This document shows, one piece after another, positions 1 to 64,000 of a stretch of 64,000 bases of DNA. Position numbers and translations under genes: made by a program. Each line of letters opens with the position of its first letter. The first letter of the stretch is position 1. Source of the DNA: Tubulanus polymorphus (lineage: Eukaryota; Animalia; Nemertea); the NCBI RefSeq assembly GCF_964204645.1, contig NC_134028.1, forward strand, positions 12,943,263 through 13,007,262. Direction: 5' to 3'. The notes below the pieces were generated by a model. The model made no database searches. It saw nothing but the letters and a program-made list of their open reading frames with translations, and had not been told where the DNA came from.

Positions 1-271
1 ATAGAATAATTATTATTATTTGAATATATTTGATTATATGAATTTGTGTATTGTAAATAAATCAATTGGTCGCGGAGCGGTAGCGAAGTGGAGCGACCAA
101 TTGATATAATACAATATGCTTTTTAAATTATTGATATCTTAGAATAAATATTTAGTTATAATATAAAATACACACAAAATATATTATAGTTTTAAATTAC
201 TTTTAATGTTTTGTTTTTTAATGAGCTCGACCGTTCGACCTTTGGCTTGAAAGCCTATTATCCCTATTACT
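1..271. mobile_element. Terminus of another Polinton/Maverick-family element (body lies left of the window)
   Basis: 224-271 GAGCTCGACCGTTCGACCTTTGGCTTGAAAGCCTATTATCCCTATTACT is nearly identical to the right terminus of the element ending at 22486. The sequence after 271 (GTCGAG..., candidate TSD) is the repeat also seen at ~38100. Confidence 0.85.
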
Positions 272-1427
272 GTCGAGCTACTAGATACGGTGCGGGCTAT
301 GATCTAACAACTATTTAACTGACCAATTTTGACCAATACTGAGCTTAAAGTAATTTGTCTATTCTAGAAGCAACACAGTCGTGTTTTGTATCAAATAATT
401 CGAAATGGTGTGGGCTTTCATCTAACAACTATTCAACTGACCAAATCTTGACCACTACTGACCACATATTATAGCTATATTTATCTGTTTCGGAAACAAC
501 TTTATCAGTTGTATTCATCATTCGAACCCACAATTTTCCTTATCCTATGAATATGGAGACCCATCCTCGTATGAGAATGAATATAATGTGATTTCAATTA
601 AAGATGACACATGGCCTCATATCATTACGTTATGTTTTTTAACAGGTGGGCGAGAATATATTCTTATGTTTATGTTTCTCTGAATGTTGCTATATTTAAG
701 AGTTAAATAATTTCAGTCTACCAAACAAAGGATTTTTCTGTATATGTTTCGTGTCCTGTTTTTCCATAACCCTAGGACTGCATTTTAGGTATTTTTCGCG
801 GATGACCGAAAGCTGCTGTCCCTTTCTAGTAATTTGATGATATCTGTCGAAATCTAAATTTTAAAAAAGAATCAGGCATATCTCCTTGTTTGACTAAGTA
901 TGAACTCAACTTTAAGGGACACTCCCTTAAAGGCGCCGAAGTAAAATCATGTGTCGAGTGGAGATGATATTGTGTCAGAAACTAGTGTCAACCAGATGTG
1001 TTCCCATTAAACGAACCGACCGCGAGCCGAGTCGATGTGAGATGTGGCCTACACTGAAAATCTCAAGCGCTACCACTGGTTTTTAGGTGCCTCTGAATGT
1101 CGGCCGTTAAAAATCTAAACAATTGCCATTTGGAAAGGACCTAGTTAGAGAAAATGCTAGATGTGTATATCGTGTGATACAGGCTCCATATTTCAGGTGC
1201 GTTTGGAATTTAACCTTGTTTATAACGAAACACACGTGTTCTTATCTATTTTAGAAGAGCGCATGATAGTGCAATAAAGAACTGACAATGAAAAAGGGGT
1301 GACAGGTGACAGATATCACACCGAATTTCAATTCCTATGAACACTTTTCATATAGTGAATTCTATACAAGAGTTTAAAAAAAACTTGAAATATTAACGAA
1401 ACAGTTTTTTGACGGACAAATCGTTAC
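272..1427 (-). repeat. Internally deleted, inverted copy of the non-autonomous element found at ~32835-38652
   Basis: Reverse-complement matches: 272-495 to ~37895-38114, 499-980 to ~34643-35120, 998-1427 to ~34082-34500. Confidence 0.85.
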
Positions 1428-1437
1428 CCTCAAATTT

Positions 1438-2050
1438 ACCTCCAATTTGTAATGTATGTGATGTATAAACTGACTTTAGACCGTTTAATATCGATGATAA
1501 CAAGGTATCACCGACGCTGACATTTTCTGACGCTAACTATTATGACCCGGACCGATTCAATTCAATTAAGAAAACGCGTTCCGATACAGTAAATAAACAT
1601 ACCGCTGTTGATTTTTCGAAGTATTGATATCCACGAACAAAACTATACTATTATAGAATGTTTTAAAGGAACTGCTTTTAATAACAGCATGAATAAACTT
1701 ACTTCACAAACAAGGAAGTACATTTTTAAGTTGTGAACGGTCGAACACCAGTTATTCACAGTAACCTGTGATTTGGATATTCTCGGAGCATTCCTTCTTT
1801 ATTTATTTATGAAATGACGTCACAAACTTTCAGATTCGCGCCAGTATGCGCGCCATGATTGATGATTGCTACTTCCACGGGTGTAATCTTTAAGTAACTT
1901 CAAGTTTAAAATAGGAAGCACAGTACATCCATAGAAACTACGCGCAGAAATTATTATCAGAGTTTAACATTTCGTTTCAAAGTTATTAGTAGTCAAATCT
2001 AATAGAAAATGATTTTTATGTGACGAAACTCAGTGGAAAATATGTTTAAA
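1438..2050 (+). repeat. ~620-bp dispersed repeat, copy 1
   Basis: Direct repeat of 24976-25616, starting ACCTCCAATTTGTAATG; high identity with small indels. Confidence 0.85.
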
Positions 2051-2214
2051 ATATAGCTGCAAGCAGCGATAACGGGTTTCTGCCTTTCTGGATAGAATGT
2101 CGTTCAGGGATGCGAGCAAAGATTTCACACGAAATCAGTTCGTCACATGCCGTTTTTTGAAAGAGTGCCACCTAGGGGTCAACTCACAACATGGATATGT
2201 TCACCCACATGTGC

Positions 2215-5177
2215 TTCAATTCAATTCAATTCAATTCAATAGATTTATTTGCATAGAATACAATATGTAAACATATATACAATCTACACAGGCCAAGCAA
2301 AGCCAGAAAGGCCGCTTAACGCTAGCACCCATACAAAAAATCAAACAAAGTACCGTAACAAAAATATACACAAATTATACAAATATGATTAACAATTGAC
2401 TCAGCAGAATGTGGATGCGTAATTATTATGTGATTGATTGTTAATTATACAGTTTGGGGATTCAATAATCTTAAATAACAGTTATAGCAGTTAATATTAT
2501 TGCAAACAGTTAGGTTACTATGAGTGGAGATGAGATAGGTTTTTAACATACATTTAACGGATGATTTACTTAGAAGGTCGATAACGTTACTAATTGGTAA
2601 TGTTCTCCATATATTAGCAAGATATTCTTTCGGTGATTTTGTTTCTTTAAAATGTGGGTTTGTAAGTGAAGAATAGTTGTGGTCGAGGTGAATGCTTTTA
2701 ATGATTAGATAATTTTTTGAGAGAAGATCTGCAGTAAAAAAGTTTTTGAAGTATTTTGGAGGGTTGTTTTTGAGTGTGTCATAGATGAAAAGAGTGGCTT
2801 TAAGTGTGTAGAGATCATTTATTTTGAGAAGATTAAGTTGTTTGAAGAGTGGTTCAGAGTGGGCAGAAAAGTTAGACTTAGTAATAATTCGAGTTATTTG
2901 TTTTTGAAGTAAAAGACATTTTTGCGTGTGTGGTGAGTGACCCCATGATAATATACCATAGTTTAAGTGAGGAAGGACAAGTGCATTATAGATGAGGATG
3001 AGGTGATTTTGATCTAGAATTTGACTGCATTTATAGATGATACCCAGGCCTTGTGAAATTCGTTTGTGAACTTTTTCTGTGTGGGGTTTCCAGTTAAGGT
3101 TTTCTTGTGAAATAATGCCTAGAAAATTAATGTGATCTACTCTACTTATCTCTTTACCTTTAATAAACAGTTTTAGGGGATTTCTCAATGCATTACTAAT
3201 GAAAGGCTTACGTTGACTAGAGTGGAATAGGATAAATTTGGTTTTTTCCATGTTGAGAGATAGTATATTAGCAAGTAACCAATCGTGAAGAGAGTCTAAA
3301 TCCTTATTAACTTTTGTTAGAAGAGAATTTATGTCCCTGTCATACGCCAACCCTGTAGTGTCGTCCGCGAAAAGAACTAAGTCTAAGTTAGGTGTTGAAA
3401 TGTACAAGTCATTGATATAGACAAGGAATAATAATGGCCCGAGGATAGAACCTTGAGGTACTCCACAAGAAATCTCAAGAACAGATGATTTAACAGATTG
3501 AAAAGAAACATATTGGTGTCTGTTTGATAAAAAGGAGGACAACCAATTAAGAGCAGTTCCTCGTATACCGTAGTGCTGAAGCTTATGAATAAGAATATCA
3601 TGGTTGAGCGTGTCAAAAGCTTTAGAAAGATCATGAAAGATTCCAATTGACCAGTATTTGTTGTTGATAGCTGTGGATATACGCTCAGTTAATTCCATAA
3701 TCGCATGTTCAGTTGAGTGGCCCTTTCGGAAACCATATTGAGATGAGGAAAGCTTGTTGTCTAAGTAGCTAATTAATCTATTATGCATGAGCTTTTCATA
3801 AAACTTTGACAGAGAGTTTAATAAAGATATTGGTCTATAGTTTTCTAAGCTCGATTTATCCCCTGTTTTGTGAAGTGGAATTATTTTTGATATTTTGAGA
3901 GAGTTAGGAAATATACCTAATTTAAATGATTGGTTTATAAGATTAGTTAGCGGGGAAGAAATTAGTTAGATAATTTGTTGTAGCAGAAATGTGGATAGCG
4001 AGTCATCGCCGTAACTGTGTTTCGATTTAAGACTGTTTACCGTGCGAATAACTTCCAATTCTGTGACTGGCGTGAGAAAAAAATTAGTATTGTACCTAGG
4101 TGTACGATTTAGATAGTCAATGTATGACTGCGTTGGAGTAGGTAATTTTCTGGCAAGATTTGGCCCTATGTTGTTGTACTGTTTGTTGAATGAGTTAGCG
4201 ATTAAATGAGGGTCCGAGGTTTCTTCATTGTTAATGTTGAAGGTGTGGATAATGTCAGACTTATTGTTAGTTTTACCGATGATAGTTTTGAGAATGTTCC
4301 AGGTTTTTTTAACATTCCCATTGGAAAGAGATAGTGCTTTTTGAAAGTGAAGTTTCTTCGAAAGTTTAATTATCTCATTAAGTTTGTTGCGATATTTTTT
4401 AAAGAGAAAGAGTTCGACTTGATTGGCAATTTCATTTTTTAGGGAGAGTAGATGTTTATATTTCTTATCACGATTATGCGTAGATTGTATGATACCCCTG
4501 GTTATCCACGGTTTTTTTGCCATTCTAAATTCTAAATGGAATTTCTTTTTGGTGGATGATGCATTGGAAATTTGACGGCAAATTTCTGAGGAGAAATTGT
4601 CGAAGTTAGTGTTTACTGTTAGAGATTCATCGAAGGAGGTAAGGATATCGGAGTCTAAAATGTTGTCGTGAATCTTTTTGATGGCAGATTTATCTAAGAA
4701 GTTGTTGGAAAAAGAGAATTAACTGTTTGGTGCTTCTGTTATAGTCGTATTGCAGGTGAAAGTAAGAAAATGGTCGGAAAGCGGAGACGTGACTATACCA
4801 GAAGAGTATTTGTGTGAGCGGTTTGTGAAGATGTTGTCTATTAATGTAGCGCTTTTGTGTGTAACTCTCGTTGGAAGAGTGATAAGGGGTTTGAAAGAAT
4901 TCCAACCATCAATTCAAAGAATCGGGAACTATAGTTTTCATCGTTACACCTAAGAAGATCTATATTGAAGTCACCGCAGATAACTATTTCCTGATTTTTG
5001 TTTTTTAATTTTGCGAGAGTTTGTTTAAATTTAGTAATGAAGTCGGATATGTTGCTATTCGGGGGTCTATACACTGAGCCAATGATCTTATAATCTTTTC
5101 TAAATGTACTTCTCCAAACTTTCACAAATTTCCACTGGAAGATATCATCCTTGCAAGACGTTAAATCATTCATTATA
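2215..5177 (-). mobile_element. L2/CR1-group LINE, 3' portion (rest of APE domain, RT, 3' UTR, (ATTGA)n tail)
   Basis: RT and APE motifs on the minus strand; AATAAA (2244-2249) followed by an (ATTGA)5 tail (2215-2240). The reading frame joins 22487+ once the Polinton and one TSD copy are removed (..RNLQYSI|MNDLTSCK..). Confidence 0.9.
2445..3788 (-). pseudogene. LINE ORF2 reverse transcriptase domain (open fragment of a disrupted ORF2)
   Basis: QYGFRKGHST, DLSKAFDT, GVPQGSILGPLLF and FADD motifs; upstream ORF2 parts (3966-4523, 4841-5177 with YRPP and ICGDFNIDLL) are separated by stops or frameshifts. Confidence 0.9.
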
Positions 5178-5615
5178 AGTAATAGGGATAATGGGCTTTC
5201 AGGCCAAAGGTCGAACGGTCGAGCTCGTAAAAAATGAAAAACATAAAAATAATAACAATTTCTACTTGAATTACTCGCGAAACTCATAAAAATGAAAAAT
5301 AAATTCTCACACGCTCGAATTTATTTTTCATTTTCATGAGTTTCACTCCTAATTCAAGTAGAAATTGTTATTATTTTTATGTTTTTCATTTTTACTCACC
5401 CGCCCGTTCAACCTTTAGCTTGAAAGCCCATTATCCCTATTACTCTTAAAATATTCATATATATATGAATAACATTTAAATCATTGAACTTCTAAAATCA
5501 ATTTTAATAAAAAATATAGTATTAAAATGGAAGCAAATAAATACTACTGCCCAACATGTAATATCGATATAGATAAGTCTCAAAAAGCAAGACATAATAA
5601 AACTAAAACACATTT
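5178..5615 (+). repeat. Left TIR of P1; 5178-5444 is itself a 267-bp imperfect palindrome
   Basis: Reverse complement of 22047-22486. Begins AGTAATAGGGATAATGGGCTTTCA, and 5421-5444 is its reverse complement TGAAAGCCCATTATCCCTATTACT. Confidence 0.95.
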
Positions 5616-5700
5616 GTTTTTAGTCCAGTTGGTTAAAGCAAAAACATTTATCGAATTAAGGAACTCAACATATAGTGAAAAATACGTTGAATCGTTATAA
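5527..5700 (+). CDS. 57-aa mini-ORF whose first ~30 residues duplicate the PolB N-terminal zinc finger
   Basis: Manual translation MEANKYYCPTCNIDIDKSQKARHNKTKTHLFLVQLVKAKTFIELRNSTYSEKYVESL*; same upstream promoter as polB because the TIR includes it. Confidence 0.45.
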   Translation: MEANKYYCPTCNIDIDKSQKARHNKTKTHLFLVQLVKAKTFIELRNSTYSEKYVESL

Positions 5701-5835
5701 ACGCCTGATAATACTCAGCTATATAGTTGGTTGTATTAGCTCTAGTAAACATATGTTACCAGCTTATATTTCAATTGTAAAGAGTTAATTAATTTCATTG
5801 ATCTAAATGCTTTTATTATTGATTTTTTTTCAACT

Positions 5836-6061
5836 TCAACGCGTTGTGTATACGGCGAACGTTAGCGAATCACAAATCTCATAATTTACAAGTCTCAACG
5901 TGTTGTGTATTATACATCATACGGTGGATGTTAGCGAATCACAAATCTCATAATTTACAAGTCTCAACGCGCTTTTTAGATGTTTCTGGACAACTAAGCT
6001 CTAACCAATCAAAAGTCTTATAATTCGCAAGTCTCAACACGCTTGTTCTAGATGTTTCTGG
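5836..6061 (+). repeat. Short imperfect tandem repeats in the P1 left non-coding region
   Basis: GTTAGCGAATCACAAATCTCATAATTTACAAGTCTCAACG occurs twice; CAAGTCTCAAC three times; TAGATGTTTCTGGA twice. Confidence 0.75.
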
Positions 6062-6760
6062 ATATAGAATAGTATAAATAGGCGCGCACATCAGACGCTT
6101 AACATAGCTATAGAATAAATCTATAAATTCACAGCTGTTACAGCTGCCGAGATATTATGAATCATAATCAGAAACGTGTAGAATATTCTAGAAAGGCGCG
6201 CCGGAACTAGATGACGTGGTATAATCAACGATCTAGAAATCACCCCGGAAATGGATATACGCTGTAATATTGTGCTCGGGATATTCTATCTTTCGAAACG
6301 AAATAAGGAGTTTATAGTTTACAATTATAAATCTAAATGTAAGTACTGTTTGTTGTAGTTATTAAGGCTATTAAATATGAAACCTTTAGATATATTTAAG
6401 CGTATTTAGTATATCTTTTAGATAGCTAGAGTTACCGCTAATATCTTTTAGATTAATAAAACGTCATACACATCAAGAAGCGATAGAGAAACTCAAGATA
6501 CTCTTTCTGACTGAGGAATCAACAGCAATGGATATCAAACCAATAGAATCACCAAAAGAAGAAACTATATAAGAATTTCAAAAACATTGAGACTCCAATG
6601 ATTAAGTTTAACATTTGTTAATGTAGTTAAATATTTACCAGCAATTGAAAAAATGTTTGTAATTATAAATTGTATTTATAGAAATCAAATGATGTATTAG
6701 AAGAAATGACTGAACAACTTGTATAATGTATTGTGTAAATCTGATTTGTGAATTTTTATG

Positions 6761-7325
6761 TTCAGTCGTTTCTATTATGTTTAACACATACGCATTAAGC
6801 AAAACCGGCCATAAATGGCCGCATGTAACACATGTAACGCATGTGACGCAGACATGAATGCGTTTGAATTTTCTATGTTCAGTTGTTTCTATTTTACAGA
6901 ATTTATAGAATGAATATATAATTATGATTAACACATATACATTAAGCAAAACCGGCCACAAATGGCCGCATGTGACACATGTAACGCATGCAACGCATAT
7001 GTTGTTTCTATTTTACAGAATTTATAGAATGAATATATAATTATGATTAACACATGTGCATTAAGCAAAACCGGCCATAAATGGCCGCATGTGATACATG
7101 TAACACATGTGTTGTTTCTATTTTATAGAATTTATAGAATGAATATATAATTATGATTAGCGCATGCGCATTAAGCAAAAACGCTCCAATAAGAGCGGTT
7201 TTGCCTAATGCGAACACGTTTTGATATTTCATGTCGGTCGTTTCTATTTTACAGAATTTATTGAATGAATATATAATTATGTTTAACGCATGCGCATTAA
7301 GCAAAACCGGCCATAAATGGCCGGC
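6761..7325 (+). repeat. Five ~110-150-bp tandem units containing palindromes
   Basis: Recurring GTTTCTATTTTACAGAATTTATAGAATGAATATATAATTATG...CATTAAGCAAAACCGGCCATAAATGGCCG. Confidence 0.9.
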
Positions 7326-7470
7326 CGCTTGTATGATTTTGATATCAAGGAATCGAAATGATTTATCAACTACGGCGGCGAGGAATGAAAAAGAACAAGG
7401 AATGGAAAAGAGCAGCACATAGATTTCAAACAAAAATAAATACAATTTTAGTAAAAAATATGTAATATAA

Positions 7471-8145
7471 ATGGAACCAGAACAACCACAAACTATCAAT
7501 ATTACAAATAACACTGGTGTTATAAACATATATTACAAGAAATGTTCTAAATGTGAATTAGATAAATCATTAACAGAATTTAGTAAGCGTAAGATTAGCA
7601 AAGATGGTTTTCAATATTGTTGTAAAACTTGTACTAAACTATACACCAAACAATATCGAGAAGATAATATAAAACATTATAATTATTATATGACAAAATA
7701 TATGAGAGAAAGATATCAAACAGATCTTAATTTTAGATTGAAACAATGCTTAAGGTCTAGATTAACACAATTATTCAACAAAGAAACGCATTCAGAAACA
7801 CTATCTAATTTATTGGGTTGTTCAGATGAATTTCTCAAATCATGGATTATATTTCAATTCGATGATAAAATGAATATAGATAATTATGGGGATTATTACC
7901 ACATTGATCACGTGTTACCAATATCTAAATTTAACATGAATGATGAATACAATAAAAAACTTATTTGGGGTTGGAAAAATTTAAGACCTTTAGAAAAGAA
8001 AGAAAATCAAACCAAATCTAATAAACTAGATTTACAATTATATTTGGAACAGTTGAATAAAGCAAGGAAATTTATTGATTGGTGGAATAGTAACCCACAG
8101 AATGAACAATATGTTGAGGAATTTGATATCAAGGATCCGAAATGA
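7471..8145 (+). CDS. HNH-family endonuclease with N-terminal Cys zinc site (giant-virus type)
   Basis: CSKC...CCKTC; YHIDHVLP...WKNLRPLEKKENQTKSNK HNH motif. A decayed homolog lies at 50554-51100. Confidence 0.8.
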   Translation: MEPEQPQTINITNNTGVINIYYKKCSKCELDKSLTEFSKRKISKDGFQYCCKTCTKLYTKQYREDNIKHYNYYMTKYMRERYQTDLNFRLKQCLRSRLTQLFNKETHSETLSNLLGCSDEFLKSWIIFQFDDKMNIDNYGDYYHIDHVLPISKFNMNDEYNKKLIWGWKNLRPLEKKENQTKSNKLDLQLYLEQLNKARKFIDWWNSNPQNEQYVEEFDIKDPK

Positions 8146-8447
8146 CTTATCTGGACAGTTATAGTTACTGCTCCTAATAGATAGACAATAGTAGTGAGAT
8201 ATCAAATAGAATTCAAATAAAATATATTAAAAAAACAATAACTTCAACTGCTAGTGAATTCTGTTATATTTTTAATATTTTCTTTTCAAAAAGAGAATAC
8301 TTTATATTTTGAATAGATTCAAATAGAAATTCTTTAAATTCAAATAGCTAGTATCAGTAGTCAATACTAGAATTCTTTAACTTTAACTATCTAGTATCAT
8401 TTGAAGAATACTTATAATATTTTTTTTGCTTTTTTTCTCTAATATAA

Positions 8448-9050
8448 ATGTCAAAGAAATCTAATAAGAATAGTATTGATATTGAAAAAACATTAGATGA
8501 TTTGGGTATAAGTGATAATAAAGATACAGTTGCAACTAATTGTGCTCAAGTTAATAACAATATAGATTATGAATACTATTTATATTGTAAGCATCATCTT
8601 GAATTATTAATTGCTGGCGGGAAATCTAAGGACTTCTTAGGAAAAATAATAACTTTTCAAGAACTAGACTCTATGAAACCCGATAAAGTAATAAAATATT
8701 TTAAGATTTATGGAGAGTCAAGATTAGCTAGAATAAACGACTCTATAAGTGATGGTATTGTCAAATGTTATTCTAAGTTATGTAACCAGTTAATACCAAT
8801 TGATGATGAAAATAAATTATATAATGATTTGAAAAATGATTATTTAGTTATGACTGAATTACAAAAATGGGTTGGATACGCTTCATTTCAATTAGGATCG
8901 GTTATGACATTGATTTCTACTGGAGTTATAACATTTTCGAACATCAAACCTATGGAATATAAATCAGGTAAGAACGAAACAGATGTACTACAACAAAACA
9001 TCGAAACAGAAAATGAATCAGAACAAAAATTAACTAAAATAAATGAGTGA
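8448..9050 (+). CDS. Conserved Polinton hypothetical protein (200 aa)
   Basis: Long ORF in very AT-rich DNA, TAAATG start context, homolog at 51356-51860. Confidence 0.75.
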   Translation: MSKKSNKNSIDIEKTLDDLGISDNKDTVATNCAQVNNNIDYEYYLYCKHHLELLIAGGKSKDFLGKIITFQELDSMKPDKVIKYFKIYGESRLARINDSISDGIVKCYSKLCNQLIPIDDENKLYNDLKNDYLVMTELQKWVGYASFQLGSVMTLISTGVITFSNIKPMEYKSGKNETDVLQQNIETENESEQKLTKINE

Positions 9051-9426
9051 TGGAGTTAAGAAAAAAGCTAGATCCGAGAAACAAATTAAATGGGCAAGAG
9101 AATTAGGTAAAAGATCATCAGAATTAAAAAAAGCTAAGAAAAAGAAATTAACTGATATAAATGAATCACAGAAATTATCTGATGATGCCGTACGGCACCC
9201 ACACGGTGGTATTGATTCAAATAATAATCCATCTAATTCTTCTAATAGTGGAAGAAATAATTACTTATATATTACAATTGGGTTAATCACAATTATTATA
9301 TTATCCGGTGTAATATATAAATCAAAATTCAAATCCGATGATAAAGATGATTCTAATGATAATAAACCCATCATACCAGAAAATAAATCAAATGAAAATA
9401 AATCTAAAATATTATTAATGGATTAA
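9043..9426 (+). CDS. Small protein with basic N-terminus and one predicted transmembrane helix
   Basis: Lys/Arg-rich start; hydrophobic YLYITIGLITIIILSGVIY; homolog at ~51875-52237. Confidence 0.7.
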   Translation: MSDGVKKKARSEKQIKWARELGKRSSELKKAKKKKLTDINESQKLSDDAVRHPHGGIDSNNNPSNSSNSGRNNYLYITIGLITIIILSGVIYKSKFKSDDKDDSNDNKPIIPENKSNENKSKILLMD

Positions 9427-9429
9427 AAT

Positions 9430-10518
9430 ATGATGAAAAAAGAACAATATTTAAGAGAGTTATATTATAACCCAGAAAGTGAAGTATCATATTCAAGTGT
9501 TTCGGAATTATGGGATAAAATTAAATCTGATAAAGAAAAAATAAAATATAGTGAATTAAAATCATGGTTACAAAATCAACCCACATATCAAATTCATAAA
9601 AAGATGGATAAAAAATATTTAACAAGAAAAGTTATGGTTTCATATATCGATCAACAATGGCAAGCAGATTTAATTGACATGAAAAACTTAGAAGAATATA
9701 ACAAAGGATATTTCTGGATATTAAATGTTATAGACATATTCAGTAGATACGCATGGAGTATCCCGATTAAAAATAAAACTGGTATAGAAGTTACAAATGC
9801 TTTTAAATCTATATTTAAAGAAGCTATTCCAGATAAAATACAATTTGATGAAGGTAAGGAATTTTATAACAAACATTTTAAAAAACTATTAACTGATAAC
9901 GATGTAGAATATTTTTCAACACATTCAGATAAAAAAGCATCTGTTATAGAAAGATTTAATAAAACATTGAAAACTAGAATGTGGAAATATTTTACTGCTA
10001 ATGAAACATATAAATATATCGATGTGTTAGATGATTTAGTTAAAGGTTATAATAATTCTAAACATAGTTCTATAAATATGAAACCTATACAAGCTAGAAA
10101 AGAAGAAAATTCAGAAATAGTTTGGAATAATTTATATGGAGCATTTGTTACACATGATTTTGGAGAACCTAAATTTAAAATAGGACAACATGTTAGAATT
10201 TCTAAATATCGAAAAACATTTTATAAAGGTTATACCCCAAATTTTACAGAAGAAATATTTAAAATTAAAAAGATAATATTAACTAAACCATTTGTTTATA
10301 AATTGTTTGATTTAAAAGCTGAAGAAATATTAGGTTATTTTTATGAACAAGAATTATCATTAGTACCAAATCCAGATGAAATAGAATACAAAATAGAAAA
10401 AGTATTGAAAACAAAAACTCTTAAAGGAAAAAAGTATTCTTTGGTGAAATATAAAGGATATGATGATAAATTTAATGAATGGATTTTATCTAGTAAAATT
10501 AAAAGAATAAATGAATAA
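9430..10518 (+). CDS. int: Retroviral-like (rve) DDE integrase with C-terminal chromodomain
   Basis: WQADLID, VIDIFSRYAW, IQFDEGKEF, KASVIERFNKTLK; C-terminal YKIEKVLK...LVKYKGYDDKFNEWI. Confidence 0.95.
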   Translation: MMKKEQYLRELYYNPESEVSYSSVSELWDKIKSDKEKIKYSELKSWLQNQPTYQIHKKMDKKYLTRKVMVSYIDQQWQADLIDMKNLEEYNKGYFWILNVIDIFSRYAWSIPIKNKTGIEVTNAFKSIFKEAIPDKIQFDEGKEFYNKHFKKLLTDNDVEYFSTHSDKKASVIERFNKTLKTRMWKYFTANETYKYIDVLDDLVKGYNNSKHSSINMKPIQARKEENSEIVWNNLYGAFVTHDFGEPKFKIGQHVRISKYRKTFYKGYTPNFTEEIFKIKKIILTKPFVYKLFDLKAEEILGYFYEQELSLVPNPDEIEYKIEKVLKTKTLKGKKYSLVKYKGYDDKFNEWILSSKIKRINE

Positions 10519-11107
10519 AGATCTATTTATATTTGAACCACATAATATGTTAGTTACTGGAGTTACAAATTGTGGTAAAACACACTTCATATTATATTTA
10601 TTAGAAACTATTTATAAAAATCATTTCGATAATATAATATTATTCTGCCCAACTTATGAAATGAATGAAACGTATAATAGAGATATAGTTTTTAAAGATA
10701 AAAAGTTTATTATATTAAATTCTAAAACAGTAAAAGATAATTTAGATAATTGTATAAAAATTGCATTAGATATTTATAAAGGATCTAATACATTATTTAT
10801 TATCGATGATTGCGCAAATTTACATGATTCTAAAATTAGAGAAAGCGAGTTATGTTATTTAGCTTTCTCTGGTAGACATTTTGGGATAACAACATGGGTT
10901 TTAAATCAGAAATATAATTCAATTGTGAAAGATTTTAGAGAGAATATAAGATTTCTAGTTTTATTCTACAACAAAGATAGAAAATCTATGCAACAATCAT
11001 TGGAAGAAAATCAAATTATACCTACTGAATTACATGATGAATATATGAATAAATTAAAAAATAATAAAGGTTCAAAATTATTACTGAGATTACAATTTTT
11101 TTTATGA
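10511..11107 (+). CDS. A32/FtsK-like genome packaging ATPase
   Basis: Walker A GVTNCGKT, Walker B LFIIDD, SGRH and LNQKY motifs. The C-terminus is altered by a T-run relative to copy 2 (QFPYEYKFRK). Confidence 0.92.
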   Translation: MNKDLFIFEPHNMLVTGVTNCGKTHFILYLLETIYKNHFDNIILFCPTYEMNETYNRDIVFKDKKFIILNSKTVKDNLDNCIKIALDIYKGSNTLFIIDDCANLHDSKIRESELCYLAFSGRHFGITTWVLNQKYNSIVKDFRENIRFLVLFYNKDRKSMQQSLEENQIIPTELHDEYMNKLKNNKGSKLLLRLQFFL

Positions 11108-11139
11108 ATATAAATTTATAAAATAACTATTTGTATACC

Positions 11140-11228
11140 TATGTATTAGATACCCTAATACCTGATACCCTTATACCTGATACCCTAATACCTGATACCC
11201 TAATACCTGATACCCTATTAGATACCTT
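11140..11228 (+). repeat. 15-bp minisatellite (CCTGATACCCTAATA)n at the convergence of the two gene blocks
   Basis: About four full units plus flanking partial units between the ATPase stop and the stop of ORF 11301-12257. Confidence 0.85.
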
Positions 11229-11300
11229 AAATAATTTAAACCCCCTTTTTTATTTACTATTATTTTATACAATTTTCAACCTTTATTATTCGAGTTTTAG

Positions 11301-12257
11301 TTAATCAATTTCTGAATCACTTTCACTATAAGACGCTAACAATTTATTTAAATGCTCTACCGAATCTTCTTCAACATCTTTATAATTTTTTTTCACCTTT
11401 TTCACCTTTTTCACCTTTTTTACCTTTTTCATATTTTTTACTAAATCATCAATAGTTGTTTTATTGTTAAGTTTATTGATCCAATCAAATTTATCATTAT
11501 TTTCTACTTTAAGTTTTATAGAATCTTTATTATCAATATGTTTAACTGTAACTATATCATCATGTGGGTGTATGACATCATTTTCATTATCATCTTTATT
11601 AGTGTTTGATCCTAATATTTCATTTACAGTGTTTGATCCTAATATTTCATTAGCATCGGTTAAATCTAATTCATCTTTATTAGGTGTTGCTAATAATAAA
11701 TCTTCATATATTTTTTCACCATTTACTTTTTTATTTGAAACAAATTTTGTAACATATCTAAATGGGTGTTCTATAAATTCTCTTAAACCAACACGTTCTA
11801 TAACATTAGTAATATGTGAATTTGTATTCATATGTTTATTCCAATTTGATGGAGCGTTTGAAAATTCACCATTACAATAATCACAATAACTTCTATTTTC
11901 ACTAACATTTAATATTATTGCATTATTATATGTAGAAGGTATTATATTATTTGATGTAGAGGGTACTACAGATGTAGAAGGTATTATGTTATTAGATGTA
12001 GAAGGTATTACATTATTAGATGTAGAAGGTATTACGTTATTAGATGTAGAAGGTATTACATTATTATCAATTACATTACTTAAATTATCAACAACACCAC
12101 TTTTATTATTATCGATTTCTATCAGTTTAGTTTTATAATTTTTAAAAATAGGATCAAATATCAAAGCTATATTACAAGGTATTACATAATATAAACCATC
12201 ATTATTTTCATGTGTATCGATGTATGGAATATGTTTATATACTTTACCTCCTTCCAT
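11301..12257 (-). CDS. Accessory protein with (NNVIPSTS)n repeats, C2H2-like zinc finger and (KKV)n tail
   Basis: CDYC...HMNTNSH; internal tandem peptide repeats; conserved upstream motif. Confidence 0.7.
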   Translation of the reverse strand: MEGGKVYKHIPYIDTHENNDGLYYVIPCNIALIFDPIFKNYKTKLIEIDNNKSGVVDNLSNVIDNNVIPSTSNNVIPSTSNNVIPSTSNNIIPSTSVVPSTSNNIIPSTYNNAIILNVSENRSYCDYCNGEFSNAPSNWNKHMNTNSHITNVIERVGLREFIEHPFRYVTKFVSNKKVNGEKIYEDLLLATPNKDELDLTDANEILGSNTVNEILGSNTNKDDNENDVIHPHDDIVTVKHIDNKDSIKLKVENNDKFDWINKLNNKTTIDDLVKNMKKVKKVKKVKKVKKNYKDVEEDSVEHLNKLLASYSESDSEID

Positions 12258-12289
12258 TTATTATATAAATTTTTATTAAAGTTAAAATT

Positions 12290-13537
12290 TTAATACATAA
12301 CACTATCTAATTGTGAATTTATAATATTTAATTGTGCGTCAGATATAATATAAATGTGCATTTTAAAATTTTTAATTCCTTTTTTCTTTGTCATGAATAA
12401 TTGTATTCCATCTTTAGTGTTCTGTAGTTTTTTCCCAGAACCATGTAATAAGTTATCTTCAGTTGTTCTAAAATCTAACCATAATGCAAATTTATTACCG
12501 GTATAATAATCAATTTGATTAATGTTACAATTTTCAAATGATTTTACTTTTTCATTCATAAAATGTTTTTTAATTTCTACCCATTGATCAATCATTCTCA
12601 TTCCTTGACAAAATATTTTATTTGCTATTCCTTCGATAGTTATTTTTACTTTTGTTATTTCAGGATTATAATAATTATCAACATTTATTGCGCCATTAGT
12701 ATACGTTCCAATAGTAAAAAATATTAATATACCTTTAATAGATCTTCTAGGAAAGTTAATATTCTCATTTATTATTTCATCATTTGCATTAATAGTTACA
12801 GTTTTAAATTTATCAATATAATCATATAATAATGAAAACCCTTGATTGTATTTAGTTTGAATTATACTTGAAATATTTTCATCAGTTACTGTATCATATT
12901 CTAAACATATATTCGATAATTTATAACTCATATCTTTATTAACGCTAGATATTACAATTTCATTTACAGGAGCAAATGTTATCTCAAATATAATATCTTC
13001 TTGAATTGCGTATTTATATAAAGGTGCATTATTATTTATCAATTCAAAGTCTAATGGAATTTTATATTTGCTTCCATATATACTTTTTATTAATTTATCT
13101 ACATCATTTGTTAATATTGCGCTATTAGCTTCTGATCTTAATTTATTTTGGTTTTCTGATTGAATTCCTTGAAATATCATATTATTTCTATTTTCTTTAG
13201 TTAACCATAAATCTTTATAATGCATAAATAAATTATAATCATCTAATGAGAAAACTGTTTCTGGACCAATCTTTATTGTTAACTTTTTAATCAAATATCT
13301 TCCAACATTATCAACAACATAATTATTATTATTACCGATTACTTTTATATCAGCTGATAAATAAATACTGTTTGGAACATAAAAAGTATTTTGTGTTAAT
13401 CTAGGAATTCTAACGTATAAAGTTTCATCGGGATTAATATTTGAAGGGTTATGAGTAATTATATGATGTGATCTTTCTGCTTTAATAGCATTAGATATTC
13501 TATGATTCTTAGAAGGATTGATATAACTCCCACTCAT
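12290..13537 (-). CDS. Putative major capsid protein (double jelly-roll)
   Basis: 415 aa, beta-strand-rich pattern (ETLYVRIP, IYLSADIKV, LIKKLTIKIG, FALWLDFR), typical size and position, strongly conserved in copy 2. The fold is inferred. Confidence 0.75.
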   Translation of the reverse strand: MSGSYINPSKNHRISNAIKAERSHHIITHNPSNINPDETLYVRIPRLTQNTFYVPNSIYLSADIKVIGNNNNYVVDNVGRYLIKKLTIKIGPETVFSLDDYNLFMHYKDLWLTKENRNNMIFQGIQSENQNKLRSEANSAILTNDVDKLIKSIYGSKYKIPLDFELINNNAPLYKYAIQEDIIFEITFAPVNEIVISSVNKDMSYKLSNICLEYDTVTDENISSIIQTKYNQGFSLLYDYIDKFKTVTINANDEIINENINFPRRSIKGILIFFTIGTYTNGAINVDNYYNPEITKVKITIEGIANKIFCQGMRMIDQWVEIKKHFMNEKVKSFENCNINQIDYYTGNKFALWLDFRTTEDNLLHGSGKKLQNTKDGIQLFMTKKKGIKNFKMHIYIISDAQLNIINSQLDSVMY

Positions 13538-13561
13538 TTATTTAACAAAAAAATTAATTAT

Positions 13562-15256
13562 TTATTTTTTGATATTTTTTGATATCATATTTACTAAACC
13601 AAAAATAATAGCACTTACAACTGTAATTAAAAATAAAATAATATGTTCAGCAGCAAAGTTAATAATGTTTCCTGCAGATTTCAATATAAAACCAACAATT
13701 GAAGCAATAACTCCTGGTAATGCTGCAGCAGATTTTTTAGATAGTTCCCATAAATATTTTGCTAATTTCTTTAAACCATCTTTAACTTTATCTTGTATAG
13801 AATTATTACCTGGAGGTTTATCTGGTTTATTTGGAGTAGGAGTAGATTTCAAAGCATTTGATATAGCTAAACCAATTGTTGTAAATACCATAGTTACACC
13901 AGTTAGAATTGAAAGAATTGTTATTCCTTCTAATTTAAATAACAATTTTATTCTATCTTTTAATGATATTTCAGAATCTGGTTTAATCAACAAATCTTTA
14001 AAAATAACTTTTAATTTTTTAATATGATTAAGATCATATGATTTTAATAATATATCTCTTTCTTCTTTTTGTAATTTTATGTTATATTCTAAATCATCTA
14101 TTTCTTTTACTAAAGCTAACTTTCTGCTTTCAAAATCAGCTTCATAAATTACTTGATGATTTCTATTTAATTCTAATTGTTTTAATTCTTCATCTACATT
14201 AACTAATTCTTTTTCTAACATGGTTATTTTAGAAAATCTCATCTTAATATTAGCAATTTCATCAGCTGATACTTGTATACCTTTAATTTCTCTACGTATT
14301 TGTTCAGGAAATGCTTCTAATTCTTCATCAGTTAAATTAAGAAATCCTTTTTCTAGTAAATATTGCAGTCGATTTATTCCAGTTTCAGAACCAGATGTAT
14401 CTGATATACTATTCATCAGTTCTTCTGAATCTCTTAATCTATCAATTTGTTTTTCTAATTGTAATTGACTTGAATAATTATCAATTTGTTGAGTGTCTCT
14501 TCTCGATGTTTCGGGTGTTGAAGATCTCAATCTATCTAATCGATTTCTATTCTCTTCCATTTCTGGATCAAAATCAGTAGGATTTGGATTTGGATTTTTA
14601 AATGGTGAATATTTGTTTATATCAATTTTAGGAATTGGTTTTTCTTCATTTATTCTATCGATTGCATTCCATATAATTCTGAGAAATTCTCTACCACCTT
14701 TTGAATTTTCAATTGTAGATCTTGCTCGCATTTCAGGTTCAAAAATATTTTCTTGACCCATTTTAGATAATTGAATTGTTACAATATTCCTATTTAAATC
14801 AAGATTATAATACCATGTATCATTTTTAAATTCTAAATTATTTGTGAAATATGGGTCATCTTTAAAAATTTGTTCTACAACATCTTCAGTATCAATTTCA
14901 TCTGTTACATCTGATGGTAACAATTCGTTAACAATTGTATCTGTTACTCTAGATTTCATTAAATATAAATCTTCTTTCAATTCAGGATCAGTTGTATTTA
15001 CTAATCTATTCATTAAATCTTTTCTTTCTCTTCTAGTTGTAATTATACCCCTTTCAGGAGCTTCTAAATATTTATTTAATTTTTCACGTAATTCGGGATC
15101 ATCATCATCATCATCTTCACCTAAATTAGTATTATATGTTGATTCATCATTATTATCAATATTAGCACCTGCATCATTATAATCATCATCAATATATCCT
15201 TCATTATCATTTCCCATGTCATCCAATGGAATATCTTCTCCACCTTCTACATCCAT
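13562..15256 (-). CDS. 564-aa protein: acidic N-terminus, coiled coil, C-terminal hydrophobic/TM segments
   Basis: D/E-rich start; heptad region; ITILSILTGVTMVFTTIGLAI, ALPGVIASIVGFIL and IILFLITVVSAIIFGLV hydrophobic stretches. Confidence 0.8.
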   Translation of the reverse strand: MDVEGGEDIPLDDMGNDNEGYIDDDYNDAGANIDNNDESTYNTNLGEDDDDDDPELREKLNKYLEAPERGIITTRRERKDLMNRLVNTTDPELKEDLYLMKSRVTDTIVNELLPSDVTDEIDTEDVVEQIFKDDPYFTNNLEFKNDTWYYNLDLNRNIVTIQLSKMGQENIFEPEMRARSTIENSKGGREFLRIIWNAIDRINEEKPIPKIDINKYSPFKNPNPNPTDFDPEMEENRNRLDRLRSSTPETSRRDTQQIDNYSSQLQLEKQIDRLRDSEELMNSISDTSGSETGINRLQYLLEKGFLNLTDEELEAFPEQIRREIKGIQVSADEIANIKMRFSKITMLEKELVNVDEELKQLELNRNHQVIYEADFESRKLALVKEIDDLEYNIKLQKEERDILLKSYDLNHIKKLKVIFKDLLIKPDSEISLKDRIKLLFKLEGITILSILTGVTMVFTTIGLAISNALKSTPTPNKPDKPPGNNSIQDKVKDGLKKLAKYLWELSKKSAAALPGVIASIVGFILKSAGNIINFAAEHIILFLITVVSAIIFGLVNMISKNIKK

Positions 15257-15272
15257 TTACATAATAAAAAAA

Positions 15273-16661
15273 TTAAAATTTAAAATATAATATTCCTCCG
15301 ATTACAATTCCTATACAAGTTATAGCTAATTTAGTATTTTCATGGGATTTATTATCATCATTTAGTTTAATTATATCATGTTGAATTTTATCAGTTCTAT
15401 TATTTTCTGATGTATTGTAATCTTTTATTTTAGAATCATTATTTAATTTAATATTCTTAGTTTTAGTTTCAGTTGATTGAATATGTTTTTTATTTTTTTC
15501 ACCTTCCATTAATTTTGGAGCAGTAATAATCTTTTTATTTATATCATTCAATCCAAATGAATTATTTATTGTTGCAGTTTTAATTAGATTATTATAACCA
15601 ATTATATTTCCCATCTTCAATACTAAATCATTAGAAATAATTAATAGATTAGGGCCTATACAATAATTAAGTCTTACATGAGATTTATCTAAATAATTTT
15701 GATATCTTATAATGTTTTCTGGAATCGATCTATTTTTATCATTATGAATTGAATCTTCAAATAAAACTTTAAACTGTTTTTGTGTATCGAATGATGTATT
15801 CAAATTTCCAATTATTGGGGATCTTGTTTCAACTTGTGATCCTAGAATACAAATCAAATAAGTTCTAATAGATTGATTTATTCTTTCTATACCTGATTTA
15901 GTAAAACCTTCACTATTTTCTAAAATAAAATAAACCCAACCATTTTTGTTTTCTTGTTTTAAATTATCATAAAATTTTGGTAATTTATTGAAATTGAATG
16001 TTTCTAAATCCTTTGTTTCTATTTTACCATAACCTAATTTTTTATTATAGATATTATAAAAACTATTAGATGGTATAGGAAGTGCACAATATTCTGCAAT
16101 CTTTTTAGGGCAAGGAAGTGATCTTATTGTTCCAATTTTTGTTCTAAAATCAGAATTATTTATATCTATATTAAATTCATTGCAAATTTTATAAAACTTA
16201 GATAAATTAATATTATTATCTAATTCTTTAAAATATCTAGATCCTGGTAAAGCACACTCTAATTCATTTAATATTATTCTGATTTGAAAGTATGTATGAA
16301 ATCTAAATAAACTTTGAATTAGTTTATATTTAGAATTATTCAAATGATCATTCCAACTAATTCCACATCCTGTTGTTGCACAATAAACAGCAAAATTTAA
16401 TTGGTTCTGCCAATACTTCATATTAGATTTTAATAACCATTGTTTTTCATCTTTCAATTTTTTAAAATTAATTAAATATACATGAAATATATTTTCCATC
16501 TTTGCATTAAAATTATTAGTTTCAGTAACATAAATTTCTAAATTAGTTAATGAATCTAAAACTTCATTTCTATATGTAATATCTTTATTAAAATCTATTG
16601 CTGGAATATTATATTTAATTGATTTATTATATCGGAAAGTTTTTGGAAAACTATCTACCAT
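15273..16661 (-). CDS. 462-aa conserved Polinton protein with C-terminal membrane anchor
   Basis: WQNQLNFAVYCATTGCGIS conserved in copy 2; C-terminal LAITCIGIVIGGILYF. Confidence 0.78.
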   Translation of the reverse strand: MVDSFPKTFRYNKSIKYNIPAIDFNKDITYRNEVLDSLTNLEIYVTETNNFNAKMENIFHVYLINFKKLKDEKQWLLKSNMKYWQNQLNFAVYCATTGCGISWNDHLNNSKYKLIQSLFRFHTYFQIRIILNELECALPGSRYFKELDNNINLSKFYKICNEFNIDINNSDFRTKIGTIRSLPCPKKIAEYCALPIPSNSFYNIYNKKLGYGKIETKDLETFNFNKLPKFYDNLKQENKNGWVYFILENSEGFTKSGIERINQSIRTYLICILGSQVETRSPIIGNLNTSFDTQKQFKVLFEDSIHNDKNRSIPENIIRYQNYLDKSHVRLNYCIGPNLLIISNDLVLKMGNIIGYNNLIKTATINNSFGLNDINKKIITAPKLMEGEKNKKHIQSTETKTKNIKLNNDSKIKDYNTSENNRTDKIQHDIIKLNDDNKSHENTKLAITCIGIVIGGILYFKF

Positions 16662-16679
16662 TTATATAACTAAAAAAAT

Positions 16680-17115
16680 TAATAATTTATTAATTCTTTT
16701 AATAATTTATCTTGTTCTTCAACTGTTATATGACCATTTAAACTTATTATATAATCTAGTGTGTTCTTTAATTTATTAATTTCTTTTTTATATTAGATTT
16801 TATTTTTTCTTTATTACTTTTTATATTTAATTTTGAACTTATACCAGTTAAAACACTTGAACTTAATCCTAATACACCAATTGATATAGCTAAAGGTGTT
16901 AATGGACTGAATATTGCTAGAAATGTTATTACAGAACTAATTGTAACCGAACCACTGATAATAAGATAATATATAATTTTACTTTTTAAATATTTTTTCT
17001 TTTTTATCTTTAAGTCACTTTCAAATTCTAATATTTGTTTTTCTAAATATGTTTTTAATTTAGTTTTATTTATATCATGAGGAATAATATCAATACTATC
17101 AACTTTATCTTCCAT
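16680..17115 (-). pseudogene. Two-TM membrane protein, C-terminally frameshifted in P1
   Basis: ORF 16768-17115 stops early relative to the intact 144-aa homolog at 57501-57935; two hydrophobic segments. Confidence 0.7.
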
Positions 17116-17134
17116 TTATTTAGAATAAAAATTA

Positions 17135-17538
17135 CTAATTAGTAAACTTATAAGCAACAAATATAACAATAACTAAAATCCAAATTATTTCATATTTCTG
17201 TTGTTCTTTACTTGGGGTATAATAATCTGATAATTTAGGTTTGTATAGATGTAATTTTTCTTTATTGGTTACCGCGTTATATAAACTCATTGCATCATCA
17301 ACTGATTGAAAATCTCTATGTGAAATCTTCTGATCATATAATTCTTTATTGATGTAATCCATATAGTTTTGTTTCTTTTCTCTATATTCTTCTGCAGCTT
17401 TATTGTATTTCTCTAACGTCTTCTTTGTTCTCCTAATGAACTATTTTTATCAATATGCTTAAATAAATAACCACCACCAGTAAATGCTAAAGCGTTAACA
17501 ATTGCTGATCCTATAATAGTTATAATTGCAGAAGCCAT
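17135..17538 (-). pseudogene. Membrane protein (MASAIITIIGSAIVNALAFTGGGYLF...), frameshifted
   Basis: ATG at 17538 in T7-N6-TAAATG context with a hydrophobic N-terminus; ORF 17135-17362 supplies the C-terminal part with a TM tail. Confidence 0.65.
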
Positions 17539-17562
17539 TTATTTAGCAAAAAAATTATGCAT

Positions 17563-17784
17563 TTATATGGGAGGAATATATTTTTGTTTTTCCAAATAAT
17601 CAATAGTTAAATTAGATAAAGTAACTGCTAATGTTAACTTTAAAATATCATTTATATCAAATCTATCAACATTAACACTTCCCATTTTGAATACTTTTTT
17701 TAATACCATTGAATAACCAACAGTTCCAACTGATAGTAATGCGCCATTATATAATCCAGTTATTATCCACTTATTATCACTCAT
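17563..17784 (-). CDS. 73-aa small hydrophobic protein
   Basis: Tightly packed ORF with T7-N6-TAAATG start; two amphipathic or hydrophobic segments. Confidence 0.7.
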   Translation of the reverse strand: MSDNKWIITGLYNGALLSVGTVGYSMVLKKVFKMGSVNVDRFDINDILKLTLAVTLSNLTIDYLEKQKYIPPI

Positions 17785-18126
17785 TTATTTATCAAAAAAA
17801 TTACTATCATCAAAATATTTAGTTAACTTATTTATGATTAATTCAACATTTATTTCATTACTACTTTTATGATTATCATATATTTTGGATAATATGTTTT
17901 TGATATCTTCAATAATTCCATCTTCATTTAATTCATAATATTCTAAAGGTGATTTAATTAAATCAATTACTTTTTCTATATTATACTTTTCTTTATCAAT
18001 CATTGATGCATTGTTAAATGATTTACTTTTTATATCAGTAATTACATCATTTAGTTTAATTCTCATTTCTTTACCATGTTTAAAATCAAACCCAAAACAT
18101 ATACTCGGTCCAACAGTTATATTCAT
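17785..18126 (-). CDS. 113-aa hypothetical protein
   Basis: T7-N7-TAAATG start; its stop abuts the next ATG. Confidence 0.65.
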   Translation of the reverse strand: MNITVGPSICFGFDFKHGKEMRIKLNDVITDIKSKSFNNASMIDKEKYNIEKVIDLIKSPLEYYELNEDGIIEDIKNILSKIYDNHKSSNEINVELIINKLTKYFDDSNFFDK

Positions 18127-18143
18127 TTATATAGTGAAAAAAA

Positions 18144-18901
18144 TTACTCTCTACATCTTATAACTAATTCATAAATTACAGGGAAATTATTTAAATCAAT
18201 TAAGTATCCATTATGATTTCTTATTTCTAATCTAAAATTATTAAATTTAGGAATGCAAGGTTTGAAATCACATTCTGTTAAATTATAATTTATTTGCGTT
18301 CCAAATTCTTTAACATTTTTTAATGGTAAAATATTTAATATACTAGAATTACATGTTGTATCTTTAGTTGCTTCGAATGTTTTTGTTGGGTCAATTAAAT
18401 TGCAATAAATATAAAAATGTGTAAAAGGTATTATATTTGAAATACCTTCTACGTTTACTGTAACAACATCTGGTTCAATTCCTAGCAATTTAGCTATAGG
18501 TTTTTTACCATAAATGCATGTTGACTTTCATCAAATACCTTTATTTTAATTCTATTTGAGCTATCACTTTTTATAAATCTTATTAAAAATTTATCATCTT
18601 TTCTAATTTTCAACCGTGCTCTACGATTAATTTCTTGCGCTAATGTTTCTAAATTATATAATCCTGGTCTTAGAAATAGATGAAACAATTTATTTATATT
18701 TCTAATATGAATTAAAAAAGTATTATGTTCAATAGTTTTATTCGATATATTGTAAAAAGAATTACATAAACTTATATTTACTAATTTTAAATCTACACAA
18801 TTTTTGAATTCTCTATCTAATTGTACTAATAAATTATGTGATTTATAATTTGTAAGTTTTCTAGAATCAACAAATATTCTGTATTCTTTTAATTCCGCCA
18901 T
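18144..18901 (-). pseudogene. Putative minor capsid (penton) protein, split by a frameshift
   Basis: ORFs 18494-18901 and 18144-18488 together give YRIFVDSR...LVNISLCNSFYNIS and FYIYCNLID...FRLEIRNHNGYLIDLNNFPVIYELVIR, a typical penton pattern. Confidence 0.7.
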
Positions 18902-18918
18902 TTATTTTACATATTTTC

Positions 18919-19260
18919 TTATTCGAAATCTATTTCATGGTGCCCTTTTTCATTCTTACCTTTGTATACGAAATAGAAATCTCCAGAACATAATTCTTCT
19001 AGATCTTCACTTGATAATCTATGAAATCTATCTGGTAAATAAGTTCTGAATTTATGTGTATTTTCTTTTAATCCTTCATATTCTAAGTGTATAACTAATT
19101 TATCTCCATATTTGTTAGTAATTGTAACAATATTTGTAATTAAATATTTCTTGTGAATTGTTAACTCAGTTAGTTTTTTAAATTTATAATCTACAGATTT
19201 GACGCTTGAAGTATCTTTAATTCTATCTAAGAATTCACTGTGTACTTGTTTACTCTCCAT
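18919..19260 (-). CDS. 113-aa conserved protein adjacent to polB (possible OB-fold ssDNA-binding protein)
   Basis: Conserved in P3 (63269-63623); beta-rich; TNKYG and YLPDRF motifs. Function is inferred. Confidence 0.7.
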   Translation of the reverse strand: MESKQVHSEFLDRIKDTSSVKSVDYKFKKLTELTIHKKYLITNIVTITNKYGDKLVIHLEYEGLKENTHKFRTYLPDRFHRLSSEDLEELCSGDFYFVYKGKNEKGHHEIDFE

Positions 19261-19288
19261 TTATTATACAAATTTTTATTGAAATTTA

Positions 19289-22135
19289 TTAACACGTTAG
19301 AATCCTTTTCATAATCTCATTTTCTTTTGTTTCTTCTCTTTTGAATTTTATACATTCATCTAAATTGCAACCATAGGCGACTGTGTGGATTCCATCATCT
19401 AAAATATATCTTTTATCATCAAATGGGTTTAGACTTATCTTCTCTATCTCTTCAATATACATTTCATGATCTTCAGATCTCAAACATTTCATCTTATGTT
19501 TTCTAACTTCTTCATTAAATATACAATTGATGTAATCTTTGAAATGAATATTCTTTTCAACAACGCTTTTGCTAATTCCTTTTAACTTTTTAGCTTCATG
19601 TTCTTTAGTTTTATATGAATACATTTTAGATCTAATACCTATGAACTCTATCATTTCTTCACCACCTAATTCATCCTTAAACTTCCCAGGAACTTTTTTA
19701 TTATCATTGCTAAACAATTCATGATTTTTTGGATAGTTACTGAAATCAAAATGGTGTTTTAATATTTTTAAGTCTTTTGTTATGTTATCACTTTTTATTT
19801 TTAATATGTAAGAATCTGTATCTAGATATAAGATTTCTATATGTTTTTCCCCAAAATGGGGTTGCAATACATTATAATAGAATTCATACATCAATAGCTT
19901 TGAAATTTCTAAAACAGCTCCAACATAAATAGGTTTATTGAACTTCATAGAAGTTCTTTTTAATTTAACTGCAGCTAAATTTTCATCGAATATTCTATTA
20001 CCTTTGAATTTCGGATACGATTGCAAATGTCTAATTCTTTTACCATTACTAACTAACTCAATATCATTTCTATTTCTTATGTTTTCACATGTTTTTCCAT
20101 AGAACGCATTGTTCATTAGTTTAAAGTAATCTTTTTCAAAATCAGTTTTAGCTTCAGTTCTCTGTGTAGTATTAAAATCTATATATTTTTCTAACCACTT
20201 AGATTGATTAAATGAAATATATCTATGTACTTTTTTAAATATCATTCTTTGATTCAAATAAAACTTCAACATTCTATAATGTACTACATAATTATATTTA
20301 TCTTCTTGAGTTACCATTAACTTTTCAGTATGAATATGATTATCGGGTTTAATTCTTTTTTGATAATTTGATAATTCTTCATGTTTAACAGTTTTATGTT
20401 CGGGACAATATGCTAGATTTCTAGATTTAAATTTAATATTTTCAGGGTATTCTAAATCTACAACAAAGAAATAACCAATATCTGAATCATCTGCAATATC
20501 TAGGATTCTTTTCTTCCAATCAAATTTATCAATTTGTAAAACTTCAGTTATTTCAAACATCCCATAAGGTTGTGGTTCCATCATTGCCCAACCATAAAGA
20601 TTATTTGCATCTATGTATAATAATTTATATCCAGGATTATCATTTACATTGAAATATCTATCACCCAATACACCTGAAACACCTCCTCTTATAGATTTTT
20701 CAAATAATAGTAATTGATCTATATTTGTTAACAAATCCATTTTTATATTTGTAAATTTTAATCCACAATCCCATGTTAATCCTGGACTTGAATAACAATG
20801 ACAAGGATCAATATTGAAATATTTTAGGTTTACATCTCTAAACCTTTCGAATATATCAGTTAATAATAATACATCTGATTTTAAATATAAATCTACTAAT
20901 TGTCCATGATTTTTAATTTCGAAATGATTCCAAATATTCAATGTTCTATTATAGACTTCATCTTTAACATATTCATTTTTTAATTCATCATAGAATTGTT
21001 CTTTCAATAATTCAGTTATTTTAAAATCATTATGATTTTTATAGAAAGAATATGGAATTGCTCCTTTATATCTCATTAATTTAAAATCATAATTTGGGTA
21101 ATATTCTTTTAATATCTTTAATTCATCATCAATTAATGATTTTGATAAGTTATCTAATGAACTATTTAAAAATCTATATGAATCTATAAATCTTAAACAA
21201 CCAAATTGGAATGATATATAATTCTCAGATGTTTTAGCTAACATTCTAAATTTATAAGTTGGTATTTTATCTTTTGATTTATTTGAATTTAATATTTCTA
21301 TTTCATTATTAATTTCTTCTATTTTATGACACAGTTGTTTAATGAATAAATGCGCGTCATACCCCGATAAATTGTGAAATATAATGGGGACAAAATTTAC
21401 TTTTTTGGCTTGTAAATTGCAAGCCTCATGCGCTGCACCTCTAAATTTACCATTCAAATGATCATGGTCTCTTACTTTTTTATCTTTATAATTAAATATC
21501 TTTTCACAATAATAACATTTATCTGCAAACTCAAATGCTTCTTTATCTTCTTCTGTCATAATTATTTCTTTATTTGTATTCAATAATTTACTAAATCTTA
21601 TTTCATATTCAATTAATAGGTCACAAAAATGATTGATAACATTTTCATTTGTTAATGTTTTTCCTTTATGAAATTTAAACTCGATAGCTGCTGGACCAAT
21701 ATCACTTTTAAATGCTTCGGTTATCTCTATATCTTTTTTATTATCTAATGAATTAATATAATTTCTTACATCTTCCATATATGGTCTTTTATTGTTTAAT
21801 TTATTTTTTATTCTTTTAATTGTCTTCTGTTTCTTATCGTTATTATTATCAAAATAATCTTCACCTAAAATATCATTATTCTTATTTCTAATATGACTTA
21901 TAGATTTTAAATGTTCTTTATAATATCTTTTATCACTGAATGATTGATTACATGTATCACATTTATATGTTTTCTTTTCATTCTTTAATTCTTCTAATTT
22001 AGTTTCTAATATATCATCCTTATATTCTAGTTTCAATTTATTCTCTAAATGTGTTATAGTTTTATTGTGTCTTGCTTTTTGAGACTTATCTATATCGATA
22101 TTACATGTTGGGCAGTAGTATTTATTTGCTTCCAT
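19289..22135 (-). CDS. polB: Protein-primed family B DNA polymerase, with an in-frame internal deletion
   Basis: FHNLSGYDAHL, YIDANNLYGWAM, KLMNNAFYGK and YLDTDS motifs; endonuclease VII-like insert CYYC...RDHDH...HEACNL; N-terminal zinc fingers. Lacks ~394 codons present in P3. Confidence 0.95.
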   Translation of the reverse strand: MEANKYYCPTCNIDIDKSQKARHNKTITHLENKLKLEYKDDILETKLEELKNEKKTYKCDTCNQSFSDKRYYKEHLKSISHIRNKNNDILGEDYFDNNNDKKQKTIKRIKNKLNNKRPYMEDVRNYINSLDNKKDIEITEAFKSDIGPAAIEFKFHKGKTLTNENVINHFCDLLIEYEIRFSKLLNTNKEIIMTEEDKEAFEFADKCYYCEKIFNYKDKKVRDHDHLNGKFRGAAHEACNLQAKKVNFVPIIFHNLSGYDAHLFIKQLCHKIEEINNEIEILNSNKSKDKIPTYKFRMLAKTSENYISFQFGCLRFIDSYRFLNSSLDNLSKSLIDDELKILKEYYPNYDFKLMRYKGAIPYSFYKNHNDFKITELLKEQFYDELKNEYVKDEVYNRTLNIWNHFEIKNHGQLVDLYLKSDVLLLTDIFERFRDVNLKYFNIDPCHCYSSPGLTWDCGLKFTNIKMDLLTNIDQLLLFEKSIRGGVSGVLGDRYFNVNDNPGYKLLYIDANNLYGWAMMEPQPYGMFEITEVLQIDKFDWKKRILDIADDSDIGYFFVVDLEYPENIKFKSRNLAYCPEHKTVKHEELSNYQKRIKPDNHIHTEKLMVTQEDKYNYVVHYRMLKFYLNQRMIFKKVHRYISFNQSKWLEKYIDFNTTQRTEAKTDFEKDYFKLMNNAFYGKTCENIRNRNDIELVSNGKRIRHLQSYPKFKGNRIFDENLAAVKLKRTSMKFNKPIYVGAVLEISKLLMYEFYYNVLQPHFGEKHIEILYLDTDSYILKIKSDNITKDLKILKHHFDFSNYPKNHELFSNDNKKVPGKFKDELGGEEMIEFIGIRSKMYSYKTKEHEAKKLKGISKSVVEKNIHFKDYINCIFNEEVRKHKMKCLRSEDHEMYIEEIEKISLNPFDDKRYILDDGIHTVAYGCNLDECIKFKREETKENEIMKRILTC

Positions 22136-22486
22136 TTTAATACTATATTTTTTATTAAAATTGATTTTAGAAGTTCAATGATTTAAATGTTATTCATATA
22201 TATATATGAATATTTTAAGAGTAATAGGGATAATGGGCTTTCAAGCTAAAGGTTGAACGGGCGGGTGAGTAAAAATGAAAAACATAAAAATAATAACAAT
22301 TTCTACTTGAATTAGGAGTGAAACTCATGAAAATGAAAAATAAATTCGAGCGTGTGAGAATTTATTTTTCATTTTTATGAGTTTCGCGAGTAATTCAAGT
22401 AGAAATTGTTATTATTTTTATGTTTTTCATTTTTTACGAGCTCGACCGTTCGACCTTTGGCCTGAAAGCCCATTATCCCTATTACT
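22047..22486 (-). repeat. Right TIR of P1; 22220-22486 is the 267-bp fold-back
   Basis: Reverse complement of 5178-5615; overlaps the polB start codon. Confidence 0.95.
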
Positions 22487-22492
22487 ATTATA

Positions 22493-22902
22493 GAGTATTG
22501 AAGGTTCCTACATATGAAAAAACCTATCCCACCTCCATGAGCATTACGACAGAAGGCTTCAAAATTGTATGAATCTAACTTAATGGTATAAGTCATTTCG
22601 GAGTCTCATTTGATCTCTTGAAGAGAGATAACATCAAAATGAAAGTTGCACTTAGATTGGAGCAAATATAAGAAAGTTGATAAGTCCTCAAGTTTACTTC
22701 TTAAACCGTTGCAGTTCCAATTCAAAATTTTAAGGTTACTGGTTCTTAATGATTTTTTCTGAAGTTCAATGGTATCAATTAGGGCATCTAATTCATAATG
22801 AGGAGAGGGCGTAAAATTGAAAATGTCATCGTTGATATCATTTTGAGATGCAGCTAAATTAATTTGGTTTACAACTGAGTTGAGGTCAAGTGGCTGAGTC
22901 AT
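22493..22902 (-). pseudogene. LINE ORF2 N-terminus (APE endonuclease)
   Basis: LKILNWNCNGLRSK, DVISLQE and GGGIGFFI motifs; disrupted near 22606. Confidence 0.85.
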
Positions 22903-23589
22903 TATTATATAAATTCAATCTTAGAGGTAGTGACACCAATTAGCACTGATTAACACGTAAAATAAACAAAAATAGTCACCGAGTGAGCAATTAGTAGAAT
23001 ACTGTAGAAGCAGCCCCTAGGCTGGGGAATAATTGATATATAACAAAGGCTTAATTACATAGGGATAAACACTATAAAAGCAAGGGAGCACAACAATTTG
23101 CTAACAATGAGAGTCCATTGGATATTCGAAAATTTTGGTTTTAGACCAGGTGTAACATTGGAGTCCGCTTATTACGAAAATAACAAATGTAGTCCAAAAA
23201 AAATATATAGATATGAATATGAATAATGAATAACGAATATCTAAAATCCGAGAAACACTTGTGAAACGAAAAGCAGTAGCGAGTGGTTGTAATCCAATAC
23301 GAAAATCCAATTTAGCATCTGATCAGTAACGAGCGAAAATATGGCGAGGCAACAGATTTCGCGGGAATCCAGAAAGAATATTTCAATCCGAAGCGAACGA
23401 TTGTAATAGTGAACGGTAGTAATCCAGGTAGTAGTTATGTTTAATTCAAATCCAAGTGTCGAGAATGTTTTAATAAGTAACGACCAGTAGCAATTCGAAA
23501 ACAAGCTACCGATTTCGCGTTCCGTTACTGGTGAAATAAGAAGGTAATCCCGGACTCTCGAAGGTCGCAGTGTGGTCTTTTATATGCTT

Positions 23590-24379
23590 TTAAAGAAGTG
23601 AACTTAATTTCCTGAAGAGTGACATGAGGTCTGCGTTGTTGCCGCCAAAGGAGTTATAAGAGTCGGTCGCTGGTTTCCTCATCGATCTGGCACGATAATG
23701 TGGAGGGTTTAAAACGGCTTTCCAGGTCAGAGCTAGTTTGTAGATAGAGTCTTTCTTAACATGTTTGTTGTCGTGGAGATCTTCGATGGAGATACGATGG
23801 CGAACGAAATACGCATCTTTTTCTTTGACAGTTTTTTCGATTTTGTTGTTTAGTTTGTCTAAATCCTCGATTGAAGTGTCTTGACGTGGCAGGATTTGTG
23901 AGACTTTAACTTTCGTATCGGGCCATAACTCTCGCACAGCTTCTATAGATTTTTTAACATCGGTGATAATCCGTTTTTCCTGTTTAGAATCCGAGTCGTT
24001 TGTACCCACATGCAGCAAAACGATATCAGGAGACACCGGATTCAGAGCTTCGTTTAGTAATGATTGACTTACGATTTCCGAAGCTGAGTCCTGCGGGTGA
24101 TACGTATTTCCTATTGCTATCAGCAATAACTAAACCGGTTATTTTGCGTTGATCTTGACGGCGTTCGGAATTTGAACGATTTTTATCATTGTCTTCAGAC
24201 ATAATTTGATTTGCGTTTAGTTCCCTGTTTTCTAAGGTAGTCTTGCGCGCGAGAAGAGCGGATATCGTTTTTTCCATTTCTTCGACTTTTTTGGTCAATT
24301 GCTGGTTAGATTCTTTTAGCGTTTGAACCTCTTTCTGCATGTAAGTTGATGACATTTTTTGCGCTGGTTTTTGAGACAT
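23590..24379 (-). pseudogene. LINE ORF1: coiled coil plus SGNH esterase-like domain (frameshifted)
   Basis: Coiled coil in 24026-24379; VIADSN block I, LLHVGTND block III and DNKH block V. Confidence 0.8.
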
Positions 24380-24975
24380 GGCAGAGTTGTAGTAGTATTG
24401 TATTGTAGTATTCTACTGGAGCTCGAGTGAAACACGTGTTAACTGGTCGAATGCATAAGGAAGAGGAAGTGATACTACGCGCATGTGCTACTACGCGCGA
24501 AGTACTAATGTGCCAGGTTTTGGGGGAAATAACATCGAGAAAGAAACGAAGCTACGGTGTTTTTACCATTCCCTAGTGACAGTTTAAGCGCATATTCGGT
24601 CATTATTGGTTCCGAAAAAAGTCGACTAGATAAGAAAACCGAATTTGGCCCAAAGCACAAATTTGGCCTATAGGGTAAACTATGCAGGAGGGAAGGCCTT
24701 ATAGTGTTACTATTAGTAGAGGAGTGACAAGTCAGTCTGACAAGTCAAGCGATCAGATGGGGACTACAATTCACATATGAAATTGACGCCCAATAACCGT
24801 TATAAAAACATAATCACGAACGGTACCTTCACTCCCCATTACCGACTGTCTGTCACTGACCTCTGGCTTGCAATCATTCTTTATCGGTGCAGTGGGTAGG
24901 TATTTTCAACTGACTTTGTTCTTCTATGACATTACCATCGCCGCTGCGTCACGATGTGATGTACATGTACAAGAG

Positions 24976-25616
24976 ACCTCCAATTTGTAATGTATGTGAT
25001 GTATAAACTGACTTTAGACCGTTTAATATCGACGATAACAAGGTATCACCGACACTGACATTTTCTGACGCTAACTAGTATGACCCGCCTTTTGGACCGG
25101 ATCAATTCAATTCAATTAATAAAACGCGTACCTGTACAATACATAAATAAACCGCTGTTGATTTTTCGAAGTATTGATATCCACGAACAAAACTATACTA
25201 TTATAGAATGTTTAAAAGGAACTGCTTTTAATAACAGTATGAATAAACTTACTTCACAAACAAGGAAGTACATTTTTAACTTGTGAATGGTCGAACCCCA
25301 GTTATTCACGGTAACCTGTGATTTGGATATTCTTCCTGAGCCTTCCTTCTTTATTTATTTATGAAATGACGTCACAATCTTTCAGATTCGCGCCAGTGTG
25401 CGCGCCAATGCGCGCCATGATTGATGATTGCTATTTCCACCGGTGTTATCTTTAAGTAACTTCAAGTTTAAAATAGGAAGCACTGTACATCCATAGAAAC
25501 TACGCGCAGCAAGAGACTTTTATATTACTATCAGAGTTTAACATTTCGTTGTTAGTAGTCAAATCTAATAGAAGATGATTTTTATGTGACGAAACTCAGT
25601 GGAAAACATGTTAAAA
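24976..25616 (+). repeat. ~640-bp dispersed repeat, copy 2
   Basis: Direct repeat of 1438-2050. Confidence 0.85.
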
Positions 25617-25852
25617 TAATAATCAGCAGGAATCCAATAGGGTTTCTGCCGAGGCAGCAGAAACCCTAATAATAATCGGTAGGAATCCAATAGGGTTTCT
25701 GCCGAGGCAGCAGAAACCCTAATAATAATAACAATCAACAGAATTAGAAGAGGGTTTAGACGAAAGTCAGAAAACCCTAAATATGTAAATAATAATAATA
25801 ACAATCAACAGAATTACAAGAGGGTTTTCGACGAAAGTCAGAAAATCCTAAT
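25617..25852. repeat. Four tandem hairpin units separated by (AAT)n, resembling Helentron/Helitron2-type termini
   Basis: TAGGGTTTCTGCCGAGGCAGCAGAAACCCTA twice; GGGTTT..GACGAAAGTCAGAAAA(C/T)CC twice. Confidence 0.55.
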
Positions 25853-26459
25853 AATGATATAATGTGAAGAATGGTTTTAAGGAAGAAAACAAGAAATGTA
25901 AATAGCTTAGTCTAATGGAATAATTCAGAAAACATGATTTAGAAACTTGGTATGTAGTGTTGGTGGTTGGAAATATATTTCAAGTCGGAGAGTGGTTGAT
26001 GGAGGTGCAGATTCTGTAGAAACCATACTAAATTTGGTAGGGAGAGATCACGTGGTTGAAACTTGGTAGAGGGAGAGAGCAGTTAAGTTGGGAAACGAGT
26101 AGAGAGGGAGAGAGTTGGAAATTTGGCAGCCACCAGTACAGTTGTTAGCAGATCCCATGAGATTGCCTAGTTGTTAGCTTATTTTTTGAAGAAGTCATCT
26201 TTAGAGGCAATCGATCATCTATCACGAAGTGGCGAAAATCAATATTTTCGTTAAAGGTTTATGTAAAGCGTGTTTTTTTTAAATAAAACATATATCTAAT
26301 TAGTAACACAAATTGTTGTAGTTTTGAATCAGTAATTATGAAGGATTTTCTTGATTTCCCTCAATTCAGTGTTGTTTCTGCGCTTGATAAAAGATGAAAA
26401 TTGTTCCGAGCTTACTTCTTAAATAGATATCAGATATGTACGATCTTTTTTCGCCAAAA

Positions 26460-27511
26460 ATGGTGAGTAGTTTTACCAATGATATAGTATTCTACGTTTA
26501 TACTGTATCTTAAATGACGGTGGAGTTTGCATTTAATTTTTGCTAAGTGATAAGCAGATAAATCGTTATGATTATATTTTCATTTTGTTTTCAGCCTCTT
26601 GATGTATTAGTTCGTTGGAACGACGATGGAACTGAAAACGTTGTATCGAGACCCCAATTAAAAGTGATTGGTGGCGGTCGATTGGTAATTGGGTCGAGAG
26701 TGAAGATGTGGTGGGGTGTAGAAAAGAAATGGTACAAGGGTGCAGTCGTAATGACTGGAAGATATAGAATTGGGAGACCGCATTTTTAATCGAGATAATA
26801 CCACTTTGGCTGAGGTAAATGACCTTAATTCGTCAGCAAGTCATGTGAAAGATAATGAAGAAATTGAACTGGGAGACAGCATTTGATTTGAATGCAGATG
26901 ATACCACTTTGGCTGAGGCTGTAAATGACCTTAATTCGTCAGCTATCCTCGATGAGCTATTGGGTGAAAATTGTGGGCATTTAAGCGAGAATGTTGTATC
27001 GCTCATTGATATCCCAACTCCAGAGGAGCGCATCAAACAAATAGTCGAAAGGTACAGAACATCGACACGTGGAGAGAACCAGGATGATGATTATGAACGA
27101 AGCGATGATCCCGATGTGCCAGATAGCTCTGTACATAATTTGATATGCGAAACATCGGATTGCAATGACGAAATTTTTGCGGCATGTCAAACATGTTTAC
27201 GAGTGTTTTGTTACATTCACTTTAAGGAAAAATGTAAACTCTCTTCCCCTGAAACGACTTGTCGCCCTGGGGACTTCCAAGTTGAAGGCGAACCGATGGA
27301 AGATCTAAGTAATATGCTCATAACGGCAGAACCTGCCCCCAAGAAATCGAGAAGACAGCAGGTAAAGGAATCCTGTGTAAAAGGAAACTCATACATAACA
27401 GAGATGTCATCAAATGTTGAAGCGCGCGACTCTCCGAAACCTCGATGCGAAAGCCGATATTGTAGTATGAAAGGTCTAAAATGTTCGTATATAACCGAAG
27501 AGAGTAGACGG
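26460..27511 (+). pseudogene. Sola transposase N-terminal part (ATG micro-exon, intron 26463-26594, Tudor-like and Cys-rich regions)
   Basis: ATG|GTGAGT ... TTTCAG|CCTCTT; RRQQVK..GNSY...CESRYC...C pattern typical of Sola N-termini. Confidence 0.6.
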
Positions 27512-28767
27512 TGATCCACAGCTAGATTTTCGTAGTATTTGAAAATGTTTCGTAGTATTTAGAAATGTTCTTAATGTTGTTTCCGTATGCGTGGGGGTTA
27601 CGTTAAAGCCGTCAGACAAGAACGTACTAGTAGTAAGAATTACGAAAGTTCTTGTTTGATGCTTTCATCTACCAACGCAAACCATAAATCAGTCTATAAA
27701 CAACAATTCTTTCTCGGTTCTTCTGCTGTGAGATCTGGCAAACATTCAGAAAATCTTTATATAAAACTTTTAAATAGTTGGAACCATATTTGGTTGGGTC
27801 GGAACAATGGAGTGTATTTATAATGAGGCTCGTGAAGGGATCACGCTGATACTTGATGATATTCCCGGCTACTTTCCGTAAAAGGAAAAACCGGAAGTTT
27901 AGGAAGATGTGGTTGTTTTGCTTATCCTGTATTAAAATAGAATTAGTTAAATTGTAGATAAAATAATAAGTATTTCAAATAATTTAAGAATTGATAATCA
28001 ATCACAATGTATTCCGAATCGTAGTTAATTATAATAATTAAAAAAGAAACAATGAATTTGTACTGTAATTAGAAAAGAAAACAAAGTTTTGAAAAGATAT
28101 TTAATTTGAGCAATCTAGATGTTGTTTAAGAACAAATTGTTAATAATCGCTAATGTTTTAGAAAAATTAATTTGTGTTAAATGTTAAAACTAGCTGTCTG
28201 AAGTTTCTGTTGTCTGTATGCGCTCGTTGGTAATTCACAGACAATAGCTGCTCTCTCAACAACGACTAGCAAGGAGTGAGTAAATCACAACGCGTCATGA
28301 CAGGAGGGTTGGAAGAAAAAGTTTATATTAGCAAATCAGTTTTGAAAATAATTTTAGATCAGCGAATCATTAAGGCCAAATTCTATATGACCAAAACAGT
28401 CATGACAGTAAGGTTGCTGCTCCTTGCCAAAGTCGAGTGGGAGAGTCGGTATTTTAAGAATGCCGATTCTTTCTATAAAAGGGACCTGCATCTTGAGAGA
28501 GCAGTCAATCGAGAGAATCTGTACCTTAGTAAGACGAGTGTCGACAGCAGGATAGGAGAAGCTTCGGAACGATAGGGATTCATATACAATAGGGATTAGG
28601 AAAATCATTCTCAGGTTCAAGGTAAATAAAATATATTATCTTCAATATTATCATCCGGTATTTCAATTTATTCATTCGGATTTGTGCACGGACACGTTCT
28701 CTCGCCAAGGCCTTACTCAAGTATTTTATAGATAACGATTAAAGAGAGGATTGTGACCGGTGTATCA
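27512..28767 (+). repeat. 5' LTR
   Basis: Direct repeat of 41409-42670; TG...CA ends. Confidence 0.95.
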
Positions 28768-28768
28768 C

Positions 28769-28781
28769 TGGTGCCGAAACC
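28769..28781 (+). promoter_or_regulatory. Primer binding site complementary to tRNA-Phe 3' end
   Basis: TGGTGCCGAAACC one base after the LTR; matches the first 13 nt of the tRNA-Phe PBS TGGTGCCGAAACCCGGGA. Confidence 0.8.
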
Positions 28782-28833
28782 GTATTGATTAATTATTGTG
28801 TCGAGCTTTTATTATTTGTAATTTATTAATTTT

Positions 28834-29380
28834 AATGGTTCGAATTTTTATTTGTTCACACTGTGGTGCGAAGAACGCTTTCTCAAAGAAGCGCCGCACT
28901 CCAGTAAACAGGCCGACACAGGCTTTGTGGGATTCTAACCCACCGATACCAAAGGCATTAGGTTTGATTGAAGATAATCAGGAGCCTTTGTGGGATTCTA
29001 ACCCACCGATACCAAAGGCATTAGGTTTGATTGAAGATTATCAGAAGCCTTTGTGGGATTCTAACCCACCGATACCAAAGGCATTAGGTTTGATTGAAGA
29101 TAATCGGGAGCCATTGTGGGATACGAACCCACCGCTCACCTCGGTCGCCTCCGCTGAGCCCTTGTGGGAACCAAACCCACGTGCTACACAGCACGAGGCG
29201 CCAGCTCTGGTCACCTTTGGGGATTTGAACCCCTCGGAACGCCGGCGCAGAGTACGGCTGGTTAAGGTGCCAGACAAGTTCGACCCGTTCTGGGTACACT
29301 TTTTTCGGGATTTTGCGAACCCGAACGACTTCATTTTTGGGGATGAAGACGCGAATGGTTATTTTCTTTGCCCAGCCTAA
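28834..29380 (+). CDS. Gypsy leader ORF A (CxxC N-terminus, LWDSNP repeats); coding status uncertain
   Basis: MVRIFICSHCGAKN...; contains the 63-bp tandem repeats. Confidence 0.35.
28922..29135 (+). repeat. 63-bp tandem repeat (3.4 units) containing antisense tRNA T-arm-like hairpins
   Basis: GGGATTCTAACCC at 28929, 28992 and 29055; GGGATACGAACCC at 29118. Confidence 0.9.
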
Positions 29381-29579
29381 ATAGAGTTGGCTAGAGGGCG
29401 TCAATTTTCTTAATATTATCATTCAAGTATTTAATTGTTAATTAATTATTTATTACTATTTTTAAATTGGTTTAATATTATCATTTAAGTATTTAATTAT
29501 TGATTAATGATTTAATTATTATACAACCAAATTTAATTTATAATTGGTTTGCTATTTTAATATTTCACTATTGTTATAT

Positions 29580-29897
29580 ATGTCGGTTGGGTTGAAGTGT
29601 GATCACTGCGGGGCTACGGTTTATAAAACAAATACACTTGCCCCAGCTCCCAAGTCTAGTTGGGAAATACCGGCTCACCTAAGGGAGCCGCTGTGGGAAT
29701 CGAACCCAACCAGCACCAAAGGTACCACCACCGTCGGGGCTGTGGGACAGCCAGTGAGGGATTCGAACCCTCCACCCGGTGGATTAACCGATAGCGATAC
29801 GTCTTTCTGGGATCAGGGGGATTTTAGTTTGTGCGCTATCCCTGATCACAACATATTGGTAGCCGACAGGTCGCGGGTATACGGCTACTTTGAGTGA
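29580..29897 (+). CDS. Gypsy leader ORF B (CxxC N-terminus, LWESNP); coding status uncertain
   Basis: MSVGLKCDHCGATV...; architecture parallels ORF A. Confidence 0.35.
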   Translation: MSVGLKCDHCGATVYKTNTLAPAPKSSWEIPAHLREPLWESNPTSTKGTTTVGAVGQPVRDSNPPPGGLTDSDTSFWDQGDFSLCAIPDHNILVADRSRVYGYFE

Positions 29898-29971
29898 CTT
29901 TGAGGGATTCTAGATTGCTTAACACTGAGGATCATACATTTTCTTTCTATTAATATTATTATCAATTGTTT

Positions 29972-30778
29972 ATGTCGGGGCCGATAACGGTAAGGGTTAC
30001 AGCCAAACGCCGTAGCGCTGGTTATTTGGGTGCCCCACCCCGAAAGAGGTGTCTCGTTGCGGTGAGCTTGACACCCGCAGCTCCGACATCAATAGCTGCA
30101 GCACGGTCACCTTCTAGGGACAATAGTGGGACTCCGTATTCCCGGCTGACGGACCTTGAGTTACAAGACACTTGTTTATACTGCACGTGCCCAACGCTAG
30201 CGGTCTTTTACGACCGGATACGGTGCACTTGCCCGCCCTTAGCACCCTCTTTTCCCACTCTGAATTCATCGGGTACGGATTCGAACCGTTGTAGCCCGAT
30301 AGGGACTGACCAGCTTATCACGCGGGCTTCATCGGCTGGTTCGACCTGTTCAGGCAGCTCGAGTTTTTCGTGCTGTTGTTCGGTGCCACCTGATTCACCT
30401 ACACGGGATGCCGAACGTCCATTGGACACAGAGCAGCCATTAGACCTGTCCCCATTGTTGGCGGATAGACCATCGTCTGTTGAAACAACTGCAGCTGGGC
30501 AATTGTTGGGCGGATCTTTGGGCACATCTGTACCAATTTTCCCACTGGACCTGTCCTTGGTTGTGTCTGCGGTTGACCAGCCATTAGATCTTTCACCTGG
30601 TCAGTGTTTAAGCCCATTTTTAGAGAAGCAGTCTGTCCCCAGCCCTTCCTTTTCGTGGAATTTTGAGGGGATTGACGACATTCTTTTGTCGTCGTCAAAC
30701 GAAGAGTTGACTGTGGCGGACATTGACTGCATTTGGGAAAAGCTGCTTTGTTGGGCCGATCATCAGGATCGAGTTTAG
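29972..30778 (+). CDS. Gypsy leader ORF C: basic NLS-like motif, Cys cluster, three PLDLS motifs, acidic C-terminus
   Basis: 268-270 aa open frame bounded by AT-rich spacers; PPRKR, CLYCTC..CTC, QPLDLSP, FPLDLSL, QPLDLSP. Confidence 0.6.
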   Translation: MSGPITVRVTAKRRSAGYLGAPPRKRCLVAVSLTPAAPTSIAAARSPSRDNSGTPYSRLTDLELQDTCLYCTCPTLAVFYDRIRCTCPPLAPSFPTLNSSGTDSNRCSPIGTDQLITRASSAGSTCSGSSSFSCCCSVPPDSPTRDAERPLDTEQPLDLSPLLADRPSSVETTAAGQLLGGSLGTSVPIFPLDLSLVVSAVDQPLDLSPGQCLSPFLEKQSVPSPSFSWNFEGIDDILLSSSNEELTVADIDCIWEKLLCWADHQDRV

Positions 30779-30841
30779 TATTTAACATAGTAGTATAGAA
30801 ATACTTAAATATAATTAGAATTACTCCGTTTCAACAATATA

Positions 30842-31990
30842 ATGGCTACTAGAAGCGGCACTGCATACGGGCAGGACAGTGCGGGCGGCTTGCAGGGGCA
30901 ACCCCCTGCCGAAGGGGTCCCACAGGGTCATCCCTTCGTTAACGATAACACGGTCCTGGAGGCCCTCTCAGGCCTACGCGAGCAGGTGGACACAGCCACC
31001 GCTTTTATGAATTTTTCTATGCTCCCCATATTCACGGGACGAGATAGTCAGTGCGTCTCTGATTGGTTCAGAGGGTTCGATCGTTTGGCCGAGCTTAGGG
31101 GCTGGGACGAAACTGCAAAAAAGAAGCAATTATATTGGTTTTTGGCAGGCCCAGCCCTAGTTCTATTCAATGACCTCCGCATTGATCAGGGAACCGATGC
31201 GGCCGGTGGCAAAGTTGTCACTCCCTGGGAAAATATTGTCCGTGCGTTTTGCGCGCAATTTAGCCCCACCTCGTGGGCTTTGGTCAAGGAGTTGGCTTTG
31301 ACGACGATGCGACAGGGGGAGACACAACCGGTCGATAGGTTTGCGGAAGAGATTGATCGTGTGGCCTCGAGGTTGAAATTTTCGGACCACCAGAAAAAGA
31401 TGTTACTAATTAACAACTCTCGCCCTGACATCTCTGTCTACCTGTTGTCACAGCGTCCGACGACATTTAGGGATGCATGGGAGGCAGCCAGAATGGCGGA
31501 GCATATCGAACAACGTAAAGCTCTGTCGTCTCCCAAGGTATCGCAAATTGGGACCGAACCAAATAAAGCGATGGGTGACGTTATGGCTGAATTACGGGAC
31601 ATGTTCCGCCAAATTATGGACATCCAGAAGTCTACCCGTACTCAGCGGAATGATAGAGCCACATTTTATAGCGAAAGCCGCCCGTCACAAAGGTCACAGG
31701 ATGGCCAGGTGGTGTGCTTTCAATGTAACGCCCCTGGTCATTACGCCAGGAATTGCCCGACGTGGCGTTACGACCAACAAAGGTCACCAAACCGGGACGC
31801 ATTTCAGCGTGATAATCGCCGTCCCCAAAATGCTAGTAGGGGTCAGTTTCGGCCACAGAATATTGGGCGTGGCTCCCAAGGGGCTAATCGAACATTTAGT
31901 CAGGGAAACGACCGGAGACCTCATCCTATAGACCGACAAGGGTGGGGTCGCGCAATGAATGGTCAACTGAGCCCTCGCCGGACTCGTTAA
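30842..31990 (+). CDS. gag: Gag with CCHC zinc knuckle
   Basis: MATRSG start; capsid-like LPIFTG...WFRGF...RQGETQPVDRF; CFQCNAPGHYARNC. Confidence 0.93.
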   Translation: MATRSGTAYGQDSAGGLQGQPPAEGVPQGHPFVNDNTVLEALSGLREQVDTATAFMNFSMLPIFTGRDSQCVSDWFRGFDRLAELRGWDETAKKKQLYWFLAGPALVLFNDLRIDQGTDAAGGKVVTPWENIVRAFCAQFSPTSWALVKELALTTMRQGETQPVDRFAEEIDRVASRLKFSDHQKKMLLINNSRPDISVYLLSQRPTTFRDAWEAARMAEHIEQRKALSSPKVSQIGTEPNKAMGDVMAELRDMFRQIMDIQKSTRTQRNDRATFYSESRPSQRSQDGQVVCFQCNAPGHYARNCPTWRYDQQRSPNRDAFQRDNRRPQNASRGQFRPQNIGRGSQGANRTFSQGNDRRPHPIDRQGWGRAMNGQLSPRRTR

Positions 31991-33254
31991 TAAGGAGTGA
32001 TTATTGGTGGGATGACACATATTCGGGTTATCATAGTTATGATAATGACAGTCCGGTAATTGATAATTATATTTTTGATGATGTTGATGATTATTTTGAG
32101 GACGATAGGGATGGTATATTTGACGTGTCATTTAATCAGGGCGACATGCTAGCAGATTCAGTTGACAGTTATTTTGAGACTGAGGACAATTATAATTCGT
32201 ATTACTTTGATGACGATGAGTCATTGGATTTACACACCTTCATGGGGGGCTGATGACGTTTATGACATTCGAGATCGTAACTTTGGGGATAGCTGGAGGG
32301 ACAATTCCAAGTTGTCGTTAGATGGAAATTTTTATATGGATCAGGGATCCAATTTTGAGAACATCTGGAGGGACAATTCCCAGTTGTCGGCTACTTACGA
32401 GCATATAAATAGACACAGGAGGGTTACGTTTAGCGATCCGGTTAAATTGCAGGAGGTACGTGCTGATATGGCGTGCTCGGGTGACAATATTAGTATTGAT
32501 AGGTCACACCCTAGAGGGGTTGATGGTCCGACGGATTCGGCAGAAGATGACCTTTTTAGAGATAGGAAGTCTCATTTAGATTGTCACGAAGGCGCTTTTG
32601 ATCAGTATAGGTACCCAGCAACCTCCGAATCAGCAATACAATGTGATCTTGTGTCATCAGGTTCAAGTAGTAGTAATAATTCACGATCAGAATGTCTCAT
32701 TATGAGTTTTCCGGTTTGCTCGGCTACCCGTACAGGCGGGGTAGTCTAGATAGGCAAATGAAAGCTCCGGTTTGCTGAACTACCCCTCTTTGCGGGGATG
32801 CGGTATGATGTTTGATCTGACAGTTTCAAGTGGTTAATGGGTGTTTCAAGTGCTTACAACGATGCTTATTACTTAATGTGGTACATGGTGGTTTAAAAAA
32901 AGATTTCATAATGATACGCTCAAAGTATAGGCCTACCGCGTGGGCTTCGTAGAAAGACCACTGCCTGTGGCCTTCCCAAATTTTAATTGTTCTGTCCGAT
33001 TTGGTTTCGTCCAATTGAAAGACTGCCTTTTCCAGTTAGGGCATTTTTGGATCACATCACTCAGGAAATGACTTACGCTTTTGGGCCCTTTCGTCGGTCC
33101 CACGTGTTTCATTTGAGCTATAGACCACATGGTGACACCATGTTGGTCAGAAACTGACCAATTGAGATATTCCCGAGTCTGAACACCTGACTGCGAATTT
33201 CGGAAATTTATCAAGTCATGTTTGTTTTCAAACTACCGAGGTATCATCATTGCA

Positions 33255-33642
33255 AATTCATAAATTGACCATCACTGACCACCACTGACCAATTCAAACT
33301 TCTCGAATATGAGTTCGATATACCGCGTTATGGTGTCAAACTAGAAAGGATTCGCCATAAATATTGAGAATTCATAAATTGACCATCACTGAACACCACT
33401 GACCAATTCAAACTTTTCGAATATGAGAACGATTTACCGCGTTATGGTGTCAAACTAGAAAGGATTCGCCATTGAAAATTCATGAATTGACCATCACTGA
33501 CCACCACTGACCAATTGAAACTTCTCGAATGTAAGAGAGATATACAGGTACCGCATTTGGTGTGAAACTAGAAAGCATTCCCCATTAGAATTCATAAATT
33601 GACCATCACTGACCACCACTGCCCAAGTGAAACTTCTCGAAT
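33255..33642 (+). repeat. Four ~105-120-bp tandem units
   Basis: AATTCATAAATTGACCATCACTGACCACCACTGACCAATTCAAACTTCTCGAAT repeated. Confidence 0.9.
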
Positions 33643-35242
33643 ATCGTCGAATTCGAAAGTGGTTGTCGTCGTATTGTTATTTCTAGAGACCAGCAGTATG
33701 TTTTGCTACTGTTTCTGAATGGCGTTGACATGATGGAAATATATTACTCCTAAATAGGTTACACATCTGGATCACAGCACCTCACTTGCCGCAGTGCGTA
33801 ATTCTGACTGCATAGTAATGCTAATACATAAACTTTTTTACTACTTGACTCAAAGCTTGACGCGAATCACCTGAACAGTACTGCGTTTGAAAACGAATAG
33901 AAAATGTTTGCGAGAAGCACCTGCAAATAAGTTATGATAAGATTAATTAAATCATTAAACGCATTAGGCTCCTAATATTTGTAATCATTTGTCCTTCTTT
34001 AAACTTGGCCACTTTTGTTTCAGAAAACCGCGTACTAGACCAGTGGTCACCAAGGCATTAAAAAAAATTTGAAAATTCGATGGTAACGATTTGTCCGTCA
34101 AAAAACTGTTTCGTCAATATTTCAAGTTTTTTTTAAACTCTTGTACAGAATTCACTATATGAAAAGTGTTCATAGGAATTGAAATTCGGTGTGATATCAG
34201 TCACCTGTTACCTCTTTTTCATTGTCAGTTCTTTATTGCACTATCATGCGCTCTTCTAAAATAGAAAAGAACATGTGTGTTTCGTTATAAACAAGGTTAA
34301 ATTCCAAACGCACATGAAATATCACACAATATACACATCTAGCATTTTCTCTAACTAGGCCCTTTCCAAATGGCAATTGTTTAGTTTTTTAACGGCCGAT
34401 ATTCAGAAGCACCTAAAAACCAGTGGTAGCGCTTGAGATTTTCAGTGTAGGTCACATCTCACATCGACTCGGCTCGCAGTCGGTTCGTTTAATGGGAACA
34501 CTTAAACATAGTATTCTTCTTAATTACATTTCGTTGATTCCATAGATATGTTTTTATGAAAATTGCTCCAGTTATAACGGATTCAAACATACATGTGAAA
34601 TCATTATTTTCAAAATATTCAATTTTCTCTGCTTTTGAAGAAATTCTGACACAATATCATCTCCACTCGACAAATGATTTTACTTCGGCGCCTTTAAGGG
34701 AGTGTCCCTTAAAGTTGAGTTCTTACTTAGTCAAACAAGGAGATATGCCTGATTCCTTTTTAAAATTTAGATTTCGACAGATATCATCAAATTACTAGGA
34801 AGGGACAGCAGCGTTCGGTCATCCACAAAAAATACCTAAAATGCAGTCCTAGGGTTATGGAAAAACAGGACACGAAACATACAGAAAAATCCTTTGTTTG
34901 GTTGACTGAAATTATTATTGAACTCTTAAATAGCGACATTCAGAGAAACAAAAACATAAGAATATAATCTCGCCCACCCGTTAAAAACATAACGTAATGA
35001 TATGAGGCCATGTGTCATCTTTAATTGAAATCACATTATATTCATTCTCATGCGAGGATGGGTCTCCAAATTCATAGGATAAGGAGAATAATGGTTTGAA
35101 TGATGAATACAACTGATAAAGCGCCAATTTCACTGATTCTTGCATATAAATGCTCAAAGGCGCTTTACAGTAATCGAGTAAACAGGTGCGTTTTTAGGAG
35201 TCTTTTGAATTTGAATTGAAATCGGGTGTTCATAACGACTAT

Positions 35243-35649
35243 AGGCGCTTTTACGAAACTGAATCTTTGTAAATCGATTTAAGTTTCACGTTTACGGCAC
35301 GCGGTTTAGTGAATCCGATATGGTAAATCAACTCGTTTATGGACGCGGTTTAGTAAATTGATTTATTAAATCGACTAACTTGCTCGGCGAGCAAGTTAGT
35401 GGCGATTTAGTCAGTGAAATCCAACATGGCGTCCTCTTCGACCGCGGGCTAAAGACATCTATTGCAGACCATCATCTATCAATAATTCGGTCACCATTGA
35501 CGCCCATTTTCTTTCGAATCGCGACCTTTAGATTGATAAATTGATTCGCCTCATTTACGAAAAACGATTCGATTTACTAATCCTTACGTTTTCCAACATC
35601 GAATCGGATTTAGCTAAACCGAATCAGATTCAATTTCGTAAAAGCGCCT
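35243..35649. mobile_element. ~405-bp MITE, PIF/Harbinger-like
   Basis: TIR AGGCGCTTTTACGAAA(C/T)TGAATCT; 3-bp A/T flanks. Confidence 0.7.
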
Positions 35650-38600
35650 TATAATTGAGCATTCTAGGGCTGGAGCAAGAAACGTGTGGGATCGTCCGCC
35701 AAGGTATCGCTAGGGAGTCAGTCCGTGGTGGCTTTTGAAAGCGACGACCGCATATGAATGCATTGATTGAATGACATCTCAAAAGTCAGATTATATAAAA
35801 TTAAACATGATATGCGGATAGGTTCTTCCAATTAGGCCTATACTGGTAAAAATTAAATGACCCAATATGTGATATAAATGTTCAATCAAAAAGTAGAAAG
35901 TGAATCCATAATTCAGTATGGTAGGCCTATTGTTACAACATCAAACACTCAAATTCAATCCTTTGTTAAATTGGAAGCCAGTGTAGATGAGCAAGTATCG
36001 TGGTCCCTGATTTTAGTTATCGTAATAATTCAAGCCACGCTATTACTTAATCTTTTTACTAATCATAGAAAATTGTGGTGAAATATTTGACTCGACGGTT
36101 GCTTGAAGATTGTATCTCTCCAAGCCAGAGGTAATCACGGATATCGGACTACAAACAAATTCCTTGTGTAGCTCAACTTTGTAAATTCCTGGAAAAGCTC
36201 GCCTCGGATATTTCAATAATGATTAAACATTAATTTTCCCAACGAAAAACCTAAACAACCAATGTACGCTTGCTTTAAGTTTACCAATGCACTATCGTTG
36301 CTTTTTCTAGCTATTTGTACTGTTTGCCGCAAAAAGATTGCATCCTCTATTACAGGATTTAAGGATACAACTCTAAAACCAGTTAGTTTAAATTAACCAT
36401 TATACAATATGATACATGACCAAATACACTGTTGATATGAAAAAGATCCAATATGTACACATTTCAAATCTCAAACCAAGTTTTATCATTAGAAAATAAC
36501 GACACAACGTTCGATCGTTCACTAGAGATCATCATTTTGAATTTGTACACAGTGAATTTTCGTATCGTATTATGGTATTATCAATTCTCCGCATTTGAGT
36601 GTGATTATTCTACGAATACAAAGTTATTTTTAGCAATGAAGTTTTAATTGTCATTTTAAATGATAACTATCCACTGGTATGTAAACTTACTAACTTTTGG
36701 CAACTGACCTCAAATCTTGGAATGGGCTCAGGTAGCCTGCTGATCCACTCTTCATTAATACTAAAGAAATATTCAGTATAAGAAGTAAAAAGTATATTAG
36801 AGTACTATTTATCTTTATATCGCAATAATTTGTGTACGTATGATTGAAAAACGATATTCTATCGAATCTCATGGTACTTATGATTATTGTGTATAAGATC
36901 AATAATCAGCAACCTTCCACGGATACGAAGCGGCCTAAGTTTACATCCTACCATAATTTTCTCTAAACTCTCAGCATTATATCAAGATCGGTCTTAGAAA
37001 ATATATGAAGGACGTGTTCACAGGTTAACGAGGCCAAAAATCTTCCTCAAAATTTCAAATTTTTACGAGCAAAGATAATATACTTCATGCTTTTGGTGCA
37101 GAAATAATGGATGTCCACAAATTGCAAATTGTGTTTTCAAAGTAAACGATCCGAGTGTAGAATTGTTTCGAATTCAGGGTTCTTCCATTTACTCTCCGGT
37201 ATTTTACAATGTTTCAATAAGATACGTAAGTCGCACTTTTGTTGTGATACAGCTTTCTCTATTGGTCAGCGTTGTGATCACTTAAAATTACCCATAAGTT
37301 TGAATTCTCACTGAACTACTACATCCCTTATAACGAATATATATATTTCATATGAGGTGATTAACTTTGATGATCTGCGGTCAGTGGATAGCAGTTACGA
37401 AACATTCAAAACTACTACATTATCTTCCATCTATTCATTATTCATATATATATATGATATGATATGATATGATATAATATCTCCTTTAGTGTTCAGTTTA
37501 AACGTCTTGAACGCAAAAGTTTGACAAGTTTCGCATAATGGTACCGATACGCACGTTCACGCGAGTGAAATGTGCACGTTACAGGCTCAAATGCGCACGT
37601 TACAATTACAAATCGAAACGTTGTTCGTTCAAAACCCGATGTGAAAATCTTTTGCATTAAGTGGGAAATTTCAAAGTTAGCTCGCTTCCTACAATAAAAA
37701 TTGGACAAGACTTTTAAAACGACACATTTAATAAGAGTAGTACTGAGGAAGGATTCAGGCAATACCCCGTGTTATTTCTAAAAACATTTAACCGGTAATT
37801 AGACAGTACTGGTGTAGCTTGTACAGGTAAAAGAGTTATTATATTTACGTTCAGACCGAATGAAATTATTTGATACGAGACACGACTAAGTTGTGTCCGA
37901 AACAGATAAATATAGCCATGTGGTCAGTATTGGTCAAGATTTGGTCACTTGAATAGTTGTTAGATGAAAGCCCACACCATTTCTAATTATTTGACACCAA
38001 ACACGACTGTGTTGCTTCTAGAATAAACAAATTACTTTAAGGTCAGTATTGGTAAAATATTGGTCAGTTAAATAGTTGTTAGATCATAGCCCGCACCGTA
38101 TCTAGTAGCTCGACGCCCAAACACGATTTTATTGCTTTACTAAACATATAAATTACATATGGTGGGTTCTAGTTAGTGGTAACTGGTCAGTACTGGTCAA
38201 GCATTGGTCAGTTAAACAATTTTTAGTTTAATGTCCACATTATATCTAGTTATTTGACACCAAATAACTTAATTGTTTGCAAAACAGATAATTTACTATA
38301 TAGCCAGTACTGGTCATGCATTGGTCAGTTGATAGACCAAGGTCCACGCCACGAGTTATTTGATACTAAACATTATTGTGTCGTTTCGGAAAATTTATCT
38401 GTTGGGCAATTTGTGGTCAGCCCTGGTTCGTTAGTTCTTATTTTGCGGGCATTTTATCTCGAACCACCGAAAGACTGAATTACTAATTAATTCAACAGAT
38501 CATTAATTAATGGAAATGAAGATCAGTGTTAACTAAGTCCTTAGTCTGAATAAAATGTATGTGGTATTATATGGGTGCTATGGTGCTGTACACCGCACTG

Positions 38601-38783
38601 TATCTTTTTATTTTCACTACTACCGTAATTGACTATGATGTTTTCAAGTGGTCTTAAGTACCGCTAATAGCCGAAAGTCGTTGATTTATGTGAAATTTAC
38701 ACACAGCGCCACCCGTTGGTAGTAAAACTAACCCGAGCAATACGGGTGTTAAATAGATACGCTAGCAAACCGGCATTCTCATA

Positions 38784-39960
38784 ATGTTAATGATCAGAGT
38801 AATATGGAAACTATTTTGTCAAAGATATCTAGTCAGGAAGGAGTCAATGTCGGAGAATTTGTGTCACTCGTTGGAAAGAGGACAGAACTTTCCTGTCACC
38901 TCAAATGCCAGCAGTTTTCACCATCCAGTTGGGGATGGAATGTCCCATGAACAGGACAGAGGTCAAGTTGTCCTCACGTCTAAACCGAATATGCCAATCA
39001 ATGAAAATGTTGGGATAGGAGATCCGAACTCCGATTGTCAACCAACTGTTCACTGTCAGGAACAACTTCCACCTGTTACGACGACTTTAGGTAACACGCC
39101 AACCAACGACATAGGATCCCTTTCCAGTCAGAACAACACTATTGGACAGGAGGCTTATTCCCCGTCAATCATGGCAACTGCCGCCAACCGAGTGACTGGT
39201 AGTCATTCAGGGACACCGTTAAACATTTTGATTGATACGGGTGCCGAAATTTCTGTACTGTCAAACAATTACTTCATCAATCATCGTCAGATATCGAATG
39301 GCCCTTTGCAGGAGGGACAATTTCAGTCCGCCCGTGGGGTAGGTGGTACTAAGTTTGATTTAAAAGGTGTTATTTCCGTAGATTTTGTATTAGGAAATTT
39401 GGACGTGTCACATTTTATGTACGTGGTGGATGGAGTCACCTCGGACTTCATTCTCGGAGTTGATTTCCTGGAACGAAACCAGGCAGTTATCGATTATGCT
39501 AAAAAGGCTCTCTTGTTGCCAGGCGCCGACATAATTTACTTTAGTAATGATGTCATCTTGGGGAAATCTTCGTCGGTTAAAGTCACGCACGCGTATGACT
39601 GTTATTCCCCCTTCATGCGATGTCACCGTAGACCGTAAGTGGCTAATTGACAAGTCTCAGTCATCGATTGCAGCCTTTGAGCCTGTACATTATTTGAGAA
39701 TGCGTGATCTCATGAGCGCAAGGTCAGTTGTTAGCGTCATGCCATCAAGGCATAGGCTTCGAGTCACGAACCCTACGTCACGACACGTCACCCTCTTTGA
39801 AGATACGTGTCGTAGTGATTCGTGGACAGATGGGTGGTCACTTGACCGATCACTCAAAACAGAGGCGAAGTCAGGACAGTTTCGGGCACCGGAGGTGTCT
39901 GTCACACATGTGGAAGACCCTCAGACGTCAGACGAAATTTGTAAGTATAATCGAATTATT
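38784..39960 (+). pseudogene. Gypsy aspartic protease and following pol fragment, truncated before RT
   Basis: LIDTGAEISVLS and DFILGVDFL motifs; frameshift near 39590; no YxDD or integrase motif downstream. Confidence 0.85.
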
Positions 39961-41408
39961 TAGAGTTTGGATCAAGATGCATACGTCCTATTGAAAATTA
40001 TGAATTGTATACGGTGAGCGTCTCTTCAGTAAGTTGTCAAAATATAATTACTTAAGTGTTGTGAAACTGAAGTATATATAAAGCATTGTTGCCAATGAGT
40101 TAACTCATGATCTGGATTTAATACAGGAGATAAAGAAAACCATAAATAAAAATGAATAATAGCTTGATTGTCGTGATATTGGTTTTTGCTGAAATAACAA
40201 TTATCTCCAGGGTTTATTATCTGTAGTCAGAATGGATGTCATCGATTGTCAGTTAGAAAAGAAAGAGTTTTGAAATTGTTATATAATATCTGTGTTTTTA
40301 TTTGATTGTAAGGTACCCTTATCGGATGTGTGAAGATGAGACCGTCGGGATATGACAGCACTACGATGGAAGAATGCCTTCTTCTGTCAACCGTAATAGA
40401 TGTTGATGGGTACCCCCCTGATAGTGACCATATGGAGATGGGGACTTGTTGGGAGGTATCCTGAAACTCTATTCGACGCAACTTATAGTATGATAAACCA
40501 GCAACTGGTATGCTCTGGTCGAGATGAGTGATATTAATTTGCCGATTCGTCAAATAACGAAGAAACGGAGCGAATATACGACATACAACAGCGAACTTTG
40601 GGCGTTGATTTTAACGGGATGGATTCATGCTCGATGTTAGTCATGCGATTCTGGCCATTGTTAGTGGTGTTTGTCACTCTCGAAGACCTGTTATATACTC
40701 ACAAACTTAAGTGATGAAGGGTGGACAAAGACACCTGGCCAATGCAATACGAAATATGAAGAAAAGTGATAATTTCCGTAGACATTTTAGCGGAGTAAAG
40801 CCGAGTGTGTTCAAGATGGCTCCCGTGTAGTTACATTAACATTCGATGGAATGTTGTTCGCTCAAGCCGTAAGATGCGAATGCATTACTGTTATATACTA
40901 GCTGTGGAGAAAAGACTCCGATATTCACCATAGAACTGTAACGTCTATGTGTGCCAGTGAGCGTGTATTAGTAAAGAAAGAATGCGGATTGCCGTACTGA
41001 ACGATTTAGCGGTATGAGTTGCGGGAACTGCGGTGGATGACGTCATTCGTCCGTCCATGACGTACCTTGTTGTGTCTGGTAGCTGTTGCGTCACTTCGCG
41101 GTAAATTCTAAACTCAAACTGTGAACTGTTTTGTGCTTAACTTTCGACTGTTTAGTGTGCGGGGACAGCGGTCTCGAATGAACTTTTTTCCGATTGGTAT
41201 CCAGAACTTTAAATGCGGTTTTATGATAAACTATATCATGAACTTTAATATGCGTTGTAGTGTCGAACTCTAAGAAATAGTTACTCGTTATAATGAATTG
41301 TTTACTAATGTTCTTTTTCAGGATTTGTTCTAGAGGTATCAGCGGGATATTCACGAGTTGGTTTAAATTCAAAATTTCGGGACGAAATTTAAACTGGATA
41401 GGGAGTGT

Positions 41409-42670
41409 TGATCCACAGCTATATTTTCGTAGTATTTGAAAATGTTTCGTAGTATTTAGAAATGTTCGTAATGTTGTTTCCGTATGCGTGGGGGTTACGT
41501 TAAAGCCGTCAGACAAGAACGTACTAGTAGTAAGAATTACGAAAGTTCTTGTTTGATGCTTTCATCTACCAACGCAAACCATAAATCAGTCTATAAACAA
41601 CAATTCTTTCTCGGTTCTTCTGCTGTGAGATCTGGCAAACATTCAGAAAATCTTTATATAAAACTTTTAAATAGTTTTAAATATTTGGTTGGGTCGGAAC
41701 AATGGAGTGTATTTATAATGAGGCTCGTGAAGGGATCACGCTGATACTTGATGATATTCCCGGCTACTTTCCGTAAAAGGAAAAACCGGAAGTTTAGGAA
41801 GATGTGGTTGTTTTGCTTATCCTGTATTAAAATAGAATTAGTTGAATTGTAGATAAAATAATTAGTATAAGTATTTCAAATAATTTAAGAATTGATAATC
41901 AATCACAATGTATTCCGAATCGTAGTTGATTATAATAATTAAAAAAGAAACAATGAATTTGTACTGTGATAAGAAAAGAAAACAAAGTTTTGAAAAGATA
42001 TTTAATTTTAGCAATCTAGATGTTGTTTAAGAACAAATTGTTAATAATCGCTAATGTTTTAGAAAAATTAATTTGTGTTAAATGTTAAAACTAGCTGTCT
42101 GAAGTTTCTGTTGTCTGTATGCGCTCGTTGGTAATTCACAGACAATAGCTGCTCTCTCAACAACGACTAGCAAGGAGTGAGTAAATCACAACGCGTCATG
42201 ACAGGAGGGTTGGAAGAAAAAGTTTATATTAGCAAATCAGTTTTGAAAAATAATTTTAGATCAGCGAATCATTAAGGCCAAATTCTATATGACCAAAACA
42301 GTCATGACAGTAAGGTTGCTGCTCCTTGCCAAAAGTCGGGTGGGAGAGTCGGTATTTTAAGAATGCCGATTCTTTCTATAAAAGGGACCCGCATCTTGAG
42401 AGAGCAGTCAATCGAGAGAATCTGTACCTTAGTAAGACGAGTGTCGACGGCAGGATAGGAGAAGCTTCGGAACGATAGGGATTCATATACAATAGGGATT
42501 AGGAAAATCATTCTCAGGTTCAAGGTAAATAAAATATATTATCTTCAATATTATCATCCGGTATTTCAATTTATTCATTCGGATTTGTGCACGGACACGT
42601 TCTCTCGCCAGGGCCTTACTCAAGTATTTTATAGATAACGATTAAAGAGAGGATTGTGACCGGTGTATCA
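41409..42670 (+). repeat. 3' LTR
   Basis: Direct repeat of 27512-28767, preceded by the purine-rich GGATAGGGAGTGT. Confidence 0.95.
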
Positions 42671-42674
42671 ACGG

Positions 42675-42896
42675 GAAATAAACCATTCTTATTACAGTAT
42701 GAATTTGTTATCCGATCACAGAGAATGGATTTCTCGCCATGTAATGCCTTGAACCAGTTAGCCATAAAACAACAAGTCAAAATCTAGAACAATTAAATAT
42801 TTTCTACCAGGTGATCATTGAAGTGTTATCCCAGTTTGCCACACCATGTTTCTAAACACAGTAAATATTGCTGAACGTCAAGTAAGAACGGCATTG
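42675..42896 (+). pseudogene. Sola transposase middle fragment
   Basis: Manual translation EINHSYYSMNLLSDHREWISRHV ... VIPVCHTMFLNTVNIAERQVRTAL. Confidence 0.7.
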
Positions 42897-45800
42897 CAGG
42901 CCCGTACAGAGGATTTTGATTGGGGGATTCTTTTTTGAAAATAAGGGGACTTTAAAAAATTTTTAACAGCATTATCCAAACGAGCGCACAGCGCCGTCCG
43001 AGTTGCGAAGCAACGAGCGGGGGGAGCGAGAAATTGCACCCGAGAAATTTTTTGGAAAATATGCTTTTTCCGAGCCATTCTGAAGTGTCCTGACAGTGAT
43101 ATGTAGCCAGTGTTCCAGTGGACAGGTTAGTACAACACATCTCTGATAGCAACCCCCTAGATGTACTATGTATGTTTTAATTTATGAAATTGCTGTCATT
43201 AGGGGTTATTTAATGGTGATGCTTAGATGTTTGTCTATGTATCTCCTTTTAGATTGTCCCTAATGACAGCAGATTTATAATGAACATTATAAAAACACTT
43301 TTGAGTAATTGCATAGAATTATATTGATCTAATTTCTTTAAAATATAATATTTTGATATTCTACAAAACTTTGCTGTTAACACCAAATTTATCATTCATC
43401 ATTAGTTTCTCATCAAACAGGCTATATGTATCAATTAAATTTTCCTTGAAGCTTCATTAAAAAATCTTAAAAATCAACAGAGATTAATATCTATTTACAA
43501 AACATACACATACCAAACTATGAGAGCACAATCTAAACCTATAGTTCCATTCATGACATTAAACAAATTTAATAAAATCAACCATCTAATCAATAATTTC
43601 TATTTACAAAATATACATAACACACCAACCTATCAGCACAATCTTAACTAAAATATTCATGATATTAACACTTCTCAAAAATATTCCAGTGCACAAACTA
43701 AGATATAAATTAATTCTAGACTCAAGAGACAGAATATTAAACTTAGACAATAAAAGTTTCCAGGAATAATTTCTAATCAGACAGAAAATGTCTAAACTGG
43801 ACAAACGTCCAAGTAAAGATATTGAATAATGATTATCAAATGGTTTAGGCATACGGAACGACTGCATTCTTGTACACCACAATGAGATCACATATTTTTC
43901 GGAAAATAGGAAATATTTGGTAGATACATATTGTGTTTAAATGATAGAATGTTTTCAGAGCTACATATTGCAATATATTGCACAGCTTGTTGCAAACTAG
44001 AGACACAGCATATTGATCCATATTGCAAACCAGGGACATCATATTGCAAACCAGGGGCAGCATATTGCAAATCAGGGAGAACATAACACAGTAATCACAG
44101 GTGTTTTACATTTGGCTGTACAGTTATAATCACCAGTGTGACCTATATCAGAAGTAGGAAAAGTTGAACTTAAGAGATCACATACTTAAAACATTTGATT
44201 ATACAGATCACAACCTTTCAGAAATAGAATAACTCCTAGTCCTATCACATGATTTTTACACCGGGTTTATATATATGTGTGTGTAGATGATTGTCACTAT
44301 GAGTCTAGGTCAAAGATTTTATCAATCATAAAACAAGTTTTCAAGTTGAACTCTCCTTGGATGCAAGTCAGCAAACTTTTTCACTACATCATCTAAATCA
44401 ATATCTTTATCATAATGAATATGGATCAAAGCTAGATTCGACAGACGTTGCTGGCCCATACTGGCACGCATGTAGTTGTTTAGACGCCTGATGACACTGG
44501 CACTTCGCTCACATTCATTACTAGTGACCGGTAAAGTGAGGATAATACGAAGCAGAAAATGGATATTTGGATATATCAACCTATTACACAGCTTTATTGC
44601 CTTAGCACAACTATCCGGACGATCAGCAGGAGCACAGTTTTTAAACTTCAGACGCCATGATATCATTTCCTGTTCAACTAACTCATGGCAAATCATCCCT
44701 GTACATATCAACGCACTCCACAATATCAGAAAACTCCAGATTTTGCTCAATCATAACAGAGGGTACCAAGGCAAGCAATTTCACACATTTTTCTGAGATA
44801 CCCGAGAACTGAACTTCTAAATCACTAATTATATGGTCCAGGAATGGTACCGCAAGATTCTTTCTGTAATAGTCCTGTGCAGTTTCAGCAGGAATATTTT
44901 CGCGATGACGTTGTCTGCCATTTATACGTGGCCTCTGGGGTTCAACGCCTACTTTTGCTGCCATTGTGACACTGTGGTTGTATATTTTCGCAAATTGTTC
45001 ATCAATTTCATCCCGGATCGACTGGTAAGTAGATTTCACTTCATTGACGAGAGAGTAGGCCTGAATTATATCATTGCCCTTACTCTGTAGCATGATGGTG
45101 ATTCCATGAAGGTGAGACAATGTTTGATAGACGGTGAAAAATGCAATTATGAACTCATGACTGGTAATTGCACGAAGTAATGAAGCAGCCTTGTTAGAGT
45201 TCTCATTGTCCCAATCGTGAGTAAGGTCATCTCGGTACCCTTTGATATCGTCAATATTTCGTTCACTCTCAATTATCTCCAGACATTTCACGATGTACAC
45301 ATATGCCTGGTAGAAATGCTGATATGACGTATGCCGCACAGACCATCGAGTCTAGCACATATCAATGAGCGGTTTTCGACCTTTGCTTTCTGGCACCTCT
45401 ACTGATATGATGTTGGTCACTAGCTGACAACTATGTGCTATCACAAGGTTTAGGCAATGTGAAGAGCAATGTGTATACAACACAAGTGGGGACAGTTCCT
45501 TTATTCTGGCCTGCACACCAACTCGACTACTTGACATATTTGAAGCTCCATCATATGCCTGACCTCGCGCATTGGTAATATCCAAACCATAGCTGTCGAT
45601 TTTGGAGACGATCGCACTGGATACATGCAGGCCAGTAGTGCGGTCTAACGGAACAAAGTCGAGAAATTCTTCGCGAATATCGGAAGACTTGTCAACAAAG
45701 CGCAATGATAGAGGCATCTGTTCTTTGTAGTGGGACTCCACCTCATCAGCTATTATGGTAAAGAACTGTGCCTCCTTTATCTCTTCGATGATCGACTTTT

Positions 45801-47953
45801 GTATGATATGGTGCCCTATAACTTCGATCATCTCATTCTGACTCCGCGGTGATATATAGGTTGAATTTTTGGCTACCGGTTTGGTCAGGTGTTTTGCCAA
45901 GAGTTCGCTGTCTTTACTTTTCAGCTGGAGGAGCGCCAAGAAGTTTCCTGGATTGCCTGGACCATCAAGATCTTTCTCCTGACTACCACGTAGTGCGGTA
46001 CACTGACGACCACAGAGGAGAACGGCTTCAGTAATATGTTTTAAGATGCACCTGTTCTCGACAGTCCTTTCTACAACACTATTATACCCTAGCTTCCATA
46101 CTTCGATCTGAATGTTCTATTGTTTCAATTAATGCCTCTACCTTGCCGACACAATCATGGTGGAATTCTTTATCGAGGTGCCCAACTTTAAATTTGGAGC
46201 CTCTCATGGTTTCGGATATCTTAACCCATTTCGTGAATGGACGATTAACCAAAACTCCTTTAGATTTTCTATCAGTTGCAAATATAGCGCACACTACACA
46301 TAACCCAGCATCCAGTTTACTACTGTAAACAAACCATGGATATTTGTCTAGCCATTTCAATTGAAATGACCGATAACAACCGGAATCGTAGATTTCAGGA
46401 AAGATGAAATTATTCCCTGGCCGGAAATGATGTTTCAGGAGGTGGTATTTCTGTCCATCGCTTAAGTTATCTATGGCAGTTTGAATTTCAGCTGGAGACA
46501 TAACAGCAGTTATCAAATATCCACTGTCATCTGAAAAGATGAAATGATAGAATTTTGGTAAGTATTGGGCTTAACCAAATGACATCACATGACCACAATG
46601 TGTTTGAGTTTAAGTTTTCAAATGTATAACTACCAGTTAAGTAGTCATTGGCATACATGATTTGCAGAATAAACAAAACCCTAAAACCTCTATAAGTATG
46701 AAACAGTGTGAATAAAAATCTAAAGAAAATACAACTTAATATTTTTATTTTTATAAAATCGTACTAATGAAACACCTACCATAAATATTGTTGTTGTTGT
46801 TGTTTTCGACATTACGGACTTGACGAGTGGCTGAGGCAGCTGGTGGTCGATTTGGCGAATTTGTTCTAGCCACAGTTACTTGTTGTCTGTTTTGTGGAAA
46901 TGCATTTGGTGTGCTATTCAGTGATGACCTGTTTGGTTGTGTTGTTACTGTCACAGTAACTTGTCTCTTTGGTGGCATTGTAGTTGCTGTAGCTGTGCTA
47001 TTCTGTGGTGATTTATTGGATTCTGATGTTGTGCTGGGTTTCGATTTCGGTTTACTAAAAACAGAAAGAGTGAATATATAAGTACCGGGTACTGCATTTG
47101 AGATCACTATTACTACTGTTGGTATATAAATTTAGATATAAATTTTGGCAGGACCCTTAGCTTTAAAAATTTTATATCGGGACTGACGCTGGTCACGTCG
47201 GAATGGAAAATGACTTCCGCTGATGACGGCGGGAATGAAAAATGACCACCCTTCAGAAAATTTCGGCATGACCCGTAGCTTTGAAAAATTGAATATCAAA
47301 TGCAGAGTGTTATTACTGCTGTAATTTGCAGGAAATTAACATTGGGACTGCCGCTGGTCATGTCCGAGCAGCAAAAACATTTTTTTCTGTGCAGACTCTA
47401 CCACCAGAAAGAATGATATGAAGTTAGAAATTATTATTATTTTATTTGACTTAATATGAAAACAACCTTGTACTTCTGCTCTGTGTTCTAGAATTAATGA
47501 TGACAATAAAACAAAAAAATTATAAAAAAATCGGCGTTTTACACACGGACTACTTTATTGAAAAACACAAATTTTCTGTAACAAAACATGTATACTTACA
47601 TAAAGAATCCATCCAGTTTTTTAGAACCTTTGGCTGCTGTTTCTTTCTCTGCCTCTCTTTTCCTTTTGAGACGTTTTTCGTCCGGCATTTTGCCGTATAA
47701 TGCTTGTAAAATGGCATGAAAATCATGCAACTTCTTCTTGAAAATATTTCTAAGTTTTGTTTGATGCTACCGGAAGTATCACATGCCAGGGTCAGAATCC
47801 ATCCAATTCAGGGTTCGAATCCCACATATAGGACCAATTCAATTCAATTTTAGAATTTTATTGCAAAATTTTTTTTTGGTGGAAATTGAAGGGCACTTTT
47901 GGAAAAAAGGGGGGTTCGTCCGAACCCCTCGAACCCCCCTGCGTACGGGCCTG
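42897..47953 (-). mobile_element. hAT DNA transposon with 11-bp TIR CAGGCCCGTAC and 5-bp TSD CATTG
   Basis: TIRs at 42897-42907 and 47943-47953; CATTG at 42892-42896 and 47954-47958; internal hAT transposase. Confidence 0.9.
44322..47688 (-). pseudogene. hAT transposase (Tip100/ZMYM1-like), three exons, disrupted
   Basis: TTF-type Zn finger (WLDKYPWFVYS..CVVC), YISPRSQNE, IIADE, RGQAYDGASNM, HCSSHCLNL and VTSNECERS dimerization motifs. GT-AG introns 47055-47599 and 46531-46779 join in frame. Confidence 0.88.
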
Positions 47954-47958
47954 CATTG

Positions 47959-49189
47959 GAAAAAAACGGTGAAAGCTGGATGTTTTGAAAGGCGTGTGGT
48001 CGGCCGGAATTTCAGAAAACGAGAGATGAAAGGATCAAGGAACTTGTCATCGCTCACGTAAACAAATTCCCCCGCACAGAGTCCCACTACTGCAGATCAT
48101 CGACCACTAAACAGTATCTCTCGGAGGAACTTATCTATGATGCACAAAATATATCAAGACGACCACTCCGACAATGAGAGCGTATCATTCTCGTACTACT
48201 ATCGTACATTTTCTAAGATGAATTTAGCTTTCACTAAACCTAAGAAAGACTTATGTGGTATTTATGAGGGGTTTTGCAACGCAACTGGAGAAGAGAAAGA
48301 CAGCTTACGCAGTCAATACGAAAAACATATCTCGGAAAAACAGAAAGTTAGGCATATAAAACAGTTTTACAAAGATGAGAATGACGACAAGAGACTGGTT
48401 GCTTCCTTTGATCTTCCGCAGGTCATCTTTCTTCCGAAATCGAATCGCTGTGAAGTATTTTACAAAAGGAGACTATCCTGCTACAATTTTTCGATCTTCA
48501 ATATCAAGACGAAAGAGGGCCATTGCTATTTGTGGAACGAAACTATTGCCGGAAGAGGTTCCAATGAGATATCCTCGCATCTTGCGGCATATCTCTTAGA
48601 AGCAGACAAACAAGGGTTTGAACATGCTTCATTGTTTTGTGATGGATGTGCTGGTCAAAACAAAAAATCAATCGTATGTGGAATGATGCTATATGTATTA
48701 GGAAAATACGCGAACCTCCGAGACATCACTATTTTCTATTTCGAAACTAACCATGGGCAGTCTGAAGGGGATTCAGTCCATGCGTGATTGAGCGAGCTCT
48801 AAAAATAACTGGATACATTTTCGTTCCAGCTTAGGTTTCGATACTGGTGAAAATGGCATGTTCTCGTCTGTACAAAGTCACAGATGTCTGTACTGAAGAC
48901 ATTTTCGATTTCAAAGCACTGTCACAGTCATTCGGTATTCTACGTTCGCGATTCTCAGAAGTGGGTGTGGCAATTAAATGGCCCGATATTATGCCACTTC
49001 GCGTGTCTAAAGGAAATCATAATTCAAATCGACTTTAAATTAGCGCATAACGAGGTTGGTTTCCAGACCCTCAACTTGCCTCTTCGAAGAAACATCATAT
49101 CTCTTCACAAAGCATACACAAATAGCCAGGAAATGAATGCCGCAAAATATAACGACGTGATAAGTTTAACTAAAACTACGTTAATTTAA
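47959..49189 (+). pseudogene. Sola transposase catalytic part (disrupted)
   Basis: HVNKFPRTESHYCR, KPKKDLC, SFDLPQV, FYKRRLSCYNF, GRGSNEISS, DGCAGQNK and HGQSEGDSVH motifs. Confidence 0.8.
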
Positions 49190-50077
49190 TAGATGGAATT
49201 AAGAATTTAGATTTTTAAATTTCATTTTAAATTTTCATCTGTTTTTTCAAGGGTTTAATCTGAAAGTTTGTTCATTTTAATGGAAATTAAAGTTTATTTG
49301 CGTTACATTAGTTTTGTAGTCTTGATTGGTGCGCATCCAGTTTCTGATGTTCGTTGAACTCGGAGGTTAAACAGACCTTTCTACAAAGCGGCCTTACTGG
49401 AAGATTTCTTTTATTTACCTTGGATTTTCACATTTTACATTCAGGAGAATTACCATATATTAAGGAACATGCTTCATATGTGACATCGCAAACTGGCGAA
49501 TATGCGACAAATGTTGTACGAATAACTGTATTCTTATTTAGCATAGTGGCGAATATGCGGCGAATATCTTTTTTTGAAGTTAGCAATGGTGGCGAATGGT
49601 TCGCACTATGGTATTGCAAATATCCCTAAAATTTCACCCTTTCTTTTCTCATTACATTCAAAAAACGTATTCGCCAGTTCGCCAACAAAGCAACGAATCC
49701 GTATCTGGTTAAACCTTACAAGTGCTTATTCCGTGTAAATAAATTGGTCCCGTCTTTCAGTAACATTATTCCCTGTAAAATTATGTGTCTAATTCGTACT
49801 CCATAATCCGTCTTTCACTTATTCCGTAGACTAACGGTGTTTGAACTTCGCCGAATCCCCCAATGACCGAACGAATTCGATCAAGACTTAGACGTAGCCA
49901 AAATGATGCAAAATATATATTTGCTTTTGAGACAACGACGATCCGACTTTTAAAACTACATTGATCCCCGATATACCGCCCTCCCATATACCGCCGCCTA
50001 CCGCCAGGTTTTCTCAATGTCCATCTCTATACAAATACATAGTAAAACCCCCCCGGGTTGACGACTGTATATACGAC

Positions 50078-50199
50078 AGTAATATGGTTTTAGTTGTTCT
50101 ATACCAAAGGTCGAAGGGTCTAAAAATAAATTCTCGCACACTCGAATTTATTTTTCGACCCTTCAACCTTTGTTATAGAACAACTAAAACACTATTACT
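50078..50199. repeat. 122-bp terminal fold-back of P2
   Basis: AGTAATATGGTTTTAGTTGTTCTATA... pairs with ...TATAGAACAACTAAAACACTATTACT; same central loop as P1. Confidence 0.92.
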
Positions 50200-50553
50200 T
50201 CTATAATTTCATATATATGAACATTATTTAAATGAATTTCATATATTTTAAAATAAATTTCATGTTTTAAAAGTGAGAGTAAAATGAAAGCATAATAATC
50301 TAGAAAAATTAGATCAAATATAGATTTCGAATAATAAAAAATCAATTTTTAACATAAAAAGTAACGAGTAATTAAAGAGTGAAATAATTCATATTTAAAT
50401 CATTGAATATTTGTATTTATATGCGATAAATTCTTATTTTCAATATAAAAAGTAATGAGTAATTAACGAGTGAAATTATTCATATTTAAGACAGTGAAAA
50501 TTTATATTTGAATAACTTCTAAAATCAATTTTAATAAAAAATTTGATATTAAA

Positions 50554-51100
50554 ATGGAGAGTAAACAATCACAAACTATAAATATTACGTTGTTATATTA
50601 TGTTAATATATATCAGTAGATAATCGGAGAACATAAAAGGATAATCGAGAACATATTAACAATTATCAAAAGGAAAGATATCAAACAGATTTTAATTACA
50701 AAATGAAAAAATGTTTGAGATCTAAAGTATCAAAATTATTCAGTAAAGAAAACCATTCAGTTACACTAGCACATTTATTGGATTGTTGAGATAATTTTTT
50801 TAAATCATGGATAATATTTCAATTCGATGATAAAATGAATGTAAATAATTATGGCAATTATTTTCATATTGATCATGTGTTGCCTATTACTAAGTTCAAC
50901 ATGAATGATGAATACAATATAAGTTAATTTGGAATTGGAAGAATCTAAGACCTCTTGAAAAGAAAGAAAATATGATTAAACATGACAAACTAGATTTACA
51001 GTTATATTTGGATCAATTAGATAAAGCAAAGAAATTCATTGAATTATGGAATAGTGATCCAAATAATGAACAATACGTTGAATCTTTATTAAGCGGTTAA
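50554..51100 (+). pseudogene. P2 HNH endonuclease pseudogene
   Basis: Nucleotide similarity to 7471-8145 (CATATTGATCATGTGTTGCC), with stops. Confidence 0.8.
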
Positions 51101-51355
51101 AGAATAATATATCTCAGATAAAATATAATAAGAATTACATACCTTCAACTAGCCATTATTTCTATTACATTTTTTTCAAAAATCTATTATTTCTTTTCAA
51201 AAAGGGAATACTTTATATCACAAATAAAAAATACTAAAAAAACAATAACTAATACTACAATTCTTTAACTTAACTAAGCTAGTATTAACCTAAAGAGTTA
51301 TTAGTATCATTTAAAGAATACTTATAATATTTTTTTCGCTTTTTCTCTAATATAA

Positions 51356-52237
51356 ATGTCAAAGAAATCGAGTAAAAATAAAACCGATATTAAGACAATT
51401 GAGGATTTAGGTATTACAGATAATAAAGATACAGTTGTTTCTAATTGTATTCAAAATGATAATATTGATTATGAATACTATTTAACATGTAAGCATCATC
51501 TTGAACTATTGATTGCTGGTGGAAAATCTAAGGATTTCTTGGGGAAAATTATAAGATGCCATGAAACCAGATAAAGTAATCAAACATTTCAAAATATATG
51601 AAGAAGCTAGATTAGCTAGAATAAATGACTCTATTAGTGATGGAATAGTAAAATGTTACTCTAAGTTATGTAACCGAGTAATACCAATTGATGATGAAAA
51701 TAAATTATATACTGATTTAAATAATGATAACTTAGTTATGACAGAACTACAGAAATGGGTCGGGTACGCTTCATTTCACTGTAGTTATGACATTTTCTAA
51801 GATTAAACCTATAGAATACAAAGATAAAAGTAAATCAGGAGATATTGAATCAGAATAAAAATTAACTAAAATAAATGAGTGATGATTTTAAGAAGAAGCC
51901 TAGATCCGAAAAAACAAATTAAATGGGCTAGGGAGTTGGGTAAAAGATCTTCTGAGTTAAAAAAGCTAAGAAAAAGAAATTAACTGATATAAATGAACCA
52001 CAGAAATTATCTGATATTGATTCGAATGATAATCCATCTAATTCTTCTAATACTGGAAGTTATAATAGATTATATATTACAATTGGATTAGTAACAGTTA
52101 TTATATTCTCCGGCGTAATATATAAATATAAGTATAAATCTAATAATAATGATTCCCATGATAAACCTATTATACCAGAAAATAAGTCAAATGATAAAAC
52201 CATTGAAAATAAAACAAGATTATTATTAATGGATTAA
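51356..52237 (+). pseudogene. P2 homologs of ORF 8448-9050 and ORF 9043-9426 (disrupted)
   Basis: ORF fragments 51356-51574 and 51561-51800 align to the P1 protein. Confidence 0.85.
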
Positions 52238-52243
52238 AAGAAG

Positions 52244-53332
52244 ATGAAAAAAGAACAATATTTAAGAGATTTATATTATAACCCAGAGAGTGAAGTATCA
52301 TATTCTAGTGTTACACAATTATGGGATAAAATTAAATCTGATTAAGAAAATATAAAATATAGTGAATTAAGATTATGATTACAAAATCAACATATCAAAT
52401 CCATAAGAAAATGGATAAGAATTATTTAACAAGAAAAGTAATGGTTTCATATATTGATCAACAATGGCAAGCAGATTTGATTGAAATGAAGAACTTAGAG
52501 GAATACAACAAAGGATATTTCTGGATATTAAATGTTATAGATATATTCAGTAGATACGCATGGTCAATTCCAATCAAAAATAAAACTGGTATAGAAGTTA
52601 CTAATGCTTTTAAAAATATATTTAAAGAAATTATTCTAGGTAAGATACAATTCGATGAAGGTAAGGAATTTTATAATAAACATTTTGAAAAATTATTATC
52701 TGATAACGATGTAGAATATTTTTCAACACATTCAGATAAAAAAGCATCTATCATAGAAAGGTTTAATAAAACATTGAAATCTAGAATGTGGGAATATTTT
52801 ACCGCCAATGAAATATTTTACCGCCAAATATATCGATGTGTTAAATGATTTAGTGAAAGGTTCTAATAATTCTAAACATTCAAGTATTGGTATGAAACCT
52901 ATACAAGCTAGAAAAGAAGATAATTCAGAAATAGTTTGGAATGATTTATATGGAGCGTTTGTTACACATGATTTTGGAGAACATAAATTTAAGATAGGAC
53001 AACATGTAAGAATATCTAAATAACGAAAAACATTTTACAAAGGTTATACTCCAAATTTTACTGAAGAAATATGTAAGATTAAAAAGATAATACTTACTAA
53101 ACCTCTTGTTTATAAATTAGTAGATTTCAAAGATGAAGAAATATTAGGTTATTTCTATGAACAAGAATTATCACTTGTACCAAATCCAGATGATATAGAA
53201 TACAAAACAGAAAAAGTATTAAAAACAAAAACTCTTAAAGGAAAAAAGTATTCTTTGGTGAAATATAAAGGGTATGATGATAAATTTAATGAATGGATTT
53301 TATCTAGTAAAATTAAAAGAATAAATGAATAA
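52244..53332 (+). pseudogene. int: P2 integrase pseudogene
   Basis: Fragments 52375-52848 and 52808-53023 are near-identical to the P1 integrase. Confidence 0.9.
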
Positions 53333-53935
53333 AGATTTATTTATATTTGAACCACATAATATGTTAGTTACTGGAGTAACCAACTGTGGTAAAACACACT
53401 TTATATTAGATTTATTAGAAACTATTTATAAGAATCATTTTGATAATATAATATTATTCTGTCCTACTTATGAAATGAATAAAACATATAATAGAGATAT
53501 AGTTAAGATGAAAAAGTTTATTATATTAAATCCTAAAACAGTAAAAGAAAATTTAGATAATTGTATAAAAATAGCAATTGATACTTATTAAGGATCAAAT
53601 ACATTATTCATTGTAGATGATTGCGCAAATTTACATGATTCAAAAGTTAGAGAAAGTGGTTATGTTATCTAGCTTTCTCTGGGAGACATGTTCGGATAAC
53701 AACATGGGTTTTAAATCAAAAATATAATTCAATTGTGAAAGATTTTAGGGAGAATATAAGATTTTTAGTTTTATTTTACAATAAAGATAGAAAATCAATG
53801 CAACAATCATTGGAAGAAAATCAAATTATACCTACTGACTTATATGATGAATATATGAATAAATTAAAAAGTAATAAAGGTTCAAAATTATTACTGAGAC
53901 TTCAATTTCCTTATGAATATAAATTTAGAAAATAA
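53325..53935 (+). pseudogene. P2 packaging ATPase pseudogene
   Basis: GVTNCGKT in 53325-53591; internal stop and frameshift. Confidence 0.9.
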
Positions 53936-54440
53936 CTATTTATATGTCTAAGTACTAGACGTATGAGTAAGAAACCAAGATTCTTGCTAAGAAAGTAAGA
54001 ATTCTTGGATTCTTACTCATACGTCTAGTATATAGATATATAAATTAGTTTTTATAAAAATTATAAATATAAATTATTAAATGAAATATATAATAATGAA
54101 TAAATTATATATTAAAACTATGTTTATAATTTATGTTTACACAGGGGTACAAATATATATATGTATTTTAAATTTATAATAATTACAAATGTAAATTATT
54201 AAATGAAATATATAAAAATGAATAAATTATATGTTTTCACTCAATAGAAATAAAAATAGATTATGTTATAACTATTTCTATACTTCAATTAGTAATTTAT
54301 ATTTTTAATTTTTATAAAAACTAATTTATATATGTATGTACTAGACATATGAGTAAGAAAGTAAAAATTCTTACTTTCTTTGATTCTTGGATTTTTACGT
54401 ACGTTTAGTACATAGATATATAAATTAGTTTTATAATAAT
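53933..54440. repeat. Two long hairpins in the P2 convergent intergenic region
   Basis: TACTAGACGTATGAGTAAGAA/TTCTTACTCATACGTCTAGTA (53953-54030) and a related stem at ~54310-54436. Confidence 0.85.
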
Positions 54441-54461
54441 TATTCTAATAAATTTATAAAA

Positions 54462-55158
54462 TCATCTTGGTTTATATCTATCTAATTCATAATAATACTT
54501 AGGTAGATTTATTACTTTTAGTTGAGCCATCAGATAATAATAATTAGTATGTATCTTACCTTCTTTTCTTAATTTTTCAAAGTATTCATCAAAATAGAAA
54601 TCAAAATGATATCCAAAATTTTTTGTTAGATAACTTAAATCTATTTTTCTCGAATATAATAATTTATATATTTGTTTAGGATTATCTTCTGCATAAGCTA
54701 ATAATTCATCAAATAACAACTTATAGAATATATAATATTGTTTAGTTTTAGGATCAAAATATTTGATATATTTCTTTGGGTTATTTAACAATGGTATCAT
54801 ACTTTCATTTTTATAAACATTAATAAGATGTAATTTTGATTTATAATAACTATTTTCATCAACAGGTTCAATTTTCTTATTACAATATTGACACGTTTTA
54901 TTTCTTTTTATTTCTTCTAATTTCTTTTCATGTTCTTCTAACTCCCTTTCATTTTCTATGCTTAGAAAAATTACTTTTAGAAATATCTTAATTACAAACA
55001 TTACAATGTTTTTTAGAATCATCAATTGTTTCATTATCATTAGTTCCAATTGTATCAACATTATCCGTTATATTATCTATGGTATCATTAGTTTCAATTG
55101 TATTAACATTGATTTCTTTATCAGCTTTGATTCTTTCATATAACTTACCTTCATCCAT
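54462..55158 (-). pseudogene. P2 accessory zinc-finger-like gene in the slot of P1 ORF 11301-12257
   Basis: ATG at 55158 (MDEGKLY..) in the same promoter context; CQYC...KSKLHLINV; frameshifted. Confidence 0.6.
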
Positions 55159-55190
55159 TTATTATAGAATTTTTTATTAAAACTGAAATT

Positions 55191-56443
55191 TTAATATATA
55201 ACACTATTGAATTGAGAATTTATGATATTTAATTGCGCGTCAGATATAATATAAATGTGCATTTTGAAATTTTTGATTCCTTTTTTCTTTTTCATGAATA
55301 ATTGTATTCCATCTTTTGTATTTTGTAATTTTTTACCAGAACCATGTAATGAATTATCCTCTGTTGTTCTAAAATCTAACCATAATGCGTATTTATTACC
55401 GGTATAATAATCAATTTGGTTAATATTACAATTTTCAGATGATTTTACTTTTTCATTCATAAAATGTTTTCTAATTTCTGGCCACTGATCAATCATTCTC
55501 ATTCCTTGGCAAAATATTCTATTTGCTATGCCTTCGATAGTTATTTCTACTTTTGTTATTTCCGGATTATAATAATTATCAACATTTATTGCGCCATTAG
55601 AATATGTTGCAATTGTAAAAAATATTAATATACCTTTAATAGATCTTCTTGGGAAATTGATATTCTCATTAATTATTTCATCACTTGCATTAATAGTTAC
55701 AGTTTTAAATTTATCAATATAATCATATAATAATGAAAATCCTTGATTGTATTGAGTTTGAATTATACTTGAAATATTTTCATCAGTTACTGTATCATAT
55801 TCAAAACATATATTCGATAATTTATATCCCATATCTTTAACTACACTTGATAGCACAGTTTCATAAACAGGAGCAAATGTTATTTCGAATATAATATCTT
55901 CTTGTATTGCATATTTATATAAAGGCGCATTATTATTTATCAATTCAAAATCTAATGGAATTTGATATTTGCTTCCATAAATCTTTTTTAATCAAATTAT
56001 CTGTAGCATTAGTTACTACTGCATTATTAGCTTCTGATCTTAATTTATTATGGTTTTCTGATTGGATGCCTTGAAATATCATATTATTTCTATGTTCTTT
56101 AGTTAACCATACATCTTTATAATGCATAAATAAATTATAATCATCTAATGAGAAAACTGTTTCTGGTCCAATCTTTATAGTTAATTTTTTAATCAAATAT
56201 CTTCCAACATTATCAACAACATAATTGTTATGATGACAAGTTACTTTTATATCAGCTGATAAATAAATTAATACTATTTGGAACATAAAAGGTATTTTGT
56301 ATTAATCTCGGGATTCTAACATATTAAGTTTCATCAGGATTAATATTAGAAGGATTATGAGTAATTATATGATGAGATCTCTCTGCTTTAATAGCATTAG
56401 ATATTCTAGAATTCTTAGAAGGACATATATAACTCCCACTCAT
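55191..56443 (-). pseudogene. P2 major capsid pseudogene
   Basis: Fragments 55191-55943 and 55945-56286 match P1 12290-13537. Confidence 0.85.
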
Positions 56444-56459
56444 TTATTTTACAAAAAAA

Positions 56460-57484
56460 TTAATTATTTATTTTTTATCATATTCACTAACCCAAAAATA
56501 ATAGCACTTACAACTGTAATTAAAAATAAAATAATATGTTCTGCAGCAAAGTTAAGAATATTCCCAGCAGATTTTAATATAAAACCAACAATCGATGCTA
56601 TAATTCCGGGTAAAGCTGCAGCAGATTTTTTAGATAGTTCCCATAGATAATTTGCTAACTTTTTAAATCCATCATTAACTTTATCCTGTATAGAATTATT
56701 ATTTGGTGGTGTATCAGGTGGTTTAGGATTTGGTGTAGATTTCAGTGAATTTGTATTAATTGCATTAATATTTTCTTGTTTTAAATTATCATTGAATTAC
56801 GGTTATTGATTGAAATTCAATGTTTCTAAATCCTTAGTTTCTATTTTACCATAACCTAATTTATTATTATAGATATTACAAAAAGTATTAGATGGTATCG
56901 GAAGTGTACAATATGCTGCAACATTTTCAGGGCAAGGAAGTGATCTTATTGTTCCAAGTTTTGTTCTAAAATCAGAATGATTTATATCTATATTAAATTC
57001 ATTACAAATTTTTATAAAACTTTGATGAATTAATATCATTATCTAATTCTTTAGAATATCTAGATCCTGGCAAAGGAGTCTCTAATTCATTTAATATTAA
57101 TCTTATTTGAAAATAAGTATGGAATCTAAATAAACTTTGAATTAATTTATATTTAGAATTATTCAAGTGATCATTCCAACTAATTCCACAACCTGTTGTT
57201 GCACAATAAACAGCAAAATTTAATTGGTTCTGCCATTACTTTATATTAGATTTTAATAACCATTGTTTTTCATCTTTCAATTTTTTAAAATTAATCAAAT
57301 ATACATGAAATATATTTTCCATCTTTGCATTAAAATTATTAGTTTCGGTAACATATATATCTAAATTAATTAAAGAATTTAAAACTTCATTTCTATATGA
57401 AATGTCTTTATTAAAATCTATTGCTGGAATATTATATTTAATTGATTTATTATATCGGAAAGCTTTTGCAAAACTATCTACCAT
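56460..57484 (-). pseudogene. P2 fused remnants of the 462-aa and 564-aa genes (~2.1-kb deletion near 56760)
   Basis: Similarity jumps from P1 ~13860 to ~15950. Confidence 0.8.
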
Positions 57485-57500
57485 TTATATAATAAAAAAA

Positions 57501-57935
57501 TTAATAATTTACTAATTCTTTTAATAATTTATCTTGTTCTGCAACTGTTATATTACCATTTAAACTCATTATATAATCAAATGTATTTTTTAATTTATTA
57601 ATTTCTTTTATATTAGATTTTATTTTTTCTTTATTACTTTTTATATTTAATTTTGAACTTATTCCGGTTAAAACACTTGAACTTAATCCTAACACACCAA
57701 TTGATATAGCTAAAGGTGTTAATGGTGAGAATATTGCTAGAAATGTTATAACAGAACTAATTGTAACTGAACCACTAGTAATAAAATAATATATAATTTT
57801 ACTTTTTAAATATTTTTTCTTTTTAACTTTAAAATCATTTTCAAATTTTAATATTTGTTTTTCCAAATATATTTTTAATTCAGTTTTATTTATATCATGA
57901 GGAATAATATCAATATTATCAACTTTATCATCCAT
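57501..57935 (-). CDS. P2 two-TM protein (intact, 144 aa)
   Basis: Homolog of P1 16680-17115. Confidence 0.75.
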   Translation of the reverse strand: MDDKVDNIDIIPHDINKTELKIYLEKQILKFENDFKVKKKKYLKSKIIYYFITSGSVTISSVITFLAIFSPLTPLAISIGVLGLSSSVLTGISSKLNIKSNKEKIKSNIKEINKLKNTFDYIMSLNGNITVAEQDKLLKELVNY

Positions 57936-58612
57936 TTATTTAGAAAAGAAATTACTAATTAGTAAATTTATACGCCACAAATATAACAATAACTGTTCCA
58001 CCTAAAATCCAAATTATTTCATATTTTTGTTGTTCTTTACTTGGGGTATAATAATCCGATAATTTAGGTTTATATAGATGTAATTTTTCTTTATTTGTTA
58101 CTGCGTTATATAAAAGTAATAGCGGTAATAGGCTTTCAAGCCAAAGGTCGAATGGTCGAGCTCGTAAAAATGAAAAACATGAAAATAATTACAATTTCTA
58201 CTTGAATTACTCGCGAAACTCATAAAAATGAAATATAAATTCTCACACACTCGAATATATTTTTCATTTTTATGAGTTTCACTCCTAATTCAAGTAGAAA
58301 TTGTAATTATTTTCATGTTTTTCATTTTTACTCACCCGCCCGTTCAACCTTTAACCTGAAAGCCTATTACCCCTATTACTCTTAAAATAATCATATACAT
58401 GAATAACATTTAAATTGACAGATTATTCAATATAAAAGTGTAAGCTCTTATAGAATAGATATATAGATATATTTACAACATTATTTCAATAATTATATTT
58501 GTATGAGTTAGATTTTAAACATTAAAAGTGTTAGTAAAGTGTGATTGAAATAATACATGATATAAATCATTGAACTTCTAAAATCAATTTTAAAAAAAAA
58601 TTTAGTATTAAA

Positions 58613-61600
58613 ATGGAAGCAAATAAGTACTACTGTCCAACATGTAGTATCAATATAGATAAATCCCAAAAAGCAAGACACAATAAAACTAAAACACATT
58701 TAGAGAATAAATTGAAACTAGAATATAAAGATGATATATTAGAAACTAAATTAGATGAATTAAAGAATGAAAAAGAAACATACAAATGTGATACATGTAA
58801 TCAATCATTCAGTGATAAAAGCTTTTATGAAGAACATTTAAAATCTAAAAGTCATATTAGAAATAAGAAAAATGATATTTTAGGTGAAGATTATTTTGAT
58901 AAAGATAATGATAAGAAACAGAAGACAATTAAAAGCATAAAAAAAAAAAAAACAATATAAGACCATACATGGAAGATGTAAGAAATTATATTAATTCATT
59001 AGATAATAAAAAAGATATAGAGATAACCGAAGCATTTAAAAGTGATATTGGTCCAGCAGATATTGAGTTTAAATTTCATAAAGGAAAAACATTAGAAGAA
59101 AAGTAAAAAAATTTAGAAAATATGAAAGAAATAATAAAAATAATAACTGATGTTGAATATCCTAAAATTAGTATATCTTCTAAAGTTAAATTCATAAAAT
59201 CTGAAGATAAACCAATATATAATATAAATTCTCATTCACAACATATTATATCTAAACAACATATAGATAATAAATTAGATAAATGTTATAATGAAGTAAA
59301 AACTAAAATAGAAGAGAAATATTTTGAAGGATCTGGTTTAATATTTGTTGAAATAATATTTATGACTTTGCATGTGTATAACACAAAATATAATAAGTTA
59401 ACTAAATCAAAACCAATAGATGAAAATAATGTATCATATTATAAAGAACCAGATATTGAAGCATCGAGTTATATTAAACTACCATTTAAAACTAATGCTG
59501 TAATAAATGTACAAAATTTTGATGATAAATGTTTTCTATGGGCTATAATAAGTTGTTTACACCCAGTTGAAGATTATAAACAACATAGTTTTAGATTAAC
59601 TCATTATAAACATTTTGAAAATAATTATAAGATAGATAAGTATCCTGTTATAATTAAAAACGTCCCAAAGATAGAATGAGATAATAATTTAAGAATAAAT
59701 GTATTTGATTTAATCAAATTACCAAATACAAAAGGTAACAACATAAAACATTATACATTAGAACCTTTATACCTATCAAAAGATTATGATTCAAACGATG
59801 TTATAGATATACTATATTATGAGAATCATTATATGTGGATTAAACAAATAGATTTATTCTTTAGAACAGAAAGTGATCACCATAATAAAATATATCTTTG
59901 TAGAAAATGTTTACATAGATTCAGTAATGAAAGTACATTATTAAATCATAAACAATTATGTGAAAATCATGATTATTGTAAATTAGTTTTACCAAATGAA
60001 AAGGATAAAATATTAGAATTCAAAAAATATGATTACAAAAATAAAGTTCCATTTGTTATATATGGAGATTTTGAATCATTAAATAAAGAACTAACTGACA
60101 AAGATAGAAAAGAAATATATTATAAAAGAAAGAAATTAAATTCTAATGAAAATGATTATTCTGAAGAACCACCAAAAACAAATACTATTAAAAAGATTCA
60201 TCAATCAGCTGCTGCTTTCGGGTTATATATAAAATCTGATTATCCAGAACTAATTGAAAGTGAATATTATGATTATAGAGATGAAAATGTTATCAATCAT
60301 TTTTGTGACTTATTAATTGAATATGAAATAAGATTTAGTAAATTATTGAATACAAATATAGAAATTATAATGACAGAAGAAGATAAAGAAGCATTTGAGT
60401 TTGCAGATAAATGCAATTATTGTGAAAAGATATCTAATTATAAAGATAAAAAAGTAAGAGACCATGATCATTTGAACGGAAAGTTTAGAGGCGCTGCACA
60501 TGAGAATTGTAACTTACAAGCTAAGAAAATAAATTTTGTACCAGTTATATTTTATAATCTATCAGGATATGATGCACATTTATTCATCAAACAGTTATGC
60601 CATAAAATAGAAGAAATTAATAATGAAATAGAAAGATCAAATTCAAATAGATCAAAAGATAAAATACCAACTTATAAATTTAAAATGTTAGCTAAAACAT
60701 CTGAGAATTATGTATCATTCCAATTTGGGTGTTTAAGATTTATAGATTCATATAGATTTTTAAATAGTTCATTAGATAATTTATCAAAATCATTAGTTGA
60801 TGATGAATTAAAAATATTAAAACAACACTACCCAAATAATGATGATTTTCAATTAATGAGATATAAAGGAGCAATTCCATATTCTTTCTATAAAAATCAT
60901 AATGATTTTAACTGAATTATTGAAAGAACAATTCTATGATGAATTAAAAAATGAATATGTTAAAGATGAAGTATATAATAGAACATTGAATATTTGGAAT
61001 CATTTCAAAATAGAAAATCATGGGCAATTAGTAGATTTATATTTAAAATCAGATGTATTATTATTAACCGATATATTCGAAAGGTTTAGAGATGTAAACC
61101 TAAAATATTTCAATATTGATCCTTGTCATTGTTATTCTAGCCCAGGTTTAACATGGGATTGTGGATTAAAATTTACAGATATAAAAATGGATTTGTTAAC
61201 AAATATAGATCAATTACTATTATTTGAAAAATCTATAAGAGGAGGTGTTTCAGGTGTATTAGGGGATAGATATTCCAATGTAAATGATAACCCTGGATAT
61301 AAGTTATTATATATAGATGCAAATAATTTGTATGGTTGGGCAATGATGGAACCACAACCTTATGGAGTATTTGAAATAAGTGAAGTTTCACAACATGAAA
61401 ATAATGATAAATTTGATTGGAAGAAAAGAATTCTAGATATTGCAGATGATTCAGATACTGGTTACTTCTTTGTTGTAGATTTAGAATATCCTGAACATAT
61501 TAAATTTAAATCTAGAAATCTAGCATACTGTCCCGAACATAAAACAGTAACTCGTGAAGAATTATCAAATTACCAAAAAAGAATTAAACCTGAAAATCAT

Positions 61601-63239
61601 ATTCATACAGAAAAGTTAATGGTAACTCAAGAAGATAAATATAATTATGTAGTACATTATAGAATGTTAAAGTTTTATTTGAATCAAGAGATGGTTCTAA
61701 AAAAAGTACATATCAACTTATCAAAATCATTAGTTGATGATGAATTAAAAATATTAAAGCAACACTACCCAAATAATGATGATTTTCAATTAATGAGATA
61801 TAAAGGCGCAATTCCATATTCATTTTATAAATCACATAATGATTTTAATATAACTGAATTATTAAAAGAACAATTCTATGATGAATTAAAAAATGAATAT
61901 GTTAAAGATGAAGTATATAATAGAACATTGAATATTTGGAATCATTTCAAAATAGAAAATCATGGACAATTAGTAGATTTATATCTAAAATAATGATAAA
62001 TTTGATTGGAAGAAAAGAATCCTCGATATTGCAGATGATTCAGATACTGGGTACTTCTTTGTTGTAGATTTAGAATATCCTGAACATATTAAATTTAAAT
62101 CTAGAAATCTAGCTTACTGTCCCGAACATAAAACTGTAACTCATGAAGAATTATCAAATTATCAAAAAAGAATTAAACCCGAAAATCATATTCATACAGA
62201 AAAGTTAATGGTAACTCAAGAAGATAAATATAATTATGTAGTACATTATAGAATGTTAAAGTTTTATTTGAGTCAAGGAATGATTCTAATAAAAGTACAT
62301 AGATATATTTCATTTAGTCAATCTAAGTGGTTAGAAAAATATATAGATTTTAACACCAAACAGAGAACTGAAGCTAAAACTGATTTCGAAAAAGATTTCT
62401 CCAAACTAATGAATAATGCATTCTATGGTTAGACTTGTGAAAATATTAGAAATAGAAATGATATTGAGTTAGTTAGTAATGGTAAAAGAATTAGACATTT
62501 ACAATCATATCCTAAGTTCATTGGTAACAGAATATTTGATGAAAATTTAGCTGCAGTTAAGATGAGAAGAACATCAATGAAATTTAATAAACCAATCTAT
62601 GTTGGCGCTTCAGTTTTAGAATTATCAAAATTACTAATGTATGAATTCTATCATAATGTATTACAACCACTTTTTGGAGAAAAACATATAGAAATATTAT
62701 ATTTTGATACAGATTCTTACATATTAAAGATAAAAACTAATAACATAACTGATGATTTAAAAACATTAAAACATCATTTTGATTTCAGTAACTATCCTAA
62801 AAATCATGAATTGTTTAGCAATGATAATAAAAAAGTTCCTGGTAAATTCAAAGATGAATTAGGTGGTGAAGAAATGATAGAGTTCATTGGTATTCGATCT
62901 AAAATGTATTCATATAAAACTAAAGAACATGAAGCTAAAAAGTTAAAAGGAATAACAAAAAGTGTAGTGGAAAAGAATATTCATTTCAAAGATTACATCA
63001 ATTGTATATTCAACGAAGAAGTTAGAAAACATAAGATGAGATGTTTAAGATCTGAAGATCATGAAATGTTTATTGAAGAAATTGAAAAGATAAGTCTAAA
63101 CCCTTTTGATGATAAAAGATATATTCTGGATGATGGAATTCATACAGTTGCTTATGGTTGTAATTTCGATGAATACTTAAAATTTAAAAGAGAAGAAACA
63201 AAAGAGAACGAGATAATGAAAAGAATTCTAACGTGTTAA
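58613..63239 (+). pseudogene. polB: P3 pPolB pseudogene (full-length type, with frameshifts and an internal duplication)
   Basis: Fragments carry DDKCFLWAI, HYMWIK, VIYGDFES (Exo I), YIDANNLYGWAM, KLMNNAFYG and YFDTDS. Confidence 0.93.
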
Positions 63240-63268
63240 TCAAATTTTAATAAAAATATGTATTATAA

Positions 63269-63623
63269 ATGGAGAGTAAACAAGCGCACAGTGAGAACAA
63301 CAAATCATTTCTAGATAGAATAAAAGATACTTCAAATGTCAAATCAGTAGATTATAAATTTAAGAAGTTAAAAGAATTAATAATCCATAAGAAATATCTA
63401 ATTACAAATATTGATACAGTTACTAACAAATATGGAGATAAATTAGTTATACACTTAGAATATGAAGGATTAAAAGGAAATACATATAAATTCAGAACAT
63501 ATTTACCGGATAGATTTTCATAGATTATCAAGTGAAGATTTAGAAGAATTATGTTCTGGAGATTTCTATTTCGTATACAAAGGTAAGAATGAAAAAGGGC
63601 ATCATGAAATAGATTTCGAATAA
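63269..63623 (+). pseudogene. P3 homolog of ORF 18919-19260 (frameshifted)
   Basis: MESKQ...YLPDRF, then a 1-nt frameshift. Confidence 0.85.
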
Positions 63624-63638
63624 AATATGTAAAATAAA

Positions 63639-64000
63639 TTGCGGAATTAAAAGAATACAGAATATTTGTTGATTCAAGAAGAAAACTTACAAATTATAAA
63701 TCACATAATTTACTAGTACAATTAGATAGAGAATTCAAGAATTGTGTAGATTTAAAATTAGTTAATATAAGTTTATGTAATTCTTTTTATAATATATCGG
63801 ATAAAACTATTGAACATAGAGCCTTTTTAATTTTTGCTAAAGGTAAAAATGAATGGTCCTATATATATTTAAAACCGCGCTTATATGATTTAGATACATT
63901 AGCACAAGAAATTAATAGAAAAGCCTGGCACAAATTAGGTAGTAGTTCTGAGTTTAGTATTAGATTTTTTAAAAGTGATAGTTCTGATATAATAAAGATA
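63639..64000 (+). pseudogene. P3 minor capsid homolog, 5' part
   Basis: Matches the reverse complement of P1 ~18540-18901; start codon mutated to TTG. Confidence 0.75.

Follow-up and report, generated by a model that had tools for sequence, protein, structure and literature searches.

The window analyzed here, a 64,000-nucleotide stretch of the genome of the nemertean Tubulanus polymorphus (contig NC_134028.1), is eukaryotic, repeat-rich DNA and includes a complete Polinton/Maverick of 17,309 bp (P1), as well as ends of related elements (P0, P2, and P3; Table 1). As expected of a Polinton, P1 has terminal inverted repeats (TIRs; 99.1% identity over 440 bp) with AG...CT tips and a 6-bp target-site duplication (TSD), ATTATA, on either side. 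Its polymerase (pPolB) and integrase were recognized by Pfam (PF03175, E=4e-14; rve, E=2e-9, plus a chromodomain). Two endonuclease-VII-like modules are present, one as a pPolB domain and one as a stand-alone ORF, and a sequence search of the endonuclease-VII stretch against the PDB returned chance matches only. A profile of the 415-aa putative capsid ORF had no match in the PDB, and the single-sequence fold of this ORF had a pLDDT of 31.6. No Pfam match to an adenain-like maturation protease was obtained among the P1 ORFs scanned, where a diverged gene is possible, and the protease-like ORF of a related locus (L130), used as a query, found no protease match in the window. Likewise, the 14 P1 ORFs of at least 113 aa gave no Pfam match to an HUH/SF3 Rep protein, and neither P0001 nor the P1 integrase retrieved relatives among viral contigs. 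In three related loci (L143, L144, and L146), the order on one strand is tip, small ORF, pPolB, endonuclease ORF, and integrase; in P1, pPolB is inverted and lies at the opposite end, its first codons are captured by the TIR, and the small neighbor of pPolB (18919-19260; 65% to L146) sits behind it.

Table 1 Positions of the Polinton features in the window
Feature	Position	Strand	Remarks
P1, complete Polinton/Maverick, 17,309 bp	5178..22486	.	Tips 5'-AGTAAT...ATTACT-3'; TIRs, ATTATA on both flanks, pPolB, rve-chromo, A32 ATPase
P1 left TSD, ATTATA	5172..5177	+	
P1 right TSD, ATTATA	22487..22492	+	
P1 left TIR	5178..5615	+	Extends beyond the hairpin into the first pPolB codons
P1 right TIR	22047..22486	-	
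P1 left terminal fold-back, 267 nt	5178..5444	-	Outer arm 5178-5306, loop 5307-5316, inner arm 5317-5444; the - strand has its 3' end at the tip
P1 right terminal fold-back, 267 nt	22220..22486	+	Identical to the left one, inverted; the + strand is 3'-terminal here
Conserved mismatch nt 35	5212..5212, partner 5410	.	C.A on 5' strand, G.T on 3'-terminal strand; also in P2 and P3
Bubble 1	5222..5226, partner 5396-5400	.	3'-terminal strand: T.G, G.T, tandem A.G/G.A
Bubble 2	5274..5278, partner 5345-5349	.	3'-terminal strand: G.G (G-C in 55% of reads), tandem A.G/G.A, G.T
Loop, 10 nt	5307..5316	-	GA...GA on 3'-terminal strand; common to P1, P2, and P3
Stand-alone endonuclease-VII/HNH-like ORF, 224 aa	7471..8145	+	PHROG 1035, E=3.7e-18
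rve integrase with chromodomain	9430..10518	+	Pfam
A32-like packaging ATPase	10511..11107	+	
Probable major capsid protein, 415 aa	12290..13537	-	Weak Capsid_N matches in 12/30 aligned homologs, best E=3e-4; window protein itself unmatched
P1 pPolB, 948 aa	19289..22135	-	Carries endonuclease-VII-like domain; ~400 residues (TP/vOTU region) absent in frame, present in relatives and P3
P0, right end of related element	196..271	+	Outer-arm homolog only; small GC-rich hairpin at 58-108
P2 left terminal fold-back, 122 nt	50078..50199	-	Arms differ; loop and nt-35 mismatch as in P1
P3 terminal fold-back, 266 nt	58115..58380	-	
P3 pPolB	58613..63239	+	Stops and frameshifts; TP/vOTU region retained

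P1 has inserted into a - strand LINE-like element (2445-5177), with a reverse transcriptase at 2445-3788 and endonuclease-like motifs, recognized by eye, at ~4841-5177. The left noncoding region of P1 contains tandem 110-147-bp repeats and a 70-bp duplication (6735-7355, 5850-6062). Elsewhere in the window, 27512-42631 resembles an LTR retrotransposon, with direct repeats that are 99% identical and ~13.9 kb apart and with gag and protease ORFs.

The outermost part of the P1 TIR is itself an inverted repeat. An initial annotation had described such repeats of 267 bp at both P1 ends and at the P3 end, and these stand: the two P1 copies are identical and inverted, the P3 copy measures 266 nt, and the folding z-scores are -24.0 (P1) and -21.8 (P3), with none of 200 shuffles being as stable. 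Identity between outer and inner arms is 0.89 in P1 and 0.87 in P3. The annotation had overlooked a fourth fold-back, of 122 bp, at the left end of P2 (which begins at 50078 and is interrupted at 58114, P3 beginning at 58115 in the opposite orientation and with a broken polymerase), so that four of the five visible ends in the window fold back. The fold-back and the element share their outer border to the base, and in P1 the inner copy pairs with the tip through its last base, the interior remaining as a template. The fifth end, that of P0, shares the outer 76 nt with P1 at 87%, and no partner arm occurs within its 271 nt up to the window edge; P0 may be a longer, branched end truncated by that edge. 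The small hairpin of P0 and a central hairpin of L146 (L146:305-335) have CCACTTCG in common (CGAAG on the other strand). As had been claimed, the same arm is outermost at all five window ends, all of which belong to integrated copies. Flipped isomers of the kind typical of poxvirus and AAV ends, which the annotation had proposed to look for, were seen neither at these ends nor among the loose read ends listed. An assembly artifact was ruled out by the agreement of both P1 ends, the diverged copies, the raw reads, and independent contigs. P2 also contains an AT-rich inverted repeat (53989-54380; 105-nt arms, 89%) where P1 has a 318-aa ORF, and a very high-copy 32-34-bp repeating unit (50022-50055) lies immediately outside its tip.

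Changes in one arm of the fold-back are in part mirrored in the other. Between P1 and P3, eight substitutions fall in the outer arm and eight in the inner arm, of which four in each are mirrored (nt 11, 16, 67, and 76; hypergeometric p = 4e-4), and these four had been named correctly at the outset. At nt 25 both arms are changed in opposite directions; the other P1/P3 changes are one-sided, and P3 has private unmirrored ones. Raw WGS reads with the same species label (run X6, ~12% read) placed 11,323 reads on the P1 end; a read can be placed on either arm and subfamilies are mixed, and the figures given here are those of the entries listed, beyond which there are further variants (117 and 32) and loose ends (396 and 108). 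Common P1 variants were mirrored at 5188/5434 (57%/59%), 5193/5429 (46%/40%), and 5245/5378 (43%/62%). In the P2 family, all seven outer-arm variants listed were either mirrored (five) or pair-restoring (two), and all six of the unmatched inner-arm variants listed form G.T or purine.purine pairs on the 3'-terminal strand, with partners perhaps among the further entries. Read joints at the P1 end, with skips of 57-73, correspond to stems shortened in both arms. Strand-changing reads near the loop (81 at 5326/5334 and 13 at 50153/50156) are either a library fold-back artifact or variant hairpin centers.

The reads also locate the element border. At the P1 outer tip the depth rises from 21 to 3742, and 1879 loose ends with mixed sequence mark insertion junctions; at the inner copy the depth continues (2094 to 1757), and none of the six loose ends listed for X6, the smallest with 354 reads, lies at 5444. 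P2 shows the same pattern, with 237 loose ends at the outer tip, a depth of 241 to 273 across the inner copy, and no junction reads at the inner copy among those listed. The outer tip is covered about twice as deeply as the sequence behind the inner copy (3742 versus 1757 for P1 and 400 versus 273 for P2), and many tips in the genome therefore belong to subfamilies with another inner arm or none.

The mismatches in the stem show a strand bias. On the 3'-terminal strand, 12 of the 13 P1 mismatches are G.T (six) or purine.purine (six; sign test p=0.003), as are 15 of 17 in P3 and four of five in P2, figures that come from three elements of common ancestry and include adjacent, nonindependent mismatches. 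The same strand closes the loop with GA...GA and is the better folder in four of five hairpins (P1, P2, P3, and L166); in L146, which counts against a strand bias, the energies of the two strands are near equal (-69.5 versus -69.4), and the loop on the 3'-terminal strand is C-GAA-G. When P1, L146, and L166 are pooled, G.T pairs remain biased (19 versus 7; p=0.03) and purine.purine pairs do not (15 versus 13), the central L146 alignment being unreliable. Read variants at 5274 (55%) and 5309 (60%) convert G.G and G.T to G-C. In sequence contexts of this kind, tandem G.A pairs form stably in DNA. Judged from the sequence, the mismatches likely make sense as G.T and G.A pairs, that is, as the folding of the 3'-terminal strand. 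Loops of the GNA type closed by sheared G:A pairs are described in the accessible text of two studies (PMC5449611, PMC4513846). The bubbles, the loop, and the C.A mismatch (5212/5410) are kept as first described, but not the invariance of "CTC," since 5274 is G in 55% of the reads and the kept core is TC/TC (GA/GA on the other strand). The idea of a structured end signal is supported, the fold being kept across unalignable arms and different lengths with its border at the tip, whereas the view of the mismatches as unpaired applies to the strand then read and not to the 3'-terminal strand, on which they would pair. Nothing supports the suggested mimicry of a helper-virus telomere.

Conserved mismatch positions, together with a motif, GG(T/G)(C/T)GA, repeated twice near nt 30-46 in P1, P2, and L146, could instead mark a site that proteins bind or cut during excision, integration, or packaging and that does not serve as a replication template. 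A cruciform might be cut by the endonuclease-VII-like domain, or a packaging protein might recognize the mismatches, as in vaccinia, where hairpin mismatches are required for packaging and not for DNA synthesis (PMC8956199, accessible text); a packaging ATPase and a probable capsid protein are indeed encoded. We consider this quite unlikely, given that a cruciform folds both strands while the mismatches are tolerated by one strand only, and that the endonuclease-VII-like domains, which also occur in many relatives whose termini are out of view, are read as homing-type insertions. Tandem G.A and G.U pairs would also suit a hairpin acting as RNA, for example, as an outward antisense transcript forming long double-stranded RNA, and the AGTAAT...ATTACT ends of the 267-bp unit would suit an independent MITE capping the element, as the initial annotation had considered. 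Both are most improbable: the border of the fold is the DNA tip, and the hairpin matched Rfam only to three miRNA precursors, all far under the gathering scores; no duplication surrounds the unit (ATTATA versus CTTAAA), its flanks differ in P1, P2, and P3, the junction reads listed lie at the outer tip only, and the unit varies with its element.

Fold-backs of this kind were also found outside the window. A metagenome contig, L146, whose pPolB is 80% identical to that of P1 (P0002), has, ahead of its first gene, a 257-nt fold-back that runs from AGTAAT to ATTACT, and L166, with a pPolB that is 38% identical, has one of 129 nt running from AGTAGT to ACTACT, with 5.6 kb outside it that contain no ORF of 100 aa. 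The start of L143 lies within such a hairpin, with the inner tip copy visible. The arm sequences cannot be aligned past 21-38 nt, the best local alignments with P1 being 36 nt (L146) and 21 nt (L166). A lack of the fold-back in other copies, which had been named as evidence against a structured end, was seen in P0, within its 271 nt, and in L133 (a contig starting GTAGTAGT); P2, P3, L146, and L166 have one. AG-starting fold-backs were detected at the four window ends and in 2 of the 48 related loci scanned; with looser settings and 63 loci, the sole addition was a 38-nt repeat in L144. These counts do not measure prevalence because these distant pPolB loci mostly do not reach a recognizable terminus. 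The 446,081 bp of control phage loci, which are unrelated matches of a 15-nt arm pattern, contained no AG-starting fold-back, and the loop pattern had no match in the viral and metagenome collections. Among Polintons the feature looks patchy, and P0 and L133, together with the excess of read depth at the tip, indicate that the structure is not needed by all of them. In L130, a 184-bp hairpin (4657-4840) separates divergent endonuclease-like and pPolB genes; its ACTACT and AGTAGT point inward, and it could be a circle junction or an internal origin. Polinton-type pPolB genes also occur on contigs of 21 loci from prokaryotic MAG records (L148-L168), probably through host contamination.

These comparisons bear on whether the fold-back is a neutral by-product, in which template switching duplicated the tip, gene conversion homogenizes the arms, and the mismatches are merely inherited. 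Conversion alone would suffice for the mirrored changes, P1 and P3 are closely related, fold-back lengths vary widely, and the accessible text of a 2026 preprint on Halocafeteria names accidental annealing as an alternative. We nevertheless regard a neutral origin as very unlikely, as the fold-back persists across unalignable arms and 38% polymerase identity, the nt-35 mismatch and the loop survive although 0.9 of the stem is homogenized, and the mismatches are strand biased. The fold-back is real, conserved, and probably functional.

The polymerase family provides a candidate partner for this structure. In 54 sequences of the terminal protein (TP)/vOTU region, a Cys and a His are invariant and a Ser is present in at least 90%. 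A structural model of the L143 TP (pLDDT 84) has a four-to-five-stranded sheet and two helices, with the Ser in the loop that connects helix 2 to the last strand. Its fold matches the pPolBs of adintoviruses, bidnavirus-like elements, and mavirus, and there is a weak match (E about 2e-3) to Y-family little-finger domains. Such a fold and Ser position are known from TP domains, and TP has been linked to the Y-family little-finger fold (10.1101/2024.03.18.585575, accessible text). From the modeled fold, the pPolB of the family is predicted to keep an intact TP/vOTU module and so to be protein primed. In P1 itself, a gap at window position 21638-21649 removes ~400 residues spanning TP, vOTU, and zinc finger while leaving the frame open. 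This loss may be a one-off decay or the mark of a spreading TP-less subfamily. A TP-less lineage in which hairpins replace protein priming was ruled out, since P3 and the relatives keep the TP region.

We propose, with a probability of about one in two, that the fold-back is a 3' snap-back telomere that forms on single-stranded intermediates and serves protein-primed initiation and tip repair, by analogy with Streptomyces. Each end is a mirror repeat in which the tip occurs again on the inner side. Once excision or pPolB displacement releases a strand, its 3' end would snap back, and pairing of the last 60-130 nt with the inner copy would rebuild a duplex tip locally, with no need for a 17-kb panhandle. 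The snapped-back 3' end would be shielded, and the folded end would offer a structured template at which TP-pPolB primes at the tip and recopies the hairpin, so that its orientation never flips. The tip could be repaired or corrected from the inner copy, and new mutations would spread to both arms as the folded strand is copied and its mismatches are corrected, while the G.T and tandem G.A sites would persist as recognition features that may also distinguish the true tip from the inner copy. In favor of this model we count the fold-back at the exact tip, the conservation of structure over sequence, the mirrored changes, the strand bias, and the fixed orientation; all of these come from integrated copies and their sequence, from which we infer the replication step. 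Against it counts that P1, which is young (identical hairpins and intact TSD), lacks the TP region.

That same copy favors a rolling-hairpin cycle, in which the snapped-back 3'-OH itself would prime second-strand synthesis and a nuclease, perhaps the endonuclease-VII-like domains, would reopen the hairpin-closed duplex. Self-priming is hard to set aside because a paired 3'-OH is itself a primer; the inner copy pairs to the last base of the tip and leaves the interior as a template, the same strand bias would be expected, two endonuclease-VII-like modules are at hand, and the mechanism, known from parvoviruses, is modeled in the Halocafeteria preprint for short palindromes of virophages as well as Polinton-like viruses (PLVs). 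It appears doubtful all the same: AAV-type resolution should produce flip and flop, while all five window ends have the same arm outside (flipped ends could, however, be filtered out by integration), junction reads at the inner copy are absent among those listed (<354 versus 1879), the TP serine and the protease dyad are conserved in the family, no HUH/Rep protein was found by Pfam in the 14 P1 ORFs, and the TP loss is specific to one copy, P3 retaining the region. The packaging or excision signal, the neutral duplication, the RNA hairpin, and the MITE cap are less likely than either the snap-back telomere or self-priming. An unlikely combination of the two is that 3' snap-back self-primes to give a hairpin-closed duplex, which is then reopened at the old tip by the endonuclease-VII-like domain, with TP priming patching the 120-270-nt overhang; reopening at the old tip with TP patching would leave no flip. 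If true, these Polintons would follow a never-described cycle and would stand, as a living intermediate, between DNA viruses primed by protein and those primed by hairpins.

To our knowledge, the exit of Polintons from the chromosome and the start of their replication without a protein already on the ends have been modeled but not tested. A terminal structure that is conserved, strand specific, and of defined size offers a concrete substrate, with predictions as to which strand folds, whether it flips, and whether the ends are protein bound or closed. The systems compared below are cited from the accessible parts of each source. Adintovirus-type Polintons/Mavericks have (AGT)2-like ends (PMC8097293; PMC8502044; 10.1101/2023.08.22.554363), and the window elements resemble them in size (15-20 kb), ~440-bp TIRs, a 6-bp TSD, and AG...CT tips, as well as in encoding pPolB with TP/vOTU, an rve integrase, a packaging ATPase, and a probable capsid. 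They differ in the AGTAAT tip, in the inward duplicate that forms an imperfect fold-back of 122-267 bp, and in that no maturation protease was found in P1. The terms "hairpin" and "palindrom" are absent from the accessible text of PMC8097293 and of the nematode paper, and such ends in pPolB Polintons are not described in the parts available of PMC8097293, PMC8502044, 10.1101/2023.08.22.554363, 10.64898/2026.10.13.758929, PMC11296320, and PMC8242256. In this literature, whose scope does not extend to Kapitonov and Jurka 2006, Pritham 2007, Repbase, or supplements, so that an earlier mention is possible, we found no long mismatched terminal fold-backs in pPolB Polintons, only the short palindromes of the Halocafeteria preprint. 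Those palindromes occur in protist virophages and PLVs, mostly without pPolB, and hairpin priming has been proposed for them. They share with the window Polintons a position at the TIR extremity beside the TSD and an rve integrase; they are 52 nt long in the subtype pictured and are found preferentially with non-pPolB replicases, whereas the window fold-backs measure 122-267 nt, belong to a pPolB family with a predicted TP, and combine conserved strand-biased mismatches with covariation.

Parvovirus and poxvirus telomeres are likewise imperfect terminal hairpins, comparable in size and interrupted by bubbles (PMC8242256, PMC8956199), and for some parvoviral ends a single orientation is found (PMC8242256). 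Unlike these viruses, the window Polintons integrate by rve and encode a protein-primed polymerase, and neither a Rep/NS1 protein nor flip/flop was seen. The TP-capped telomeres of Streptomyces have 3' overhangs that form a fold-back containing sheared G:A pairs, and this fold-back serves for the repair of truncated ends (PMC5449611, PMC4513846). The likeness would lie in a linear DNA with a terminal protein, whose 3' strand folds back so that the tip pairs with an inner copy and the fold-back templates priming and repair. A 3'-strand fold-back with purine.purine pairs, as in Streptomyces, is predicted in P1-P3, and L146 has a GAA loop, the pattern being weaker in the stems of L146 and L166. 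Streptomyces telomeres have several short palindromes in ~170-180 nt, an internal origin, end patching, and separate Tap and Tpg proteins, whereas the window Polintons are integrating elements with one long stem and show no homology; the resemblance is one of working principle only. The terminal structure suggests convergence with Streptomyces and parvovirus telomeres and widens the range of terminal palindromes, which had been associated chiefly with non-pPolB elements, to include a family predicted to have a terminal protein.

Follow-up and report, generated by a model that had tools for sequence, protein, structure and literature searches.

Structure and gene content of the P1 element

The 64,000-nucleotide stretch of the Tubulanus polymorphus genome analyzed here (the window; NC_134028.1, positions 12,943,263 to 13,007,262) contains an integrated Polinton-type provirus, P1 (5178..22486), which lies within a LINE and spans 17.3 kb at about 24% GC (0.245, vs. 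0.35-0.39 in the flanks). The 6-bp target duplication ATTATA flanks it on both sides, and its terminal inverted repeats (TIRs) are identical: the left TIR (5178..5615, forward strand) carries the promoter of polB, a copy of that gene's 5' end and an imperfect palindrome of 267 nt at 5178-5444, and the right TIR (22047..22486, reverse strand) has the same make-up (I6 100%, I15 99%). Its Polinton features comprise the TIRs and duplication, an rve integrase, a protein-primed family B polymerase, a double-jelly-roll major capsid protein (MCP) and an A32-like ATPase. The P1 family occupies many integration sites in the genome. P1 itself is a broken copy: its polB frame is open but has an internal deletion of ~1.2 kb relative to P3, and frameshifts affect four ORFs, so that this copy is not itself the inducible provirophage proposed in the initial annotation. 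P2 (50078..58114), a decayed copy 79-92% identical to P1 with a shorter terminal palindrome (50078-50199), has received the insertion of a further copy, P3 (58115..64000, forward strand), which continues beyond the window end.

Promoter-like sites of two classes, T-run (class L) and A-rich (class I), accompany the genes. On the forward strand, an HNH/endonuclease VII-like gene (7471..8145; PHROG 1035, E 4e-18) with a class I site (7450..7474) is followed by a conserved 200-aa family gene of unassigned function (8448..9050; homologues in 20 of 80 loci), whose class L site (8430..8450) lies more than 300 bp from the nearest upstream gene. Next are a 127-aa gene with a hydrophobic stretch (9043..9426), an rve integrase with a chromodomain (9430..10518; PF00665, E 2e-9; PF00385) and the A32-like packaging ATPase (10511..11107; PF04665), whose C-terminus is unlike that of its relatives through a frameshift. 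The 127-aa and ATPase genes start in TAAATG with A-rich sequence upstream, and the integrase starts without TAAATG.

The remaining genes lie on the reverse strand. A variable 318-aa gene with a zinc-finger-like motif (11301..12257) has homologues among the 80 loci only in L003 and L004; a further search added one remote homologue (E<1e-10), and there was no usable Atlas match. Its site (12254..12277) is class I, as in L003, L004 and P2. The MCP ORF is intact (12290..13537; class L site 13535..13556) and had no Pfam or PDB sequence match, but its AlphaFold2 model (pLDDT 89) matches the PBCV-1 and SGIV capsids (Foldseek E 1e-17). Upstream of it lie a conserved 564-aa gene with hydrophobic C-terminal helices (13562..15256, in 29 of 80 loci; class L site 15254..15275) and a conserved 462-aa gene with one C-terminal hydrophobic helix (15273..16661; class L site 16659..16681), the latter without a significant fold match among BFVD or PDB representatives. 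Two small membrane-type genes follow: one is frameshifted and shorter than its P2 copy (16768..17115; class L site with a T5 run, 17113-17131), and the other (17135..17538; class L site 17536-17557) is a single gene in two ORF pieces, 17413-17538 and 17135-17362, both of which match one ORF of ~140 aa in relatives. A conserved 73-aa gene (17563..17784) and a 113-aa gene (17785..18126) have class L sites at 17782-17803 and 18124-18146, respectively. The frameshifted gene at 18143..18901 (class I site 18898-18923) is a candidate that probably encodes a penton; it matches the N-terminal 94 aa of an L001 ORF of 254 aa at 49% identity. Another 113-aa gene (18919..19260; class I site 19257-19280), putatively SSB-like, adjoins protein-primed polB (19289..22135; PF03175, E 4e-14), which has a class I site at 22132-22156 with TAAAATG.

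RNA polymerase, TBP and TFIIB had no Pfam match among the 17 ORFs of P1, which is bounded by both TIRs, and no match among 74 representatives of 142 unassigned ORFs from relatives; between its TIRs, P1 thus resembles a virophage in having no RNA polymerase of its own. Adenain protease likewise had no Pfam match among the 17 P1 ORFs or the 74 ORFs of relatives, although a diverged form may be encoded. Inspection of four element ends by eye revealed neither the poxvirus telomere-resolution pattern nor flip-flop ends. The viral contigs searched contained no relatives of the MCP or integrase, and a search of genome contigs returned two short contigs in prokaryote bins, which were left out of the analysis.

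The start-codon signal and its conservation

The initial annotation held that nearly every P1 gene except the integrase starts in TAAATG, and this is borne out: the motif is found at 14/17 P1 ORF starts vs. 34/564 other ATGs (7440-22160; Fisher p 6e-14, a within-window value that is optimistic because the patterns were fitted to the same P1 sites). The three exceptions are polB (TAAAATG), the integrase (neither form) and 17362, where the second fragment of a gene split by a frameshift begins. A T-run or A-rich core sits 7-20 bases upstream of TAAATG. The class L pattern (T7, 5-9 nt, TAAATG) is found at 7/17 starts and 0/564 other ATGs; restricted to TAA(A)ATG sites the counts are 7/15 and 0/41, with a similarly optimistic p of 3e-5. 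The class I pattern, A[AG]TAA-N11-14-TAA(A)ATGG, marks 6/17 starts, five of them listed earlier, and again 0/564 other ATGs. Seven of the nine sense-strand T runs of at least 7 in P1 directly precede a TAAATG start, and all eight occurrences of TAAT7-N6-8-TAAATG in the window fall at gene starts (0.01 expected, 100 shuffles). The 13 previously listed P1 sites and the seven in P2/P3 were all recovered at their positions with their spacers. Recurrence in P2/P3 adds little evidence, since these near-copies (79-94% identical to P1, with promoters differing at few bases) are not independent; at 58613, moreover, AAAAA stands in place of the AATAA core. Within P1, early-type cores AAAANTGAAAA are restricted to the terminal palindromes (~0.9 expected per 16 kb); they were rejected as a third promoter class, being absent from the P2 palindrome.

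Relatives provide the independent test of the motifs. In the clade L001-L010, defined by tree (support 100/98), with capsids 52-77% identical and GC of 20-44%, TAAATG stands at 43/47 starts, 20 of them with a T5 run. In a distant clade that carries the same genes, TAAATG stands at 3/225 starts and a T5 run at none, and nearer negatives have TAAATG at 1/30. The signal is retained at GC of 36% and 44% (L005, L006), and also where head-to-head genes lie 28-30 bp from each other without any upstream stop (L007-L009); in such pairs the T-run of one strand is the A-run of the other. A purine at -3 is found at 4/47 clade starts vs. 163/225 in the distant clade. In 191 upstream regions of the distant clade, 21 of 27 occurrences of TTTAAA, a TATA-like box, lie at -26 to -36, and a position of about -30 is the usual host-type geometry.

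Eight virion-type genes differ from the others in the base ten positions upstream of TAAAT, which is T at 44/50 of their starts vs. 15/39. Class membership is nevertheless not fixed: the SSB gene is T-run in L001, HNH is T-run in L004 and L008, and the penton is T-run in L007/L068 vs. A-rich in P1/L001. The kinase gene of L001 is also of the T-run class; this deoxynucleoside kinase gave no pointer to a helper family. In P1, L003 and L078 the integrase is without the signal. Elements with the TAAATG state do not form one clean clade, as the state requires four changes on the tree (AU p 0.042 against a single clade) and occurs outside the clade in L044, L072/L074 and L078.

Comparison with poxvirus and giant-virus promoters

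In vaccinia, a T at -10 separates late from intermediate promoters (PMC11980589), and the viral polymerase reads TAAA directly, with the core 12 bp upstream (PMC12917281). P1 displays the late features, with T at -10, neighboring T's and a start codon overlapped by TAAAT(G), and the intermediate features of TAAA, an AT-rich core ~12 bp upstream and no T at -10; this core has no strict consensus, which makes the intermediate comparison a weak one. The architectural match proposed at the outset thus agrees with published vaccinia data. The A32 ATPase is intermediate in vaccinia and its P1 counterpart is likewise A-rich. In vaccinia, the genes for the polymerase and SSB belong to the early class and the double-jelly-roll scaffold D13 to the intermediate class; in P1, polB is A-rich and the MCP is T-run. 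The replication-then-capsid cascade of the initial annotation fits loosely, for the penton, ATPase and 9043 genes are A-rich, and the class of SSB, HNH and penton varies from one relative to another. Its "pox-like" specificity fails: TAAATG stands at 36/95 starts (~38%) on non-pox giant-virus contigs from IMG/VR, and in four poxvirus loci a T5 run accompanies 1/24 TAAATG starts, insect-type loci being mostly without the T-run. Among large DNA viruses the signal is therefore not confined to poxviruses, and the helper need not be one.

Proposed transcription by a helper virus and its alternatives

We consider it somewhat better than an even bet that this is a satellite lineage transcribed by the polymerase of a cytoplasmic large DNA virus; on that reading, a poxvirus and a non-pox giant virus are about equally plausible as helper. 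TAAATG with its T-run or A-rich core is likely a promoter for the RNA polymerase of a co-infecting virus, and the lineage is likely a virophage-like satellite of a poxvirus or of another giant virus with the same signal. The helper polymerase would read TAAA and initiate on the A's just before the ATG, and slippage would then give a 5' poly(A) leader, replacing the T at -3. A-rich promoters (polB, ATPase, the 318-aa gene, often SSB and HNH) would fire first, followed by the T-run promoters of capsid and membrane-type genes. By the rules of poxvirus biology, only post-replicative promoters would be open to a satellite whose particles bring in no early machinery. Integrated copies would stay inactive until a helper infects the cell, and a nuclear copy would have to reach the helper machinery, for which mavirus is the sole precedent. 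Spread through the germ line at many sites is a point against this proposal, and a strictly helper-dependent cytoplasmic cycle must account for it. Other Polintons are reported to steer host RNA polymerase II with a TBP of their own. Tentatively, this animal clade may have swapped a host-type TATA for a two-stage poxvirus intermediate/late program. Its members would then be endogenous virophages, inducible by poxviruses or pox-like giant viruses still to be discovered in invertebrates other than insects, and its promoters would be a genomic fingerprint of these viruses and a candidate heritable antiviral defense.

An alternative that we regard as unlikely, though credible, keeps transcription in the nucleus, where host RNA polymerase II would be steered by a factor from an element copy (a diverged TBP/TFIIB-like or late factor) or from a helper virus. 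This removes the problem of how a nuclear copy meets the helper machinery, and in the model proposed for mavirus a factor from the helper enters the nucleus (10.1101/068312). TBP genes are recorded in related MELD/Polinton elements (PMC8502044); the class I 318-aa gene, with its zinc-finger-like motif, is confined to the close clade, and pox TBP/TFIIB-like factors evade sequence searches. However, the P1 and relatives' ORFs searched gave no TBP or TFIIB Pfam match, the invariant element covers the ATG instead of standing ~30 nt before it, its vaccinia counterpart is read by the viral polymerase, and T at -3 would be unfavorable for translation from an ordinary leader. It is improbable that the host machinery works unaided, through a lineage-specific initiator beside the start codon that leaves very short leaders, several Polinton lineages of similar hosts having adapted to it: the scattered TAAATG states on the tree and the wide genomic spread of the family suit such a history, but host-side transposon ORFs in the window have TAAATG at 1/22 starts, and two upstream cores matching both post-replicative poxvirus classes would be a coincidence.

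Still more improbable are 3'-end or translation signals of packed genes, that is, a TAA stop beside the ATG, an AATAAA poly(A) signal and a T-run terminator or downstream element. T-runs do directly follow the upstream stop at the 15256, 16661 and 18126 sites, AATAAA follows the MCP and polB stops, and TTTTTNT is depleted on coding strands of clade relatives (ratio 0.37). Yet the TAA is the upstream stop in only 1/14 cases (the 17784 gene), the signal precedes the first genes of blocks (polB, 7471, 8448) and persists in head-to-head pairs (L001, L007-L009), and the spacing ahead of the ATG holds constant at 6-8 nt; TAA-ATG packing, raised as a caveat at the outset, thus does not explain it. 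AATAAA lies inside 13 of 15 P1 ORFs examined (12 copies in polB), which favors the helper reading. The P1 coding sequence shows no depletion of AATAAA (ratio 1.10), a test that does not discriminate because AT-rich TAAATG-negative relatives show none either (0.99); splice-signal depletion did not discriminate either, and CpG content gave no usable contrast. An artefact of composition at 24% GC is refuted, for although TAAATG occurs at 6% of other ATGs and at 7/59 spurious short P1 ORF starts, it stands at 82-91% of true starts and persists at 44% GC, and is found at only 1/36 starts of non-clade loci with GC<=33% and 87/1095 starts of 189 other viral loci.

Polintons/Mavericks (Polintoviricetes; adintoviruses, PMC8502044) share with P1 the TIRs starting in AGT, the 6-bp duplication, a length of 17 kb, the rve integrase with chromodomain, pPolB, the A32/FtsK ATPase and the double-jelly-roll MCP; P1 differs in its several conserved membrane-type genes, its terminal palindromes and the lack of an adenain match among its 17 ORFs. 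The searchable literature yielded no description of clade-wide TAAATG promoters in this group. Entomopoxvirus-associated PLVs, to which the initial annotation rightly pointed, are small animal elements proposed to be poxvirus parasites (Barth et al. 2024, PMC11296320). They come from occlusion bodies, measure ~12 kb and have a cysteine protease and no rve integrase, and that paper reports no promoter analysis; P1 belongs to a high-copy integrated family, seemingly misses the protease and is linked to a helper through its promoters only. Mavirus/EMALEs with CroV, Gezel-14T with PgV and Tetraselmis PLVs with TetV-2 are integrating satellites with promoters that match the helper's, and for mavirus and Gezel-14T shared promoters mark helper dependence. 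These systems have protist hosts, mimivirus-type helpers, experimentally shown induction and a single helper motif class, either late TCTA or early AAAATTGA, whereas the P1 clade, known here from sequence, has two post-replicative classes and an animal host. Yeast cytoplasmic linear plasmids (pGKL VLEs, PMC6211774) also combine pPolB with a TAAAN initiator that gives 5' poly(A) leaders, but they are non-integrating, have no capsid, and supply RNA polymerase and capping enzyme from genes of their own, with an early-type upstream element.

The sharp, clade-limited switch to a viral-polymerase signal bears on whether animal Polintons are transcribed autonomously or depend on helpers, and would carry the provirophage model beyond protists towards animals. 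Unsampled large DNA viruses may in this way become predictable from promoter motifs in host genomes, and a TAAATG/T-run design shared with non-pox giant viruses is relevant to how old the late promoter of poxviruses is.

Start signals of the integrated provirus

The Polinton-type provirus P1 (5178-22486) is delimited by terminal inverted repeats (TIRs) of ~440 bp, which match at 100% over 289 nt and at 99% over 159 nt, and by a 6-bp target duplication, ATTATA. It interrupts a LINE and has a GC content of 0.245 versus 0.35-0.39 in the flanks. Pfam searches over its 17 ORFs identified an rve integrase with a chromodomain, an A32 ATPase and a protein-primed polB; a 415-aa ORF has a confident predicted fold (pLDDT 89) with a structural match to double-jelly-roll capsids, one gene is a penton candidate, and another we take to encode an SSB. 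P1 is a damaged copy: its polB lacks ~1.2 kb present in the further copy P3, including the first exonuclease motif, and relative to copies or relatives there are frameshifts in the penton candidate, two small membrane-type genes and the end of the ATPase. P2 (50078-58114) and P3 (58115-64000), the latter sitting inside the former, are copies with 79-94% identity to P1.

All of the promoter sites listed in the initial annotation are present. TAAATG is found at 14/17 P1 ORF starts versus 34/564 other ATGs, and in control ORFs at 7/59 spurious P1 ORFs and 1/22 host-side ORFs. With patterns fitted on the very sites scored, a T7 run 5-9 nt ahead of TAAATG marks 7/17 P1 starts versus 0/564 other ATGs (7/15 versus 0/41 among TAA(A)ATG sites alone), the A[AG]TAA class marks 6/17 versus 0/564, and the window contains 8 instances of TAAT7-N6-8-TAAATG where 0.01 would be expected, an enrichment above chance that the initial annotation had named as a check. 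Because of this self-fitting, and because P2 and P3 are near copies and hence not independent, independent relatives were examined.

Distribution of TAAATG among relatives

A capsid-profile search of metagenomes yielded 212 confirmed loci, and the 80 best were retained; the match extended to the capsid N-terminus in 70. Among these best 80 of 212, the capsid gene begins with TAAATG in each of the ten closest loci (identity 52-77%, GC 20-44%) and, among the remaining 60, seven of them without a usable ATG, in 5/53. The ten loci and P1 form one clade, both in a quick tree of 50 rows and in a careful tree of 33 rows that leaves out 17 distant ones (support 100/98). When all ORFs of at least 100 aa were counted in loci from the best 80 of 212, TAAATG stood at 43/47 starts in the P1 clade of relatives, with a T5 run at 20; the figures were 3/225 in a distant clade of 29 rows (T5 run at 0), 1/30 in six nearer negative loci, and 1/36 in seven non-clade loci with GC of at most 33%. 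The gene set is common to the clade and its TAAATG-negative relatives. A purine at -3 is found at 163/225 distant-clade starts versus 4/47 clade starts. The distant clade (L013-L080) has the same gene set without TAAATG, and its TTTAAA lies mostly 26-36 nt upstream of the ATG, which implies very short leaders.

The promoter-motif observation is solid, and the relatives make it stronger than the initial annotation knew. Packing of TAA stops against ATG starts fails as a sole explanation, as only one of the TAAs in P1 serves as the stop of a preceding gene; at L007-L009 stop-start packing and 3'-end signals are ruled out by the capsid gene lying head-to-head with its neighbor over 28-30 bp, with TAAATG at both starts. 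Outside the clade, a small number of long-branch loci also use TAAATG (L043, L044, L050, L072, L074 and L078), and a scenario with one origin and no reversals is marginally rejected (p-AU 0.042).

Individual relatives differ in gene content. The clade member L001 carries a deoxynucleoside kinase (PF01712; 10343-10981) behind a T-run promoter-like site, L045 has a superfamily-1-type helicase-like gene (AAA_30; 9970-13596) where a recognisable polB would stand, and L080 contains a Bro-N gene (638-1462).

Putative promoter classes and the proposed helper

On balance, these patterns favor reading the element as a putative satellite, probably transcribed by the polymerase of a co-infecting cytoplasmic large DNA virus. 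Two promoter classes are distinguished: class L, a T-run, short spacer and TAAATG, and class I, an A-rich AATAA-like core, spacer and TAA(A)ATG. In 89 orthologous starts sorted by hand, a sorting that followed the P1 classes and is hence partly circular, T occupies the tenth base ahead of TAAAT at 44/50 starts of eight virion-type genes and at 15/39 of polB, SSB, HNH, integrase, ATPase, penton and two others. Vaccinia late promoters are described as marked by exactly that T, and intermediate promoters by an A/T-rich stretch 15-19 nt upstream (PMC11980589), while the vaccinia polymerase is described as reading TAAA at -1 to +3 with a core that has no consensus (PMC12917281). The packaging ATPase of vaccinia is likewise intermediate, but the vaccinia polymerase and SSB belong to the early class, and D13 is intermediate. 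The replication-then-capsid cascade proposed initially is no more than plausible, because class is constant in the close clade for the MCP, 200-aa and 318-aa genes but changes among relatives for SSB, HNH and penton, and because vaccinia gene timing partly differs.

IMG/VR was scanned with two motif patterns, covering 120 of ~490 matching stretches and, for the second pattern, 82 stretches; five further loci were taken from around one giant-virus gene, and seed matches were removed before starts were counted. Four loci on two poxvirus contigs, recognised by Pox_P4A, Pox_P4B, capping enzyme and Pox_A32 and presumably of insect type, have TAAATG at 24/60 starts, with a T5 run at 1/24 of these, so that the signal does not indicate entomopoxviruses in particular. 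Nine non-pox giant-virus loci (L092, L102, L106, L137, L152, L255, L256, L285 and L286) have TAAATG at 36/95 starts, a share inflated by their having been chosen for it; 22 of these starts have T at -10, and 5 have a T5 run. For comparison, the P1 group has 58/66 (T at -10 in 44, T5 run in 27) and 189 other IMG/VR loci 87/1095. The non-pox loci, possibly iridovirus-like, encode XRN1, RNase III, NIF phosphatase, RPB5, MutS or A22-like resolvase; the RPB1 of a syntenic relative, L288, scores 173 bits to Pol II versus 33 to vaccinia, and L288 itself has TAAATG at 3/18 starts. Some iridovirus promoters are reported to contain TAAAT-like motifs (PMC5294985). Since non-pox loci share TAAATG, what the signal indicates is a large DNA virus of the cytoplasm, and not uniquely a poxvirus; the initial annotation had proposed a pox-like virus. 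The non-pox contigs also carry head-to-head T-run/A-run promoter-like sites resembling those of the Polinton clade.

Yeast linear plasmids are described as using a TAAAN initiator and their own polymerase (PMC6211774). Searches of the P1 ORFs, and of 74 sequences representing the 142 unassigned ORFs in relatives, gave no match to TBP, TFIIB or RNAP, and a 462-aa P1 protein had no significant fold match in BFVD or among PDB representatives; factors of this type are noted to elude sequence searches at times (PMC12917281). AATAAA is frequent within P1 genes, but its content is not decisive because negative-control relatives are equally undepleted.

Promoters common to satellite and helper are described as established for mavirus (10.1101/068312, PMC8547959) and Gezel-14T, as is the inducibility of integrated PLVs in Tetraselmis. 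PLVs have been reported in entomopoxvirus occlusion bodies (Barth et al. 2024, PMC11296320); in the searchable portion of that article, "promot" occurs in one reference only and "motif" is absent. Promoters go unmentioned in the accessible portions of the adintovirus and coral polintovirus papers and in the egovirus preprint. A full-text literature search, operating on titles and opening lines and with most subscription papers and bioRxiv supplements outside it, found no description of poxvirus-type promoters in Polintons.

Copy number, termini and repeats

Raw DNA reads from a separate study under the same species label (X6; ~12% of reads used) were compared with 4000-11120. At 90% likeness, depth is mostly 230-730 over the P1 body versus 15-31 for the LINE next to it, and the left end is crossed by 1390 reads that continue in unlike sequence (agreement 0.34); the element family therefore occupies many genomic sites. 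No host gene was recognised in the flanks at 2445-5177 and 22487-50000, which hold other repeats: the P1-interrupted LINE (RVT_1), Ty3-type gag/protease pieces and hAT fragments. These repeats, together with the kinship of P1 to Polintons of animals, suggest an animal host. An isolated 76-nt match to the element terminus at 196-271 may be a mini-element or the terminus of a further copy.

Long imperfect palindromes lie at the element ends (5178-5444, 22220-22486, 58115-58380 and 50078-50199), measuring 267 nt (z -22) and, in P2, 122 nt (z -13.5) with an identical loop. The terminal sequence recurs where the inner arm ends, orientation is equal at the four ends compared, and length variants are present among reads. 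Such a palindrome could serve as a mini-element or, by folding back on itself, as an end that primes its own synthesis. The vaccinia early consensus AAAANTGAAAA has five sites in P1, all in the terminal palindromes, and none in the 16 kb body; sites lie at 5230, 5288 and 5393, the right TIR and P3 have the mirror sites, and the shorter palindrome of P2 has none. A 119-nt repeat with short palindromes is present five times at 6735-7355, after the left TIR and ahead of the HNH gene, and its copy number differs among reads. Where the gene blocks of P2 converge (53960-54430), nested inverted repeats with small hairpins are found, and the P1 counterpart (11150-11230) contains a 14-nt tandem repeat.
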